Assembly: GCA_918797485.1 (NCBI GenBank)
Contig: CAKKNE010000006.1
Coordinates: forward strand, 1,798,001-1,862,000
Length of the DNA stretch: 64,000 nucleotides
Direction: 5' to 3'
DNA from: Pelagomonas calceolata
Lineage: Eukaryota
Part shown: positions 1-64,000 of the stretch, in pieces
Position numbering within the stretch: the first letter of the stretch is position 1
Layout of the letters: each line of letters opens with the position of its first letter
Made by a program: the position numbers and the translations under genes
Notes under the pieces: model-generated
The model's input: only the letters and a program-made list of their open reading frames with translations
Told to the model about the DNA's origin: nothing
Databases searched by the model: none

Positions 1-228
1 CGCAGGTTCGACAAACTATCGCCGAAATGACGAATGTCGAACCTACCAACTATATATTAACATTCGCAGTCCGTAGGTTCGACAAACTATCGCCGAAGTG
101 ACATTCGACGAGTTAACCAGGTAATTGTCGAATGTCGAACCTACCAACTATATATTTAACATTCACAGTCCGTAGGTTCGGCATACTATCGCCGAAATGA
201 CAAGTGGCGGGTTTATCAGGTAATTTCG
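1..228. repeat. Tandem array of ~99-bp unit (2+ copies, window-truncated) with internal inverted repeat
   Basis: cg(t/c)aggttcgacaaactatcgccgaa(a/g)tgac-like copies at 1, 72 and 171; gaatgtcgaacctaccaactatata at 32 and 130; gtaggttcgaca is the reverse complement of tgtcgaacctac. Confidence 0.85.
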
Positions 229-242
229 TATTATATAAATCA

Positions 243-354
243 GGTTAGCCGCGCGGGTTTTCGTAACGTGCGGGTTAGGGTTCGCGTCCGGGTTAGGGTT
301 GCGTAACGTGCGGGTTAGGTTTTATACGAGCTGGACCTTTAAAGGTCCAGCTCG
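243..354. repeat. Interspersed GGTTAGG(G) telomere-like motifs followed by a perfect 28-bp palindrome
   Basis: ggttag/gggttaggg motifs at 243-320; cgagctggacctttaaaggtccagctcg (327-354) is self-complementary. Confidence 0.8.
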
Positions 355-1088
355 CCATTGCTCTCTGATAGTGTACTACCAGTAACTTGAGGTAATTAAT
401 AGATAGATAAACAAATAACATGCCAGTGAAATTGAAACTTGAAGTAAAGAAGGACCCGGGCACGGGGACCGTGACGCTTCCCCTCTGGGCAACCCCGCGG
501 CGGCCCCCGATGCGCCCCTGACGCTGCCGCGGTATTTCGGTTCAATACGGCCTTACGTCGCACCCTAAAACTGTATCCTTGCCTCTCCATACATCAGAGA
601 TATGAGGTCCGGAAATCGGCATAGCTCCCCCACAGCTGGTAGTATTAGTCTTGTTGGAACCGTGACCCTCTGTATGATCGATAGACCGCCTCCTAAAACT
701 TCTTCTGCCGCAGACCGCGTCTCCAGCGGACCCCATCTTGTTGAGCTTTAGTTGAACTGTATGAAACCGTTGTTGCGGGCTGAAATAGAACATTAGGCAG
801 AGGAGTGGACACAAGCGAGCCAAAGTAATGCGTTAGCCGTCGAGCGGCACGCGGGTTCGTGTCGTTCCGCCTCGAACTTGAAAACGAACTCAGCCTGAGC
901 CTGCCAGTAAGGCGCTTGAAGGGACTCGGATTTGCTCGGACAATCGGGAGGTCCGGCCACAGAGTACACGCCTCCTCTTCCTATGCAGCCTTTCGGGTGG
1001 CCTTGGCGCATCAAAACGGAACCCTGGTAATCAAATTTATACCCAACATTATTTTGGCCCTTACTATGTTTTTGGTTGTATCCGCTGA

Positions 1089-1132
1089 TACCTACGGTAC
1101 TTGCTGGTACCGTAGGTACCGCAGTACCAGTA
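1089..1132. promoter_or_regulatory. GTAC/CTACG palindromic motif cluster upstream of CYFIP
   Basis: tacctacggtac...ggtaccgtaggtacc, about 75-120 bp before ATG 1207; the same motif precedes other genes. Confidence 0.55.
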
Positions 1133-1206
1133 TTGCGAGGTATGGAGAGGTATATGTAAGAAAGAATTGCGGCTGTTTTATGCATGCGTTGCGTTCGTAA
1201 TTAGGC

Positions 1207-4200
1207 ATGGATCAGCGATTGAGTGCAATCTCTGACCTGGGAAAGATATGGGTGACCGAGGCACATGTTCTTTCGATGTACTCGATGGTCGAGCATGGCC
1301 CAAAAATTCAGTCCCATGCTACCGGATTAGAGCTAGCAATGCTGTCCGGTACAAATTCTATCCAATTCCAGGATCATATCGGCCTACAGACAGAACTTGC
1401 TGAAGAGACTATCGCGACCGCAGGGATGGAGGCATTAGTCGTGGAAGGATTAGAACACATTAAGATGTTGTACACATTCAGGAGTGTGGGACGCGCAGTG
1501 CCAGTGGTAAATAATTTGAGTATAGAGAATAAGTACAAGTTGGACCTGGAGACGTTTCAAGTGCTGACTCCACAAATCGAGAAGATCAAACGCTTTATGG
1601 AATTTCAGGAGAGATGCATCGCAATGCTTTTGCAAAGCATGCAGGACCTTGCGATCAAACAGGTCCGCGGGAATAATACTGACCGCCACTACAATGCAAT
1701 TACAAAGTTAATGGATCTACTTCAAAAATTAGACAACCTCAAAGACATTAAAGCCTCACTGACAACTGATTTCTCTCGTTACAACCGTGTGTTGCAAGTA
1801 TTGCGAATGGACTTGCCTAATGGAGATAGTCTTGCCCGGGAGAAGCACAAACTGCAACTATTTTTATCTAACTTCAAATATTCAAACTCGCTTATCCTTA
1901 ATAATTTAAGAGACGCCTTGAAGCGAATTCCCAATCATGAACTCGTGCTGATAGATATTCTTCAACAAAATGTCGAGTTTATCGAGAATGGCCGCTATGT
2001 GCTTCTAGACGAGAAGTACCGGTTAGTACGGTCATTGCCGCGGCTTATGCTGCTAATTGATGGGGACCTGGGTGATAGCGTAAAAAGTGTGAACGTATTT
2101 AAGGACAGGCGTATAAGTCTCACTCCGCTCCAGTCTATTTTTAGAGCCTATCCAGTTGTTCCAGAGTGTGGGGACATGTCGATGACCATGCTTATTATCC
2201 TTCAGCGATCCCCCCATTGGGATGCTAGTATGGAGATAAGTTGGGGCGGCAACGCTGACCGGAGAATTGTCGCTCATTACTCACTACCGTCTCAGTGGAG
2301 CAGAATCAAGTTGCAGCACCAAGAATATATGCCGTACTTGGCGCAAACACTAACTGAGGTAGCAACTTATCTCTTCAAGAAAGACACTGCCACTGCAAAA
2401 TATGCAGCCTTTGTGTCGAAGATGGTATTCGATGGCTTTAAGCTGTTGCAGTCCTGGACCTGTGCCGTGCTCGAGTCCTACCATTGGAAGCTAACACATC
2501 CCTGCGCCGCAGCTATCATTACTAAGTTAGATAAGCAATCAGATCACCCCTATGAGCTTGCAATTCGATACAACTATTCTCCACGGGAACTTGGGGTTCT
2601 TGTGGACATAATCTCGATGATCAAATCGCTGACCTCAATGCTGACTCAAGCGGAGGCTCATGTCGCCCCCTACATCCGACTTCATATCCACCACAAAATA
2701 CAGCAATTTTCAGCAGGAGGGCTAGTACCTCCGTTGCATCGTGCGCATAAGCGAAAACGCGCAATAATCAATCCCCTTCTAAAACTACGACGCTTAGTCA
2801 GCGACTGGCCCAAAAATATTGAGCCAATCACGGACTATATATATTACTCCAGACAGGATGGCAGAGTTGAACCTACACACACAGCCCGTGTTGTTGGTCC
2901 AACATTTACACAGCTTCGACTTTTGCGGACCATGGTGCGCGCCATGTATGATCCGAGAAATCAGCTCCGTGTTCAATTTTTTTCCAAGAAGGACTTAGAG
3001 AAAGAAGATTTGCAGCTTATGGATTATTTCTACTGCGAGTCATTGTGCTTTCAATATTTACTCAACTATACAGGCACCTTAACCTCAAACTCCGACCTGG
3101 GCGACCTTTGGTATCGGGAGTTTTACCTTGAACTATCTGGGGAGGTACAATTTGCAATTGAACTTTCACTTGCATGGATTCTCGCGGAGCATGTAATTAC
3201 AGACCAGCACAAGTCGATGCCTCTGGTTGAAAATATCTTGTATACACTAGACACCTACAATGACGCAGCTCACCGGAGCATAAGTGTTCTTTCCCAGCGC
3301 TTCCTGTACGATGAGATAGAGGCAGAAGTTAATTTAATCTTCGACCAAATTGTCTTTCTGGTGTCCGACCATGTGTACTCCTATTACACAAAAATGGTGG
3401 GATTGAGGCACGTTGATGCACCACACCACGAACGTTTGCATCCAACTCTAAAGTGCGCTGATGTGCCTGCTGCTCAGAGGTATCACGTGCCAATATCACA
3501 GCGAAATACTCACGTCCTTGGCCGGATTATTGACCTTAACTTTTTAATCGCGCATCACGTCAACGGGAAGTTTTATGATGACCTTGACTACTGTGCGAAG
3601 AAACTTGAAGCAAGTGATTTATCTCAAGTGTTGGACTACCAAAAAGCCATTCGTGTCGTGCGTGAGACCCACGAATTACTCGACGAGCATCTTGAACTAG
3701 ATCCATTCGTTAAAATCATTACCACAGTAGATGAAGCTGTGGGACCAACAGCGTTTGCAGGAAGAGCCTTAATGCATATTCTCGCATGCCTGGTGACTGA
3801 CGTCTTCCCAAATTACTCTTACAATGGGTTTACAAGAAGATTTGTGATATCATCACTTGCGGATATTCCCCGACGTAGACACCCAAACCCCAGCTATGAT
3901 CATTCCACCTTTTGCGCCCCACCCAAGCACGTCTGCGAAAATGCAACTAAGCTTCATAGGAGCTTCATAGGAATGGTTCATATTGAGGCAATTATATGCA
4001 CTCTCGGGGTTGTTGGGATACCCTTACTTACAAAAAGTCTATTGCAATTCGTCAAAGAACAACTCGAGAATACCCTTACTTATCTTTACGCAATTATCAA
4101 AGGATTTCCGCCATGGAACTATAACATGATGTATGGACCCACCACTTGCTTCAGACACTTAGAGGCAGTACTACAAAATTTCGTTCATGCGGGTGTGGAC

Positions 4201-4926
4201 TTGAGACCTGAAGTTTTTCAGGCTTTTAAGGAGGTCGGTAATACAATTTGCTTCATCATGGATCTCTCGAATGTGCTGGATTGGCTAAGTTTGCGTGGGC
4301 AATTATGTGCACTTCGGTTTACCACTTTCAAGTTTCCCACCAAAACTACTCTCAACTCCACACTGGACTCGACTCAGCAATTTTACGCTTCATTGGGCCA
4401 GCTCTCCTGTGGAGCTCTCGCTCATCTTGGTGAGCTAACTAAGTCACTTCAAACGGCGCATATCCTTGAAAGCCACATTTTTGATTTGAATGCCACGCGC
4501 AACTTTTACCATATTTGGTCTTTACTCTCGCTCTCTTTTGGACTTTCTGGGCATGAAGAGAATCATAACCTGGTATCTGACGATGAACAGTTCGGCCACG
4601 GATTTTTTGTTGCGGGCGCTGTGCTCATACATTTCCTTGGACAGGTCGAACTATTCTATGCATGTGATTTCTCTAGCCAATTAAGTAGGATCAAAGCTCT
4701 AGAAGTTTCTTCTCCCTTGCAAATCACCCAGGGGGCTTTCTCAACCGTCCAGTTTGTCAAAACAAAGTCGAATCATGCAAAGGTTTACAACATGTTTTTT
4801 TCCCTATTGAGGGTCCATGCGATCGAGACAACTCATGATCACGATCTGCATTTTCTGCCTCCGACTTCTCATGATTTATTATGCGGGGTATCCAACGTCC
4901 ACATAAGGCCAACGCCTACAACCTAA
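1207..4926 (+). CDS. CYFIP: CYFIP/Sra1/PIR121 family protein (WAVE regulatory complex subunit), intronless
   Basis: 1239-aa ORF with family motifs MLYTFRSVGRAVP, YELAIRYNYS, DLGDLWYREFYLEL and QRFLYDEIEAEVNLIFDQ. Confidence 0.93.
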   Translation: MDQRLSAISDLGKIWVTEAHVLSMYSMVEHGPKIQSHATGLELAMLSGTNSIQFQDHIGLQTELAEETIATAGMEALVVEGLEHIKMLYTFRSVGRAVPVVNNLSIENKYKLDLETFQVLTPQIEKIKRFMEFQERCIAMLLQSMQDLAIKQVRGNNTDRHYNAITKLMDLLQKLDNLKDIKASLTTDFSRYNRVLQVLRMDLPNGDSLAREKHKLQLFLSNFKYSNSLILNNLRDALKRIPNHELVLIDILQQNVEFIENGRYVLLDEKYRLVRSLPRLMLLIDGDLGDSVKSVNVFKDRRISLTPLQSIFRAYPVVPECGDMSMTMLIILQRSPHWDASMEISWGGNADRRIVAHYSLPSQWSRIKLQHQEYMPYLAQTLTEVATYLFKKDTATAKYAAFVSKMVFDGFKLLQSWTCAVLESYHWKLTHPCAAAIITKLDKQSDHPYELAIRYNYSPRELGVLVDIISMIKSLTSMLTQAEAHVAPYIRLHIHHKIQQFSAGGLVPPLHRAHKRKRAIINPLLKLRRLVSDWPKNIEPITDYIYYSRQDGRVEPTHTARVVGPTFTQLRLLRTMVRAMYDPRNQLRVQFFSKKDLEKEDLQLMDYFYCESLCFQYLLNYTGTLTSNSDLGDLWYREFYLELSGEVQFAIELSLAWILAEHVITDQHKSMPLVENILYTLDTYNDAAHRSISVLSQRFLYDEIEAEVNLIFDQIVFLVSDHVYSYYTKMVGLRHVDAPHHERLHPTLKCADVPAAQRYHVPISQRNTHVLGRIIDLNFLIAHHVNGKFYDDLDYCAKKLEASDLSQVLDYQKAIRVVRETHELLDEHLELDPFVKIITTVDEAVGPTAFAGRALMHILACLVTDVFPNYSYNGFTRRFVISSLADIPRRRHPNPSYDHSTFCAPPKHVCENATKLHRSFIGMVHIEAIICTLGVVGIPLLTKSLLQFVKEQLENTLTYLYAIIKGFPPWNYNMMYGPTTCFRHLEAVLQNFVHAGVDLRPEVFQAFKEVGNTICFIMDLSNVLDWLSLRGQLCALRFTTFKFPTKTTLNSTLDSTQQFYASLGQLSCGALAHLGELTKSLQTAHILESHIFDLNATRNFYHIWSLLSLSFGLSGHEENHNLVSDDEQFGHGFFVAGAVLIHFLGQVELFYACDFSSQLSRIKALEVSSPLQITQGAFSTVQFVKTKSNHAKVYNMFFSLLRVHAIETTHDHDLHFLPPTSHDLLCGVSNVHIRPTPTT

Positions 4927-6549
4927 AGATCGTCAATCATGTACCTGTTGCCCGTCACCGAGTCACCATATTGTGAATAGAGTAGATTAGATCAGGAGGT
5001 TGTGCGCGGCAGGAGACAGAGAGCCGGATTCATAGGTAACTATGGTGGATGGTCAGGAAGCACTTACAGCTTCACCGGCACTTTCGGACTAGAAGTTATG
5101 ACTGAAGTAAAATAACCCACCCCACCAGAGCTTGGGTTCTCAGGGATGAGTAGTCCCAGTCTATATAGCCCAACTGTGATATTCTTCTACTGGCGGGCGC
5201 GGCAATGCTATGCTTCCTCCCGCATGGCGCCTAAACTAGATGTCTAAAACCGTCTGCTACAGCCCCAAAACAAGTCGAACTAAGTTTTGTGGTCGTCTGA
5301 GGGGAGCTACCTATACACGAATTTACTTTTAACTTTGGACGATGTCAGCTGAGATGTGCTTGCGTCTAGTGTTGGCGGTAGTACATAGAATCTTGCCTCA
5401 TCCTGACGGGTGGATACAAAGATGTATCTTCTGAGTCCGTCCAAAAAATTAATAGGCGCACTGAGTAGTGGATTTAGCCTGGGGCGGCCAGGGGGTGGCG
5501 AGCGGCTTGTACGTGCTCTGCCTCCACCCCTGCCAAACGCCACCGGTCACGCGAAGTGGATTCTTCATCATGAGGCCGTGTGCCGCCCAGTGGAACAGAG
5601 GCGGTAGGAGTGACGTGATCATCATTGTCAGTTATGGTGGACTGCCTTCCCTGAGAGACAACAAAGACGAGAGATCAACCATAAGGCATCTCCCAAGTTG
5701 ACATTTGCGCTCTACTAGTAGATCATCATGATGCTGTGGCCGCTCCGGGCCCTACTGAAGCCTGCCTGGCTGGCACGGCAGAAGGCTACAGTCCCCGGGT
5801 TACCAACTTCGCGTTGCTAGAGCGTGCGCGGACTAGGCGCCGCGCAACTGACCTTAATTTTTGAAAAATACAAAGAGTCCAGGCCAACTCCGATTGGAAC
5901 TCAAGTTGAACCTCAGTTTACTTCAAAAAAGCAGAGTGCCAGTGCCAGTGCCGGCAGTGGACTCGGATGGCGCCCGACGTCTCTAGATGAAGGGCCGGAA
6001 CTCACCCGAATCCGCCACTGTAGCACGCATCCCTCCGTGTTCTCAGGGCCAGTCTGGTGCTAACCGTGACTCTAGGTTGCCATTTACCTGAGGGGTTTTT
6101 TACCCCTGGCGCCGCCCGGGGTTAATAACCCGGGTAATTACCGGTCAGTACGGGTAATTTACCCCAGAATCTTATAGAGGGGTAGGGGAGGGGGCCTCAC
6201 GGGCCACTGGCGCGGGCCTGGGCCGCGCCGGGCCACATGACTTGGTACTTGCCTTGGCGCACCTGTACGTATCCAAAAGCTCAACGGGCTGCTTGCGCCC
6301 ATCCGCTCGTCCGGAGGGGTCTTCGCTAATCTCACTAAACGGGTTTAGTCGAAAACCCGTCGGGTTATTGGGCGGGTTGGATCCCAGGTTAACCCCCCGG
6401 TTATGCACAAGTGAAGTCATAAGTGAGGCACCAGGGTAACCTGAACTGCATGTAGGCACTGGTGTTTAGAAGGAAGGCGCAGTCATTTGTATCCTAGCAT
6501 TACCGTGACGAGTCCACCCCGGGCGGCCCGGGGCGGGGAGTAGTCACTG

Positions 6550-7003
6550 AGTATAGGGAAAATGTATACTTTATGTCCCATTCTGACGAATGAGCCATAA
6601 AATATACTTTTTCCATTTTTTAGAAATCCGACATAAAAACCATCCCCCCTTTTTTACCAACTAATAAAAAATATGTCAAAAAAACTTCAAGTTGACTCCG
6701 AGTCGGAACTGACATAAAAATCGCCAAATATTTTACCGTTGGCATTAGTAGTATAGACGAAACGTATAGTATTAGTCCCCCGCCTAACGGCGTGGAACGA
6801 ATTCCCTACATTTCGTGGGGAGGGACATATAGTATACGTTCTTTTTTTGACTCGGACATATTTTTTATTAGCCTGAGTTAGTTCAAGTTGCCAGTGGAAA
6901 AAAAGGGGGGATGGTTTTTATGTCGGATTTCTAAAAAATGGAAAAAGTATATTTTATGGCTCATCCGAAGGATGGGAAATAAAGTATACATTTTCCCTAT
7001 ACT
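6550..7003. mobile_element. MITE / non-autonomous DNA transposon with long terminal inverted repeats
   Basis: 6550-6684 is the reverse complement of 6842-7003 apart from short insertions (agtatagggaaaatgtatac ... gtatacattttccctatact); TATA lies outside both GGG/CCC ends. Confidence 0.85.
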
Positions 7004-7162
7004 ACTCGTCTTGCATCAATGCTGCCCGTGGCAATCCCAAGCCCGGCTAAACATCCGCATTTCGCCAAAAGAGTCTCTGTTGCACGACTTATGCGGGCTG
7101 TGCCCCAGCCCCCGCCAGCAGTTCAGCACCATCCTTGTGGAAACTCAACTCGCCCGCCGAGA

Positions 7163-8450
7163 TTATTTCGCCAATTTTGGTCTTCTGGCCTCGTCACAGG
7201 AATCCATGGTGGCAGAGAGATCCTCTATGTTTTCCTGCAGCAGCGACGATAGACCCTTAGCAGAAGGCGATGGGTAGGGGCGTGAGGACGCGACTTTCCA
7301 TAGATATCTGAGAAACGGAGGGTGGTAAGGGTCTTTTTCGTCGTCGGCATCGCCCAAGTCAATGCCTTGTGTAGTGTCATTTCCATCGAGCGCGCCTAAA
7401 ATTTGCATGTCGTTGATACTCAGCGCCCCGGCGCATGCTATCTCGTGCCGCGCGGCGGGCGTGTATGCGTGCAGCGGGTCTCGAACCCAGGAATCTGGTG
7501 TTACAACCTGCGCGAGTTGTCGACTACGAGACATCATCCATGAAGCCCTTTCTTTCCCCGAGCAGCCGCCGATGGTGTACCGCCAGCGAGCCCCAGGTGC
7601 CAAGCGTCTGATCGATGGTGCGCCGGCTGCGACGGGCGGCGCAAGATGACCATGCCAGACGAGCGCCTCGGAACTTGCGCGGCGCGCAGCTGTCGCGTCG
7701 CCGTTGCGAGCGAGCGTATGGAGCCGCTCAACGTCGGCGGCGAGACCTGCGGGATATAGTCGCGGCCGACCATAGTAATGGCGCAGGCGGTGGCGATTGC
7801 GTGCGATGCGAAGCCTGTGCGCATAATTGATCAAAGCAGATTGCCGCGACGGACGCGATGGTACGCGAGTGGGTCGCAACGGTAGCTGAAACTCTGGGGA
7901 CGCGCAAATCGAGGTCGTTCGTCTCGCATCCACGCGGGACTGACTCCGCCTCGGAATCAGTCTCGTCCTCCCAACACCTACATAAGCTCATGACGCCTTA
8001 CTTCGCATCACGACCGGCGGTTGTTCCCAGGGCCGTTCGAGGACAGATTCTTTTCAACTTCAACACGGCCTGGCGCCGCTCGACGGCGCGCCGTGCGCCC
8101 TCTCGGAGTGCCGCTCGCCGCGCGCGCATTTGACAGCACGCGTGCATTGCGATGTCAATTCCGCCGCTGCCTATTGCCGCTACGCTGCTACCGCAAGCCT
8201 TGGGTGCACGTAGGCGCCGCCGCGTATTCCCGATAACTGCTAGTGCCTCGCCTATCGTGACGCGGCGCAGGAGCTTCGCCACGTACACCCGAACTTTATT
8301 CACTGCGCGTACTCGCAGCGTCGCCGCCTCGACCCGGCGCCGCGCATTCGCGCGACGCGATGCGGTGTGCGGCCGATCTGCACCACCACGGCTCAGCCGC
8401 ATTGACGCTGAGACTGACATCTTCGGCGCTTTACTGAGCGCAGAAACTTC
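7163..8450 (-). pseudogene. Degenerate GC-rich reading frame of unknown origin
   Basis: ORFs 7998-8648 and 7728-7991 are in the same frame separated by one TAA, overlapping the 256-aa ORF 7163-7933; no recognisable domain. Confidence 0.25.
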
Positions 8451-8747
8451 ATGGTCGTGCCCTCTCTCATTACCCGCCCGGGCCCCGCTGGGCTCGGAGA
8501 TGGTGCAAGCTACCAGCTTGTACAAGCTCGCGAGCTTGTACTTTCTTGTAATGGGTGTATCTACGGTACTACAGGATCTACAGGTTCGTACTGAAAGTGC
8601 AATCAGGGGGGGGGTCTGCCAGTGAAATTTTGACAGATCACGGCGCATACATACGTCACGGTAGCCCTGTAGTGTGGATTTTCATAAAATAAGGGGGCTC
8701 CTTGCGACAAAGGCCCGGGGGGGGGGACTCGGGACTCAGCCTCAGCC

Positions 8748-8818
8748 TGCCACTGCCACTGCCACTGCCACCGCCGCCGCCGCGCCGCCGCCGCCCGGCC
8801 CGGCCGCCGCCGCCGCCG
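8748..8818. repeat. (ACTGCC)n/(GCC)n microsatellite
   Basis: tgccactgccactgccactgccaccgccgccgcc... Confidence 0.9.
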
Positions 8819-8879
8819 ACCCCCTTACCATCTTGGCCACATTTACGGTTCCCGCCCCGATTTCGGTTGCCGTGAGGCT

Positions 8880-9025
8880 CCGCAGGGTTTGGTATCGTAG
8901 CGCAGCTCCGATTGTGGCTTCTAAAGGGTTGCACTTGTCCTCAGTCCCAAAAGTCGTCGATTTATTTATGTCGCCGCGTACGCCGAGAACCTCGAATCGG
9001 TCTCTCGCGACGCTAAGACGGCCAC
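8880..9025. repeat. Dispersed repeat, homologous to 17966-18070
   Basis: Shared tatcgtag.gcagctc.ga.tgtggcttct and aatcggtctctcgcgacgc(t)aagacg. Confidence 0.75.
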
Positions 9026-9069
9026 TAGATACGCCAAGATGACCGTAGCTTCGCCCGGTCGTACCAGGA

Positions 9070-9216
9070 TAGCAGCCGCGCGGAGGGCAGCTTCTGCGCA
9101 CGCCCGGCGAGATTTTGTGCGTAGGTGGGGATTCGACTGTAGCTGGATCTTGGCGCTACGTGCGTCTTTTTTTATGCTGAAAAGCGGAGTATCCCGCATT
9201 TCAGGGCGCTCGGGCA
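9070..9216. repeat. Dispersed repeat, homologous to 58573-58750
   Basis: Shared gggcagcttctgcgcacgcccggcgagatttt and gtctttttttatgctgaaaa...gagtat.ccgcattt. Confidence 0.85.
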
Positions 9217-9996
9217 GCCCAAGTGATGCACCTGCTTCAAGTATACGATACGGCTCAATTGCGCTCGCATCGTGTGGGGGCCCATGTGTATAATATGCAA
9301 GAGTACTTGTATAAATTTATTAATTTTGTACCCGTCCCGGGACTGCGGGAGGGGTGGAGAGGCCACTGAAAGAGATGTTTCGCGTGCAGGCTCCGATCCT
9401 CATAATAGCAATTTTTAGCTAAAATTGCTAAACGTTTTTTCCGTCGTTCTCGGCCAATTTTGCGCCTGCGCGCAAAAAGAAAGCTGCCGAGGGCCGCTTG
9501 CAATGGAAATACACGTCTAGTAGGATCCCAAGGTTCAACTGAGACGTATCCAAGCACAACCCGTACTTGTATTGCCCGCCTAGGCTACTTCCCGGCCCAT
9601 CCTAGGGTCACGGTACTCCGATATCCCCTTACTAGTAGGGGGAAGTCGCCTCTCACTCCTAACTGTTATCATCCTGAGTCACTTTTATTGACGGACGTAA
9701 TTCCCCGTCACAAACCCCATCAAACATGGGAGAAACTATTTCGTTAGACGACTACACTACCGTGACGCTGCCGGGGAAATCCGGAGCTACCGTGACACAC
9801 TCTATTTCCCTATGCATCGCAGGTTATGGGCCCACGCTCTGCGTGGTGTCTAACGGAACTGTCCAGAGGCATTGAACAACCCTCCGGACGTTTTAAAACC
9901 TAACCTAAATCACTGGCATTACTAAGTTATAACTCAGGCTTGAAAACTTGAAACATCACTCAGGCTAAACGTTATTCAATTACCATCAGGCTCCGA

Positions 9997-10304
9997 GTCC
10001 CCCACGAAATGTAGGAAACTCGTTCCACGCCGTTAGGCGTGGGAACTAATTTTATACGTTCAAGTTTCGTCTATACTATTAACGAATATCACTGGCATGA
10101 TCCCCATTGATAGCCAACGGACAAAATATTCAAGTTTTGGCGATTTGTGTATCAGATTTTGACATAATTTTATTAGTTTGTAAGAAAAGGGGGGATGGTT
10201 TTTATGTCGGATTTCAAAAAAAATGGACATGTATATTTTATGGCTCATCCGTCAGCCTGAGGATCATGGCCCACTGGCAGGGAGGACATAAAGTATACAT
10301 TCCC
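9997..10304 (-). mobile_element. Inverted partial copy of the 6550-7003 MITE
   Basis: Reverse complement of 6556-6826 (cccacgaaatgtagg...ttccacgccgttaggcg...ggggggatggtttttatgtcggatttc...aaagtatacatt). Confidence 0.85.
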
Positions 10305-10634
10305 CCCCCCCGTGCAATCTGAGTCACGGTCAGGGCTGGCGGCCCGAACCACATATCGCAGACTTACTTAGGAGGCATAATACTGTCCCTGGGGGCCAGG
10401 CCGTAAATACGCGACTGATTGAGACGCGGCCTGGAAGTGGGTCGCGGGACTTCAACTTGACTCGGGATTCTCTTTTGCTACATTGTGTTGTAAAATGCTG
10501 TGCGCGTGTGCCTTTTGTCCTCTGCCGGTGATTTGAGTTTCCCTCAGGCAAAAATAGGTATTCTAAAGTTCTGATCCCATTCCACTCAATTTAATCAGCA
10601 GGTCCTTGTCAATTCTATTCTACTCTATTATAAA

Positions 10635-12069
10635 TCAAAATCCGGCAAAAACTTTTTTTGCGGAGTCAAATTCGTCCTCAAGACATTCCCGGGGATGGTA
10701 CTCATCGAAGCGAGATGCATCCCCAATTGGGAGGATGAGCGGCTTCTGTGGAGGCCGGATGCGTTTTTGATTGACTGCCACCTATGTGAACACGCAAAGG
10801 GGGATGGTTGGCTGCCACCTATGTATGTATGCAAGGCACCGGTTCCGACAAAGTCGACATCCTGAAAAAATTCTGCGGCCTGGATACTCGCCGCATCAGT
10901 GAGTCGTTTTGGAAGATCAGCTTTCAGCAGAGAACGGACTAGGGCGCGCGGCGTGGGTCCCATGAAAGACGGGAATGAGATGCGTCCTTGGATGACCCGT
11001 AGATATATCGCATGATGCGAATCTGTCTTGTGATCTTTGCCTGCGAGGGAGCAGAGCCATTTATCAATATAGGTAGTAGATTATCCATACGGTGGCCAAG
11101 ACAAAAAGGCGTATGCCCCGACATGAGCTCGTACGCAACGCAGCCAAACGCCCACCAGTCGACAATGCGTGTGTAACCGCCCGTCTTTTTTCGCGATAGT
11201 TGCTCCGGTGATAGATATGCAGGTGTCCCGCAGTTTGTTCGCATTCGCCCCTCTGGCCCATCGGGCGGCGCACATGCAAAACCGAAGTCAACGAGGCGGC
11301 AATGACCCTCGGTATCCAACAGTACATTTTCTGGCTTGAGGTCTCGGTACACAAATCCGCCCGCGTGTACATGTGCTAGTGCTGCGAGTATCTCGACGAG
11401 GTAGAACTTGGCCACGGCTGCACTCAGGCACCTGTTACCTCGCAGTTTTGAGAAAAGCTCGCCGCCAGCCACGTACTCCAGGACGAAGTAAATCTTTTGC
11501 TTGTCCTGGAGCGTACCAAAGAGACCCACGACAAATGGGTGGCGCAATTGACCTAAGATCAGGCGCTCGTTCTGCACATGCCTTTCGTCATCGTGCTTGA
11601 CCACGTAGCCCTTCGAGATTGCCTTGATCGCCATGTACTTCCCGTCCTTCCTGAATCGTGCGAGCGAGACCTCACCCATCACGCCGCGGCCAATAACGCG
11701 CACGAGTTCGAACTTTTCAATGCCTCTATGCGACCGTGGTCCAAGGACACAGTGAGTGGCGATCCAGCCATTCGTGCCATCAGCACGGGCCTCGGCTCTA
11801 CGCGTCGCGAGAGCGCTTCCCGCCTGCCCGAACGCATGCGTGCTTTTGACTGTGTGCTTCGCCTTATTCCACTTCGTCCCACCAACTCCTCGCCGTGATG
11901 GGCCTTTTTTGTCACCACTTAGGCCCATCGATCCTACTCGTCGAGACATAATGACTGTGTCGGCATCTGTTTCACCCTGAAAAGTCCACGGCAAGGCGTG
12001 TTCGTCGACGGAGACATTGTACCCATCGTCGGGCGCCGGCTTTGGGTTCAGGCTCAGACCTCCGCCCAT
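10635..12069 (-). CDS. AGC-family (PKA/PRKX-like) Ser/Thr kinase; 2 introns (11041-11102, 10782-10849)
   Basis: IGRGVMG, AIK, YRDLKPEN, DFG, CGTPAYLSPE and DWWAFG; splicing restores an AGC tail ...IRPPQKPLILPIGDASRFDEY...KVFAGF*. Confidence 0.9.
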
Positions 12070-13341
12070 GCGACGATTCCTCCCTAAGAAAGGGAAAGCA
12101 AGCTTACCACATGTTTTGGCCGGAATACCGCCCAGTGAATAAGTATACCACGCTTTCTCTCATCATATTACCGCGGTATTATGATATTGTACCATGGTAT
12201 CTATCCAACCTAAACTAACGTGGTGCTGATGTGCTTATGCTAAGGGTGCGATCTAGACCTCCCCGGGGGGGGGGGTCCGGAGCCAATGTGGTGGTACGCT
12301 CGGGCCGGTCTGCGCGATCGGTCTGCGGTATCGGTCTGTGGTATGATCACTGGCATGATCATGATCATGATCCGCCCGGCCCGGGGCCGACTCGGATCAT
12401 GATCAGTCCGAGTCTGAGCCTCAAATCGGTCACACGCCCGGCCCGGGGCCGGCACCTCCGATAAAGTGAACTTACTTTCGTTCACTCCGGTGTTTTTACG
12501 GCGACTACCTAACGCCGGGCTTGATCCAACTTGGACACTAAGTGCCAGTGAAATACGGCCGGCCGGTGCTACTAGCGGCCTGAGTATAACGTGCTGAGAG
12601 GCGAGAGTAACGTAGCCACAGTTTTTAGCTAGGGGAGTTTTTAGCTCACTGCGCCCCGGGCCGCCTCCCAAAAACCGAACAAGCTCGTATAGTTATTCGA
12701 GGTTACTGACCGGGATAGTTACCTCGGGCCGGCCCGGGATCTTTCTCCGGGTGGACTCGGTTGCGTCACGGTAGGTCAATAGGATAGGACTCGGACCAGA
12801 GGCGTGGTTCACAGGCACTGGCAAATCTAGTAACCGCTTGGGGCTCGACAGCTTGTACCAACTGGCAAATTGAACTCAGGCTTGCCAATGCCAGTGAAAA
12901 AAAAAGCCCCGGGCCAGGTCACCGGCCCGGGTGAGCAACCGGTTGGAAGCTCGGGCTCAACTTGAATCCGCTCGCAGCTGAGCCGCCGCCGGCGGGCTAA
13001 CTGTCCGCCGGATTTGACCTTCAGCAGGCGGCGTTGTTGCCAGTGATCTCAGGCTCCGAAGCAAGCCCGAGCGGGAGGGGCATATACTAGGATTCCGGCC
13101 GAGTCTAACTTGAAGTATCCCGTAGAAGTATCCCATGGACGAGATATGATGGCAAACTCCCAGACGTTCCTTTCGGAGTACGCTGGCTAGCTATGACTAC
13201 ATAGCAGGGAGGGGCGGAAGGGAGTGGTGCTTTTAAAACTACTAGAAGTAGAAGCGACGCTGATCTCACGCCTTTCTTGGTCTAATCACCCAGGGCCGTC
13301 GTCGAGGGAAGGCGATACCGGTATTTCGTGCGCCGGGGCAG

Positions 13342-13847
13342 TTATGCAACAAGAGCAGAGGCAGTTGCGGATTCATACCTACAGGACATGTACTATTATA
13401 AATGCACCACCAACACTTCGAGAATTACTTCCAAGCCGCATGAAGCTTGCGCGTGGTCCGATAGTAACGCGCGAGGCGATGGATACGCGACTCGATGAGG
13501 ATGAGGCGAAATTTTGAATCTTTGTCTGCGCGATTGCGCTCCATGTGCTTGCGGACAGACACCGCTTTCTTGATTAACATGTATAGATCCTCCGGAATTT
13601 CCGGGGCAAGACCATTTTTCTTGAGGAGGCGCAGAATTTTTGACCCGGTCACCGACTTGACGGCAGGGATACCGGAGGAATCTCGCAATATGACCCCAAT
13701 TTGAGATGGTGTCAGGCCCTTCTTCGCTAATTTGCACACATGCTCCTCTACATCCAAGGGTGATGTCTTCAGCCATTGTGGCGGTGAGCGTTTGTAGGGA
13801 TTTGCCGATCGCGAGATGCCCTTACCTTTGCTGTGAAGCCGGCCCAT
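13342..13847 (-). CDS. RPS13: 40S ribosomal protein S13 (uS15); intron 13379-13428
   Basis: [12 protein letters not shown]...[18 protein letters not shown]; spliced C-terminus [13 protein letters not shown]. Confidence 0.97.
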
Positions 13848-14120
13848 GTCAGCGACCTGGCGATTTTATTACCGCTATGTTACAGTTTAGCCACTAGGAC
13901 TCCACCTCGATATTTTCGTATAGTTGAATTTAGCGACCGGAAAGGGGGTGGGTCGAATGTTGATGTTGTACTCTGACGCCCGGGCCGGCCGCTCGCCCAC
14001 GCCAGCATCTACCCCCGTCACACCCGGCGCGGCAGGCCCATCCTACTCGACTCGGATGTCCGGCGTGCGACCGATACAGGTAGATAGATATATGTGTATC
14101 CCTGTGTTTATTTTATTTTA

Positions 14121-14203
14121 TACCTACGGGTACCGTAGGTAGTACCTACGGTACCGTACCGTAGGTAGGTACCTACGGTACCGTAGGTACCGTAGGACCT
14201 ACG
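14121..14203. promoter_or_regulatory. GTAC/CTACG palindromic motif cluster in the RPS13/cullin divergent promoter
   Basis: Perfect 24-bp palindrome ggtacctacggtaccgtaggtacc at 14168-14191; the cluster ends about 25 bp before the cullin ATG. Confidence 0.6.
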
Positions 14204-14228
14204 CTATTATTCCCGCGATTCCCGCGCC

Positions 14229-16850
14229 ATGAGGCGGACAGATCGGGAAGAAACTTTGCTTACCTACGCGACGGAAAAATCTATCGAAACTGGAGAAATC
14301 CCCTTAGAAGAGGTAATTTCAGCATCACCTTAGCATCAAGAAGAAACAATACAGGGATGGGAAAAGCTCAGGGAAAATGGCATTTGTGTTTTGGTCGACA
14401 TACTTCAGGGCAATGCATCCGACAGACGCCCGTTTGGTAATAAAGGCTATGTGTCTCTCTACACAATATCCTATCGAATGTGTTCAAATGCTGGATTGTA
14501 CGATCACTCAAAGGCATTGTATGACAGGACCAAAGATGAAATCGAGCACGTCTTGCAGCACTATGTAGTTCCCGAACTCAACAAAAATAAGTATGCAGAT
14601 GAAGGCAACGCCATACTCAACAAATTCTCACATCACTGGGAGAATCATAAAGTCTTTGTCAAGTGGATGCAACAGCTGTTTAGACATCTTGACAATGGCT
14701 ACATTGCAAATTCTTCAATCTCCACAATTACGTCGGTGGGCTTAAAACTTTTTTTTGATATCGTCTTTGTTCAATTTAAGGCGGAAGTTCGCGAATCTTT
14801 ACTGAATGCAATCGACACAGAGCGCGATGGAATAAATATCGACCAAGATCTACTGCGTTCTTGTGTTGAGGTTTTTCCCGTCATGGGCTTATCTTCGAAG
14901 TGCACTACTTTGAAGACAGTGCAGTCGGCATTGAACACCCAGCCTGATCTTAGTGTCTACGAATCTGATTTAGAAATTTCACTCTTAAAGAGGACCTCGG
15001 ACTACTATGCACGAAAAAGTAGGGTGTGGTTGGAGGACCAAACTACCCCTGAATACTTGACACGGGCAGAGATGGCACTCAAAGCAGAGCGAAACCGAGT
15101 TAAGCGATATCTCCACCCCTCCACTCAGAGTAAGCTACTCTGTGCCTGTGAACAGGAACTTCTACAAAAGTACAAGGGGCCGTTGATCAATCATGATCAA
15201 AGTGGGCTTAGATCTTTGCTAGCTGAGGACAGAAATGAAGACCTAAGGCGCATGTTTAATTTATTCCGACGTCTTGCTGATGGCCTTTCACCGATGGCAT
15301 TAATGACGAAGAAATTTGTACAAAGTGAAGGAAACAAATTGCTTCAGGAACGTCGGGATCTTATTCACTCTCTGAAATCGAAAGGCAGAAAATTAAGCTC
15401 AAATGACCCAGATTTGATCGATCAGCTCATGACGCTGCATAGTAAGATGAGTAGACTTGTCCTTGAGCTCTTCGACAACGAAGCTCAATTTCAGCGCGCA
15501 CTACGAGAAGCGTTCCAGGAAGTCATGAATGCAGATACAACTTCTGATGATTCAAATGTTGAGTTGCTGGTTGTGCACACTGACCGTATTTTAAGTGGGA
15601 AATTGAAATTGGATGAAGAGGAGGTGGAGAATAGATTGGAGCACTGTATTCAACTTTTTCAATTTGTATCAGACAAAGATTTATATGCTGAACTGTATCG
15701 AGAAAGGTTGGCAAAAAGGCTGCTATCAAAGAAATATACCTCTATTCATGCGGAAAAATCAATGATAGTAAAAATGAAAACACAACAAGGAGCTCCGTTC
15801 ACCACGAAGCTAGAGGGAATGGTGAATGATTTTACAGTAGGCTCGTACCAGCTGTCGTTATTTAATTCATTTTCTTTTTTGTCTTAGGAAAAGATATCGA
15901 TCAAACCTGGACCGCGCATTTAAACAAATTAAGAGCTGCAAACTTGCTTGCTAATAGAACGAGAATGGACTTTTCCGTTCAAGTGCTCACTCAAGGATTT
16001 TGGCCCTCACAAAAGCAACGCGACCTGCAATTATCCCATGAGATGAGAGATGCAAAATCTGCCTTTAACACGTGGTACACAGAACGCCACAGTCATCGTG
16101 TGCTATCGTGGGTGTATATTCTTGGAGATGTAGTTGTCAAAGGCAACTTTGGGGGGAGATCATATGACATGACGATGACTACATTTCAGGCCATGGCTCT
16201 GCTTGCCTTTGCTTGCAAGAAAGAAGCGGTTGCCTTTCCTGAGATTTGTGAGCATATGCAGATAGATGAACCGACTGGCAAAAGAGTTCTTCACTCCCTT
16301 GCGTGTGGCAAGTATAAATTGCTAGATAAAACAGGTCATCACAGAACTATAAATTGCAAGACAGACCTGTTTGAATCAAACGCTATATTTTATTCCAAGT
16401 TGAAGCGATTTAAAGTCCAGATGTCAATGCTGGATGGTGATTTTAAGAGAAAAGTCAACGTGGAGATCCAACAGCAGCGTGGGTTTGGTATTGATGCAAC
16501 GTAAGTGATCATCAGCAATACAATATATATTACCTTCTGTGGCTTTGGTTAGGATTGTGCGTATTTTAAAATCTCGCAAAAGGTAAGCTAGGTGGTGTGA
16601 AGAGCGTGATCCCCCCGTTTCCCTCAGGCTTGCCCATCAAGAACTCGTCGGCGAAGTGATCCACCAGATTCAGAACTTTGCGCCCGAGAGTAGGTTGATA
16701 CGACAGCGAGTAGAAGGTCTGATTGAGCGCGAGTGCTAAGATGCCCAGTGTCGAGCTACATGTATTGACCTTTGCAGATCACAAAAATGCACGTCTAGAT
16801 ATTTAAAGAGGGATGATGTGAATCCAAAATATTATATATATTTACCATGA
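14229..16850 (+). CDS. Cullin (CUL1-like); introns 14313-14354, 15841-15887, 16501-16552, 16583-16627, 16733-16798
   Basis: IPLEEGW, DKDLYAELYRERLAKRLL, FTTKLEGMVND, VLTQGFWP, neddylation motif IDATIVRILKSRK, terminal LIEREYLKRD...YIYLP*. Confidence 0.93.
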
Positions 16851-17772
16851 ACTGGGCCAGTGCCAGTATCTGAGCGGCCTCGCAAACAACCAGTGACATT
16901 ATGCTATGGTCTGTAAAATACTGATCATCCTCGGGCTCCGAGGCCAATGCGCTGTCCTACGAGTCTACGACAGCCTGATAACAGTGAGCCTTTGACGTAA
17001 GTGCGCAGCCTGGTGGTGAAGATCAATCGCGACAAGCTCGCGGAGTAGGTCTTTATGACTAGGTGTTGGAGTCCCAAAGCCAAGCGGGCGCACACGCCAG
17101 ACTAGCTGATTGCTACGACAACGCGCTGTGCGGGAGCAAGACTCAGCCCCAAGCGCAGCCTGGAATGATGGACAATAACCCCCTAGGCGTACGATTAGAG
17201 CGCCGCGCTGTCAAGGTTGTGTGGTGCGCTGTCCTGACGGCGCCTGGGGCGCACCATGACAAGTACGCCGGGGCAAGGAACTTAGTCTAGTACTACAGCG
17301 GCCTAAAAGCGCTGCACGATGAAAGTTGCCCCCGGGCCGTGCTAGTGCGCCACCGGTTATAAAAGACCGTGACCACTGCCAGTGGCAGAGTGGGGCTTGG
17401 TAAAATGAAGAATATGCGAATAATGCAAGACCAGAGGAGTACGCACCTTTGGGAGTACTGCGGCTGAGATAGTTTGCCGCGGAGCTACCTTAAATACACT
17501 AAGTAGTTTTGATTTAACTGTGTTTATTACGCGTGGCGTGTTGAAGGGTGATGTAAGTGTATAGGAAGGGTATAGGATAGGGGGGGGGGGTATTTCGCCC
17601 TATTTATCGCACTCAGGCTCCCCCTTTTCATGTCAGTGAGGGTAAGCTCTTGTTTCCCTTAGGAAAATATGGGGTGAAAGTTGTCCTCTATCCTTGTCGT
17701 TCCTTTCATTGAAATGTGCGTTTTGGCAAATATCATCAAGTAGCACATGGGCATTTGCCTGTTGTTACCTAC

Positions 17773-17834
17773 TAAATAAATAAAGGCCCATAAATAAATA
17801 AATAAATAAATAAATACACAAATAAATAAATAAA
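17773..17834. repeat. (AAAT)n microsatellite
   Basis: taaataaataaa... runs. Confidence 0.9.
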
Positions 17835-17965
17835 GCGACCCGGCGGGCCAGATTGTTGAACTAGACCTCGCTTAAAAATGACATGTATGCTTGCGACCTA
17901 CCGAAAATGCCACGGCGGGGTGCGACGCGCGTAGATGCCGGCCCCGATATCGCACTGAGGGCCTC

Positions 17966-18070
17966 GCAGCGTTTAATATCGTAGGGCAGCTCGGACTGTG
18001 GCTTCTCTGGGGTCGAATTTGCCCACAGCCCCAGAGCTCCAAATCGGTCTCTCGCGACGCAAGACGATCA
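17966..18070. repeat. Dispersed repeat, homologous to 8880-9025
   Basis: See partner; minus-strand translations share EAT..AALRY.TLR. Confidence 0.7.
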
Positions 18071-18649
18071 CCGTGGCACGCCGACTGTCGCGTTTAGACC
18101 ACGCCTCCCGAGCCGCTGACGCGTCTACGTACCTTTGCCACGGAATTTCGGGTTTACCCCGCAGGAGTGGTGGTCTGTACTCGACAGGCGCGCCGAGTTG
18201 ACCGTACTTGTAGTAGCTTGATCCGGTCGTCGCCGAGCAGCAACCGCGTGGGGGCTGCGTTTCGGCGCACTCCAGATCAAGCGCGGGCATCGATGGTAGG
18301 TCTCAGGGGAGCACCGCTTCAGCGGCTGCGGCTGCCTGAAGACCACGTATTACTTAGGCGGTCTTTAGGTGCCTTGCGCACTTCCTTGCGCCACATTTAG
18401 CGCCAGCGGTAGTGACCCCAGCCTGAGTATGACCCCAGTAAGATCCCCAGTACCTTGTCTAGCCGGCGAATAACGCACCTCCAGAGTCTAGCTCCAGAGG
18501 ACGCTTTCAAGTTGGGAGTGCAGCTGTTTAGGCCCAGCCAATGCACTCTTAAGACTACTAGTCTGGTGGTTGGGAGGTGGTTGGTTGGTTGGCGCGGGAG
18601 TTTAGTAGAGTAGAGGTATACGGATATGGGGGCATCCGGGACCAGGCGA

Positions 18650-19726
18650 TCATAATGTTTCCTTCGGACACAAAAAAATGGCCTTCTTGACAATACGGGC
18701 ATTCTTCCCAATTGCAGCATTATCGCAAATGCACAGCGTAGTGAGCCGGTCAATAAATTTAGTTTTATTTTTAAGAATCTCGCGCGCCTTGGGATGCACA
18801 GCAATATTTGCAATACACTTCAGCGTGTTGGTTGTAAGAATGTCATCTTTCTCGTTGAGAAGCTCAGCAAGCAGAGAAACTGAATTCTTTTTTTTTATCT
18901 TGTCCAACGAAATAATTGCCTGTTTGCCCTCATCAGCTGTGGTGATGGTCATCAATGCCCCTGCGGCAGCAGAGCGGACAAGTCGATCACTATCCTTCAG
19001 AAGTTCTATGATGATCTCGATCGCTCCACACTCAATGGCCAACATCTTTGCCACATCCGCAAGGCAAAGCGCAATTAGTGTGCTTGCAGCTTCACGGCGA
19101 ACTTCTGTGTCAATACTCGCAAGCAACTCAATGCATGTTTCAACTGCAGAGTGTCCTAGGGCACTTTCAAGCCCGCAGCCAGAATAAAGACAATTATGGA
19201 GTAGCCGTAAGGCCAGAGGCTGCAGAACGGTCTTTTCCTTTGCTGTTCGTAACTGATTAATAAGAATGGCAGGATAGTCGGCTGCAACAAGCGCATGCAC
19301 ACATGATAGGTTTCCAGTAGAGAACTCAATAAGAGCCCGGTACACGTATTCTCTCACCTCTATCTCGTCGTCACTTAATGCGGAAACAATCATCTGGGCT
19401 GTATTGCCTTGCAAAAGAGCGTGAACGCCAGTAGCATTTCGAGAGCAAATTTCAAGAGCTTTGGCGGCACGCAAGCGCGTCAGCGGGTCTTGATCTGCAG
19501 AGACCTGTGCGTTAAGCACGGACACGATTCCCAGATCTACACAACCAACCAGACTCGCCGGATTTTGCAACTCTTCGCAGAGTGCTAATAATGCGTTCAC
19601 TCGCACAGGACGATTATGGGACATTACTTCGCGCACCAACTTGGGGCACATGCTCGCCCCAAACGCGGACACAATACGTGCTTCATTTCTCCCTTTTGCA
19701 CTAACCTTCACTTCGTGAAGGAACAT
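18650..19726 (-). CDS. RSPH14: Radial spoke head 14 homolog (RTDR1), ARM-repeat protein
   Basis: About 358 aa; N-terminal AFGASMCPKLVREV, ARM repeats, AAAGALMTITTADEGK and IANIAVHPKAR. Confidence 0.75.
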   Translation of the reverse strand: MFLHEVKVSAKGRNEARIVSAFGASMCPKLVREVMSHNRPVRVNALLALCEELQNPASLVGCVDLGIVSVLNAQVSADQDPLTRLRAAKALEICSRNATGVHALLQGNTAQMIVSALSDDEIEVREYVYRALIEFSTGNLSCVHALVAADYPAILINQLRTAKEKTVLQPLALRLLHNCLYSGCGLESALGHSAVETCIELLASIDTEVRREAASTLIALCLADVAKMLAIECGAIEIIIELLKDSDRLVRSAAAGALMTITTADEGKQAIISLDKIKKKNSVSLLAELLNEKDDILTTNTLKCIANIAVHPKAREILKNKTKFIDRLTTLCICDNAAIGKNARIVKKAIFLCPKETL

Positions 19727-20684
19727 CGACAAGTATAGATACAGCGTAGGCCCAAAAGATATGGACGCAGAGGGCCCGCTGCCTTTTTTGGGCCTTTTTT
19801 ATTTACGCTGTTGATCGCCAGCGCAGGTGTGAAAGAAAGATACTCGCTAGCTAAGGTTTAAAGAAAGGGGCCCGACGTCCGACGTATACTGCCCAGCACC
19901 TCGCTTCAAGTTCGAACCCCCCCCGGGCCCGGCCCCCCCGAAAAAAGACCGTGACTCGGCGGACATGGGGCCGGGCCGTGGGAAGTTACAGGAAGTTACA
20001 GGATACTGAGCAGAGACGAGCAGCTTCCAATCCGGACGACGCGATGCCGAAAACACGGCAGCCAACGCTGCCCATCTCGCCGAGAAAACGCCCCAAAACA
20101 AAAAAAAAGACACGCGATCGTTACGAGCCGATCGGGCCACCACAGCGTCCGGCGATCTGATACTAAGTGGCGCGGACGTCCCATGAGATTTCGGTCTATG
20201 CGTGGCCCGCGTTTCTCGCCGTTCGCGCATCGAGTGATTATCGTGCTGAATGACCACTGGCAGGACTTTTCTTAGGCCCGGGCTGCGGCTGCCCCGCGCA
20301 CGGATAGCTTGCTCAAAACCTTGCGGCCAAGCATGTCTCGTAGCCCAAGGACTAGGAGTAGGAGACTCTCTCGAGTCTCCATTCCGTAGCATAAGCACCC
20401 GGGGCCCTCAGGCTCCCGTCTCTCTCTCTTCCGCCGTCCGCCGGCGTCCTTGGTTTCCACGTGAGCTAAACAAAGAGATGAGCCGATGAATAAGGCTTGG
20501 ACTACACAAGGCAACTCGGCGAAGGGTCTCCTCTTTTTGTAGGGAATAGATAGAGCCGGTGGTATTTCCTGGCGACTTTATCTGGAGGAGATCTGCACTG
20601 ATCAGACGCCATGCCACTACATAAATTTTCAAACTCTCGAGTCTCCACAAGTAGAACGTTCACGGAGCCAAATCCCTGGATACT

Positions 20685-22282
20685 TCACGCGTAGTAGTCC
20701 AGAGCTCCTTTCTTTTTAGCAGCAACGACTGCAATGCCCTCCATGAAGTCTTCATGTTTCACTGTGTTGGCCTCGCGCCGTAATGCCAACATACCAGCCT
20801 GCAGTGACAAAATTATTTTACTTTCAAGCACGCTATGCCTTACCTCTACGCATATGGCCTTGCACTGCGCACCATTAAAGTCATCACAACAACGTGCAAG
20901 TTCCTCAAAATTGGTGTCATCTTTATCTACATTCATCTTGCGTGAATGTATTTGCATGATCCGTGCCCGTGCCATCTCTGTTGGATGCGGAAGTTCAATC
21001 TTGCCTGATTGCAGCGTTATGTCCATCCGTTTCATTTGATACGCGGGAATGACGATCTAGACGGCCAGAACGCAAGAGGGCAGGATCAAGCACGTCTGGG
21101 CGATTTGTTGCGGCGATCACCTGCATTCATCGAGTTATTTTGCCAAGGTTCTGTTTTTGACGCTGCGCCACCTTAATTTTCTCATCCGATGAAAACCCAT
21201 CGAGCTGACTGAGAAGTTCAAGCATCGTGCGTTGCACTTCGCGATCACCTGACTGTTCGCCACCAAAACGCTTTGTGCCAATGGCATCGAGCTCATCGAT
21301 GAAGACGATTGCCCCACTTTTGTTGCCTAAGAAGACGATATCATGGCGTAGTGATTCTTTACGAGGAACTTGCCAGATTTGATTTTTTCTTTGGCCAACT
21401 CAAATGCATCTCGCACTAATTTTGCTCCATCCCCAATAAACATCTGCACTAATTGAGGCCCCGCCAATTTAAGGAATATAGCATCTGTTTGCTTTGCACA
21501 AGCTCGCGCTAGAAGAGTTTTGCCTGTTCCCGGAGGCCCATGCAACAAAACTCCCTTTGGTGGCCGTACCCCAATTGAAGTGAACATTTCAGCGTGCGTC
21601 ATGGGTAGAACCACTGCCTCAATAAGTTCGTTAATTTGTTTATCACAGCCACCGATATCTGAATACTCTTCAGTGGGCTTTTCATCAACTTCCATGGCCT
21701 GCGTCGATGACACTCCACATGTGGTGTGTGAATCAAGTAAATACCTTCACCCGCGAGTCATACTCAGCAGGGAGCTTTTCAAGAATAAGATAAGAATCTT
21801 TATTGGTTCCGACGAGCTCCCCTGGAACCAATTCCTGGGTGTCAATGAGCCCAGGCACTGGCAGATAGATAGTCTGCCGAGTCGAGGTACGAATCACAAC
21901 AGATTTTCCTGACCTAGTGCTTACCTCATATATTACAGACCTATATCCACCAGTCTTACCTTTGAGCGTCTACATCTTGGGCCATGCCGACCTCTTCGTC
22001 CTCTTCACAACCCAAATCAAGCACTTCGATGATGTTACCAACAAGATAGGGAAGTTGTTTATTCAATTTTATCTTATCTTGATTCTCTTTGATGCGTTCT
22101 TTGTGAGACTCGGATTCGTGCTTAATGCGTTGTATCTCTGAGCGCATTATCCTAACCTAATGATTAGCATAGTGAGCGTCCATTGTTCACGCAATAAATA
22201 CATCATTTTCCACTAGCCGACTGCGCTGGCGAATCTCATCGAGTGACATCGACATGATCTCAGCATCCAGAGAGGCATCCAT
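20685..22282 (-). CDS. PSMC3: 26S proteasome AAA-ATPase RPT5; 7 short introns
   Basis: [69 protein letters not shown]. Confidence 0.96.
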
Positions 22283-22640
22283 CGGCCGGCTCTGCCAAGA
22301 CGTCTAATAGAATTACCCAGACGTCTATCCCGCTGGTAATACTAGGCTAGGAGCCAGCTAGCACAGTACCTTGCTTACTGTACTAGCCTTAGGCTCCCCT
22401 CGGAATTTCCGGCCAACCACAAAGCCAAATTGGCTGTGGTTTGCGCCGGCCCTCAGATTTATTTAGCCCGCCCTCCCTCCCTGTTTGAAGAAGGGGGCCC
22501 CGGTGACGTTTCCTACCTGTCCCCGGGATTGGTTGGCCCGATGGGCGGCAACTGAGCAAAGAATAAATTCCCAACTATTAGTCTGTTGCTATTTCACTAG
22601 CCACTAGGGAGACTAGGGTAAGCTGAATCACGTATTAGTA

Positions 22641-22696
22641 TACCTACGGTACCCACGGTACTGTACAATGTCATACTGACTTGTACCGTAGGTACT
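22641..22696. promoter_or_regulatory. GTAC/CTACG motif cluster in the RPT5/EGF divergent promoter
   Basis: tacctacggtacccacggtac...gtaccgtaggtac ends about 17 bp before ATG 22713. Confidence 0.55.
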
Positions 22697-22712
22697 GTCG
22701 TTGGAACAGCCG

Positions 22713-25065
22713 ATGATTTATGCCAGACAGCACATTCTCTGTCTGGTGGGTTTGCCGACACTGTTAGGGCAATGCCCAAATATGTGCAGCGGTCACGGCA
22801 GTTGTGGCCCAGAGAATGTATGTTCGTGCTTCGAAGGATTTGACTATGCTCCCGACTGTTCATTGCGTTTTTTTGCCGCGTGAAATCTTGCCTATTTCAC
22901 GACGGTGCATTAGGTACATGTTCGAAAGGTGCAGCTTGGGCAGACAAAGCATATGCTGTAGACCTTGCGCATTCTCCGAGTGAGTGTTCGAGTGCTGGTC
23001 TCTGCAATCGTGACACTGGGAAGTGCGAGTGCTTCGACGGATACACTGGACTTGCCTGTCAGAGATGCAAATTTCAGTGTCTGAAACACAAGTAGTTGTG
23101 CATCATGAGATGATCAGCTTAGCTACGTGCCCAAATGATTGCAATGCCAATGGTATGTGCTTGACATTGAGCCGCCTGGGCCAATTGTATGGTATTGATC
23201 ACCAACATCCCAGCACTGGTGGAGATGGAACCGGTCCTTCTTATGCAAATTGGGATAAGGATTCAGTAACTAGTTGCTTCTGCGACCCTGGCTTCAGTGG
23301 GCCCGACTGTTCGCGAAGTTCGTCTCCCGAGTCGCATTTCCTTTTTTTTGTATTTACTTCCTGAACTGCACGCACATCCATAGTCATGTGTGCCAAGGCT
23401 GATGACCCACTTACTATCAACCAAAACTACCGTGCCCTTAGAATCGGAGTGTTTTCCGCTGATGGCAGCAGCCTTCAGGGCACAGTGATCTTCCAATTTC
23501 TTGGGTACACCACTTCTCATTCGGCTTCTCATGTCTCAGCGGTAACATGCGAGGGGGCTTGGGAGGCTCTTGAAAATGTTGAGGATGTGGACTGTCAGTC
23601 CGAGAACTTCGGTGCTGGCTCTTTTTACAATGTTACATTTAAGCAATGGCCAACTATGCCCATGGAAAACAACTATTTCAGTCATAAAGGCAACCCTGCA
23701 CTCTCAAACTTTACTTGTGATGTGAGTGGTGCCTTTTCTGCTAGTGGTTCGCAAGTGTTATGCAACATTTCAGATCTCGTAAGCGACGATATAACTGAAT
23801 ACGAGTACTGTGGTCGGCGTGGTCAGTGCGATTTTACGTCTGGAACATGCTACTGCATTGATGGGTACGAGGGCTCCACTTGCACTGATTCAACTTATGC
23901 AGAATCAACCTCAAATTCATTACCTGGTGTGAATATTCACGCAACAGGAACCGACTACATTGGAGATATCTTCAAGCTTACCGCAGACAAATCGTCTTCA
24001 TCTGACTTCACCTTCATGAAAATAGTCGCAAATGACGAGGATCTTTTGAGCATCCGTGGTGATGGGCTGTTGTCAATCGCACAACTTGATGTTACAACCT
24101 ATGGAACAACAATTTCAGAGGGCGGACTTACTGTTCTGACTGGCGGCGCCAGCATAAAAGATGGAGGTGTGGATATTTCGAGCATGGCTTCGGGTGAACC
24201 TGTTCTTCATGTCATTGGTAGCTCCGAAGTTTTTGCAGACTCGCTGCTTCAGGTAGATTCAATACGGAATGAAGATGCAAGCTATTGGTTTGCTCGCTTC
24301 AATACTGCCTACAAGCAAGCCGATGGAAGCCACAATATCTTTTCCATCCGCGGTGATGGCTACACCAAAATCGCAGGTGAACTACATGTCGACAATGTTA
24401 CTTCAGTCTACAGCCTCGAACTCACAAAGGGTGGATTAACAGTTTATCAGGGGGGGCTACGTCTTTATGAAGATGGCGTGGTCGTGTATGATGGTGGTGC
24501 TGATATCCGTAGCAATAATGTGACTGTGCTTCGAGCTTACCACAATTATGCCGCCGGTGATAAAGACAATGGTACCGTGCTTTCGATCGAGTCCACCGCA
24601 GGGCTATCCAGCAACATAGATTTGATAAAAGCAGGGATGGATGTGGACAATATACATAAGCCAAAAACTATTTTCCGAGTCAACGGTCTCCCCAGGACGT
24701 ATATTGACCGAGGTGGTCTTAGTGTGATGGGTGGAATCACGGTAGCTAGCGCGGGACTGAATGTCTCTGCTGGTGGAGTCTTCATCTTGGCTGGAGGCGT
24801 TGACATCCAGGGAGGCAATCTTACGGTCAAGAATGATGCCAATATAATCGTGGGAAATAAGCAAGTCATTGGTGCCCGGCAAGCCGCCGTTGACGACGTC
24901 AGTGCAGCTAATGATCCTGGTGATGGCACGCTTGCGGCGGCGAGTTCAGATGTCGCGACATTGGCAGCGCAATCTGAAAAGCTACGGGACCTAGTCGATG
25001 AAATTAGGACCCAAATGAATGATCTTCTAGGAAAGCTGCGAACACATGGTCTCATAGCCAGCTAA
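22713..25065 (+). CDS. Secreted EGF/tenascin-like (Sig1/mastigoneme-type) protein with Gly-rich beta repeats; introns 22867-22913, 23067-23122, 23318-23383
   Basis: Signal-like N-terminus, CPNMCSGHGSC, ECSSAGLCNRDTGKCECFDGYTGLACQR, CPNDC, DCS..CAKADDP; GGLxVxxGG repeats in the C-terminal half. Confidence 0.85.
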
Positions 25066-27010
25066 GCTGATTTTGAGAAAAGAATTGCAATTATGGACTC
25101 TCATGCAAGTAGCCATGTGTTCCCTGGGGTAATAACAACACAATAGAATGTTCTGCTACTAGACTGCTAGTCTGCTACTAGTACTAGGCTACTACTACTA
25201 GACTCTAGGGCCGCCACACCCCGGCGGGTAATTGTTTCGAATAAGAACGTGAACTGACCCATCCTCCATGGGTCTAATTAAGATAGATGAATCCTTACCC
25301 TGCGAATATAAATACTGCATGTCGGAGACTAATAATAGCCTTAGCAGGACTCGCCCTTGCAAGGTTACGGTTACGGTCGTCAACGCAAGATGATCGTTGA
25401 ATTTTACTCTATTACCAACAGACTCAGGCTGCAAGCAAAAAGGTTGTCGGAATGAGCCGTCCTGCTATCACTAGCGAGACGCACTTACTTTCTGATAGGC
25501 GGGACTCAGGCTGAGGGGCGTCTGTGGCGGCGAGCACTGCTCGCGCTTGGGGAGAGAGGCCGACAAAGTTGCTAGGAAAGTGCCACATCGGAATAAAAGA
25601 CGTAAAAACGCTGTCGACGTAGAAACCCGCGAGCTCTGGAGGCTCGGGCTCGATCGCAAGTAATTTATCTTTAGCTTTGTCTTAGGCTCTACAGCCTATG
25701 TGCTCATTCAGGTTGCTGCAAACAGCGCCTCCTCGTCGGCGTTTCGCCCACAGCAACTACGCACGACACGCTTTTCGTTTGGTTAGGGCGCTGCACTGGC
25801 GGCCGGCGCGAGGATGTGCGCACGGAAGAGCAGACTCGGCGTTGCCCGGCGGCGAACTACGCTTCGAATACGGCCAGCCGCCCGACGGGCCCTGACCATG
25901 ATAAAAGTCCCTCAGCCTCAGAAACTAGAATCTGCACGCAGCCTGATAATCTGTTGTCCTGGATCCCTGAACACATGGGGGATAAGCGCAAGCGCGTCGA
26001 TGCCCCAACCGTACGGCCCCTGAACGTCGTGTCCCTACGGACTACAGTCGCACAGGTCGACATGTTGCTTGCGTATGCCTACCGTGCCGCCTTTTTCATT
26101 ATCCTGGTCAACTAGGCTCCTAGGCTGCTCCGCTCCTACTAACTAACTACAGGTACTAAGTTCAATTTTTGGCCGGCTCCGAGACAGCTCGGACCAGGGC
26201 CCATATATAATGTTGAAAATGAGACCCAGCCTGGGCGTCACGCTACCATGTCGCAGACTCGCTTACCGAAAAAGTGATGGTGAAACTGCAGCAAACGCAA
26301 GAGAAAAGGACAGAGTAAGGAGGCTTGCTGATACCACCCCTAGGGATTAAAGTTGGTCTTCGCCGATGACGACAATACGCGTATAAGCCGTTCGTAAATT
26401 TGAGTTCGCTCCATTGTGCAGCGTAGTATACTGGCTGGCGTCCCCTCCTGTCCTTGCAGCGTTTAATTAGTGTCCATACCAGGAAGGTGATGTGCTTTGG
26501 TCCATGCGTATGTTATACGAGGGGGGTGACCCCCACCCAAACAAGCCGGCCTAGCGCCCGACGTCGGATAGCCTAAATTTGGATACAAGGTCTGCAGCCG
26601 CTGGCGTCCTTGCGGTCCTGGAAAGTGGCCTTATCATAAGAAAATAGCTAGTTTACTTGTTCGGCCGCCTGGGATCTCGTTTATGACCCTTCGATTGGAA
26701 CTGATGCCGCTAGGAGGTCTACAACCCCGCCGCGCCGCCATTCAGCCGCAGTAGACGACGATTTGGACGCCTTCGCGGGGCCTCCACGTGCACTATCGGT
26801 CCTTTCTGAGCAAGGTACGGTCACAGAGCGCCTACTATGGATGGTCCTATACGACCTGCCTTTCACGCTTTTTGCCTCACAGTCCCGCGGCGCACATTTA
26901 CGGGCCTGGTGAGACCACAAAATCACAGCCCTCGTTCTAAGCCCAGCGATCAAACCAACGGAGTACCGTTGCGCGCCTCGTTAGTCGAAGGGGTGCTGGG
27001 GCCCGGTGCG

Positions 27011-27080
27011 CCACGTCTCTCCCAGCGGGTCCGCGCCCGGCGCCCCCACGTCTCTCCCAGCGGGTCCGCGCCCGGCGCCC
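27011..27080. repeat. 35-bp perfect tandem duplication
   Basis: ccacgtctctcccagcgggtccgcgcccggcgccc x2. Confidence 0.9.
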
Positions 27081-28666
27081 AAAACCGGCTGCGGCGGCCT
27101 GCTTTTAGCGTTTTTAGCTAAAAGCGCTTTATTCTTTTGCGAAACACATGTCTCCAAAAATTAGGGAGCCGTTTTAGGCCCCCAGAGAAGTCCCCTGGGG
27201 AGTATCCCCATAACAGATGCCGCGGAAGAAATGAGCCGAAATTGGGGTCACCCCCGTGCTATACGCGTACCATGGCAGAAACGCCCCTCAAAACGAGTCC
27301 AAACAACGAGTCCTAAACAAGATAACTCCCACAAGACTTCGAAATTTATGGAGGCTCGAGTGGAATAGTCGACGTTGGCTCATTGGCTGGTTTTTTTGCG
27401 CCGGTCCATGGCTGCAAGTTTCTGGCTGCGAAAATTTCAGTACGCAGACAGCAGCCCGCGCGTTGAGAAAGCAGCTGCGGGGCGGTCGCTAAGAAGCCAG
27501 AGAGAGTAGAGAAAGTCTCACTAACTGCAACCACCTTTTGAGTTGGCCGAGGGCCTCTCAAGAGTGCTCCAGGGGAAGGAATGACTTTTGTTTAGATTGG
27601 TCAGATTGCACGCTTTGGCTTTATTTGCCTAGCCATTTTCCGAGGCAGCTCAAATCCCAACAAGAACGCAGGGTTTAATTAGCTGCGTGCAAATATTAAA
27701 AAAAATCAAAAAAAAATCGAAAATCAGCTACTCATATCGACCCAACAAAGGCTGCCACTTGGCGGGAAAAACGCACTTTTGTTACCAAGTCGCGGTCGGG
27801 TATGCCGGAGCGCCGAGTCCACTCGAGTGGAAGACGCCAGGATGCATCAGCGACGAAACGCGGGTTTTTCTCTTCGCGAAGGTGAACGGCGATGCAGCTC
27901 TCGTACTCCCCCATCCGTGCGACGTCGACTCGAGGCGAAAGGCGCGCGGTTCGCAATAGAGCACGTTTTTATATTCTAGCCCCCACTGTAGTAGCCTTAG
28001 TCCTGCTACCTTTTAATTGTATAATTGGCCCAATTATAATAGATTAAATTTTATAAAACTATATTTGGTATCACTGGCAGTTGGCCTTTTATAAAAGCCT
28101 GACGGAATTCCTGTACTTTTACCTGCCAGTGTTTAAGCGTAAGTTCCGTGACAACTTGAGCCTGAGATTCGGACCCGGAGAGGCTGAGGAGGCCCCGCCG
28201 CGGCCCGGGCCCGGGCGCCCGGGCCCGGGGCATAAAAATAATGAAGTATTGTTGTGTCCTAGTCGATTTTTTTGGAGCGCTGCCAGGTGAGTTTTTACCC
28301 ACTGAATGGCAGTCTCCTAGTGGGGGTATTAGGAGGCTTAGTATGGGCCCGGGCCCGGGCGGTCATGGTCGGGCCGCCCTCGACGAACCGCGGGTTACAG
28401 CCAACTGGAATGAGTACGCGTCTCTGGTACAGCTACTCAGCCCGCGGCTCACTAGGATAGGGTTTCGCCGGCTTGGGATTGCATGAGACGAAGTAGCCTG
28501 GGCGCACGACCGTGACTACTACAGCGTGTTTCCGTGGTAATTCAAATTTGAGTTTTCCCGGGGACTAGTCAGGTAGTACTGTCGTGACGCCCCAGAGGGT
28601 CCTAGTGCCACCCTTGATGCCCTCCTGTTCGATACCAGGCTTTTTTTGCCTCTTCAAGTTGAGTCT

Positions 28667-28707
28667 TACCGTACGGTACCGTGGTACCGTAGGTACTACG
28701 CGGTACC
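28667..28707. promoter_or_regulatory. GTAC/CTACG motif cluster upstream of WDR34
   Basis: taccgtacggtaccgtggtaccgtaggtactacgcggtacc, about 30 bp before ATG 28736. Confidence 0.55.
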
Positions 28708-28735
28708 CAAGTGGTGCTAATAACTCCGCTAAATC

Positions 28736-30558
28736 ATGACGAATGTGCTTTCAACAAGGCAACATAATTTTGGCGATTCCAGTTGCTTTTCGGTCAGCTT
28801 CGTCTCTGCAACTAGGAAGTGTTTTAAATATACAAGATCCCAGACTCCTCCACAGAAGCAGGTTAGTTCCGCCTCCGGACGAAATGTTGGCTGCTCTGCT
28901 GTATTTGTGCAGACGCAGATAGCGTTCGATGGGGCAACAAAGCCCAAGTTCCAATCAGATCTGATCGCACATCTAGCCTCCCAGATGATTCAGGAGCTCT
29001 CCCAACCGCAAGATGCATTTGTTGGCTTCGTTGGGTCGCAACCAAAACAGGACCAGGATATTTGTTGCAAGTACACGCTTACGTGCAGACGGTCAGGCGA
29101 TCTGCAGTGTACTGGGCTGTCCTGGAATGCAACCGGCGCTATGCTATGTGCTGCGTTTGGCCGATCGGACCTCACTGGATGGTGCAACAAGTCTGGAATC
29201 CTCTGTTGTTGGTCGCTGTTTCGTCCGGAATTTAATCCCGAGTGCCCAACCTGCTCCGTAGAGCACTCTTCTTGCTTTACAACTATTGCTTGCCATCCGT
29301 CACAACCGTCGTTGATGGCCGCTGGGTCTTTTGATGGGGAAGTACTTATCTATGACCTAGCTGATAGTTGTGACGTCCTCAAAGCATGCTCAAACATAAG
29401 CGACTATTCGCATCGAGAACCAGTAAGTTCTCTTCAATGGAATCGGAATAGAGGTGCATTCACTGCCAGTATAGATGCTTATCAGCTTGTTTCACTCTCC
29501 AGTGATGGTAAGATCCTATGGTGGTCATTAGCGACAATAAAACACGCAACGGCCGAGATTAGCGGCCATCTGCCATACCCGGTATATCTGCCTAAGGCGC
29601 GATGAAAATTGAGTTAAGAGTTTCTTAGGTACGTGGCGTGACTTTGGCATGCAACCCTGAGTTAACATTGCTCACCAATATGGCAGCTTCATCACCGATA
29701 GTGGGGGGCACTTCTATGGCACTAGCTGAATCTTGCGTCATGATAGGCTCTGAAGGGGGGAAAATTTTGCGCTGCCATCCGCGTAAAAAGAATATAAAGA
29801 AACTCTTTGCTGGCAGCGATAGTAATATACATTGGGACAAAAGCGCGATTGACTTTTTTGATAATTTGCCACCTTGCATCACATCAAAACTCATCAAGCA
29901 TGTTGAGCTTTGGGCAAATAGTGTAAGTAGGCAAGTGGTTTCAGCAAAAGACATCTTTGTCTCTAAGCCCCCACTCCGGTATGTGTTCCCAGCTCCAACT
30001 GGCGTGACTGAATATGAGGGGCATGTTGGTTCAATGTCCTAGATTTTTATCAACGCACCATTCTTGTTCATCTAGGTTGGTCCGATCACAATGATTTCAA
30101 TGTCTCCATTTCACCGCCGCGTATTTTTGTCTGTTGGCGTCGATGGCTACGCAAAACTGTGGTCGACGATGCAGCGACGTGCTCTAATGACCATGCGAGA
30201 TACAAGCTGTATTCACCTTGCTGATGGGCTGTATGCATCAGGTTGGTCCAAGGCACGTCCTCTTGTCTTTGCGGTTGCGGGTGATGGAGGTGTGGTGCGT
30301 ATTCACGACCTGGGCAACAGGCGGCCAATGCTCCCAGCTGTCGAACTTAAAGCACCGATGCCAGCATCCGCCAATGATACGGACAGGCGAATCCTTGCTC
30401 TTCAGTTCAATCATAAGCAGAGAAATTTCTTAGCAACTGGCAATGCAGCTGGTCACGTCCATGTGTGGCGACTATCATGGGGACTTTCCAATCAAAGTTC
30501 TCACGAGCATGAAAAATTACAATCATGCATTGAGCATATGGAGGAAAAGGGCGCATGA
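28736..30558 (+). CDS. WDR34: WD40 dynein-2 intermediate chain; introns 29582-29628, 30025-30075
   Basis: LSWNATGAMLCAAFGRSDLTGWC, IACHPSQPSLMAAGSFDGEV, SHREPVSSLQW, SPFHRRVFLS, WSKARPLVFA, VHVWRLSWGL. Confidence 0.85.
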
Positions 30559-30969
30559 CCAACATTCACCTGCGTGCCCTGATGCGTCCTGCTCAGCTCG
30601 TATGGGCAACGCCTGGGATGATGATGATCCTAGATGATGATGATGAGGAGGATAATTCTATATTAATTGTTATAAGCTACCCTCGTCTCTTGAAAGCAAG
30701 CAGCTCGACATAGGTCCACCGTTGCGGGTTGCAACTATGTGATAAGGGTGCGGTGGGGCGCAGGCGAGCCGCACAGTACTCCCCTTAGCTCTACTTCGTC
30801 TAAAAAGGTGCCGTCTCGTCCCTCGGGCGGCTGCCATCGTACAGCACCTGAAGCGGGCCTGGGTCTCACGGCAGGTCAAAGTAAGTAAGCGAGCCGGATT
30901 CCTCCGTAAGGACCACCAGGCCGGTGACTTTTTGAACAGTACATTGGGCTTAATAATGATTGAGAAATC

Positions 30970-33900
30970 ATGTGCTTTTCTCTAGAACGGGTTTCTCACG
31001 GGTCAGCGTCGCCCGAGCAGCTTGCACCCATGTCGTGGAGTATGGTTGCAGACGGGGATGCGCACTGTGAAATACGCTGGGAAATCGCTCACTCTCTTTT
31101 TGCGTCCGCCGACAACATCAGCGAGCTCCGAATCTCCGACATTCATAGCTGGCGTGACACGGTTTTTGAAGTTGTTGCGTATGTTATTGATCATTTCTAT
31201 TATACTGGTCGAAAGGTACTACACAGGTATGTGGCCATTGGGAAAATTGAATCAGTAACAGCCCTTGATGTAATTAGACAAGCGTCGTTAATAATTGGTC
31301 AATCCACTGAACTAGCAGAAGCGATAGTTGACGCAATTTGGCTACATGATGTACCTAATTGGTTCCATCTTGGTTTGAGATTCTTTCCCCCGTTTAGGTA
31401 CAAATCAGCGCAACTAAACTCAGGCCAGCACACTGTCATCTTGCGGCACTGGTGGAGGCTTTGCAAGCAGCTGGTGTTGTATCGTGTTCTTCAGCGCAGA
31501 GAAATTGAACTCGTCCCAATGAGGCAAGCCCAAGCTTGATCCAGGCTGACTAATTTTAAGAAGCATCTAGATGAAGAACTTTTGACTTCAGCAGGCCTAA
31601 CAAATTCTATTACGTTTTCAAAGCGCTTGAAAAAGTTGAATACGGACCAGGTATATCGACAACATAAGTATAACCTTCTACACGAAGAAAGTGAAGGCTA
31701 CTCCAAGGAACTGCAGCGTCACAACCAATTCAATCTGACGTCCCCCTTGCGTTCATCACCAATCAGATGCCATCACAGGTAACAGCGCTGCTTGTATCAG
31801 GGTCTATTACACGGCTTATTCTATATTCTACGCTTATTTTGTCATATTTGATTAGGTTGTCTCGGCTACAAATACAAGCGGCTCCAGCATATCTGCCAAA
31901 GTCACTTCAGGCTTTAATTGGGGGTTTTGACCTTGATCCAAATCGTGTAATGGACATGGTGCTTAGCTCGCTTCAGCACAGCTGTATGGCTTCTAGCACT
32001 ACATCGCCTACAATAAATGCGCTCCTCAAGTTACTGGAGCAGGTCAAGCTAGGTGCATCCCTGCCCCAAATTCTGGGCTTCAAGTTTCAAAACTGCAGAG
32101 CTAAGATGTTAACATCGCTCTGCCGACTCACTGCAACATTGCTCAGCGCTGGGGCCATAGCTGTAGACGCACTGCTGCCCCATTTAGCGCCATCAATGGA
32201 GAAGCTTGCCGAAACCACAAAAAGACACGCTAAAAAGATCGAGGACGCGTCTCGTCTTGCCGGTACTGTTTCTCTATCGCACTCCGCGGAGCAGGACGCG
32301 AGTCAAACCACAGCAGTATCGCGATGCCGCTATCCGGCAGAAGGCCTCTCCTTACCAATTGTTGGGATTATTGAGGCATTATTGTGGGACCGACGTTGGC
32401 TTCTTGTGCGACCACTTCTAAGTTGCCTGGAGGACACAGGTGCGCTGCCTGTCTGCGGTCAATCTCGATTGGCACTCTGTTCGATGCTAAAATTTGCTAT
32501 CTCTCCTCTGTATTGCAAGCTTACGCCAAATTATCTACAGTTTGCAACTCGTTGGCAACCGTCAGGAATTCCCTTAGTACACGTGGGCTCACAGCACCGA
32601 TGTCGCACTTTTGATGATATTGCATCGGTTCATCGTCTTTTTCAAGTGCTAGAGCCACTGTGTTGTCATCTCCACGTTGGTATAGCCTCTGATGCGTCAT
32701 TGGTGACCAAGCTTGCACGCATCATCAAATATCTGCTACGACCGCGGGATGCTCGAGGTGCGCATGAAGCAAAACGCTTGCTTGGATATGTCATACTGCC
32801 GGCTATGTCAATACTTTCGGTCAATCCTGGCTGCGTATGTGAGATTTGGGCTGCGACAAAGCAACTCCCTTGCTGTGAACGGCATTCGCTCTACTCAACC
32901 TGGCGCGGTCGCAGCCTTGAAAGAGAATCCGTGGGTACCAAGCACTTTGAAGTCGCAGAGGCAGAGTGTAAAGCTGGTTATCATGCTCGACAATCATTAA
33001 AGCGAGTGGCAAATGACAAAAAAAACTCCAAGCACGTTGGAAGGGCATTGGCAAAAGTAGCCCACTCAAATCCGCTGGTTGTCTTTCGTGTCATTCTCTC
33101 TCAAGTTGAATCTTACGGCAACATGATTCAGCCCATCGTTGAGTCGCTCGGTTTTGTGTCCCCCCTTGCATTGGATGTTCTTTCTTACATGCTATCGTCT
33201 CACCTTGCCGACACGTCACGTCATAAACTACAGAATGATGGCATAAATATTGCTCATTGGTTTCAGCACCTTTCTCATTTCACTGGTGTCTACTATCGCG
33301 CATTTCCCCAAACTGAGCTCCAGGCTCTCATTGAATTTCTCATGCTGCGTTTGGAGGACGGAGATTCTTTGTACCTTCTTGTTTTCAATGAGCTTCTCGC
33401 TCGAATGGGTGGTTGTGAGGTCTTAGAGGATCTATCTGATGCCCAAATTGGCGGTTTGGCAGGCGGCGAAACACTCCGCCGTGAAATGCTTGCTTTTAGT
33501 AAGGCTTCTAAGCGCGCCGTTTCAAAGCTTCAGGAAGCATTATGCACGCCCAGCACTGCCATTCCAATACTTGCACTTGTTGCCCAGCGCCACTTCGGCG
33601 TCAATAAAGTCTGTCTCTGCAGATCATGTGAATTCTTGCAGGCAGCGCGGGTACAGTCTCTTCAAAGGGAAGGTAAATCATGTAAAGCTGCTTGGGCAAC
33701 TCTTTGATCGATGTCAGATGGTCCTGGTTCAGCTCGTAGATTTCCTTTCGCGTTCTACAGCGCACAGCACCGTCACAGGCACAGGTAAGAAATGTCCGTA
33801 CTTTGAGCTGCTTCCTGATCTCTGTAAAATGTCCGTGCCGTACACTGTGTCGATGATTTTCTACTTCACACACGACATATACCTTCCCACCTCGTTTAGG

Positions 33901-35193
33901 CGTTGCACATTGAACCACAGATTGCGCTCCACGCGGCTAGACCACTAATAGCAGAAGCAGCTGGCGCTCACCGCAAAGAACCAAGAGCTAAAATTCCAAT
34001 TTCACCCGACTCAGGGAGCTCTCTATGCAAATGGGAGCCAGGTGGTAAAGCTTTGCGCTCATCACTACCTGCACGGGATTGTGGTGCATTGAGCAGCGAA
34101 CTATACCTTGTTTTCTGGTCTCTATCGCTATATGACATTACAGTGCCCACGCGAGAATATGATGCGCAAATAGCCTTAATCCGCTCTAAGATCAATGTGG
34201 CACATCGTGAGTTTCTAGAGCCAGACAGACGGAAAAAAGAGATGGCACGCTGCCTCAACACCATAAACTCGCTTGTGGCCGAGCTGGAATTCCAGAAGCA
34301 TCATTACCAGCAGATCATGACTGATCTTGAGGCACAGCGTAATAGTCTACTTGGTACTATCGTCCTCACCTGTGTGAAAATACGTCCATAGATTATATGC
34401 TGCTTTTAAACTAGTTATGTTGACTACTGAGGTGCCATGGTAGGTGGAGGATCAACGCCGCTCGATTTCAGAAGCACTACTTGAGAATTGCATCATGCCA
34501 CGTGTTACGATCACACCAGAAGATGCACTTTTCTGTGCAATTTTTTTCAAGCAACTTCATTCTCTCGAGACAACCAACTTCAGTAGCCTCCAATATTATG
34601 ATCGGGTAGTCAAAGATGTTTTTCCTGTAATCTATTGTGCGACAGATCAGGAAGCTCGTTGCCTTGGAATTTTTCTTCGTGCAACTTTTGAACCCCTCAC
34701 GCATTGGCGCTTCGATAGACGTCGCTATGATATGGAAGCAGGATCAAAACTTGGATTTTCTGTTGCCATTGGTTCTGCTTCTAGGTGTACATATGAACAA
34801 TATTGCACTGTGTTTACCAAGTGGCATGATAAGATAACTAAAGTTGCCCTTCACTCGCTTAGCCACTACAAGGATCATGGCCGTGCCTGTCTCCTTGTGC
34901 TAATAAAACTAATTGGCGTCTATCCAATCTACAAGCACGTATCTACCCAGCTTTTGGGTCTTTTAGAGGCTATTCAAGTTCAAGAGGACATGAAGGATGT
35001 CCAGGCGATGGCCAAGCGTTACTGCACACTTCTTAAGAAGTCGGAGGATACACTGGTGGAAGAATCTCTCCTACAACGTGATATTCTTGGCTCTAAAGCT
35101 CAAGTTCCAGCCCCTGGCACCAAACGCCAGGCTAGTGCTGCCAATAAGCAACGGCGAAGTCCAAAAGTTAGCTTGGCACGAGACCAAGAATAA
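30970..35193 (+). CDS. THOC2: THO complex subunit 2, multi-intron (start uncertain, 30970 or 31030)
   Basis: YRQHKYNLLHEESEGYSK, LIGGFDLDPNRV, KVAHSNPLVVFRVILSQVESYGNMI, YLVFWSLSLYDITVP, LENCIMPR. Confidence 0.92.
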
Positions 35194-35458
35194 CCTAGTG
35201 CCCAATGTTTCTGAGTGAACGACCCGCCTAGTTATAGATACGGCAATTTGGAGCCAGGGCAGGTTACCGTGGAGTGGTCCACACCATTTCCCTGCCGGGG
35301 GCCTGCTCCGCAGGGGTGCCAAATCCGACGTGGGGGGCGGTGGTTCGGGTTTAGACTTTTTGATAGAACTTTTTGATTCTTATATTGATTTCGGGTTTTG
35401 GGGGAACCTTGGCTAAGTAGCCTAACTACTCGAGGGACTAGACTAGGCGAGGGACTAG

Positions 35459-35492
35459 ACTAGGCGTAGGCACGTCCCCGAAGGGGACGTGC
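35459..35492 (-). mobile_element. Probable Helitron 3' end (GC hairpin then CTAG|T)
   Basis: Minus strand reads GCACGTCCCC-TTC-GGGGACGTGC, 6 nt, then CTAG followed by T. Confidence 0.5.
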
Positions 35493-36332
35493 AGGGAGGA
35501 AAAACCCGTACGTAAGATGGTTTAATCGATTGTTCAAGGGGGACCTCTGGCTCAAGTTGGCCCCGGCCGAGACGGTTAGAATTCGGGGTTCGGTGAACCA
35601 CCCGTCACTAAATGTTAACGTACTAGTAACCGGGCCCAACCTGAACTAATCTATCATATGATATCGTTACCGTCCGTTCTAACCGCCCGCTAATTAGAAA
35701 GTGGTGGCTACGACGGAGCCGAACGCCAGACTACTAGCGTAGCGGCAAATTTCGCCTTACTGATAGGGCAAAAGACCGGCGCCCGGTCGTCTTTAACCTC
35801 CGCCGATAGCGCATTAGTGAGTGGCGAGGCAAATAAAAAAAATGGTAGGCCAAGACACGGTACTCCGCGTCACAAAACGGCCCCATATTGCGACCTTCCT
35901 ATCAATTGAAAATTTCCTCAATTTTTGGTTCCGCCCTTTCCCTTTTATTTCGTGCGTGTTTATTACTTTTGATGATGATCAAATGTAGAAGCGTATCATT
36001 TTATTCGTGGGCATTGTCAGGATAATTCAACATCACCACTACTCTCTAGGGGGCGCTTAGGGGGCGCTTAGAGCCGGTCGGCTCTGAACTAAATGACGAA
36101 GTGGGTGATGCATCACGGTTTGTTTTAACACTGCTCAATTTTGCAGAAAGGTCGCCCAATGATCGAAAAACCGCAATAGATACGTGGCTGCCAGAAGAAT
36201 ATACCGCTCTGTGCAGGCTAGTCCTCACCAACACACACGCAAAAACTCCAGTCAGCTGTCCCAAACTTAGTCCAGTGGATTTTGTAGTAATCCATGGGCC
36301 GAACAACCATACGAGGCCTAATGTGCACGCAA

Positions 36333-37733
36333 CTAGCTAAATGCACGCAAGTTTTCTCTTAAAACGTCAACTTTTCTTGTAGGCGGGGCTTTGACCTCGG
36401 CGATAATGGTGCAATGATCAACTGAGTACCTTGCAAGCGATTTATGGTCTGAGCAACGCTGTGACGTTGCAAAATGACCACCTCCTGGACAAGTTCGACA
36501 ACAGGAAGGCCCAATGAAGTGCCCGGCATCGCGCTTGGTATCAAGATGAGGTAAAAGGAGATCAAAACATTTGTCAAAAACTGACGTGGGCATTTTATTC
36601 TCCGCTCTGAGAAAGCTTGACCACCAAATGAAGTCGCAATGCTGGCGTATCCCTGGGTCATTAGTGGCCTTTGTTTGTGCACCGGGTACCCAAGGCTTCG
36701 GACCGGGGGCATTGTAGTGAACCAAGGGCAGGTCTGAGTAGGTGAGAGATACATAGGAATTGATTTTGAGTGCAAAGTAATACCACATCAATCCTTGACC
36801 GGTGCCTGACCCAGCAAGGTCCCAGGTACGCTCTGTTTTACCCAAAACACTGCGGCACATTTTTTTATGTTGAGGCCTGTTCGGTGCATCGTAGGTACCA
36901 GAATTCCAGAGTTTTTTAAGGTCGTTGGTGATTCTGCCCCAGTTGTCAAAACCGAAACTGGCGAAGGGGTCTCTTGAGCTCCTGCACGGGCAATTGTTCC
37001 GTAGGGCAATATTATTAAGATGCCTCAGTCGTCGCTTTCCATTACTGCCCCCGGGCCGAACGATAAAAAAGCCACTATTCACCGGAGCTGTGCATGTTCG
37101 GTAGCCGACGAGCTCAGTTGACCTCGTGGATAGTGCCAGGATGTCGGAGAGTGGCCCAACAACTACAATGTCCAGGTCGACAAACATGACCTTGTCGTAG
37201 GTGCCCAGGGTATAAACGGCAAGTTTCATGTAGTTTAAGTTGCGCTTCATGAACGGGTATGTATTGCTTAACAAAAGTGGTACTAGGTCCATCGCCCTGA
37301 TTCGTAGTCCCTTGACGTCCATAAGCGCAGCGAGCTCCTTGGCATGATCATCATGTTCAGATAGCCATCCTGGCCGTGCACTCCGCCACGAGTTTAGGTC
37401 TAACGGCGTGCTAGTACCCAAAGGACCCATCATCACAACTGCATCACCATAAAAGCCCCCGGGAGTCCGAGCACTATTGATCATGGTTAGTGCTGCACAC
37501 GCCGATTGTTGAATGAATTTGCTATCGATGGCCTTATGGCCACTCACCACCAGAGCCGCTAGCGCCACACTCTCACTGCCATTTTTAATAAACTCCTGTT
37601 CCACTTGCTTTACTCTAATGGTCATATTGTGAATATTATGATCTATGTCCTCAGCTATTGACTTCCCTAATCGCGCCATCAAGCAAGCCCATACGTAGAG
37701 TACATTTAGTGGCTTCACAAGTTTTGAGCTCAT
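36333..37733 (-). CDS. GT8-like (glycogenin-fold) glycosyltransferase with N-terminal anchor, intronless
   Basis: YMKLAVYTLGTYDKVMFVDLD (DxD), VNSGFFIVRP, VHYNAPGPKPW. Confidence 0.8.
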   Translation of the reverse strand: MSSKLVKPLNVLYVWACLMARLGKSIAEDIDHNIHNMTIRVKQVEQEFIKNGSESVALAALVVSGHKAIDSKFIQQSACAALTMINSARTPGGFYGDAVVMMGPLGTSTPLDLNSWRSARPGWLSEHDDHAKELAALMDVKGLRIRAMDLVPLLLSNTYPFMKRNLNYMKLAVYTLGTYDKVMFVDLDIVVVGPLSDILALSTRSTELVGYRTCTAPVNSGFFIVRPGGSNGKRRLRHLNNIALRNNCPCRSSRDPFASFGFDNWGRITNDLKKLWNSGTYDAPNRPQHKKMCRSVLGKTERTWDLAGSGTGQGLMWYYFALKINSYVSLTYSDLPLVHYNAPGPKPWVPGAQTKATNDPGIRQHCDFIWWSSFLRAENKMPTSVFDKCFDLLLPHLDTKRDAGHFIGPSCCRTCPGGGHFATSQRCSDHKSLARYSVDHCTIIAEVKAPPTRKVDVLRENLRAFS

Positions 37734-37808
37734 GAAAATTTACATTTACAACCAATACGGGCACCTGACACCACTACTTGCAAACTTGCAAGCAATCTGC
37801 AGCCTGAT

Positions 37809-37934
37809 GTACCGTAGTACTACGGTACCACCTACCGCAGTACGGTACTTGCTGGTACGGTACCGCAGTAGGTACCAAGTATGCATCTTAAGGTACCTAC
37901 GGTACCGTAGATAGCCTGAGGTACCTACGGTACT
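37809..37934. promoter_or_regulatory. GTAC/CTACG motif cluster upstream of the glycosyltransferase
   Basis: Many gtac/ctacggtacc copies, including ggtacctacggtaccgtag, about 75-200 bp before the minus-strand ATG. Confidence 0.6.
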
Positions 37935-38471
37935 GGACAAGCTCGTAATATTAGGGCCCGACGATGATAATAATCAGATATTTTGTTGAAGTAGAGGACT
38001 TCTGTGTAGAGGAACTGTAGTACGAGTCCGATCAATGATTCATCTCCAACTTGAAGTCCGCAGCATGAAGAACTTGAACACCAAGAAGAACTAAGAGACA
38101 CACTATCAGGCCTTGCTCCAAGAGCTCAAGACCCTGATGAAGATGAAGCATACACACCTATTCAATACGAAGAACGATCTTGGGATACATTTGAACGAAA
38201 TCCATTGAGATCCATGTACGGTCACGGCCCGGGTCTAGCAGATGACAAGGTTCGGAATCTTGCGACTGCCATCACATCGGCGCCGGTTCTCAAGACGAAA
38301 ATGTAGACAATATGGGGCTGCAATGGGTACTAGGGTATATTCTCCGCAGAAAACCCCCACTCCTGAAGGGCCACCCACTGGCAAGTCCACTGGCACTCAG
38401 TGACTAAGTCAGTGACTCAAACCTACTACTAGTGTCAACTAACACCTACTACTGAGGCGCGTGTAACTAAT

Positions 38472-41459
38472 TCAAAGTTCGCTGTGCGGACCTCCCACAG
38501 ACTTAGTAGGTTTTTGTTTTTGAGCTTCATAGGCCACTCGAAGCTGAGTGTAACGCCATGCTTGCGCAGAAGCCTTATTATCTGCTGCCTTTTTTAATTC
38601 CTCGAGATCACGCATGTACTGGACTGTTGTATGCGCAGAAAGCTCAGCCACAACGCACTCCTTAACCTCACGGTCTAGGCGCATCTCATAGTCACGTAGC
38701 TTAAGCTTCGATTGCACAAGCTCATTCCTCAGGGTGTGTATGTTTAAGTCATTTATATTTTCAAGGAAGCTTTGATGAAGAGGGTCAGGGGTAGCCCGTG
38801 CTGTCGCTGAGCACGTTTGTTCGAGTGACTTGGCCTTCGATGGCAGTCCCCTTGTGCCAGCATCAAATTCAATATCAGTCTCATTTCTGTACCTTGAATT
38901 CTTCTCCCTCGACTGACTCCATTCCCCCTTCCGCATTGAACGGAATGTTGCAGGCAGCCGTGTGAGGATCAGGTGTTTGGTTGACAGCGGAAGGTCATTA
39001 GGCGGGATGGCTGGAGCTGCAACATTAGTACCGAGCTGATGAAGTGGATATTTGCCCTGACGGACACGACGCAGAACTCTAGAATGGTGCTCGACAGCAT
39101 TCCATAGGACAAGGAGCTCACGATCGGCTGTCTCAAGTTGTGCATTCATGTTTGTGCGGTAAAGATTGAGCTGCGAAATAAATCGCGCTGAATCACGGTC
39201 CTTTTTGTTGAGCCAATACTCATACTGCATCTTGAGGTTGCCAATGGACGTCTCAGAGCCTGCGCAACGGCCTTCAGCGCGCTGCACAGCATCACGTGCT
39301 GCAGTTACCCTGCGAGACATGTCTACGACCGGATTCGGTGGCAACTTACTGCAAGTACCAACATCAGCTAGCTTCATGGGAGTAATATCATTAATAATAG
39401 CATCTTTCTCCTGGACCAGAGCCTGAAGTTGCTGCGCATGGATCTCTTCTTGTACCCGGAGCTGCTCTCCCATTTGGTTAGCCACAGAAATGATACTATT
39501 TTTGGAATCGCTTTCAAGTCGCTGTGCGCCAAGAGTCACCGACGTAATTTGGCGCTTCCCAAGGTCAATCTCTTTTCGAAGTATCTCTAATTCACACCGT
39601 GTCGACTCTAGTTTTCGTTTGAGGACCAAAAACTCGTCCTCGCGCTCAACAAGGGGGGTAATTAGTGCCTGCGGTAGGTCTTGCGGGCTAGGAAACCCCA
39701 TTGCCTTCGCAATGCGGGCAGCAATTGTGTTCAAGACGGCTGAACGTCTGTTGGGATGGTTGTTGCTAGAATTCTTTGGCTGGTCAGCTTCACTATAATA
39801 ACGAACAAATGCTCCAGGCAACGTACCTTCGAGTAGGCGACCATCACTTAGGCGGACACCTCCAGTTGACTCGTCTATTACTGCCCCTGGGATGCCAACA
39901 GCACGCATGGCGGCGAGTACTGCACCTGAGACGACTGCCTGTATCTGAGCCGGGCTATAGTCGTGAGTAGGAGATTCAACTGAGCCGGTGCCGCCACACT
40001 CCGCTATCTCCTCTAAATTCAGACCTGCTTGCGCCAGACGCTGCTTAAGCTTCCGTGTAAACTCTTTCAACCGCTCGATCTCCGCCCTCAACCGCACGAT
40101 CTGCTCGTCTTTGGCCTTGTTACTCTGAAAATCTGTTTCGCCCAAGCGGTGAACGCGGGGATTGTTGGCCACCTTTCGGCATCTATTAGCAAATTGCAGC
40201 GTTGAGAGACATTCTTCAGCATGAGATCGAGTTGGTCGAATCGTGGCTAGTACCGAAGTGTAGCTGTCCCCGCCAAGCGCATTCTGAAGCAGGCGTGTTA
40301 GCTTTGAGTCTCGGTATGGGACATGTGCACCCGCCTGCGCCGGGTCTAGCGATACTATAACTTTGCCCAGTGCTGTAAGCGACTTATTAATATGAAGTGC
40401 TTCTTCCATGCGAATGCCGGAGGAGTCCGACTTCTTGAGGCGCTCTGAGCCGGCAAGATCAACTAGATGGAGCTTACCGGCAAGAGCATCGTTAGTTTCT
40501 GCACATTTCATCGCCACTTCAATTGTAAACACGGTGTGACTTCGTGAACTTGTATCATTCATACTTGTCGATTCTGTGGCCCGGAGGCGAAGCCCACGAT
40601 CAATGACCAGGAGCACCTCAGCTGAATTCTTCACAGGGATCTTTGCGAGGCTCTTGACAAAAACATTTCCATCCTTGTCCTCACGAATCTCTTCCTTAAG
40701 CTCATACCAGTGTCCTTTTGTTTTCTCGTGGATCATGTCAGGCATCGGAGTTACTGGTTGAACTGTGTTTGTCGAAGGGACTGATGACCCACGCATGCCG
40801 AGCCCAAATGTCTCCCCACGTTGCTTTGCTGCGCCCTGGTAGATCGCCGATGTCTTCTCAGTTGATGGACCGCGACTCATCGAGAGCCGTGTCGAATTTG
40901 ACAGGGATGCCTTGCCAAGGTCGCGGAGCGTATCACAGTATACTTCGAGAAACGAGACTTTAACTTCACTTTTGGTTCCTCCCGAAGACTCGAGGCAAGT
41001 GAAGAGGTAGTCGACAGCCCTTGGAATCAGGCCATGCATCTTGTGATCGCTGCGATCCTGGCCGCCTCGAGGAAAAAACATGGTGTGTGTCTTACCCGAA
41101 CCCGTTTGACCGTAGGCAAAACAGCAGGCGTTATACCCTTTAAGGATGTGATCCACTTGTTCACGACAGACTGTCTCAAATATTGTTGTTTGTTTCTCAT
41201 CGCACCAGAACACATTGTCAAACTGAAACACGTTTCCCCCGACACCCCCCCACTGCTCATGCTCTCCGTCTTCATTTCGCGTGCGCCTCCATTGTTTCAT
41301 GGAGAGCTTCCGCACACGCCCCCCTGGCTCAGGTGCGCCAAGTTCGAACAGTTCTTCTGCAGGTTCGTCTTGTGGCTCTGCCGGCCGTGCGCGCACGAAG
41401 ACCTTGACGTTTGCATTTTCACTTACCTTGGTGTAGTCCGCCACTACCTGATGTGCCAT
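38472..41459 (-). CDS. N-terminal-motor kinesin with coiled-coil tail, intronless
   Basis: NVKVFVRARP, YGQTGSGKT, NDTSSRSH, LVDLAGSE, HVPYRDSKLTRLLQNALGG. Confidence 0.93.
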   Translation of the reverse strand: MAHQVVADYTKVSENANVKVFVRARPAEPQDEPAEELFELGAPEPGGRVRKLSMKQWRRTRNEDGEHEQWGGVGGNVFQFDNVFWCDEKQTTIFETVCREQVDHILKGYNACCFAYGQTGSGKTHTMFFPRGGQDRSDHKMHGLIPRAVDYLFTCLESSGGTKSEVKVSFLEVYCDTLRDLGKASLSNSTRLSMSRGPSTEKTSAIYQGAAKQRGETFGLGMRGSSVPSTNTVQPVTPMPDMIHEKTKGHWYELKEEIREDKDGNVFVKSLAKIPVKNSAEVLLVIDRGLRLRATESTSMNDTSSRSHTVFTIEVAMKCAETNDALAGKLHLVDLAGSERLKKSDSSGIRMEEALHINKSLTALGKVIVSLDPAQAGAHVPYRDSKLTRLLQNALGGDSYTSVLATIRPTRSHAEECLSTLQFANRCRKVANNPRVHRLGETDFQSNKAKDEQIVRLRAEIERLKEFTRKLKQRLAQAGLNLEEIAECGGTGSVESPTHDYSPAQIQAVVSGAVLAAMRAVGIPGAVIDESTGGVRLSDGRLLEGTLPGAFVRYYSEADQPKNSSNNHPNRRSAVLNTIAARIAKAMGFPSPQDLPQALITPLVEREDEFLVLKRKLESTRCELEILRKEIDLGKRQITSVTLGAQRLESDSKNSIISVANQMGEQLRVQEEIHAQQLQALVQEKDAIINDITPMKLADVGTCSKLPPNPVVDMSRRVTAARDAVQRAEGRCAGSETSIGNLKMQYEYWLNKKDRDSARFISQLNLYRTNMNAQLETADRELLVLWNAVEHHSRVLRRVRQGKYPLHQLGTNVAAPAIPPNDLPLSTKHLILTRLPATFRSMRKGEWSQSREKNSRYRNETDIEFDAGTRGLPSKAKSLEQTCSATARATPDPLHQSFLENINDLNIHTLRNELVQSKLKLRDYEMRLDREVKECVVAELSAHTTVQYMRDLEELKKAADNKASAQAWRYTQLRVAYEAQKQKPTKSVGGPHSEL

Positions 41460-41522
41460 GGTGACAAATCCAAACAGGTAATAATTAATTTTCGAGTGCA
41501 ACGCTATTCGAATGTATCAGCT

Positions 41523-41582
41523 GTACCTACTGCGGTACGGCGACGGTACCGTGGGTCGGTACCTACGGTACCTACGAGGTAG
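41523..41582. promoter_or_regulatory. GTAC/CTACG motif cluster upstream of the kinesin
   Basis: ggtaccgtgggtcggtacctacggtacctacgaggtagg. Confidence 0.55.
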
Positions 41583-42504
41583 GTGAATATACACACACCG
41601 GTGTCGGTCCTACCGGGCCGAGCTTTTGGTCGCCTCAAAAGAGGTATGAGGTCTTCTGGACGTCTGTCGGATGGTAGGGTGATACTACAGTGGCCGCGGC
41701 GGTCACCAGCGGGCCGTGACCGTGATGCGGGTGAGTGAGTTTCAAGGGCCAAGTTGTTGATTTTTTTTTACGACTCGGCGGACTCGGAAATTCCGAGTCA
41801 ACTGTCAGTGCGGCCAATGCGGGTCACTGGCACTACTAGCCTAAGCCTGAGGGGATTATAATATAGCCTTCCGAGTCGCTTGAACTTGCCAGTGAAGTCA
41901 CGGTTGGCCAATCAATTCAAGTTAGTACTAGTAAACCTACGCTGTCCAATCAGGAACGACTTGAGGCGACGGCCGGTGAACATTGCCACTGTTCGGCACT
42001 TCCAGTCTCCGCCGGGGGGCGAAAGCAGCACACTTCGCCATATGCATGGTATCTAGTTCGCACTTGAAAGCCGCAGTTTCACCCGCCCATCATGGCGCAC
42101 CCCGGGGCCTGCACCTAACTCCTCGTAGATACCTCCAGCCCAACACGCGAGTCCTTGCCTGGCCGCTTGGGCTGCTGGACTTTGAACAGCATATCACAGA
42201 GCGCGCCTGCTCTCACGCGTCGCAGAGATGGCGTCACGGTCGAGGCGCCGCTGGACTGCCATGGGCCCATCGCCCCAACGGGCTGCGTCCCGCGGGCAGC
42301 AAGCGCTGCAATAGTTTGCCATGGAAATTGCCAGGGCGGGGCGCCAAGATGGGCGAAAACACCAATTGTCTTGCCAAGGTTGTGTCTACTAATTAACAGT
42401 CTAGTAGCTAGCCTGAATCATCTGCCCTTAGGCATACCGCATGCGTCAAAAACAACAGAGAGCAAGAGTCGAGCCATTGATACGCTACCGCAGAGGGTAG
42501 GGCG

Positions 42505-45500
42505 ATGGCTTGTGGGTCGATAAAACTGCTCGCGGAGATCCCTTCCACGGAAGCTGTATGTGCTGCACTTGCTGTGCGTCTCAGCGTGGCATCCGATGGC
42601 AATGCTAAAAGTGAGCAGCTCATTTGTGAGATCTACAATGCCGGCTTCTGTCATAAATCGCGTTCGCTTGAATGTCTCGAACGCCTCGGCTACATGGAGA
42701 AGGTACTGTGGGCGAGGTTGTCTGCATGCTGTGGGGCATCAATTTCGCGTGTACTCGCGCTATCCACTGTCGCGCTTTTAAACGAGACGGCGCGATGTGG
42801 GCACTTAACGGACGTTCTAAAAAGGCTCACCTCTCGCTTCGAACCGTCGGGGGGAGGGGGGGAGTCGCCGTTTGGCTGCCTTCTAGAAGCTGTTTGTCTT
42901 GAAGTGATGGATGAGGCCTGCCCACTGAACATTTTGGACTCTATTTTGCTTTTCTGCATCAATATCTACTCTCGACTTGAACACACCTCGATTCGCCGGG
43001 CTGCACTCCGATTAGCGGGCCTGCCACTTTGGGAACGATTAAGTATCCCGCGCCGAAAGCAAGAGCTCCAACTGTTCCCTCAGCTTTGCCGGCATTGGCA
43101 ACATTTTCTTGCCAAAAGAGCAAAACGCAAAGCTACTGTGGATGCTTTGTTTTTCCCGGCACTACTTGATGCTATCACACGGCTCGTCGAAAGAAAAATG
43201 GGTAGCGATACAAATGATTTGCCAATTAGGTGCGTTGCTCGCTTTTTGGAACTCTGCATTGATTTGATGTTGCAACTACCGACGCGGAGATTCCTGCGTG
43301 TAGTCATAGAGGACTCTCGGATCCTTGAGCGGGCCACACTGTCGGCATGGGCAGCTGACCAGCGAATGGCACCTCTGCTTAATGCCTTTCGCAGCGCCAT
43401 GGGCTTCGCCATCATCGACCAGACTGGTCAATTGATGACTCAGAGCGAGGACGTGGCCAGGCATCACATCCGCCTTCATCGCTTTCAGTGCGCATGCTTT
43501 GCAGCAAATCCCAAAGATAATTTCAGTCTTGAGATTGCACACATTGCGTCAGCGCAGCTTGCATCTGAGAAAAGCCTCCGAAAACTGCTGGTACAGACAC
43601 CATTGACGACCCTCGTCGCAGCCGCATGTGACAAGCTACATTTACTTCCAAGGAATATCGCGCTTCGCAGACCTGAACTCCTCATCGAGGCTTTGATACA
43701 CGAGCTGAGTGACAACAATAATAACTTCAAAGAGGTAAACAACATATCTCTCTACCCAAACGAAGTTTCTCTGTTGGGCGAGGTTCCGCACGAAACTGAC
43801 TTCCCACTCGCTCTGCCAAAGCTTGCTCTCCAGTTCCTATCTTTCAAAGACTATTTGTCTCGTTGTTTTACGCTCTACCGTCTAGAAAGCGCGCATGAGA
43901 TACGAGATGATGTATCTCAAGCAGTCCAACGACTCCAGCCACACATTAACTCTGCCGGTTGCACATACTTTGCTGGGTGGAGCCGGTTTGCTGTCCCGTG
44001 CAAATGTGAGGTTACGCGCGTCGCCAAATCGGTCCTCGGTAAGGAGCATCCTAGTGAAGTTCTATGCAATGTCACTCTCGATCTGGCTAGTTTTGGTGAG
44101 GACTGGGAAATCCACAAACATGACATCGTCTTCTTGGTGTGTGTTGAGGGGTTGGCCGTCAAACCCTCGCCGGCTCCGCTGCCAATAAATAGGAGCGTTA
44201 AGTCCACGAAGGATTTGCAGATCTCAGAGACATACGGCATCCGAGCCGTCCGTGGTGGAGAGGTAGTAGCAATCACAGATTACACTGGTGCTGACAGAAC
44301 TGGATTTAGTACTCAGTGCACCGTTACACTTAGAATGGATTCAATTCAGTACTATAAGGATTCTCAGGCCTCAATTACAGCAATTTATGGCGCATCCAAT
44401 ATATTATTGCGACGCGACGCGCGTGCCAATAACTCTAGCCGCGTCCTGGAGACTATCCGCGAGACAATGAACACCGAGTCACACAAGAACGCAATCCCTG
44501 TGTGGCTGCATGACGTACTTCTTGGTTACGGTGACGCAAGTGCAGCACATTATTCGCAGCGACATGATCAATTAGATGCCTTCGATGCTGTCGACACTTT
44601 CCACGACCTCAATCATATCGTGTCATCCTTCCCCGAAATGGCCGTGGTTGTTGCTGATGAAAGCGTCCCAGTGACGGCGGCGGGACGATCACTGTTCCAG
44701 CTGCGCCTGGACCGCATAGCGAAGACAGTAGTTGTGACGCCCTACGCAGTTGCAGCTCGGAAAGTTAACAGCGGAGCGCTTACAATGCAAAGTGCGCGGA
44801 TATTTGATGTACTCCGGTGCAATCCTGTACGCTTTACGCGCTCGCAGGTGGAAGCTATTCGTGATGGCATGAATCCTGGTCTGACTCTCATCATTGGCCC
44901 CCCAGGAACGGGAAAGACTGACGTTGCCGTCCAGATCATTGCAAACATTTACCAAAACTTCCCAGCTAACCGGACGCTACTCATCGCGCATTCCAATTCC
45001 GCACTAAATGATCTATTTGAAAAAATTTTGGAGCGCAATGTCCCAGCTAGACATCTTGTCCGCCTCGGTGGAGGAGAGCGCGAACTTGATGTCACCGGCT
45101 CATTCTCACAACTAGGGCGCGTTGACGCGACTTTGGCGCGACGCCTCGAGCTACTAGAGGAGATTCAGCGGCTCGTAACAAGCTTAAGGGGCGGTTTTGG
45201 GCACTCTGGCAGCGAAGTGGAGGTTGCATTCTGTACCTGCGAAGCCGCTGAGTACCTAGAACAAACTTGTGTTGATGTTCGCGTCGATATGTTTGAGCAG
45301 ATAATTTACAATCTTGGTAGCAATCAAACAGTCATGGCCATAATAGACGCCTTTCCATTTGGTGATTTTTTTGCGCAAGCCACAAGATCTGGTGTAAGCG
45401 GAGATGAGAAAATGGCATCCACACTGTTCAATACCTGCCAAACATCTTGCCAGGCGCTGAATGTAGCACGTGCGTGCTTTCAACACATCCGAGAGATATT

Positions 45501-46611
45501 TTCCGAACTCCGCCAATATAGAGGCTTCGAGCTTTTACGAACGCAAAAGCAGCGTACAAACTACCTTCTGACAAATCAGGCTCGTATTATTGCAATGACG
45601 TGTACGCACGCGGCACTAATTCGCAAAGATCTTGTTGATCTCGGATTTAAATATGACGCAATTGTTGTTGAGGAGGCGGCTCAGATGCTTGAAATCGAGG
45701 CCTTCATACCGCTTGTCCTGCAGCATTGTAGTGGTAATAAGTCGCAGCTTGAACGGGTGGTTTTAATTGGTGACCACCACCAACTCCCGCCTATAGTCCG
45801 GAATCGTGCGCTTGCCCGGCACGCGTTGCTCGAACAGTCGCTCTTCTCGCGACTTCTTCGTCTCGGTGTACCAGCCATACATCTCGACAAACAGGGTCGA
45901 TCTCGACCTGAGATAGCAAACCTTTTTAACTGGCGCTACGACAGACTCGGTGATCTGGATATAGTCACGAAACATGCGTACAGCCTTGCAAATCCGGGCT
46001 TTGCATTCGCTTATCAGTTTGTTAACGTGGCTGACTTCCATGGACGTGGGGAATATTGCCCGACGCCCCATTTCTTCCAGAATTTGGGTGAAGCCGAATT
46101 TGTGGTGGCGGTCTATATGTACATGCGGCTCCTTGGCTATCCTGCCGGTCGCATTTCGGTTTTAACTACATATAACGGCCAGAAGGATCTTCTCGCCGAT
46201 ATCTTTAAACAGAGGTGTGCAAAGGATCCAAAATATGGGCTCCCACAAATTAACACTGTTGATAAGTACCAAGGCTCTCAAAATGATTACGTCCTCCTAT
46301 CGCTCGTCCGTACAAAGCATGTTGGTCACCTTCGTGATGCACGTCGCATTGTGGTAGCCATGTCCCGCGCGAGACTAGGCTTATACGTCTTTGGCCGCAT
46401 GTCCACCTTCAAATCTTGCAACAGTCTTGGCTCGACAATGACCAGCTTCCTCAGGAGACCATCGCGTCTTGCGCTTGCATGCAGTGAAAATTTTGGCAGC
46501 CAGCCTGGCCGCAACGTCCATGATCCACCGGAAAATTCGGTCTTTATCGATGGACCCATAGAGATGGGCATCCTCGTCAGTCAACTCGCCAATCGCCATT
46601 CAATTTCGTAG
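42505..46611 (+). CDS. AQR: Intron-binding SF1 RNA helicase Aquarius, intronless
   Basis: [79 protein letters not shown]. Confidence 0.96.
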   Translation: MACGSIKLLAEIPSTEAVCAALAVRLSVASDGNAKSEQLICEIYNAGFCHKSRSLECLERLGYMEKVLWARLSACCGASISRVLALSTVALLNETARCGHLTDVLKRLTSRFEPSGGGGESPFGCLLEAVCLEVMDEACPLNILDSILLFCINIYSRLEHTSIRRAALRLAGLPLWERLSIPRRKQELQLFPQLCRHWQHFLAKRAKRKATVDALFFPALLDAITRLVERKMGSDTNDLPIRCVARFLELCIDLMLQLPTRRFLRVVIEDSRILERATLSAWAADQRMAPLLNAFRSAMGFAIIDQTGQLMTQSEDVARHHIRLHRFQCACFAANPKDNFSLEIAHIASAQLASEKSLRKLLVQTPLTTLVAAACDKLHLLPRNIALRRPELLIEALIHELSDNNNNFKEVNNISLYPNEVSLLGEVPHETDFPLALPKLALQFLSFKDYLSRCFTLYRLESAHEIRDDVSQAVQRLQPHINSAGCTYFAGWSRFAVPCKCEVTRVAKSVLGKEHPSEVLCNVTLDLASFGEDWEIHKHDIVFLVCVEGLAVKPSPAPLPINRSVKSTKDLQISETYGIRAVRGGEVVAITDYTGADRTGFSTQCTVTLRMDSIQYYKDSQASITAIYGASNILLRRDARANNSSRVLETIRETMNTESHKNAIPVWLHDVLLGYGDASAAHYSQRHDQLDAFDAVDTFHDLNHIVSSFPEMAVVVADESVPVTAAGRSLFQLRLDRIAKTVVVTPYAVAARKVNSGALTMQSARIFDVLRCNPVRFTRSQVEAIRDGMNPGLTLIIGPPGTGKTDVAVQIIANIYQNFPANRTLLIAHSNSALNDLFEKILERNVPARHLVRLGGGERELDVTGSFSQLGRVDATLARRLELLEEIQRLVTSLRGGFGHSGSEVEVAFCTCEAAEYLEQTCVDVRVDMFEQIIYNLGSNQTVMAIIDAFPFGDFFAQATRSGVSGDEKMASTLFNTCQTSCQALNVARACFQHIREIFSELRQYRGFELLRTQKQRTNYLLTNQARIIAMTCTHAALIRKDLVDLGFKYDAIVVEEAAQMLEIEAFIPLVLQHCSGNKSQLERVVLIGDHHQLPPIVRNRALARHALLEQSLFSRLLRLGVPAIHLDKQGRSRPEIANLFNWRYDRLGDLDIVTKHAYSLANPGFAFAYQFVNVADFHGRGEYCPTPHFFQNLGEAEFVVAVYMYMRLLGYPAGRISVLTTYNGQKDLLADIFKQRCAKDPKYGLPQINTVDKYQGSQNDYVLLSLVRTKHVGHLRDARRIVVAMSRARLGLYVFGRMSTFKSCNSLGSTMTSFLRRPSRLALACSENFGSQPGRNVHDPPENSVFIDGPIEMGILVSQLANRHSIS

Positions 46612-46766
46612 TAGTAACTGACCGGGTTTACTTTCCCCGTGCACCTACCTATGACTAGGTTTTACCCCCCATCTAGGATTAGATAGGCACTTTCCTAGCC
46701 TGAGGGTGCAGTTTAACTTAGTAGTACGGCGTTTCTTACGTGAAAAACGTCCAACGTAAATTGCGC

Positions 46767-46797
46767 CGTGATTTACGCGTGATTTACGCGTGATTTA
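46767..46797. repeat. 11-bp tandem repeat (cgtgatttacg) x~3
   Basis: Seen directly in the sequence. Confidence 0.85.
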
Positions 46798-47212
46798 AAT
46801 TATATAATAAAACCCCGGGCCGCTCACACGCAGAGCGCCTAAAAGGGATTTGTGGTAGCCGCGCAGCTACTACTAGTAGTAGCCAAAACCAACGCGAGCA
46901 CGGCGCGGATTGTACAAATTGTTCTTATGAGCGCACAACTAGCAATTGGCTCCGAGTCATGGTCCCAGTCGGCGTCACCGTGGCCCGGTCCGTCCGAGTC
47001 ACGGTCACCGTGACGGTCGTGGTGCCACAGGCACGGTGACAGTGAGCCCGGCCGATAATCTGCTTGTAATTCACTGATCGATAGCAGGAGTGCGTGAGCC
47101 CGTCCTGAGGAGGATCGGGCTGTTGTCCCCGCCCAGTGTAACTGCCGCGGCAGGCACCCGAGGCTACGTCGCCATAGTTACATATATCTATATCCACGAG
47201 TCATAACGCAAC

Positions 47213-50203
47213 ATGGCTGTCCTGCTTGAGGTGACCCATCCAGTGCTCCGATTTACATCCGACTTCCTTGAGCGCACCCCAAACAGAGCTGTTCGTGTAT
47301 ACGCGCGTGCATTCCTGGCGAGTGGCCTGGAGACGCTCGAGCCCTGGGAAAGCGGCACACCCTACATCAAAGAAGATACTCCGAACATAAGCGAGGCCAC
47401 TATAGAGGTAGTAAAAGAGTCGGATGGCGCAGAAGGTGTCGCCACAGCGAAGATCAATTCACTAAAATATCGAAGCTTTGGGGCTGAAATCAAAAATATT
47501 GACGAGGCATCAGTTTCCGAACTGCTCTGTAAAACTGCTGTCGTGGAGCTATGGCTTGCCACCGGAGGGATTGCCGACGATAAAGTGGATTTGCACATTG
47601 GTTGTGCGAGGCTACCACTAGGAGCAGCACTTGCGACAAACCAGCTGCATGCAGATATAACTGTGGCTCTTAGCTCCACGTGCGTCAGCCAAACTGTTGA
47701 CCCCTCAGCTTCGATCCTCCACGATGCTGGACGATCGTCAAAGGTGAATCTATGTCTATCTGCGTCAAACAAGTTGTTTTCGTTCATGGTGGGCGGAAGA
47801 GTGCTGACATTTGGCAATGGACATATCGAGAATATGCCTGTTGAGTGGATGACTACCACAATTTCACAACCAAACGAAGTTAAGCTCGCCATTAGGCTAC
47901 AACAGCGAACGGAACATACAGGTGCAGGTGGTGTTGCGAATGGCCTTTCCGCTGTCGTGGGACCACATGCGACAATTTCAGGTGGCGTGCCCAAACAACT
48001 AGATCGTCCAATTGCAGAGCATCGGAACAAAGATACTGCGACACCAAGCAACATCTGCCGTCTCGAATGGGCTGCTGACCTAGATTTACCGGTGGCGCTC
48101 TTTGTGACTGCCAAGACCCTGCTCGATGTTGCGTTCAACCCAAATAAATGGGTGTTTGTCCTTGAGCTGCAGCAACATGACACAACTGAAGCGAGAGTTA
48201 CGGCAGTTTCATCCGTAGATGCACTGATGGGTTCATCAATGGTCAAAGCGTCGTTTTTTGCCACCGAGGCTGGTGCTGGACAAAAAGTGTTTGCTGCGGT
48301 ACAATCTCCCCAAGAAAAATCTACTACCTCCGCCCGTGAGTGTACCATTGCAACAGCAACAGCTGCAATTGAATGTAGTATCACTGGCTCTACAATAATT
48401 TCCAGTTCTACTTCGGACACCTGGAAAGGCACCAATCCTGCTGAAGAACTAATACACGATTCTAGACTCTCCGATTGCGTTGCGCCAAGACGCGTGTCGT
48501 GGAAGAGGAGACGTGTTGACGCATACGTTGAGCTTCACCAAGAGGTTAACAAAATTTTTTCAAGCATCTTGATCAAGCATGATTCTCTCCAAAATCAGAA
48601 CTGTGCCGCAACATCTAGTACAGGGACATTGCACCGCCAAATGAAAGCAGGCCTCGGTCAGAGCACTGCTTTTCACAGCTTCCGCCTTGGTCTTACCCCC
48701 TGTCTTCAGCGTGTAGTTCGCAAATGGCACCCAATACAGCCTACAAATATCGCAACTGAAGAAGCTGCTGTTAGCGAGTGCTATACGCACATTATGGACC
48801 TTGTTACATTGTTCCAAGAAGGTGCAGAGCCAGGACGATCTTCCAGAAAATGTAGCCTCGCACGAGCTTATGATGCTGCGACCAATAGTCTATGGGGCGT
48901 AGCTGCTACCGAACACAAGACCCGACTTAGCCGGGCGATGGTAGAATCATCGAACCAGACCGCCATTGCCAATGGATGGTTTGATCTTGCTAAATCAGTG
49001 CTTCTGTCCTGCAATATAAACTCAAATAATATTCCAAGGACCACATACACGCAGCTTAACGTGGCGAAACAAGCACTCAGCGAGTGCCTGGCGTGCGGTA
49101 GTACAGATTCAAGAGATGCAGCCGTGCGCCTGCAAGGTGCTGTGCTACTCGAAGAAGGAAGTCTCGATGATTCCGAAGCAATATTTTCGGCGCGCGCGCT
49201 ATCAGGCACTAATAACGCAATCGATGCAGCATTTCTCTGTGTCATTGCCGACATGCGCGAAGATGGCCTTAAGGCCAAGCGTGCTGCAACTTGTGCAGCA
49301 GGCGCCAAAGTATCGCCCGATCCCGGTGTGCTTCGTGCGATATGTGCCCTAGATGATGCATCTAACTACCTAATGACTTTCGGCCTGGCCAAATCCGCAG
49401 CTTCAGCTCTCGCGATTGCTGATCGTGCTCTTGCGTTGGCGTATAAACACAACTCTATGCTCACTTCGTGGGTAGGGTCACCGCAGATTGCAGCCCATCG
49501 ACGTGTTCTCCACGCACGCCTCAGCGTCGACACCAGGACTGCTGTGCAGCTAGCGCATTCTGCAGTTAGGGCTTGCAAAACCATTTTTACGTTGACAGCA
49601 CTTGGCGACTTGCTCTGTATGGCAAATGACGTAGCCGGGGCAGTTGAACCATACGCTGATGCATTAGTGAGGCATGCGGAGCGCTTTCCGCACGCAAAGA
49701 CGCCATTGGACTTATGCGTCAAACATGCACGCTGTCTCCTTCGGACTAATCAAAATTGTGCTGCGCGGGATACATACGTCACTGTGGCAGAGGAGCTACA
49801 GGATTCGTCGCTTTGGCTCGGCGCAGGCACTGTGGCACTCCGCCTGGGTGCATTAACCTCAACTGACCGCCATCTACGTCGCGCAACAGTCCGTTCACCG
49901 CACAGTGCGCAGCCTTATGGCCTGCTTATGCTGAGCCATCTCACACATGATGGGAATGCTACCTGTTGTGCAGGAAGTCTTCTTGATGTTTCAGTAAACT
50001 TTGGTCTTAACGACCGTGGTCTCCTCCGGGAGCTCGGAAATGCCTACTTTCAGCTCGGACATTACACTATTGCCGAAACCTTGCTTCGTCGCGCAGTAGC
50101 CGCCGAGTTCAACAGGGGTGCTCATTCACACGCCCTCAAGCGCCTTACTGACGTCCGAGCAGCCCGGGTCGTGGCACGAGAGGCTCGCTACGCTCCAGTC
50201 TGA
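47213..50203 (+). CDS. TPR-containing protein, CFAP70/TTC18-like (divergent), intronless
   Basis: 996-aa ORF; AFHSFRLGL...RVVRK and C-terminal ARDTY...SLWLGAGTVALRLG resemble the CFAP70 layout as I recall it. Confidence 0.6.
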   Translation: MAVLLEVTHPVLRFTSDFLERTPNRAVRVYARAFLASGLETLEPWESGTPYIKEDTPNISEATIEVVKESDGAEGVATAKINSLKYRSFGAEIKNIDEASVSELLCKTAVVELWLATGGIADDKVDLHIGCARLPLGAALATNQLHADITVALSSTCVSQTVDPSASILHDAGRSSKVNLCLSASNKLFSFMVGGRVLTFGNGHIENMPVEWMTTTISQPNEVKLAIRLQQRTEHTGAGGVANGLSAVVGPHATISGGVPKQLDRPIAEHRNKDTATPSNICRLEWAADLDLPVALFVTAKTLLDVAFNPNKWVFVLELQQHDTTEARVTAVSSVDALMGSSMVKASFFATEAGAGQKVFAAVQSPQEKSTTSARECTIATATAAIECSITGSTIISSSTSDTWKGTNPAEELIHDSRLSDCVAPRRVSWKRRRVDAYVELHQEVNKIFSSILIKHDSLQNQNCAATSSTGTLHRQMKAGLGQSTAFHSFRLGLTPCLQRVVRKWHPIQPTNIATEEAAVSECYTHIMDLVTLFQEGAEPGRSSRKCSLARAYDAATNSLWGVAATEHKTRLSRAMVESSNQTAIANGWFDLAKSVLLSCNINSNNIPRTTYTQLNVAKQALSECLACGSTDSRDAAVRLQGAVLLEEGSLDDSEAIFSARALSGTNNAIDAAFLCVIADMREDGLKAKRAATCAAGAKVSPDPGVLRAICALDDASNYLMTFGLAKSAASALAIADRALALAYKHNSMLTSWVGSPQIAAHRRVLHARLSVDTRTAVQLAHSAVRACKTIFTLTALGDLLCMANDVAGAVEPYADALVRHAERFPHAKTPLDLCVKHARCLLRTNQNCAARDTYVTVAEELQDSSLWLGAGTVALRLGALTSTDRHLRRATVRSPHSAQPYGLLMLSHLTHDGNATCCAGSLLDVSVNFGLNDRGLLRELGNAYFQLGHYTIAETLLRRAVAAEFNRGAHSHALKRLTDVRAARVVAREARYAPV

Positions 50204-51179
50204 GTCCAGATAGCGAGCACAGTCGGTTCGACATTAATGATCTGCCTTGTCAAAACGACGGCTGAGGCGAGACGGGACAAGAAGGCCAGGGTCTCAATTT
50301 GAAGAAAAATCACCGTGGCCCGGGTCTCCACGCTAGCTGAGAACGTATATAGGGTCACTGGCATAAGTACTATCCGGGCAATTACTGTGAAAAACAAATC
50401 CGAGTCGCTTCTATCCGCCCCGGACTTGTCCCCGAAGTCCCGGCCTACTGGCGCGGGCCACGAAAATCATCAGAAGCAGACTGTTCGCCTCCTACCCAAT
50501 AATTCTTTAACTACTTTTCTCTATACTAGGCTGCAGTCGCGCCCGTTGGTTACTGAGCGCAAAAAGGGCCAGTGCGTGTACCAAACGCGCGCCGCGCGCA
50601 CTAAAACCGCGTCTAATCATCGCCCACACACCTAACATTGCTGCCCCGCGCCAAAAAACCGCGCGCGCAGCCGCGCCGCGCGCGTACACACACGACCTTC
50701 GCCACGATGGCATTGCCGCTGTCCTAAATAGCGCACGCGCGGCCGTAGAACCACGCGCGTCGCTGCGTACAGCACCGCCGCGGCCTGTTGCGAGACCCCG
50801 TCGCGACGCGCCCCCAAAAAATCGCGCAGCCGCGCAGCTCGCGCCGCGCCGACAAAAAAAACTTGAAGCGCGCCCGCGCGCACAGATGATTACGCGCAGG
50901 TTGTAGCAGCCGCAGCAGAAACTTCGTCCCGCACAGCAGAGCGCTTCGTCCACAGTGGCGCGATCCAAGCCGCCCCTCCCTAATCGTTGGTCGGTGGGCG
51001 GTCGGCGCCAGAATTTCCGTTCGCGCGTCGCCGACGGTCGGTCCCGCCCAGGCTCGGGTCTCAGGTCACGGTGGATGTAATGCACTTAAAAGAATCACGG
51101 TGGTATCGCCACCATGCGTGACGCGGCGTGAAAATACAACACGAGCTCGCAAACGTCACCGGTGGATTCGCCGCAGGTG

Positions 51180-51598
51180 TTGACGGCGGCCCGAGTCGAC
51201 CCTACTATACTCCCTACCCCATATCCTACTACCCCCACTACCTCATACTACTCCCCACCTACTTTATGGCCGGCCTTCAGAATAATCGTGGACGAAAGCG
51301 CCGCGCCGTGGCCGTCGGTTTCAAATTGTTGACGGCGGCCCCTACTGCCCCCATATCCTACTACCCCCACTACCTCACTACTACTCCCCACCTACTTCAT
51401 GGCCGGCCTTCAGAATAATCGTGGACGAAAGCGCCGCGCTGGACGAAAGCGCCGCGCCGTGGCCGTCGGTTTCAAATTGTTGACGGCGGCCCCTACTATA
51501 CTTCCTACCCCATATCCTACTACCCCCACTACCTCATACTACTCCCCACCTACTTTATGGCCGGCCTTCAGAATAATCGTGGACGAAAGCGCCGCGCC
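51180..51598. repeat. Tandem minisatellite, about 3 units of ~120-150 bp
   Basis: ccccatatcctactacccccactacctca...atggccggccttcagaataatcgtggacgaaagcgccgcgc x3. Confidence 0.92.
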
Positions 51599-51923
51599 CG
51601 GGCGAGACCTCAAATGACCAAATTCGGCCGGTGACGTCGGCAGCCTCTCCCTCCCTGGCTGAAGCACGCAAGAAGAGAACCCTCGGATGCGTATGCGGGT
51701 GCCGGGGAGATGCAAGATGTTGGGCTATTTGGTGCGGGTTTTCTATGATTACTCTAGCCCTACACGGGCCAGCCTTGGACTGGGGACATATGCGCTGCGT
51801 CCTCAGAGAGATATAGCCCACGGGGAACGGGCGTCTTGTAAGCCACTAGGTCCCACAGCTGGCGCAATGCGGCCGTGCTTCTCAGATTAGGTGCCGTCAT
51901 TGTCCTCATCTGAGAGCAGAACT

Positions 51924-54462
51924 ATGAACTGGCACGTCCTTGGTGATGTGAGTTATCAGAAACGGAATCTGCACACGGTAGTCGACCTCCACTAGCAATG
52001 CAAGTTACTTTTTTTTTCAGATGGCCTGGAATATTGAACTCTCGAACAAGGTGGTGACTGGCGCACCTGCTGGGGGGGCATTGGCCTTGCTGCATCGCCA
52101 CCAGGTATGACACTTTTTTATTTTAAACTCAAATTGATTTCAGATGGGTCGCAAGTGCCTTGCTGAGAACAAGTTACTACTCTACACGAATGCAGGCGAG
52201 CCTTTGGCGACAATTACTTGGAACGAAAGTTGTCTGGTGGGCATGGGCTGGGTGGAAGAAGAACTGTTGCTTCTTTGTTTTGAAGATGGCGTGGTATTCA
52301 TCTATGATGTGTTGGGCAACTTTGTGCGATCATTTCTGTTGCTCACATCAAAGCTTCCTTTAGAGGAGACCATTATTCAAGTCTACATCTGGGGGTCTGG
52401 TCTTGTCGCCTTGACAAGTGCCATGAATCTTCAAGTATGTGATACTGTTCATGCTTTCTCGCCAGCTGTTTATACTATGCCAACGGGGCTGTCTGAGGAG
52501 CGATTAGCTATTACCATGGTCGTTTTACAACCATGTTTTTCTTCCTCTGGTCTTGTTGAAGTTTTTCTTGGTACAGCTGATAGCTCGATTCTAGCTGTCG
52601 ACGTGAACGGCCCCCATGATCAGCTCATTCACGGTCGTCTCCCTGCTCCTGTGACTTCAATGGCAATAGCTCCAAATGGTCGTTTTCTAGCGTGTTTTAC
52701 TCTGGGATTATTAACAGTTGTATCTACATCTTTTACGACAAAAGTGCTGGAGTTTGACACTTTAGCGGATTCAAGACTCCTTGACATGCAGTGGTGTGGG
52801 GAAGATTCCGTCCTGCTCAGTTGGGAAGATTGTTTATTGATGGTTGGACCATATGGACATTGGCTTAAATTCAAATACAGGGCCCCCTTGTTTCTGATAC
52901 CCGAAATAGACTGTTGCCGCATTATCACTGATCGAAGTTGTGAGTTACTTCAAAGGGTGCCTGGGCCGATTGCGCTGATTCGCCAATTGAGTGCAGATAA
53001 TCCCTCAGCCATGCTGTATAACACTCTGGAAATGTGCAAAGTTGTAGATGTAAAGGTGGATCATGTGCGCTCAAAGGACCCACCAGGCCAAGCATGTTTA
53101 TCAGCCGAAATCTTGCATGCGATTCAAGCAAACATTGCAGCTGCAGCTGTTGAACTCACAACAGTCCAGCAGAAGTGCTACCTCCGCGCCGCTGCCTGTG
53201 GCAAGGCATTTATAAAAGTATCCTCGGCTTACACAGAAAATTTTGTTGCTGCGGCTCGCAAGCTTAGGGTGCTCAACCATTTGCGTCGACGTATTCCTGC
53301 TTTGTGCTTAACCACGACCCAGTATGATCGACTAGCAACGAGCTCCTTGATGGACCGTCTTCTGGCTAGAAATTATCACTCCTTAGCACTACGCGTCAGT
53401 GAATACCTTGGAGTCCAAAGAGACAGGGTAATCATTCACTGGGCATGCGTAAAATTACGAAGTTCTGTAGCACACAAAAGCCTGGACGGACAGATGAGAC
53501 CATCAATGAATAACGCTTGTTTGAAGATTCCTTGCTATATATCGCAAATCCCCATCGTAACAACTGCCGATGTCCTTGGGTGTCGTCAATTCGCAATGGC
53601 TTTGTTGCAGTCTGAGTGTTCTATGATAGACCAAGTCAAATTATTACTTGCTATGCACGAGCATGAATTAGCATTGAAAAAAGCTGCTCAGGGCAAGGAG
53701 GTTGACGCTATCTATCTTGCTCTTATATGTACTGAGCGCATGTGTCCCTGGATGACGAGGAACACGAGTCCATCGTCAAACTGCAGTTCACTTTTTGATA
53801 CAATTGCTCGTCACGAAGACCTATCCAACCTGCTGCGTGTGTATTATCAGTCACGCATTCCAACAGCAAGCAGCAGAAACTTACACAACTTTCTAGTTCA
53901 CCACAACGCTGGTCGTCCTTGCTTCAAACAAGCTGGAAACTTGGCACTAAGAATCAGCTATCTGCAAACACGGCGCGCAGATAGATTTAAAAAGCTGCGT
54001 GAAGTAATTTCATTGTATGCGCAGGGGCGCGAATCGCAATTTCAGCGTAGGGCAACTGAGGATCAAGTAGCTTTGCTTGAGTTTCAATCTGATCTAGAAA
54101 AGAAGTATGGAACTGGGTGTTTTTTCGACATGTCCCTTAGTGAGACAGTATACAACTTGATTGTGCTTTGCTCAACTCAACAAAAGCGTGCAGTTGATTT
54201 GCTTTCAGACACTAATAGATTACGAAGGAGGTTTAAAATACCAGATCGCCGTTTTTCATACTTGAAGTTAACAGCGCTTGCTGCTTCTGGACAATGGCAC
54301 GCACTTCGTGTTTTTTCCGCTGAAAAATCTGCCATTGGCTACGCGCCATTTGTGCGGGTCTGCATTGAGTATGGACAGCCGGCCTCTGAGATAGAGTACT
54401 ACATGAACCGAATAACTATAGATAACGAACGCCATTCTCTTCGTGCCGAGCTTAAGTCTTAA
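51924..54462 (+). CDS. VPS16: Vacuolar protein sorting 16 (HOPS/CORVET); introns 51978-52020, 52105-52143
   Basis: Spliced N-terminus MNWHVLGDVSYQKRNLHT-MAWNIEL..GAPAGGALALL; MQWCGEDSV, LRVLNHLR, IHWACVK, FKIPDRRF, SAIGYAPFV. Confidence 0.92.
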
Positions 54463-55409
54463 TTGAGCATCAGCACAACGATTGAAGTATCATCTGGTGG
54501 ATCCGGTGATGGTATTTCTTTTTTTTTGAGGCCTAAACCGGCTTGAACAGCGGATACCTCGCACTGTGTCATTGGATTGATGGAATTCTGGTGACAGCCC
54601 CAAGATTACCCATCTGCCAGAACGGAATGCTGAGTTCGAGTCCGGATCTCTACCCAGGTTGCTCAACGCAATTAAAATAATAAGAGGAGAAGATGCATCA
54701 GAATCCCGCACTTCTAGTTCAGGTTATCTACTACCTATGATGACCAGTCTGTGGAGATTCAATTTGCCTCGAGAGCCTCTGACTCAGTGAGGCCAGAATG
54801 CAAGCCCTGGACCTCTTTCAAGGCTGAGCAGTTGACTAAGGCCACCTGATGGTTTGCCTGAGTGCAGCGAACGGTTACAGACGGCAGTGCACATGGCCAT
54901 CTCACTGACAGATGCCAGTGGTCCCATGCTTAGCGTCCGAGTCACGGCCGGCGATCACGGCCGGCGATCACACGGGGAAGTCACTAAAAAATCAATCAGA
55001 CCAAAACTTGAAAGTCGACCATTGGCACCCTACCTCCGTCCCATCCTGACGGATCATAAATGGGGTAACAAAATTCGATTTTTGAAATCTCGGGCCGACC
55101 GTGACTCCGAGTCCGAGTCCTGAGTCGGAGCCTGAGACTCGGAATTGTACCCCCAGGCCTGAACTAGAAGTGAATACCTTTCATTCTATCTCCTCATTCC
55201 CTAAGATTTGAGCCTACACAGTTTTTCTATTGACTTTGCCTCTAGTCCGACTTCTTATCCCGACAGGCGCCTCATAAGTACGTAGGTATGCTAGGTATGC
55301 CTCATCCCTACGGTATCTAGCCACTCCGCTGCACGCGTGCTTATGCTGGGGATTGGGGACTAGAGCCCCGTGAGAGTCGCCCGCAGCCTCGCCACGGAAC
55401 CCGCTACTT

Positions 55410-58256
55410 ATGGCGCCGCGAGATAATGATATGCGCCAAAGACTGATCCATTCCCTGCGCGTCCGATCTCAGTCGCTCGAATCGTTGTTACTAAGCTTGC
55501 AAAGGAGTAGAGCTGACCTTCAATGCCCGACGGCAATGCAAGAGTGTGCTTATTGTCGCGGTTCACACGCGGTTGGAAGTTATACTCGCTGCGATCTGGA
55601 TACATCGAGCGATAGCCCCGATCGTTCCCGATGCTGGATAGAGTTGCAGCCTTGTCATCGTTTGAAAGAATTTGGAAGCTCACATATTCGTTCTTCAGCG
55701 TCACAAATTGATCCATCTAACCCATCACTCAATGCTAGTATGTGGAGAAATGCTGAGATCCCAGACGCAAATACTCGCACTATTGCCCTTGATTATATTC
55801 ACGAGGAAATCAAGAGTGTGCACAGCATTGGTCTCTGTGAATTAAGAATGCGCAACTTAGCCACGAAAGTCCTGACTATCATCAGGAGCTGGTTGGCGCG
55901 GAAACGATTTCAAAAGCTTATAGATATGAACGTGGCCATTAAACAATTACAGTGCAGGGAAATATTAAAGGCCGTATCTCAGCCTTGTGTCCGCTTTTGT
56001 GAGCTGGACCGAAGTATCACTAGAATCAGACGCCGATATTCACGGAAGTTTCTGTATACGTGCTGGCTTGCGCTTGGAACGGAGTTACATGAATCATCCT
56101 ATTCCGGTGACAGGGGGCACCGATATAACAAGACCAAGGTCCCACCTAATCAAGTAATCTGCTCAAAGATTCTTGCTAAAAAGAAAAGTCTATTCAAAAA
56201 GTGGCGCTCGTTGGTGTTCTCACAAACCAACTTATGTGGCTATCCGGAATTGGCCGACACTAAATATCTGGCCTATCAGACTTCTGTTGAGCCTCGATGT
56301 AGTATCGACTCGGTAGCTGATCGTGTTGCTCAGATGGCGAGCTTGGTATGCAGAGCCATGCATTTTACTGAAATATCTTTAGCTGAGGTCGCTCGTAATC
56401 TAGCCATTGCCAGGCGCTGTTTGAGTGTTGATACTGGTTTCTTGAAGAACTCTTTTGTGTCGTGGGCTGGATGGGTCAAAAGTTTGTCTGAAGGCCGTTT
56501 GATACTAAGGGTTCCTTTAACAGCACCGGCTCAGGGAACAAAAGCGTCATTGGAAACACGCTTCAGGGCCCCTCATGACTTCCAAACAGCGGCTAGGATA
56601 TCACGCTCCTTTCAGTTACTTAGATATACCGATGCCTGGCGCTCACGCGCCGCCCTTTTGGGTAGTATCACTAAAAAACAACGGATGTTACTTACAGATC
56701 ATCTTCGTCTTCAATTGTCAGCTTGGAATATTTATGCAGCTCAGCTCAAAGCAGCACGTCAGGTGGCTCTTGATCGATGGTGCGCACACGTTGCAAGAGA
56801 AACTTCCGGTCCTCTGCGAGCATGGTACCTCTGGGCAAATATGCGAAGAACACGCCACCAAGATTCTAACCGCCTAGTTGCCATGTTTGCTCGTCTAAAA
56901 TGCCGACACAGTGCAGCGACAGCATTGCGCGCCTGGAGACATGCCGCTCAGTTTAATCATTTTGAGGCCCGATACACACGCAGGGAACTTATTGCGGCGC
57001 TTTCTGAACAGAAAGGTCATATCCGACGATTAGAAAAATGTGTAGATGACCATTATATTGTTCGTGGAGAACTCGAACATGTGGTAAAAGATGCACATGA
57101 GCGTGCAGCAAGGCTTGCGCGACTGTTGCCTGACCGCGATGCTAAGTGTAAACAGCTTGAAGAGAATCTTCAAACTGTGGAAGTGCGTGTCGCCTCGGCT
57201 CAGCGTTATGTCTCCGCTGTGGAGGTTGTCCGCTCTGCACTCACTCAAAGCATATTACAGATGCAACCAGGAGTTGGATTTATAGACAGAGACCTGGCTA
57301 CGTTTGCACACGACCATGGTATTAGACTTGAAGTGGAGATGATCCATCCCAACATGGGGTTTTGTCAGAACGTCCTAAGCCCTCCCCCAACTGTATGTTG
57401 TAAATGTACTAACGCAAACGCATCGACTGGTACCCTTCATCTTGCGCCAGAGAACGCTGGTAATTCAACGGCACCATTGGAACCTCAAGATGATAAAGTT
57501 CCACATGGAATGGTGTTAATTTGCCCTCCGAATAGGTCGGGAGGAATTTTGCTGTGCCGACATGAGGGAGACGACTTGCATTCATCGACTGAAAGAAGTG
57601 TCATGTCGTCCGACAGCACCGATGTCATCAAAGTAGAACTTGCAGCGCGCGTAGGTTGGCTCGTAAATTTGACACGTCAATCCTCTCCTTTGGTTGATTT
57701 CCGTCGATTGTCCCATATAGGTGGCGCGCCCTTAACTACCAGTCACGAGGCTAGTCAAGAAATCAGTCATGACACTACAGGACTGTTTAATGTGCCCAGA
57801 AAACTGATGCATGAAGCCGCACTCCTCCTTATACATACCTTCCGAGAGATGCAAGGAATCTTTGAGTTTTTGCGTGAAGGAAATACTTCAGCACTCTCTT
57901 CTCGTTTGCTGGCCTCATGGGGCAAGTTCTGTGCTCTCACAATGCGAAAGCCCGTGAGAGAGAGGAGAAAAATAACAACTAGTGCATATACTTGGGCAGA
58001 CTTGACGTGGCAGCTAAATGGACAAAGGCAGCACGGAGAACAGAATACGTCCCCAACTTTCGAAGTTCAGACCGGTACATCGCATTATCATTTGAAAGTA
58101 TTGCATGTTCCCCTCTACAGCGGTCGTATGCGATGGACTCGTTGCAACGACATCACCAAACGGACGCCCCCCCAAGCTCGCCCATTGCCAGTGGATTTTT
58201 TTTTGGGGGCTGGGGCCCGGGGGGAAATCCGGGGGGCAGGGGAGAGGGATATTTAA
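55410..58256 (+). CDS. Uncharacterised protein with IQ-like motif, Trp-spaced (Sfi1-like) repeats and coiled coil; 3' end probably spliced
   Basis: 948-aa ORF; IIRSWLARKRF; FKKWR, FVSW, DAWR, LSAWN, LRAWY, LRAWR. Confidence 0.65.
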   Translation: MAPRDNDMRQRLIHSLRVRSQSLESLLLSLQRSRADLQCPTAMQECAYCRGSHAVGSYTRCDLDTSSDSPDRSRCWIELQPCHRLKEFGSSHIRSSASQIDPSNPSLNASMWRNAEIPDANTRTIALDYIHEEIKSVHSIGLCELRMRNLATKVLTIIRSWLARKRFQKLIDMNVAIKQLQCREILKAVSQPCVRFCELDRSITRIRRRYSRKFLYTCWLALGTELHESSYSGDRGHRYNKTKVPPNQVICSKILAKKKSLFKKWRSLVFSQTNLCGYPELADTKYLAYQTSVEPRCSIDSVADRVAQMASLVCRAMHFTEISLAEVARNLAIARRCLSVDTGFLKNSFVSWAGWVKSLSEGRLILRVPLTAPAQGTKASLETRFRAPHDFQTAARISRSFQLLRYTDAWRSRAALLGSITKKQRMLLTDHLRLQLSAWNIYAAQLKAARQVALDRWCAHVARETSGPLRAWYLWANMRRTRHQDSNRLVAMFARLKCRHSAATALRAWRHAAQFNHFEARYTRRELIAALSEQKGHIRRLEKCVDDHYIVRGELEHVVKDAHERAARLARLLPDRDAKCKQLEENLQTVEVRVASAQRYVSAVEVVRSALTQSILQMQPGVGFIDRDLATFAHDHGIRLEVEMIHPNMGFCQNVLSPPPTVCCKCTNANASTGTLHLAPENAGNSTAPLEPQDDKVPHGMVLICPPNRSGGILLCRHEGDDLHSSTERSVMSSDSTDVIKVELAARVGWLVNLTRQSSPLVDFRRLSHIGGAPLTTSHEASQEISHDTTGLFNVPRKLMHEAALLLIHTFREMQGIFEFLREGNTSALSSRLLASWGKFCALTMRKPVRERRKITTSAYTWADLTWQLNGQRQHGEQNTSPTFEVQTGTSHYHLKVLHVPLYSGRMRWTRCNDITKRTPPQARPLPVDFFLGAGARGEIRGAGERDI

Positions 58257-58572
58257 AAACAAAGTATATTGGTATATATTTCCGACTCTTGGACCGAGTC
58301 CGGGGCGCAGGCCTCACGGGTCCCGCAGTAGGCGACGGTATGATCACGGTCTCAATTTAAAAAAACGGAGCCGGACAACGGATGTTCCCTAGGAGCCCTA
58401 TATAGATATGAAGCGATAGGAAATAATTAGTGGGGAATTAGAGGCCGACCATCAATGATTTGGAGCGATTGGGTTTCGGGCGGGATTTAACCACGCCCGA
58501 CAGCATCTCCGACTGCACCAAACTACAGCCCATTATTTTATCATACCGGGGGGGGGGGGGGGGGTCTCACGG

Positions 58573-58750
58573 TAGCAACCGCGCGGGGGCAGCTTCTGCG
58601 CACGCCCGGCGAGATTTTATGCGTACGAAGGTGGGGCCGGGTATTCGCTTGCCGCTTAGGCTTGATCTTGCCTTGAAGTTGGCGCTAGGTCCGTCCGAGT
58701 CTTTTTTTATGCTGAAAACAGAGTATTCCGCATTTTCTGGGGCTCGAGCA
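58573..58750. repeat. Dispersed repeat, homologous to 9070-9216
   Basis: See partner. Confidence 0.85.
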
Positions 58751-58967
58751 GGATTATCTCGTTTATTCGGCCTTTTCTCTTAGGCATGTTAGGCAAGGGG
58801 CGGGGCCGAAGTGACGTCAACAAAAGGCACAGGCTAAGCGCCTGACCCCCCCGGCCCTGAGGGCCTATGAATTTTCGAGTTTAACCTGACCGTGACTCGG
58901 AGGTCACTAGCACGCCGCCGCTGGTCGAATGTCCGGCTAGGGGGACTCAGATGACTCCAGTACTATG

Positions 58968-59034
58968 GCACGGTCACGGTAGGTAGAGTACCTACGGTGC
59001 CGTAGGTACCGTAGGTACAATGCCTACCGGTACT
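58968..59034. promoter_or_regulatory. GTAC/CTACG motif cluster upstream of DNAAF5
   Basis: gtacctacggtgccgtaggtaccgtaggtac. Confidence 0.55.
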
Positions 59035-59128
59035 TACAATTTACAAAATTTAATCATATGCTGCGTGTGCTGCGGCCGTTATCGAGGCCGTTCAAATTTG
59101 AGCAGGCGTGGTTGTAATTGGTCTCGCC

Positions 59129-62100
59129 ATGCCGGAAATCCCCGATTTGCAGCACTACCTTGGAGATCTGGAGAGTAAAGACAAGGCTTCGCGAATTCGT
59201 ACGCTCAGTCTACTGAAAGACAAGCTGACTTTAGCACCGGGATCATCGGATGTTGGCGATCACTCTATGAATTATAATCTGATAGACGCTCTGGCTAATA
59301 GGCTCGTCAATGATCCTGCAGAACGATGCAGAGAGCTTTCGCTTACCATCATAGCCGAGTGTCTCCGTGACATGGACCCCGCAAAAATCGTGAGGTCAGC
59401 TCGCTGCATAGTCCCGGCAGCTGCTGAGAGATTCGGAAGCCAGCCGTTCAGAGAACCAGTAGAAGAGCTTAGGCTGAAGTGCGCACGCATGGTTAGTTTC
59501 TTCGCTTTGATTGCCTATTTCTAGGCTCATTGAGACATGCACTAAAATTTTGCATCAAGCTGCCTCCGAGCTTAGTTATGAACGTAGCCACCCGATCACG
59601 GACATTTTGGCATTTTCCCTTGTTTCCGCTCTGACAGACAGATTCCCGGAGGGTAAACGAGCCGCTGCGACCGCGATCAGCAACTTGTGCCGCATTGCCC
59701 CCTGGAGCATTAATCTTCATTTTGTAGCCTTGATGATTGAACTTAGTACAAACCTGTCACATCAACACGTGGGTCATGCAAATGAGTTGTTTTGAAAAAG
59801 GCCTGCCTGGCTTTAGGCAAAGACGCGTCTTCTAACTCTCGATGCCATTGTGGATGCCTACTTGACTGTGTCGCAGCATTTGCTCCACAGCAAGACTCTT
59901 ACTGCTCTTTTTAGGTCACATGTGTTTCGACCATTTGCAATGCGCTCCCACATGTGTTTCGCCAGGTGCTTGGCTTTTTTTTTAAAATTACATTGCTGAT
60001 GTTCGCATTGGCAGATTGTCCTGCCGAAACTCGGGCGTATTTGCATGGATCGATCCAAAAAAGCTCAGGCCCGTGTAGAGTTAGAATGGACCCTTGTTTA
60101 CTTTATGCCAATGCTCAGGTGCGAGTGTGCTTTGCTCGCTCCCTGGGTGTCTGGCTAGTGCGAGGACTTGACTGCATTACAGTGGCGGAAGAAGCGATTG
60201 GGAAATCCCCAGGGGCGCTAGTAAACGCCGGTGTATCCACAAAACTCGCCCCTGCCTATTAGCAATACTCGCATAGCATGAATTTGCCTCTGACTTGCTC
60301 GCTTTTCTCTTCATGCTCCTCTCAGACGAATCTCGGGAAGTTGCAGCAAGGGCAGTTTCTGAGTTGAATGTCCCTCCTGTGCGGGGATTGCTACCTTGTT
60401 CTCCATTGCGATATTTCTTAGGCAGTAGGCATACATTGGCAACTAGCCACCTCCAAAAGTATATCAAAGTGGTGCGTTGCGGAACTTCCCCTGCCGTGTG
60501 TTCCCTCTGTTCTGCCCCGTGATTTTGCCTGCAATGCTGCATATTTGGTATCCAGTGCTGCTACAACGCTTGTTACACTCCACTTTCAACCTATCTTGAA
60601 TATCCAGCTCGCCTGGTTGAGTTGTTGGATGCCGCCGATGCGTCTGAAACAGTGTGCATGTCACATGTTCCACTTGGGCATTGTACCAAAACCCAATTTA
60701 CAGGGGCTCATAATCTTCACGCTCTCGCATCATTGATTATAACGTCAGGGGCTGCTGTTACCAGTTCTGTGCTTTTCTATGATAGCAGGCACCAGAATAA
60801 ATTGTAGGTCAATAGTTCATTTCAAGTTGGGAAGCTGATTCAAACCTATGGTGAGTTGTCTACCCGGGTATATGATATGTTAGCGCTTCAGCTCTAGGCA
60901 ACTGGATTAGTGATAATGATGAAGGCGTCCAGGGCGGCTCTCGGGCAGCCATTCGGGCATTGGGTGCGGTTCTGATTGATCATTCTCCAGCACTCCGTAT
61001 ACTGCTTGACTTTGGAACGCCCCCCTTGGCAGGTGCAGACGATTAAATATCTTACCCCGTGCTGACTTCGAACCCATAGCCGTCAGAAATGATAGCTTGG
61101 TCAATGTAATCTTGGAACATTTAAGTGAGATGATGACGCTTATTACTGATAAACTCTTTTTCCAACAGGGAGGGTGAGTGCTCGGCGGATAGCCTCTTCT
61201 GCAACAACAATGGTCACCTTATTCTGCCACTTGGCAGAGGTCTCTGCTGAACAGCGAGCATCATGCCCCATGCCGTTCAACGCTGATGCTGCAGATATTT
61301 GCCTTTGCTACGCCGTGCGGAACCTCCTCCGTCAGTACATCTACAAATGGGGTTTGTTTCACCATGCTGTCGCAGGTTTACGGCTTGAGTTAGATGAGCT
61401 CTCACTTGCAAAACTCATGCGTAGTCTGCTCCTCCTACCATCATTCACTAATGCGTTCTTACCAACTTACACGCAAGCAAGCCCAAGTTCCAACTACATG
61501 GTGAACCAGAGCCTAGTCATCCTCCTGGCGCATTTTGGTCAATCTTCTCGAGCTGATTTTGTTCAGATTTCTTTTGATGCTGTTATTGGCTTGCTTCCAA
61601 AACCAAATCCATGCTATGAGATCCACACTGTGTCATGGCTCCTTTTAAGTGCGCTGGTACATATTTGTCCAGGAGCTGTCGCCTCTGTCTTTGACACCGT
61701 CCTAGCTCCAATCCTTTTGGTGCATGTGCACCCATGCTCTAATCCAAATCCAGAAGCGCGAATCAAGGCATTAAGGTAAGGCCCCAAGACTATTGCATAA
61801 AGCCTCAAGAATACTTTTAGCCTCCTACACACTTTGATGTGCGCATTGGATGCGCAAGGGAAGTTTAGCGAATTTACCATCGCAACGTTGATCGAAAGTA
61901 TGTTTCAAAAAGAACACAACACACCCGTGCTTTTAACTCGTGCCTTTGAAATAGGTGCTGTGCTTCCTAATCTAGTTTGGTATACTGGTCGCACCGCAAA
62001 CTCAACGCGCAACCTGCACAGTCACCTAGGGTGAAAGCCAAGATATATTTTCTAAATTTAGGTAAAGCTGCACTTGCTGTGCTACACGGAGTGCTCCATA

Positions 62101-62743
62101 GTGCCCTCACCCCCTCAACGGGACTATCAATGGAGCAAACCGGGATTCAACCCATTTTGAGATTACTGCCTGTTCTTGGAACAAGCTTGGATGAGTACGA
62201 CACTTCATCGCGAGAGATTTCCTTGAGGTGCGTTTACATCTTACTTAGCAGATTTCAGCTTCAATCTGAACTTGCCTTCCCTCGGCCCTGCATCTGGACA
62301 GTTGCCTTACCACCTTGCTTAATTGCCTCCCACCAACCAGTCTTCAGCTTAACAGCGTTTTGGAATTATATCCTGCTATCGTGAAACGCCTCGATGATTC
62401 GCTAGATGACATTAGATTGGAAGCCTGCGCCACATTTTCTGCGTATGTAAAGTGTATATCTCCCGTTATTGCTCTTATTCTCTTATTCTGCAGATTTGCC
62501 AGGGTGACACCGCCAAACGCGCTAACAGAGACAATCCTTGAATACTGTATTGAACACTTTCTAGTTCATCTCGATGATGCAAATGTAAATGTTCAGAGCG
62601 CAGTCTTCCAGGCTCTTCTGACTATTGGAAGCGTGGGGCCCTTGGCCAAAGTCATGCTCTCGAGGAAAGTCAGTGAAATTAGTTTCTCCCATCGCGATCC
62701 GGCCCTCGCTATTCGACTTCTGAATGTGCTTAATCTAAGCTAA
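59129..62743 (+). CDS. DNAAF5: Dynein axonemal assembly factor 5 (HEATR2), many short introns (not all resolved)
   Basis: DPAERCRELS, EPVEELRLKL, LSHQH-AKTR, PNLVWYTGRTA, IVKRLDDSLDDIR, LVHLDDANVNVQSAV. Confidence 0.8.
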
Positions 62744-63075
62744 CGAGGAGCATGCTTAATCCACGCACGCACTCGAGACCATGCACGTGCCTGTCGCGTT
62801 TAGACCACTCCTCCCGATAAGGACGTAATCGAGATTTGAACTCAATTCCAATTGTCCGGCAGCCTCCATGAATCCGAAACAAAAAGAAACAAAAAGTCCT
62901 GCGAAGTTCAACGTAAAGTTGAAGTAGAGGCAGGAGGGTAAATTTAGCAAAACCCGCCATCTAGTGTTCTAGAGCGCCCAAAAGCCACAGGGTTAAACGC
63001 GCGAAATTAGGCAAAATGTGGTTCCGGCAGGCCTCGGCCTGTGTCTTGGGGGGCCTGGGGGGCTCGCGAGCGCGG

Positions 63076-63123
63076 CGACTGGCGGCCCGGGAACGCCGCG
63101 ACTGGCGGCCCGGGAACGCCGCG
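63076..63123. repeat. 23-bp tandem duplication
   Basis: gcgactggcggcccgggaacgcc x2. Confidence 0.85.
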
Positions 63124-64000
63124 CGGTTACCAGTACTAAGTCCCGGCGGTTTCAGCCCCGGGCCTGACCCGAAACCAAGGTAGTCCGACCAAAACCAAAT
63201 TAATTTGAGTTCCCGAAAAGAAGCTAAGTGCTACTCGATTTACGTCCCTGCTTCAAGTTCAGGCTCCGAGTCCCGAGCCCTGGCCCGGGACCGGGCCGCT
63301 GACCACTGACGCGGCTAGGTGCCTTTGCGACGTATATTCAATTTTAAGTTGTTCCGAGTCACGGTTTCTCGGAGCGGAGGAGCCACCGTGACGGTCGTAG
63401 ACAACTTGAATGCCAGTGAATGCACTTGCACGGAGTCCGAGTCCGTATATGCCGACTGGGTCAACGTGCTCTATGACTGCATGCTACGATGTGGGGCCGC
63501 AATGATCAACGATGTGCCCGGCCCGGGGGGATTTTCTTAACGCTAGTTTCCTGCACAACCCCTGTCCTACTAGCCCGGGCGACGAGCATGACGGGGGGGG
63601 AGCGACAGGATAGGGGGCCCGTCGCGCTCGACTCCGACTAGTAGAGGGCCAACCCGCTGCCCATCGCTTGGACCCCCGCCGTCGGAGATTGATTTTGGCA
63701 CCCTGGTACTGTAGGCCTCCTCGGATCCCCCGGCGAGTTGTGACCGATCACTTGCTTGTTCATTTTAAACCCTTACTTGTTCATTTAAAATATCTCGCGC
63801 GCTCCTGAGAGCTTTTAGAGGCCTGCAGCTTGATCTGCACATGCCGCGACATCTAAAGGTGAACGCGGCATGAACCTTAACGGGGAGCCCGCGACGACAA
63901 GATTGTCTGGGTTGATGAAGTCTGTCGTACTTTGCACGACGGGACTACCGCCCGGAGAGCGAGAGGAGATATGCGAAATGGCTCGCGCAATGGGAGCGGC

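Follow-up and report, generated by a model that had tools for sequence, protein, structure and literature searches.

In the genome of Pelagomonas calceolata, the divergent genes for RPS13 and a cullin are separated by an array of short, seemingly scrambled words, and the question raised by this locus is whether such arrays are promoter elements or the record of something that inserted there. A preliminary description of the window (the whole 64-kb stretch of P. calceolata DNA analyzed here) had noted scrambled arrays upstream of seven genes: those for CYFIP, cullin, an EGF-domain protein, WDR34, GT8, kinesin, and DNAAF5. Our search recovers 14 exact words that fall into 7 clusters, identical to the 7 clusters named there (Table 1), while the weaker traces mentioned at two further places turn out to be related minor words. 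The counts given below cover the window and the loci found outside it.

With a GC content of about 50%, the window probably sits in the low-GC, centromeric trough of a P. calceolata chromosome, since the genome averages 63% GC and each chromosome has one trough of 52% GC that is taken as centromeric (PMC9481584). The window cullin is 100% identical to the proteins of a cluster that includes P. calceolata CAH0379346. Start codons are the ATGs read from the translations; three of them are tentative, and database proteins back the cullin start alone. Among the window ORFs, Pfam supports CYFIP, cullin, kinesin, and DNAAF5, the EGF match is marginal, the GT8 match lies under its cut-off, and WDR34 is backed at the level of a WD40 protein. 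At its start (1–320), the window has a tandem repeat of 99 bp and, after it, degenerate telomere-like hexamers; it also contains a tandem repeat of 158 bp whose purine-pyrimidine tracts are strand-biased (51200–51603) as well as two long intronless ORFs of about 998 and 960 codons (47213–50203 and 55410–58256), both without a Pfam match.

Table 1. Coordinates of the word arrays and associated features in the window.
Feature	Position	Strand	Remarks
Main array	14121..14206		Between divergent RPS13 and cullin; words of both orientations, joined by common TAs; outermost words degenerate
Unit word F	14170..14180	+	11 bases: TA, 7-base core, TA
Reverse word R	14179..14189	-	Reverse complement of F; one TA common to F and R
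Perfect 24-bp palindrome	14168..14191		F word joined to R word
Nested pair	14152..14171		R word inside the internal TA of a second R word
Cullin start codon	14229..14231	+	Agrees with the N-terminus of P0001 and P0043
RPS13 start codon	13845..13847	-	About 275 bp away from the array
CYFIP upstream cluster	1089..1132		Two main words; six (four more) in the L107 allele
EGF-domain gene upstream cluster	22641..22694		
WD40 gene upstream cluster	28667..28705		Two single-base indels in the L021 allele
GT8-like gene (minus strand) upstream cluster	37809..37932		Minor words common to the CYFIP cluster
Kinesin gene (minus strand) upstream cluster	41523..41583		
DNAAF5 upstream cluster	58968..59027		Start tentative
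Minor TA-bounded words only	12146..12200		Ahead of a protein kinase gene whose start is tentative
Degenerate words	55279..55315		Upstream of the 960-codon ORF without Pfam match
Single minor word	42486..42493		19 bp before the Aquarius start; absent from the preliminary description

The unit word and the main array

The arrays are built from a single word, a 7-base core between two TAs, whose core begins with C, ends with G, and is divided 2 + 2 + 3 by an internal TA; 9-base allelic indels show that one insertion is a gain of 9 bases. Exact copies of this 11-base word number 14 in the window, against 0.01 expected under an order-2 Markov model. When the window and the non-redundant loci described below are taken together, the word is found 363 times with TA as the bounding dinucleotide and 0 to 6 times with each of the other 15. 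Single-base variants are scarce (at most 14 vs 363), symmetric forms of the core are rare (8 sites and 1 site vs 363 words), and cores of 2 and 3 bases between TA sites are present too. The perfect 24-bp palindrome pointed out previously is indeed present and is a by-product of the junction between an F and an R word. From the last whole word it is 40 bp to the cullin ATG, and about 23 bp from the degenerate end of the array.

The stretch 14110–14230 has a predicted fold of −38.2 kcal/mol (z = −7.9), which we set aside as evidence of function because a strong fold follows from self-complementary words, and an Rfam search gave hairpin matches alone, far under threshold. We also rejected a 3-base target duplication, hinted at by the window, since varied bases follow the isolated words, which leaves TA as the duplication; a mirror rule with 3-base targets showed no enrichment.

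Loci outside the window

A metagenome scan for two adjacent words returned at least 122 loci (numbered with the prefix L), from which 26 were set aside as alleles or overlaps and 3 as probably belonging to other organisms, so that 93 non-redundant loci were kept besides the window. L021 and L107 are alleles of window promoters with 97–98% identity, and the remaining loci would belong to Pelagomonas or close kin, judging from their shared vocabulary and repeats. Of 10 proteins from other loci, 6 were found by exact look-up. The two-word palindrome and two repeat probes found no match in the virus collection. Prokaryote genomes gave 6 matches, three in MAG contigs with the same vocabulary and three lone ones in isolate genomes; the prokaryote MAG contigs L123, L124, and L127 carry the same words (L127 also the dispersed repeat described below) and look like contaminating Pelagomonas DNA. 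In L031, words lie upstream of each of two divergent 406-codon ORFs (621–1838 and 2737–3954), possibly an inverted duplication. The DNA just before the EGF-gene cluster (window 22346–22628) is 93% identical to parts of L069 (about 6600–6700 and 7032–7319) that stand in another context, and this similarity stops about 13 bp short of the cluster.

Alleles differ by whole words

Comparison of alleles reveals how the arrays change. Cluster indels of at least 3 bp are found in 13 of 23 allele pairs, and indels are much denser within clusters (20 in 1815 columns, 11.0 per kb) than elsewhere (50 in 46917 columns, 1.07 per kb), though the non-cluster columns are partly coding and the 23 pairs are not all independent. 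Sixteen sites, selected in a way that by construction tends to keep at least two words, were compared at the level of single words: the difference consists of whole TA-bounded words at 12 of them, of single-base indels at 1, and of one substitution at 2, and 1 is identical.

The gains take several forms. In L119, a whole word stands about 30 bp from an existing array, and L060 has no word at this site; L094 and L051 have each gained an F word ahead of an R word, without an identical neighbor; L057, L027, and L087 have gained minor words of 10 and 8 bases without an adjacent copy; and some gains in L107 and L070 are plain tandem copies. The TA is duplicated around the insert in the empty/filled alleles L060/L119, L075/L094, L067/L051, L091/L057, and L005/L027, and one internal TA of a dispersed repeat holds the word in L033 and again, in the opposite orientation, in L088. 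Whole words enter older ones at the internal TA (e.g., 14152–14171), and opening and closing half-words match in 15 of 16 runs (permutation p = 0.0008). It is this nesting of whole words inside older ones that gives the arrays their scrambled look. At the outer flanks, G stands ahead of the TA in 184 of 298 cases compared to a background of 32%, and the word itself supplies such a G-TA context; word junctions are of the same orientation in 98 of 162 cases, in a set selected for such pairs. The arrays are real, non-random, and made by insertion, and each event duplicates the TA and adds the fixed core in either orientation, at bare sites as well as beside or within earlier words.

Position relative to genes

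All 7 clusters of the window lie within 200 bp of a start codon, a proximity shared by 203 of the 1336 remaining intergenic TA sites (binomial p = 1.9e-6), and the nearest whole word ends 19–161 bp ahead of the assigned start. Gene bodies make up 62% of the window and hold 0 of the 14 words, which agrees with the absence from coding sequence reported earlier. Whole words within 200 bp are found at 7 of the 16 window starts, while 1 further start (RPS13) shares the cullin array at a distance of about 290 bp, 3 have minor words only, and 5 have no word of any kind within 300 bp; the word is no general mark of gene starts.

Loci of at least 1 kb show the same placement, with 77 of 79 clusters outside long ORFs. 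Of these 77, 29 have an ATG-starting ORF of at least 225 codons that begins no more than 200 bp downstream, and 2 have a stop at most 200 bp away; for all non-coding TA sites, the corresponding shares are 13% and 10%. The 48 clusters without such a start are explained in part by contig ends, short first exons, and crude ORF calling. Among 17 clusters listed as non-selecting (L047 among them is in fact selecting), 8 are near a start and 0 near a stop. The distance between cluster and ATG ranges from 8 to 339 bp with a median of 73.5 (36 clusters), and 14 words are isolated single copies. Orientation independence, as first described, is borne out by the presence of both orientations in the window and by a ratio of 61 : 61 relative to the gene. 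Neighbors of the clusters include tubulins, CFAP43, Gcd10, and a ThiF protein, and many are housekeeping or cytoskeletal genes. Their GC3 is low in 29 of 52 loci and high in 23 of 52; GC troughs make up about 5% of the P. calceolata genome, and trough loci seem over-represented among clusters, to which assembly bias could contribute.

A second vocabulary of 8-mer words

Intergenic DNA throughout the window (e.g., 41780–41930, 55098–55145, and 63250–63445) also contains 8-mer words that follow another rule: a dinucleotide XY, C, the reverse complement of XY, G, and XY again. All ten dinucleotide classes obey this rule, flipped-core controls of the six non-palindromic classes come close to expectation, and 13 of 14 six-base allelic indels fit the rule by eye. 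These 8-mers are found near starts in 15 of 774 cases vs 59 of 774 near stops. By analogy to the hairpin-type footprints of Ac/Ds, which resemble them in carrying a mirrored copy of the target dinucleotide (PMC5873905), they are likely footprints left by an element that duplicates 2 target bases. The mirror rule of such hairpin-type elements (hAT, EnSpm/CMC) does not hold for the promoter word with its 363 TA-bounded copies and 0 to 6 of each other kind.

The two vocabularies are the work of different processes with opposite positional preferences, since both their rules (TA plus 9 bases vs any dinucleotide plus 6) and their positions relative to gene starts differ. Thus, the earlier suggestion of a promoter-specific vocabulary laid down by insertion stands, given the allelic word gains, the nesting, and the 5' bias, whereas its assignment to the same process as the 8-mers fails on their different rule and their scarcity near starts. 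The window further contains a palindromic MITE-like element (6550–7003 and 10000–10306, including a half copy about 3 kb apart), and a related 197-bp piece in L008 (about 1293–1490), absent from the allele L066, sits inside an 8-mer word.

Candidate parent element and transposase

One insert has ends from which the core could be assembled: a TA-flanked stretch of about 155 bp in L111 (about 356–510), lacking in the allele L058, whose first five and last five bases overlap by three to give the exact 7-base core. Its left end is found again in L067; L127, L029, L034, L042, and L081 have its right end, and small TA-bounded additions accompany most of these ends. The modules of L111 have poor inverted repeats, are also found without those ends, run into longer shared sequence in L026, L062, L088, and L067 as well as in L017 and L049, and break off at a number of different internal TA positions (L009, L024, and L033); modules of this type may be passengers trapped at hot spots. 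Many clusters adjoin, at fixed TA sites, a dispersed mosaic repeat of about 150–250 bp that is variable among alleles (L111, L009, L026, L029, L033, L067, L082, and L088); this repeat is a candidate non-autonomous parent or a passenger.

In the window and the 122 loci, which including overlaps amount to about 0.49 Mb and to a minor fraction of the 32 Mb genome, we found no element with good terminal inverted repeats beginning like the core. Transposase families had no match among 34 window ORFs or among 82 mostly cluster-flanking ORFs (E up to 1e-10), and the allele comparisons contained no excision event. In the rows listed from the published P. calceolata annotation, there is one Tc1-like DDE transposase, Pca_3p03790 (PF13358) (PMC9481584).

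Origin of the arrays

On balance, we think it likely that the arrays are stacked excision footprints of a Tc1/mariner-like, TA-targeting cut-and-paste transposon that favors promoter DNA and whose parent copy is putative. Such an element would insert at a TA in accessible promoter DNA, duplicate this TA, and later excise, and repair of the two overhangs would then leave its end bases in place. The core would stem from two slightly different ends of five terminal bases each, overlapping by three complementary bases, and the dominance of a single product would be explained by 5-base overhangs that pair via these three bases and are filled in without trimming. Every scar would offer new TA sites with the preferred preceding G, and a used site would thus attract further hits. 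Minor words could be other repair products or come from other element families. Some tandem copies probably arise by slippage, to which the same-orientation junctions may also be due in part. We would ascribe the promoter bias to targeting and not to selection, since insertions weeded out by selection should survive at 3' ends at least as well as at 5' ends. Points against footprints include the dominant core, with 7 asymmetric bases compared to the canonical 2–4, the rarity of symmetric forms, and the negative searches for a parent and a transposase described above. The arrays work like Tc1/mariner footprints yet fall outside the canonical footprint class.

Repair alone, without a transposon, could give rise to comparable arrays if breaks in open promoter DNA copied a neighboring word (by templated insertion, template switching, or slippage) and arrays thus propagated themselves from chance seeds. 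The self-complementary and hypervariable nature of the arrays (compare the fold of 14110–14230), the location of most allelic changes inside or near an existing array (the L119 insertion lies about 30 bp off one), and the plain tandem copies in L107 and L070 are all consistent with this explanation. We nevertheless regard it as unlikely, because local copying leaves unexplained why a single vocabulary is shared and why the same word with exact TA borders is found at unlinked loci, including 14 isolated copies; furthermore, minor words enter without an adjacent copy, nesting preserves the whole-word register, and single-base variants are rare (at most 14 vs 363). The footprint process and local copying during repair can act together. 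The idea that the words are binding sites of a promoter factor or nucleosome-excluding elements, kept near starts by selection, draws on the 5' bias inside (7/7) and outside the window (29/77 vs 2/77 at stops), on orientation independence, and on the many housekeeping or cytoskeletal genes among the neighbors. Yet the ATG distance varies between 8 and 339 bp (median 73.5), whole words within 200 bp are found at fewer than half of the window starts (7 of 16), and 5 of 16 starts are bare altogether. Alleles differ by whole words at 12 of 16 sites, nesting breaks words, words also lie inside and beside dispersed repeats, and selection alone cannot account for the TA duplication. A promoter element as their origin is therefore improbable, and for the core promoter of the preliminary description, we find no positive support in the sequence evidence to which this judgment is confined.

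The earlier description had itself named ends of a transposon family as a finding that would overturn it, and the arrays might be the ends or subterminal repeats of one gene-adjacent family. A multi-copy stretch (shared with at least 4 other loci) does touch the cluster in 28 of 93 non-redundant loci, and the repeat is present, absent, or replaced between alleles in L111/L058, L034/L120, and L091/L057. However, the remaining 65 loci and all 7 window clusters have no multi-copy neighbor, the array persists without the repeat (L058) and the repeat without an array (L049, L017, and L062), and arrays vary among copies of the repeat, which makes this reading highly improbable.

Comparison to known systems

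A close likeness to the proposed footprints is offered by Sleeping Beauty and other Tc1/mariner elements, whose canonical footprints are flanked by TA and made of 2–4 end bases (PMC6943129). Both consist of a short fixed core between TAs in either orientation, but the Pelagomonas core has 7 bases, is asymmetric, contains an internal TA, and is stacked and nested, and its parent is putative. Similar to Stowaway/Osmar5 in grasses, where 1–4 end bases are kept on each side within the TA duplication and one TA is hit repeatedly, including by insertion beside an earlier footprint, end bases would be retained at re-used sites (PMC1925063). In the Stowaway/Osmar5 case, the footprints vary, belong to a single intron site, and have known MITE parents (PMC1925063), whereas Pelagomonas shows one stereotyped product at many promoters with at least 10 events per site. 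The preference for gene starts over gene ends is shared with transposons that target Pol II initiation, though for those it was seen in new insertions in plants and animals and in Pelagomonas in scars alone, placed relative to the ATG (PMC7337890).

Among the matches listed in literature searches on pelagophyte transposon footprints, mariner footprints at promoters, a diatom promoter motif, and the exact words, we found no description of these arrays, and the words "motif" and "transposable" are absent from the main text of the P. calceolata genome paper (PMC9481584). The genome has been called repeat-poor, with about 6% repeats (bioRxiv 2024.10.30.620910), and its low-GC regions free of transposon build-up (PMC9481584).

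Significance

Repeat annotation is likely to miss scars as short as 9 bases, which motif finders would probably call promoter elements. The words may have been co-opted as promoter elements at a later stage. A bolder proposal, which we consider distinctly unlikely as a whole, is that a mariner-like transposase cuts unusually deep, homes in on Pol II start regions, and re-targets its own scars, and that these scars have become a functional, tunable part of the promoter—keeping DNA open or binding a factor—with the number of words governing how expression differs between wild strains. Natural alleles of the CYFIP promoter with two vs six words make an effect of scars on expression directly testable, and two oppositely placed scar vocabularies would yield a sequence-only map of the reach of each enzyme. 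If the footprint explanation is true, a very abundant marine picoalga carries in its promoters the record of heavy and ongoing cut-and-paste traffic, despite a genome described as repeat-poor.

What the first reader, a model, noticed from the sequence alone, without database searches (positions are those of the whole stretch)
20685..23383. Very short introns with almost no donor consensus
Seen, with junctions inferred from protein conservation: about 30 introns of roughly 39-71 nt. Many donors lack GTRAG: C|GTCATT (21053), C|GTTTTT (22867), A|GTTCGT (23318), T|GTCTTG (11102), T|GTCGGA (10849), A|GTGCTA (16733), T|GTTGGT (30025), A|GTGCGC (59479). GC donors are G|GCTCGT (15841), G|GCAAGT (21373) and T|GCAAAT (23067). 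Established: GC donors normally need a strong surrounding U1 match, which most of these lack. Inference: 5' sites may be chosen by distance from the 3' YAG (a ruler) or by a relaxed or variant U1/U6.
Basis: partly seen in the sequence, partly recalled or inferred. Interest (0 to 1): 0.7.

Follow-up and report, generated by a model that had tools for sequence, protein, structure and literature searches.

The report
Algal introns with displaced donor signal
In the marine alga Pelagomonas, tiny introns are cut at start sites carrying about half the usual sequence signal, and the weakest sites have a second motif 9-14 bases inside the intron that likely tells the splicing machinery where to cut.

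Summary
Observation confirmed. The window is Pelagomonas calceolata DNA, probably a low-GC centromeric region. I mapped 48 introns of 39-82 nt: 7 GTRAG, 8 GC, 1 probable GA donor. Donor information is 3.9 bits, against 6.7-9.5 in 60 of 61 surveyed species and 3.58 in the related pelagophyte Aureococcus. Weak pelagophyte donors are therefore known but unexplained. The ruler idea fails for the weakest donors, which sit in the longer introns (rho -0.59). New here: introns of 55 nt or more have no donor information beyond the dinucleotide, but share C(A/C)GTGT at +9..+14 (leave-one-gene-out p=2e-5). That profile alone picks the true donor in 11 of 17, against 4 for U1 match and 0 for the ruler. 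Best reading: a second donor signal, likely read by extended pairing with a variant U6; a protein reader is nearly as likely. U6 could not be examined. Small sample: 9 genes.

The parts
20685..22282 (-). RPT5 (26S proteasome ATPase) gene, 7 introns of 45-51 nt
   Evidence: P0021 maps exactly with one GY-AG solution; Pfam AAA and proteasomal OB domains
22157..22201 (-). RPT5 intron 1, 45 nt, GT donor, -1 T
21914..21959 (-). RPT5 intron 2, 46 nt, GTRAG donor
21699..21744 (-). RPT5 intron 3, 46 nt; read through in P0006
21327..21373 (-). RPT5 intron 4, 47 nt, GC donor with good U1 match (7 of 9)
   Evidence: P0021, P0007, P0008 use it; NCBI protein P0014 uses another GT-AG pair and is 2 aa short
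21121..21171 (-). RPT5 intron 5, 51 nt, weak donor; retained in P0006-P0009
21005..21053 (-).
20799..20843 (-). RPT5 intron 7, 45 nt, GTRAG donor
22713..25065 (+). Gene for a Cys-rich, EGF-like protein (label from the cysteine pattern by eye; last exon has no Pfam hit), 3 introns
   Evidence: spliced model open for 728 codons; stop at codon 57 if intron 22867 is kept
22867..22913 (+). Intron 47 nt, donor match 3 of 9; spliced in 1 of 4 runs, retained in the contigs of 3
23067..23122 (+). Long-class intron, 56 nt, GC donor
   Evidence: RNA joint in 4 of 4 runs
23075..23080 (+). CNGTGY element at +9 of intron 23067
23318..23383 (+). Long-class intron, 66 nt, GT at +14
   Evidence: RNA joint in 4 of 4 runs
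10782..10849 (-). Kinase intron, 68 nt, donor 3 of 9, element at +9 (10836-10841)
11041..11102 (-). Kinase intron, 62 nt, donor 2 of 9, GT at +13
14313..16798 (+). Cullin gene, 5 introns: 14313-14354, 15841-15887 (GC), 16501-16552, 16583-16627, 16733-16798 (element at +14, 16746-16751)
29582..30075 (+). WD40-like gene introns 29582-29628 and 30025-30075
31179..34443 (+). THOC2 gene, 8 introns mapped with a 92%-identical protein; 6 are long-class; elements at 33845-33850 (+11) and 34370-34375 (+9)
   Evidence: no RNA laid here
31708..31778 (+). Probable GA-AG intron, 71 nt, before an 11-nt microexon (31779-31789)
   Evidence: only placement that restores the peptide of P0121 and P0150; not RNA-checked
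51978..52143 (+). Vps16 5' introns 51978-52020 (43 nt) and 52105-52143 (39 nt)
   Evidence: open spliced frame; contig lengths; least certain pair
59129..62743 (+). DNAAF5-like HEAT gene, 18 introns; elements at 59866, 60071, 60229, 60377, 60650, 60767
   Evidence: 15 RNA joints in 4 of 4 runs, 3 protein-mapped; model open, 890 aa

Best explanation
These are short GY-AG introns of two kinds: those under about 55 nt have a weak but U1-like donor, while longer ones have a featureless donor plus a C(A/C)GTGT motif at +9..+14 that likely acts as a second donor signal, predicted to be read by extended base pairing with a variant U6 snRNA. Shown: the junctions, the low donor information, the length-strength anticorrelation and the motif. 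Inferred: removal by the major spliceosome through intron definition, loose U1 loading near the site, then U6 nucleotides just 5' of the ACAGAGA box (33-38, human numbering) pairing with +9..+14 and fixing the cut at the GY 8 nt upstream. Predicted: Pelagomonas U6 reads ACAC-N-G (or GCAC-N-G) there.
For: Motif found by an unbiased scan on 35 introns: GTG starting at +10..+14 in 15 of 35 vs 1.9 expected, family-wise p=0.0014, the floor of the shuffles; no 3'-anchored k-mer was significant. Held-out 13 introns: GT at +10..+14 in 7 vs 2.7 (p=0.006); a +7..+16 profile trained on the 35 scores them above rotation (p=0.003). Leave-one-gene-out: long class p=2e-5, short class p=0.39. This holds on the 28 RNA joints alone (p=3e-4) and at cut-offs of 53-60 nt. 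Long class: C9 12, A/C10 13, G11 11, T12 10, G13 11, T14 10 of 17; the profile alone picks the real donor among GY candidates in 11 of 17, against U1 4, ruler 0, chance 2.7. GT at +10..+14 is present in 17 of 20 weak vs 13 of 28 stronger donors (p=0.008). Fixed register: weak-donor score 52 at shift 0, 18 and 21 at shifts of one base. In human STAT3, pairing of intron +9..+14 with U6 38-33 supports a weak donor and is rescued by suppressor U6 (PMC11162779 passages); +9C and +12U fit those same U6 bases. The four long DNAAF5 introns at 59856-60642 were never read through in 22 cluster proteins, while ten other introns were (a hint only, not quantitative).
Against: The complement of human-type U6 is not enriched (80 vs 74 expected), so the model needs two changes in a conserved RNA. 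CNGTGY starts at +9 in 6 introns but at +8, +11 or +14 in 5 others, which suits a protein as well. The sharp register partly reflects GT alternation. Only 9 of 17 long introns carry CNGTGY near the donor. Held-out GTG alone is not significant (2 of 13, p=0.07), nor is the held-out length-strength rank correlation (rho -0.49, p=0.09). The weak/strong contrast is significant at thresholds 4 and 5 but not 2 and 3. Adding the profile to the U1 score lowered overall donor picking (24-25 vs 26.4 of 48). Cut-offs were chosen after seeing the data; 26 of 48 introns come from two genes.
Confidence: 0.38

Rival explanations
1. The motif is a downstream intronic enhancer bound by a GU-binding protein attached to U1 snRNP, which would hold U1 on a donor it barely pairs with (by analogy with Nam8/TIA-1, recalled). 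The extra 10 nt of length would make room for that protein.
For: Same motif statistics as the best explanation. The motif starts just after the +8 end of the U1 duplex and its start varies from +8 to +14. U1 snRNP proteins are annotated. It needs no change in U6.
Against: Strong preference for one register. No TIA-1, CUG-BP or CELF label in the annotation file, but that file was cut when stored, so this is inconclusive.
Confidence: 0.3
2. A permissive spliceosome accepts almost any GY in a 40-80 nt window, errors are removed by decay, and the motif is a small-sample or compositional effect.
For: Retention is common in contigs and cluster proteins. A probable antisense transcript is also spliced. 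Only 48 introns from 9 genes.
Against: Rotation nulls keep each intron's dinucleotides and still give p<=1e-5; held-out and leave-one-gene-out tests pass. No shifted donor was seen among the 28 joints shown (8 further joints were not shown), and the departures in 22 DNAAF5 proteins were nearly all whole-intron read-through, although Logan contigs drop rare forms.
Confidence: 0.13
3. Long-class introns are decayed introner transposons: an 8-nt target duplication starting with GY gave the donor, and the element's end begins at +9, so the motif is a relic and need not act.
For: A. anophagefferens-type introners recruit the donor from an 8-nt duplication (10.1101/2020.10.14.339549 passages). Pelagophyte introner families of 62-85 nt exist (PMC9860276 supplement rows). 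The motif starts exactly after 8 nt. Weak donors are followed by AG|GY in 17 of 20. CAGTG resembles a hAT terminus (recalled).
Against: No intron-intron similarity. No residual duplication (long class 30 vs 25.9, p=0.20) and no inverted ends. Three of the 6 introns with the motif at +9 lack GY at the next exon start. AG|GY is equally common in long (11 of 17) and short (21 of 31) introns. A motif that outlasts all other traces is more likely selected. Origin as introners and present function are compatible.
Confidence: 0.12
4. The reader's ruler, or a variant U1, selects the donors.
For: 23 of 35 lengths fall in 45-52 nt; the nearest-to-47 rule recovers 21 of 31 short introns.
Against: It recovers 0 of 17 long introns, each of which skips a GY nearer the mode. 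No alternative -3..+6 consensus exists in the long class (-0.13 bits). Aureococcus U1 is canonical.
Confidence: 0.05

Closest known systems
Aureococcus anophagefferens introns (PMC3033335; passages and Additional file 4 read)
   Same: Pelagophyte; donor information 3.58 bits vs 3.9 here; many GC donors; called an enigma, U1 canonical.
   Different: That survey scored only -3..+6, linked GC donors to high genomic GC and pooled all introns. Here the introns are 43% GC, not repeated, fall in two classes and show a +9..+14 signal.
P. calceolata low-GC region introns (PMC9481584 and its preprint; passages and supplement text read, figures not visible) and the pelagophyte pangenome preprint 10.1101/2024.10.30.620910 (passages)
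   Same: Low-GC regions have more and shorter introns (2.2 per gene, mean 119 bp); about 14% GC-AG in the species.
   Different: In the text I saw, donors are described only for introners (GT and GC). GC donors are 8 of 48 here in low-GC DNA, so high GC does not explain them.
Extended U6:5' splice site pairing in human STAT3 and MINX (PMC11162779, passages)
   Same: Same window, +9 to +14/15, supporting a weak donor.
   Different: One human site, with canonical U6 and complement CGUUCC. Here a class-wide motif that does not match human-type U6.
Pelagophyte introner elements (second-hand through; the 2016 Nature paper was not held)
   Same: Donor co-opted from arbitrary exon GY; 8-nt spacing before a constant sequence.
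   Different: No copies, duplications or inverted ends detected here; length about 50 rather than about 200 nt.
Entamoeba and Mastigamoeba co-evolved U1 (10.1101/2022.06.08.495308, passages)
   Same: Precedent for an snRNA changing along with donor sequence.
   Different: There the donor is a strict atypical hexamer and U1 changed; here the hexamer is nearly empty and the signal lies downstream.

Membership tests
U2-type spliceosomal introns | GY...AG ends | tested here: met
   47 of 48 GY, 48 of 48 YAG; in the 20 protein- or frame-mapped introns these ends were assumed in the mapping
U2-type spliceosomal introns | Removed precisely from RNA | tested here: met
   28 RNA-contig joints; spliced frames open. 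The runs are labelled RNA by guess, but the joints support it
U2-type spliceosomal introns | Donor complementary to U1 5' end | tested here: inconclusive
   Met on average and in the short class (5.4 of 9); not in the long class (3.35 of 9, -0.13 bits)
U2-type spliceosomal introns | Branch-point motif | tested here: not met
   YTRAY 15 vs 15.5 expected, CTRAY 4 vs 7.0; a degenerate branch point is not excluded
U2-type spliceosomal introns | Lariat intermediate; U1, U2, U6 dependence | not testable with these tools
   No raw reads or genome; U1 proteins seen only as annotation rows
U12-type introns | RTATCC donor | tested here: not met
   0 of 48
Introner elements | Repeated family of similar introns | tested here: not met
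   No intron-intron or window hits; rest of the genome not searchable
Introner elements | Target-site duplication | tested here: not met
   +3..+8 match 87 vs 75 (p=0.054) for all, p=0.20 for long; junction repeat p=0.087
Introner elements | Terminal inverted repeats | tested here: not met
   16 offsets tested, best p=0.048 uncorrected
Structure-defined nonconventional introns (euglenid type) | Stable fold joining non-canonical ends | tested here: not met
   Fold z mean 0.05 (long) and 0.41 (short); ends canonical
Length-defined (ruler) introns | Narrow length that fixes the donor | tested here: not met
   39-82 nt; ruler recovers 21 of 48
Extended U6:5' splice site pairing | Signal in the +9..+14 window | tested here: met
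Extended U6:5' splice site pairing | Complementary to human-type U6 33-38 | tested here: not met
   80 vs 74 expected
Extended U6:5' splice site pairing | Complementary to the organism's own U6 | not testable with these tools
   No genome, no snRNA in the window, none in the search listing

The most novel reading that the evidence does not exclude
Pelagophytes have a bipartite 5' splice site: for a whole class of introns the U1-read hexamer is dispensable and a CMGUGU element at +9..+14, paired with a co-evolved U6, sets the cut. This would explain the record-low donor information of Aureococcus and how introners that borrow any exonic GY are spliced accurately.
Probability: 0.3. Interest if true: 0.85.

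Novelty: new variant of a known kind. Interest (0 to 1): 0.64.

Why it matters
Aureococcus has the lowest donor information of 61 surveyed species, called an enigma in PMC3033335. PMC11347168 leaves open whether its non-canonical introns are annotation error or spliceosome flexibility. RNA joints here show that such donors are real in a pelagophyte and occur in low-GC DNA. The missing information appears to sit outside the window usually scored. That turns the question into a one-step test (read U6; build genome-wide logos to +20). It would also improve gene models for an abundant ocean alga: one public RPT5 protein is mis-spliced at a GC donor.

Tried and rejected
No whole genome is held, so U1 and U6 could not be searched; Rfam found no snRNA in the window (4 sub-threshold miRNA hits). 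RPT5 had no RNA cover in any of the 4 runs; this says nothing about expression. The metagenome scan with RPT5 returned the best 80 of 482 relatives, nearly all intronless and none close at DNA level, so intron conservation between strains was not tested. Three loci show one intron near residue 73-79, not shared with this gene. The viral-contig scan found nothing. One joint (17482-17587, AG..GG with 11 letters between) was dropped as not an intron; 8 joints were not shown. The script's own placement 31718-31785 in THOC2 broke the alignment and was replaced by hand with 31708-31778. Three spurious introns from P0135 were dropped. 51979 was one base off and was corrected. Rejected after test: hairpins shortening long introns, target duplications and inverted ends, branch-point motif, any 3'-anchored k-mer, exon-intron compensation of -1G with +3A, +4A or +5G (all p>0.15), complement of human-type U6. 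Donor shift by exon loss is unlikely because sister proteins align without gaps at the long introns. A downstream U1 site is unlikely because the internal GT contexts read GTGT, not GTRAG. Earlier-findings look-ups returned nothing. Nine literature searches (listings only, except papers cited as read) showed no report of a +9..+14 element in pelagophytes. The 2016 introner paper was not held and the P. calceolata introner logo is a picture; either may bear on novelty. bioRxiv supplements were closed. PMC2483917, PMC11282704 and PMC12130899 (passages) had nothing on pelagophyte donors.
Full report
Source and setting. A piece of the gene under the finding matches 26S proteasome subunit RPT5 at 99-100% to proteins labelled Pelagomonas calceolata. 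The window is about 50% GC. P. calceolata is 63% GC overall, with one 52%-GC, gene-rich, putative centromeric region per chromosome where introns are more numerous and shorter (PMC9481584: passages; supplement text). That the window lies in such a region is my inference. No whole genome was held.

Checking the observation. RNA-run contigs from four studies were laid on 10451-30400 and 44101-64000, 39,850 of 64,000 bases. Of 29 joints shown, 28 have exactly one GY..AG placement; one was not an intron, and 8 more were not displayed. RPT5 had no cover, so its 7 introns come from the exact, unique mapping of P0021. Thirteen further introns were mapped later and served as a held-out set: 3 in the DNAAF5-like gene, 8 in THOC2 with a 92%-identical protein, 2 in Vps16 by reading frame. 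The 48 introns are 39-82 nt and 43% GC, with 39 GT, 8 GC and 1 probable GA donor, 7 GTRAG, 17 with -1G, 48 YAG and 37 with G as next exon base. Donor information at -3..+6 is 3.9 bits (3.2-4.7). A survey using the same positions gives 6.73-9.5 bits for 60 species and 3.58 for Aureococcus anophagefferens (PMC3033335 Additional file 4, read whole); backgrounds differ slightly between the two calculations. The weakness is real and has a pelagophyte precedent. Retention also occurs: 22867 is unspliced in the contigs of 3 of 4 runs, and RPT5 intron 5 is read through in P0006-P0009. It affects strong donors too.

Testing the ruler. Each acceptor has on average 4.1 unused GY at 39-71 nt. Among candidates at 39-82 nt, the GY nearest 47 nt is right in 21 of 48, the best U1 match in 26.4, chance 8.5. 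U1 match falls with length: rho -0.57 on the first 35, -0.59 on 48, -0.54 on RNA joints alone. In the held-out set the rank correlation alone is not significant (p=0.09), though long vs short is (one-sided p=0.014). Thus the featureless donors are the ones off the modal length, which a ruler does not predict.

What marks the weak donors. A scan of all 2-4-mers and windows found GTG starting at +10..+14 in 15 of 35 introns against 1.9 expected (family-wise p=0.0014) and nothing anchored on the 3' end. Nulls that rotate each intron keep the result (p<=1e-5), and GT at +10..+14 recurs in 7 of 13 held-out introns against 2.7 (p=0.006); GTG alone does not reach significance there (2 of 13). Splitting at 55 nt, a cut chosen after seeing the data, the 31 short introns have U1-like donors (1.53 bits outside the dinucleotide) and no downstream profile (p=0.39). 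The 17 long ones, from five genes, have empty donors (-0.13 bits) and the consensus C9 (A/C)10 G11 T12 G13 T14 in 10-13 of 17 per position. Leave-one-gene-out profiles give p=2e-5 for the long class and pick the true donor in 11 of 17, against 4 for U1 match, 0 for the ruler and 2.7 by chance. The result holds for cut-offs of 53-60 nt, without the three least certain introns, and on RNA joints alone. Against it: only 9 of 17 long introns carry CNGTGY near the donor, and a single combined score did not beat U1 match over all 48.

Mechanism. Shown: two intron classes and a position-specific motif associated with weak donors. Inferred: the motif substitutes for U1 pairing. Its window coincides with the extended U6:5' splice site helix, where pairing of +9..+14 with U6 38-33 was shown by suppressor U6 to support a weak human donor (PMC11162779 passages). 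+9C and +12U fit those bases, but G11 and G13 do not, and the human-type complement is not enriched. The model therefore predicts a variant U6 reading ACAC-N-G. I could not see the U6. A GU-binding protein next to the U1 duplex explains the data almost as well and tolerates the starts at +8, +11 and +14. An introner relic is attractive because Aureococcus-type elements take their donor from an 8-nt duplication and short pelagophyte families exist. But no copies, duplications or inverted ends remain, and 3 of 6 best motif carriers lack the expected GY at the next exon. A variant U1 is unlikely.

Comparison and novelty. These work like U2-type introns; ends and removal are met, a branch-point motif was not found, and lariats were not testable. 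They fail the tests for U12-type, introner, structure-defined and length-defined introns. Weak and GC donors in pelagophytes are in print and are attributed to high GC or left open between annotation error and flexibility. Nine searches showed no report of the two classes or the +9..+14 motif. The 2016 introner paper and the P. calceolata introner logo could not be seen. The scan's earlier notes held nothing.

Verdict. New variant of a known kind, interest 0.64, because a documented splicing enigma becomes testable by reading one RNA gene and drawing genome-wide logos. The sample is one region and nine genes.

Noticed in passing
window 31708-31855: Probable GA-AG intron (71 nt), an 11-nt microexon and a GC-AG intron (66 nt) in THOC2; supported by proteins P0121 and P0150 only.
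   Followed up: partly
window 21317-21373 (-): The NCBI-labelled protein P0014 uses a GT-AG pair shifted by 4 and 10 nt instead of the GC donor and lacks two residues, probably an annotation error.
   Followed up: yes
window 48741-48790 (-): One run has an undisplayed joint after 48739 with a dip of about 50 nt; the minus strand reads as a GT-AG intron, suggesting a spliced antisense RNA over the 47207-50203 gene. Inferred from piece ends and depth.
   Followed up: partly
window, mostly between genes: Short words are very frequent: CCCGGGCC 31, CACTGGCA 27, GACTCGGA 26, ACCGTGAC 23 times against about 2 expected; palindromic GTAC/CTAC-rich arrays lie just upstream of several genes (e.g. 14129-14190, 22644, 28683, 37820-37901, 41563, 59005). 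Possibly promoter or centromeric elements.
   Followed up: partly
window 10782-10849 (-): The intron holds an internal 13-nt copy of its own 3' junction; the inner AG at 31 nt is skipped.
   Followed up: no
window 42481-46611: Long open frame encoding the spliceosomal helicase Aquarius; several long genes here have no introns while DNAAF5 has 18.
   Followed up: no
all 48 acceptors: The next exon starts with GY in 32 of 48 against 12% background, and in 17 of 20 weak-donor introns.
   Followed up: partly
window 17380-17600, 18090-18125, 25600-25760, 58590-58640: Loose ends and high depth in RNA contigs point to repeats transcribed from elsewhere in the genome.
   Followed up: no
window 1-300 and 51200-51600: Tandem-like repeats seen by eye.
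   Followed up: no
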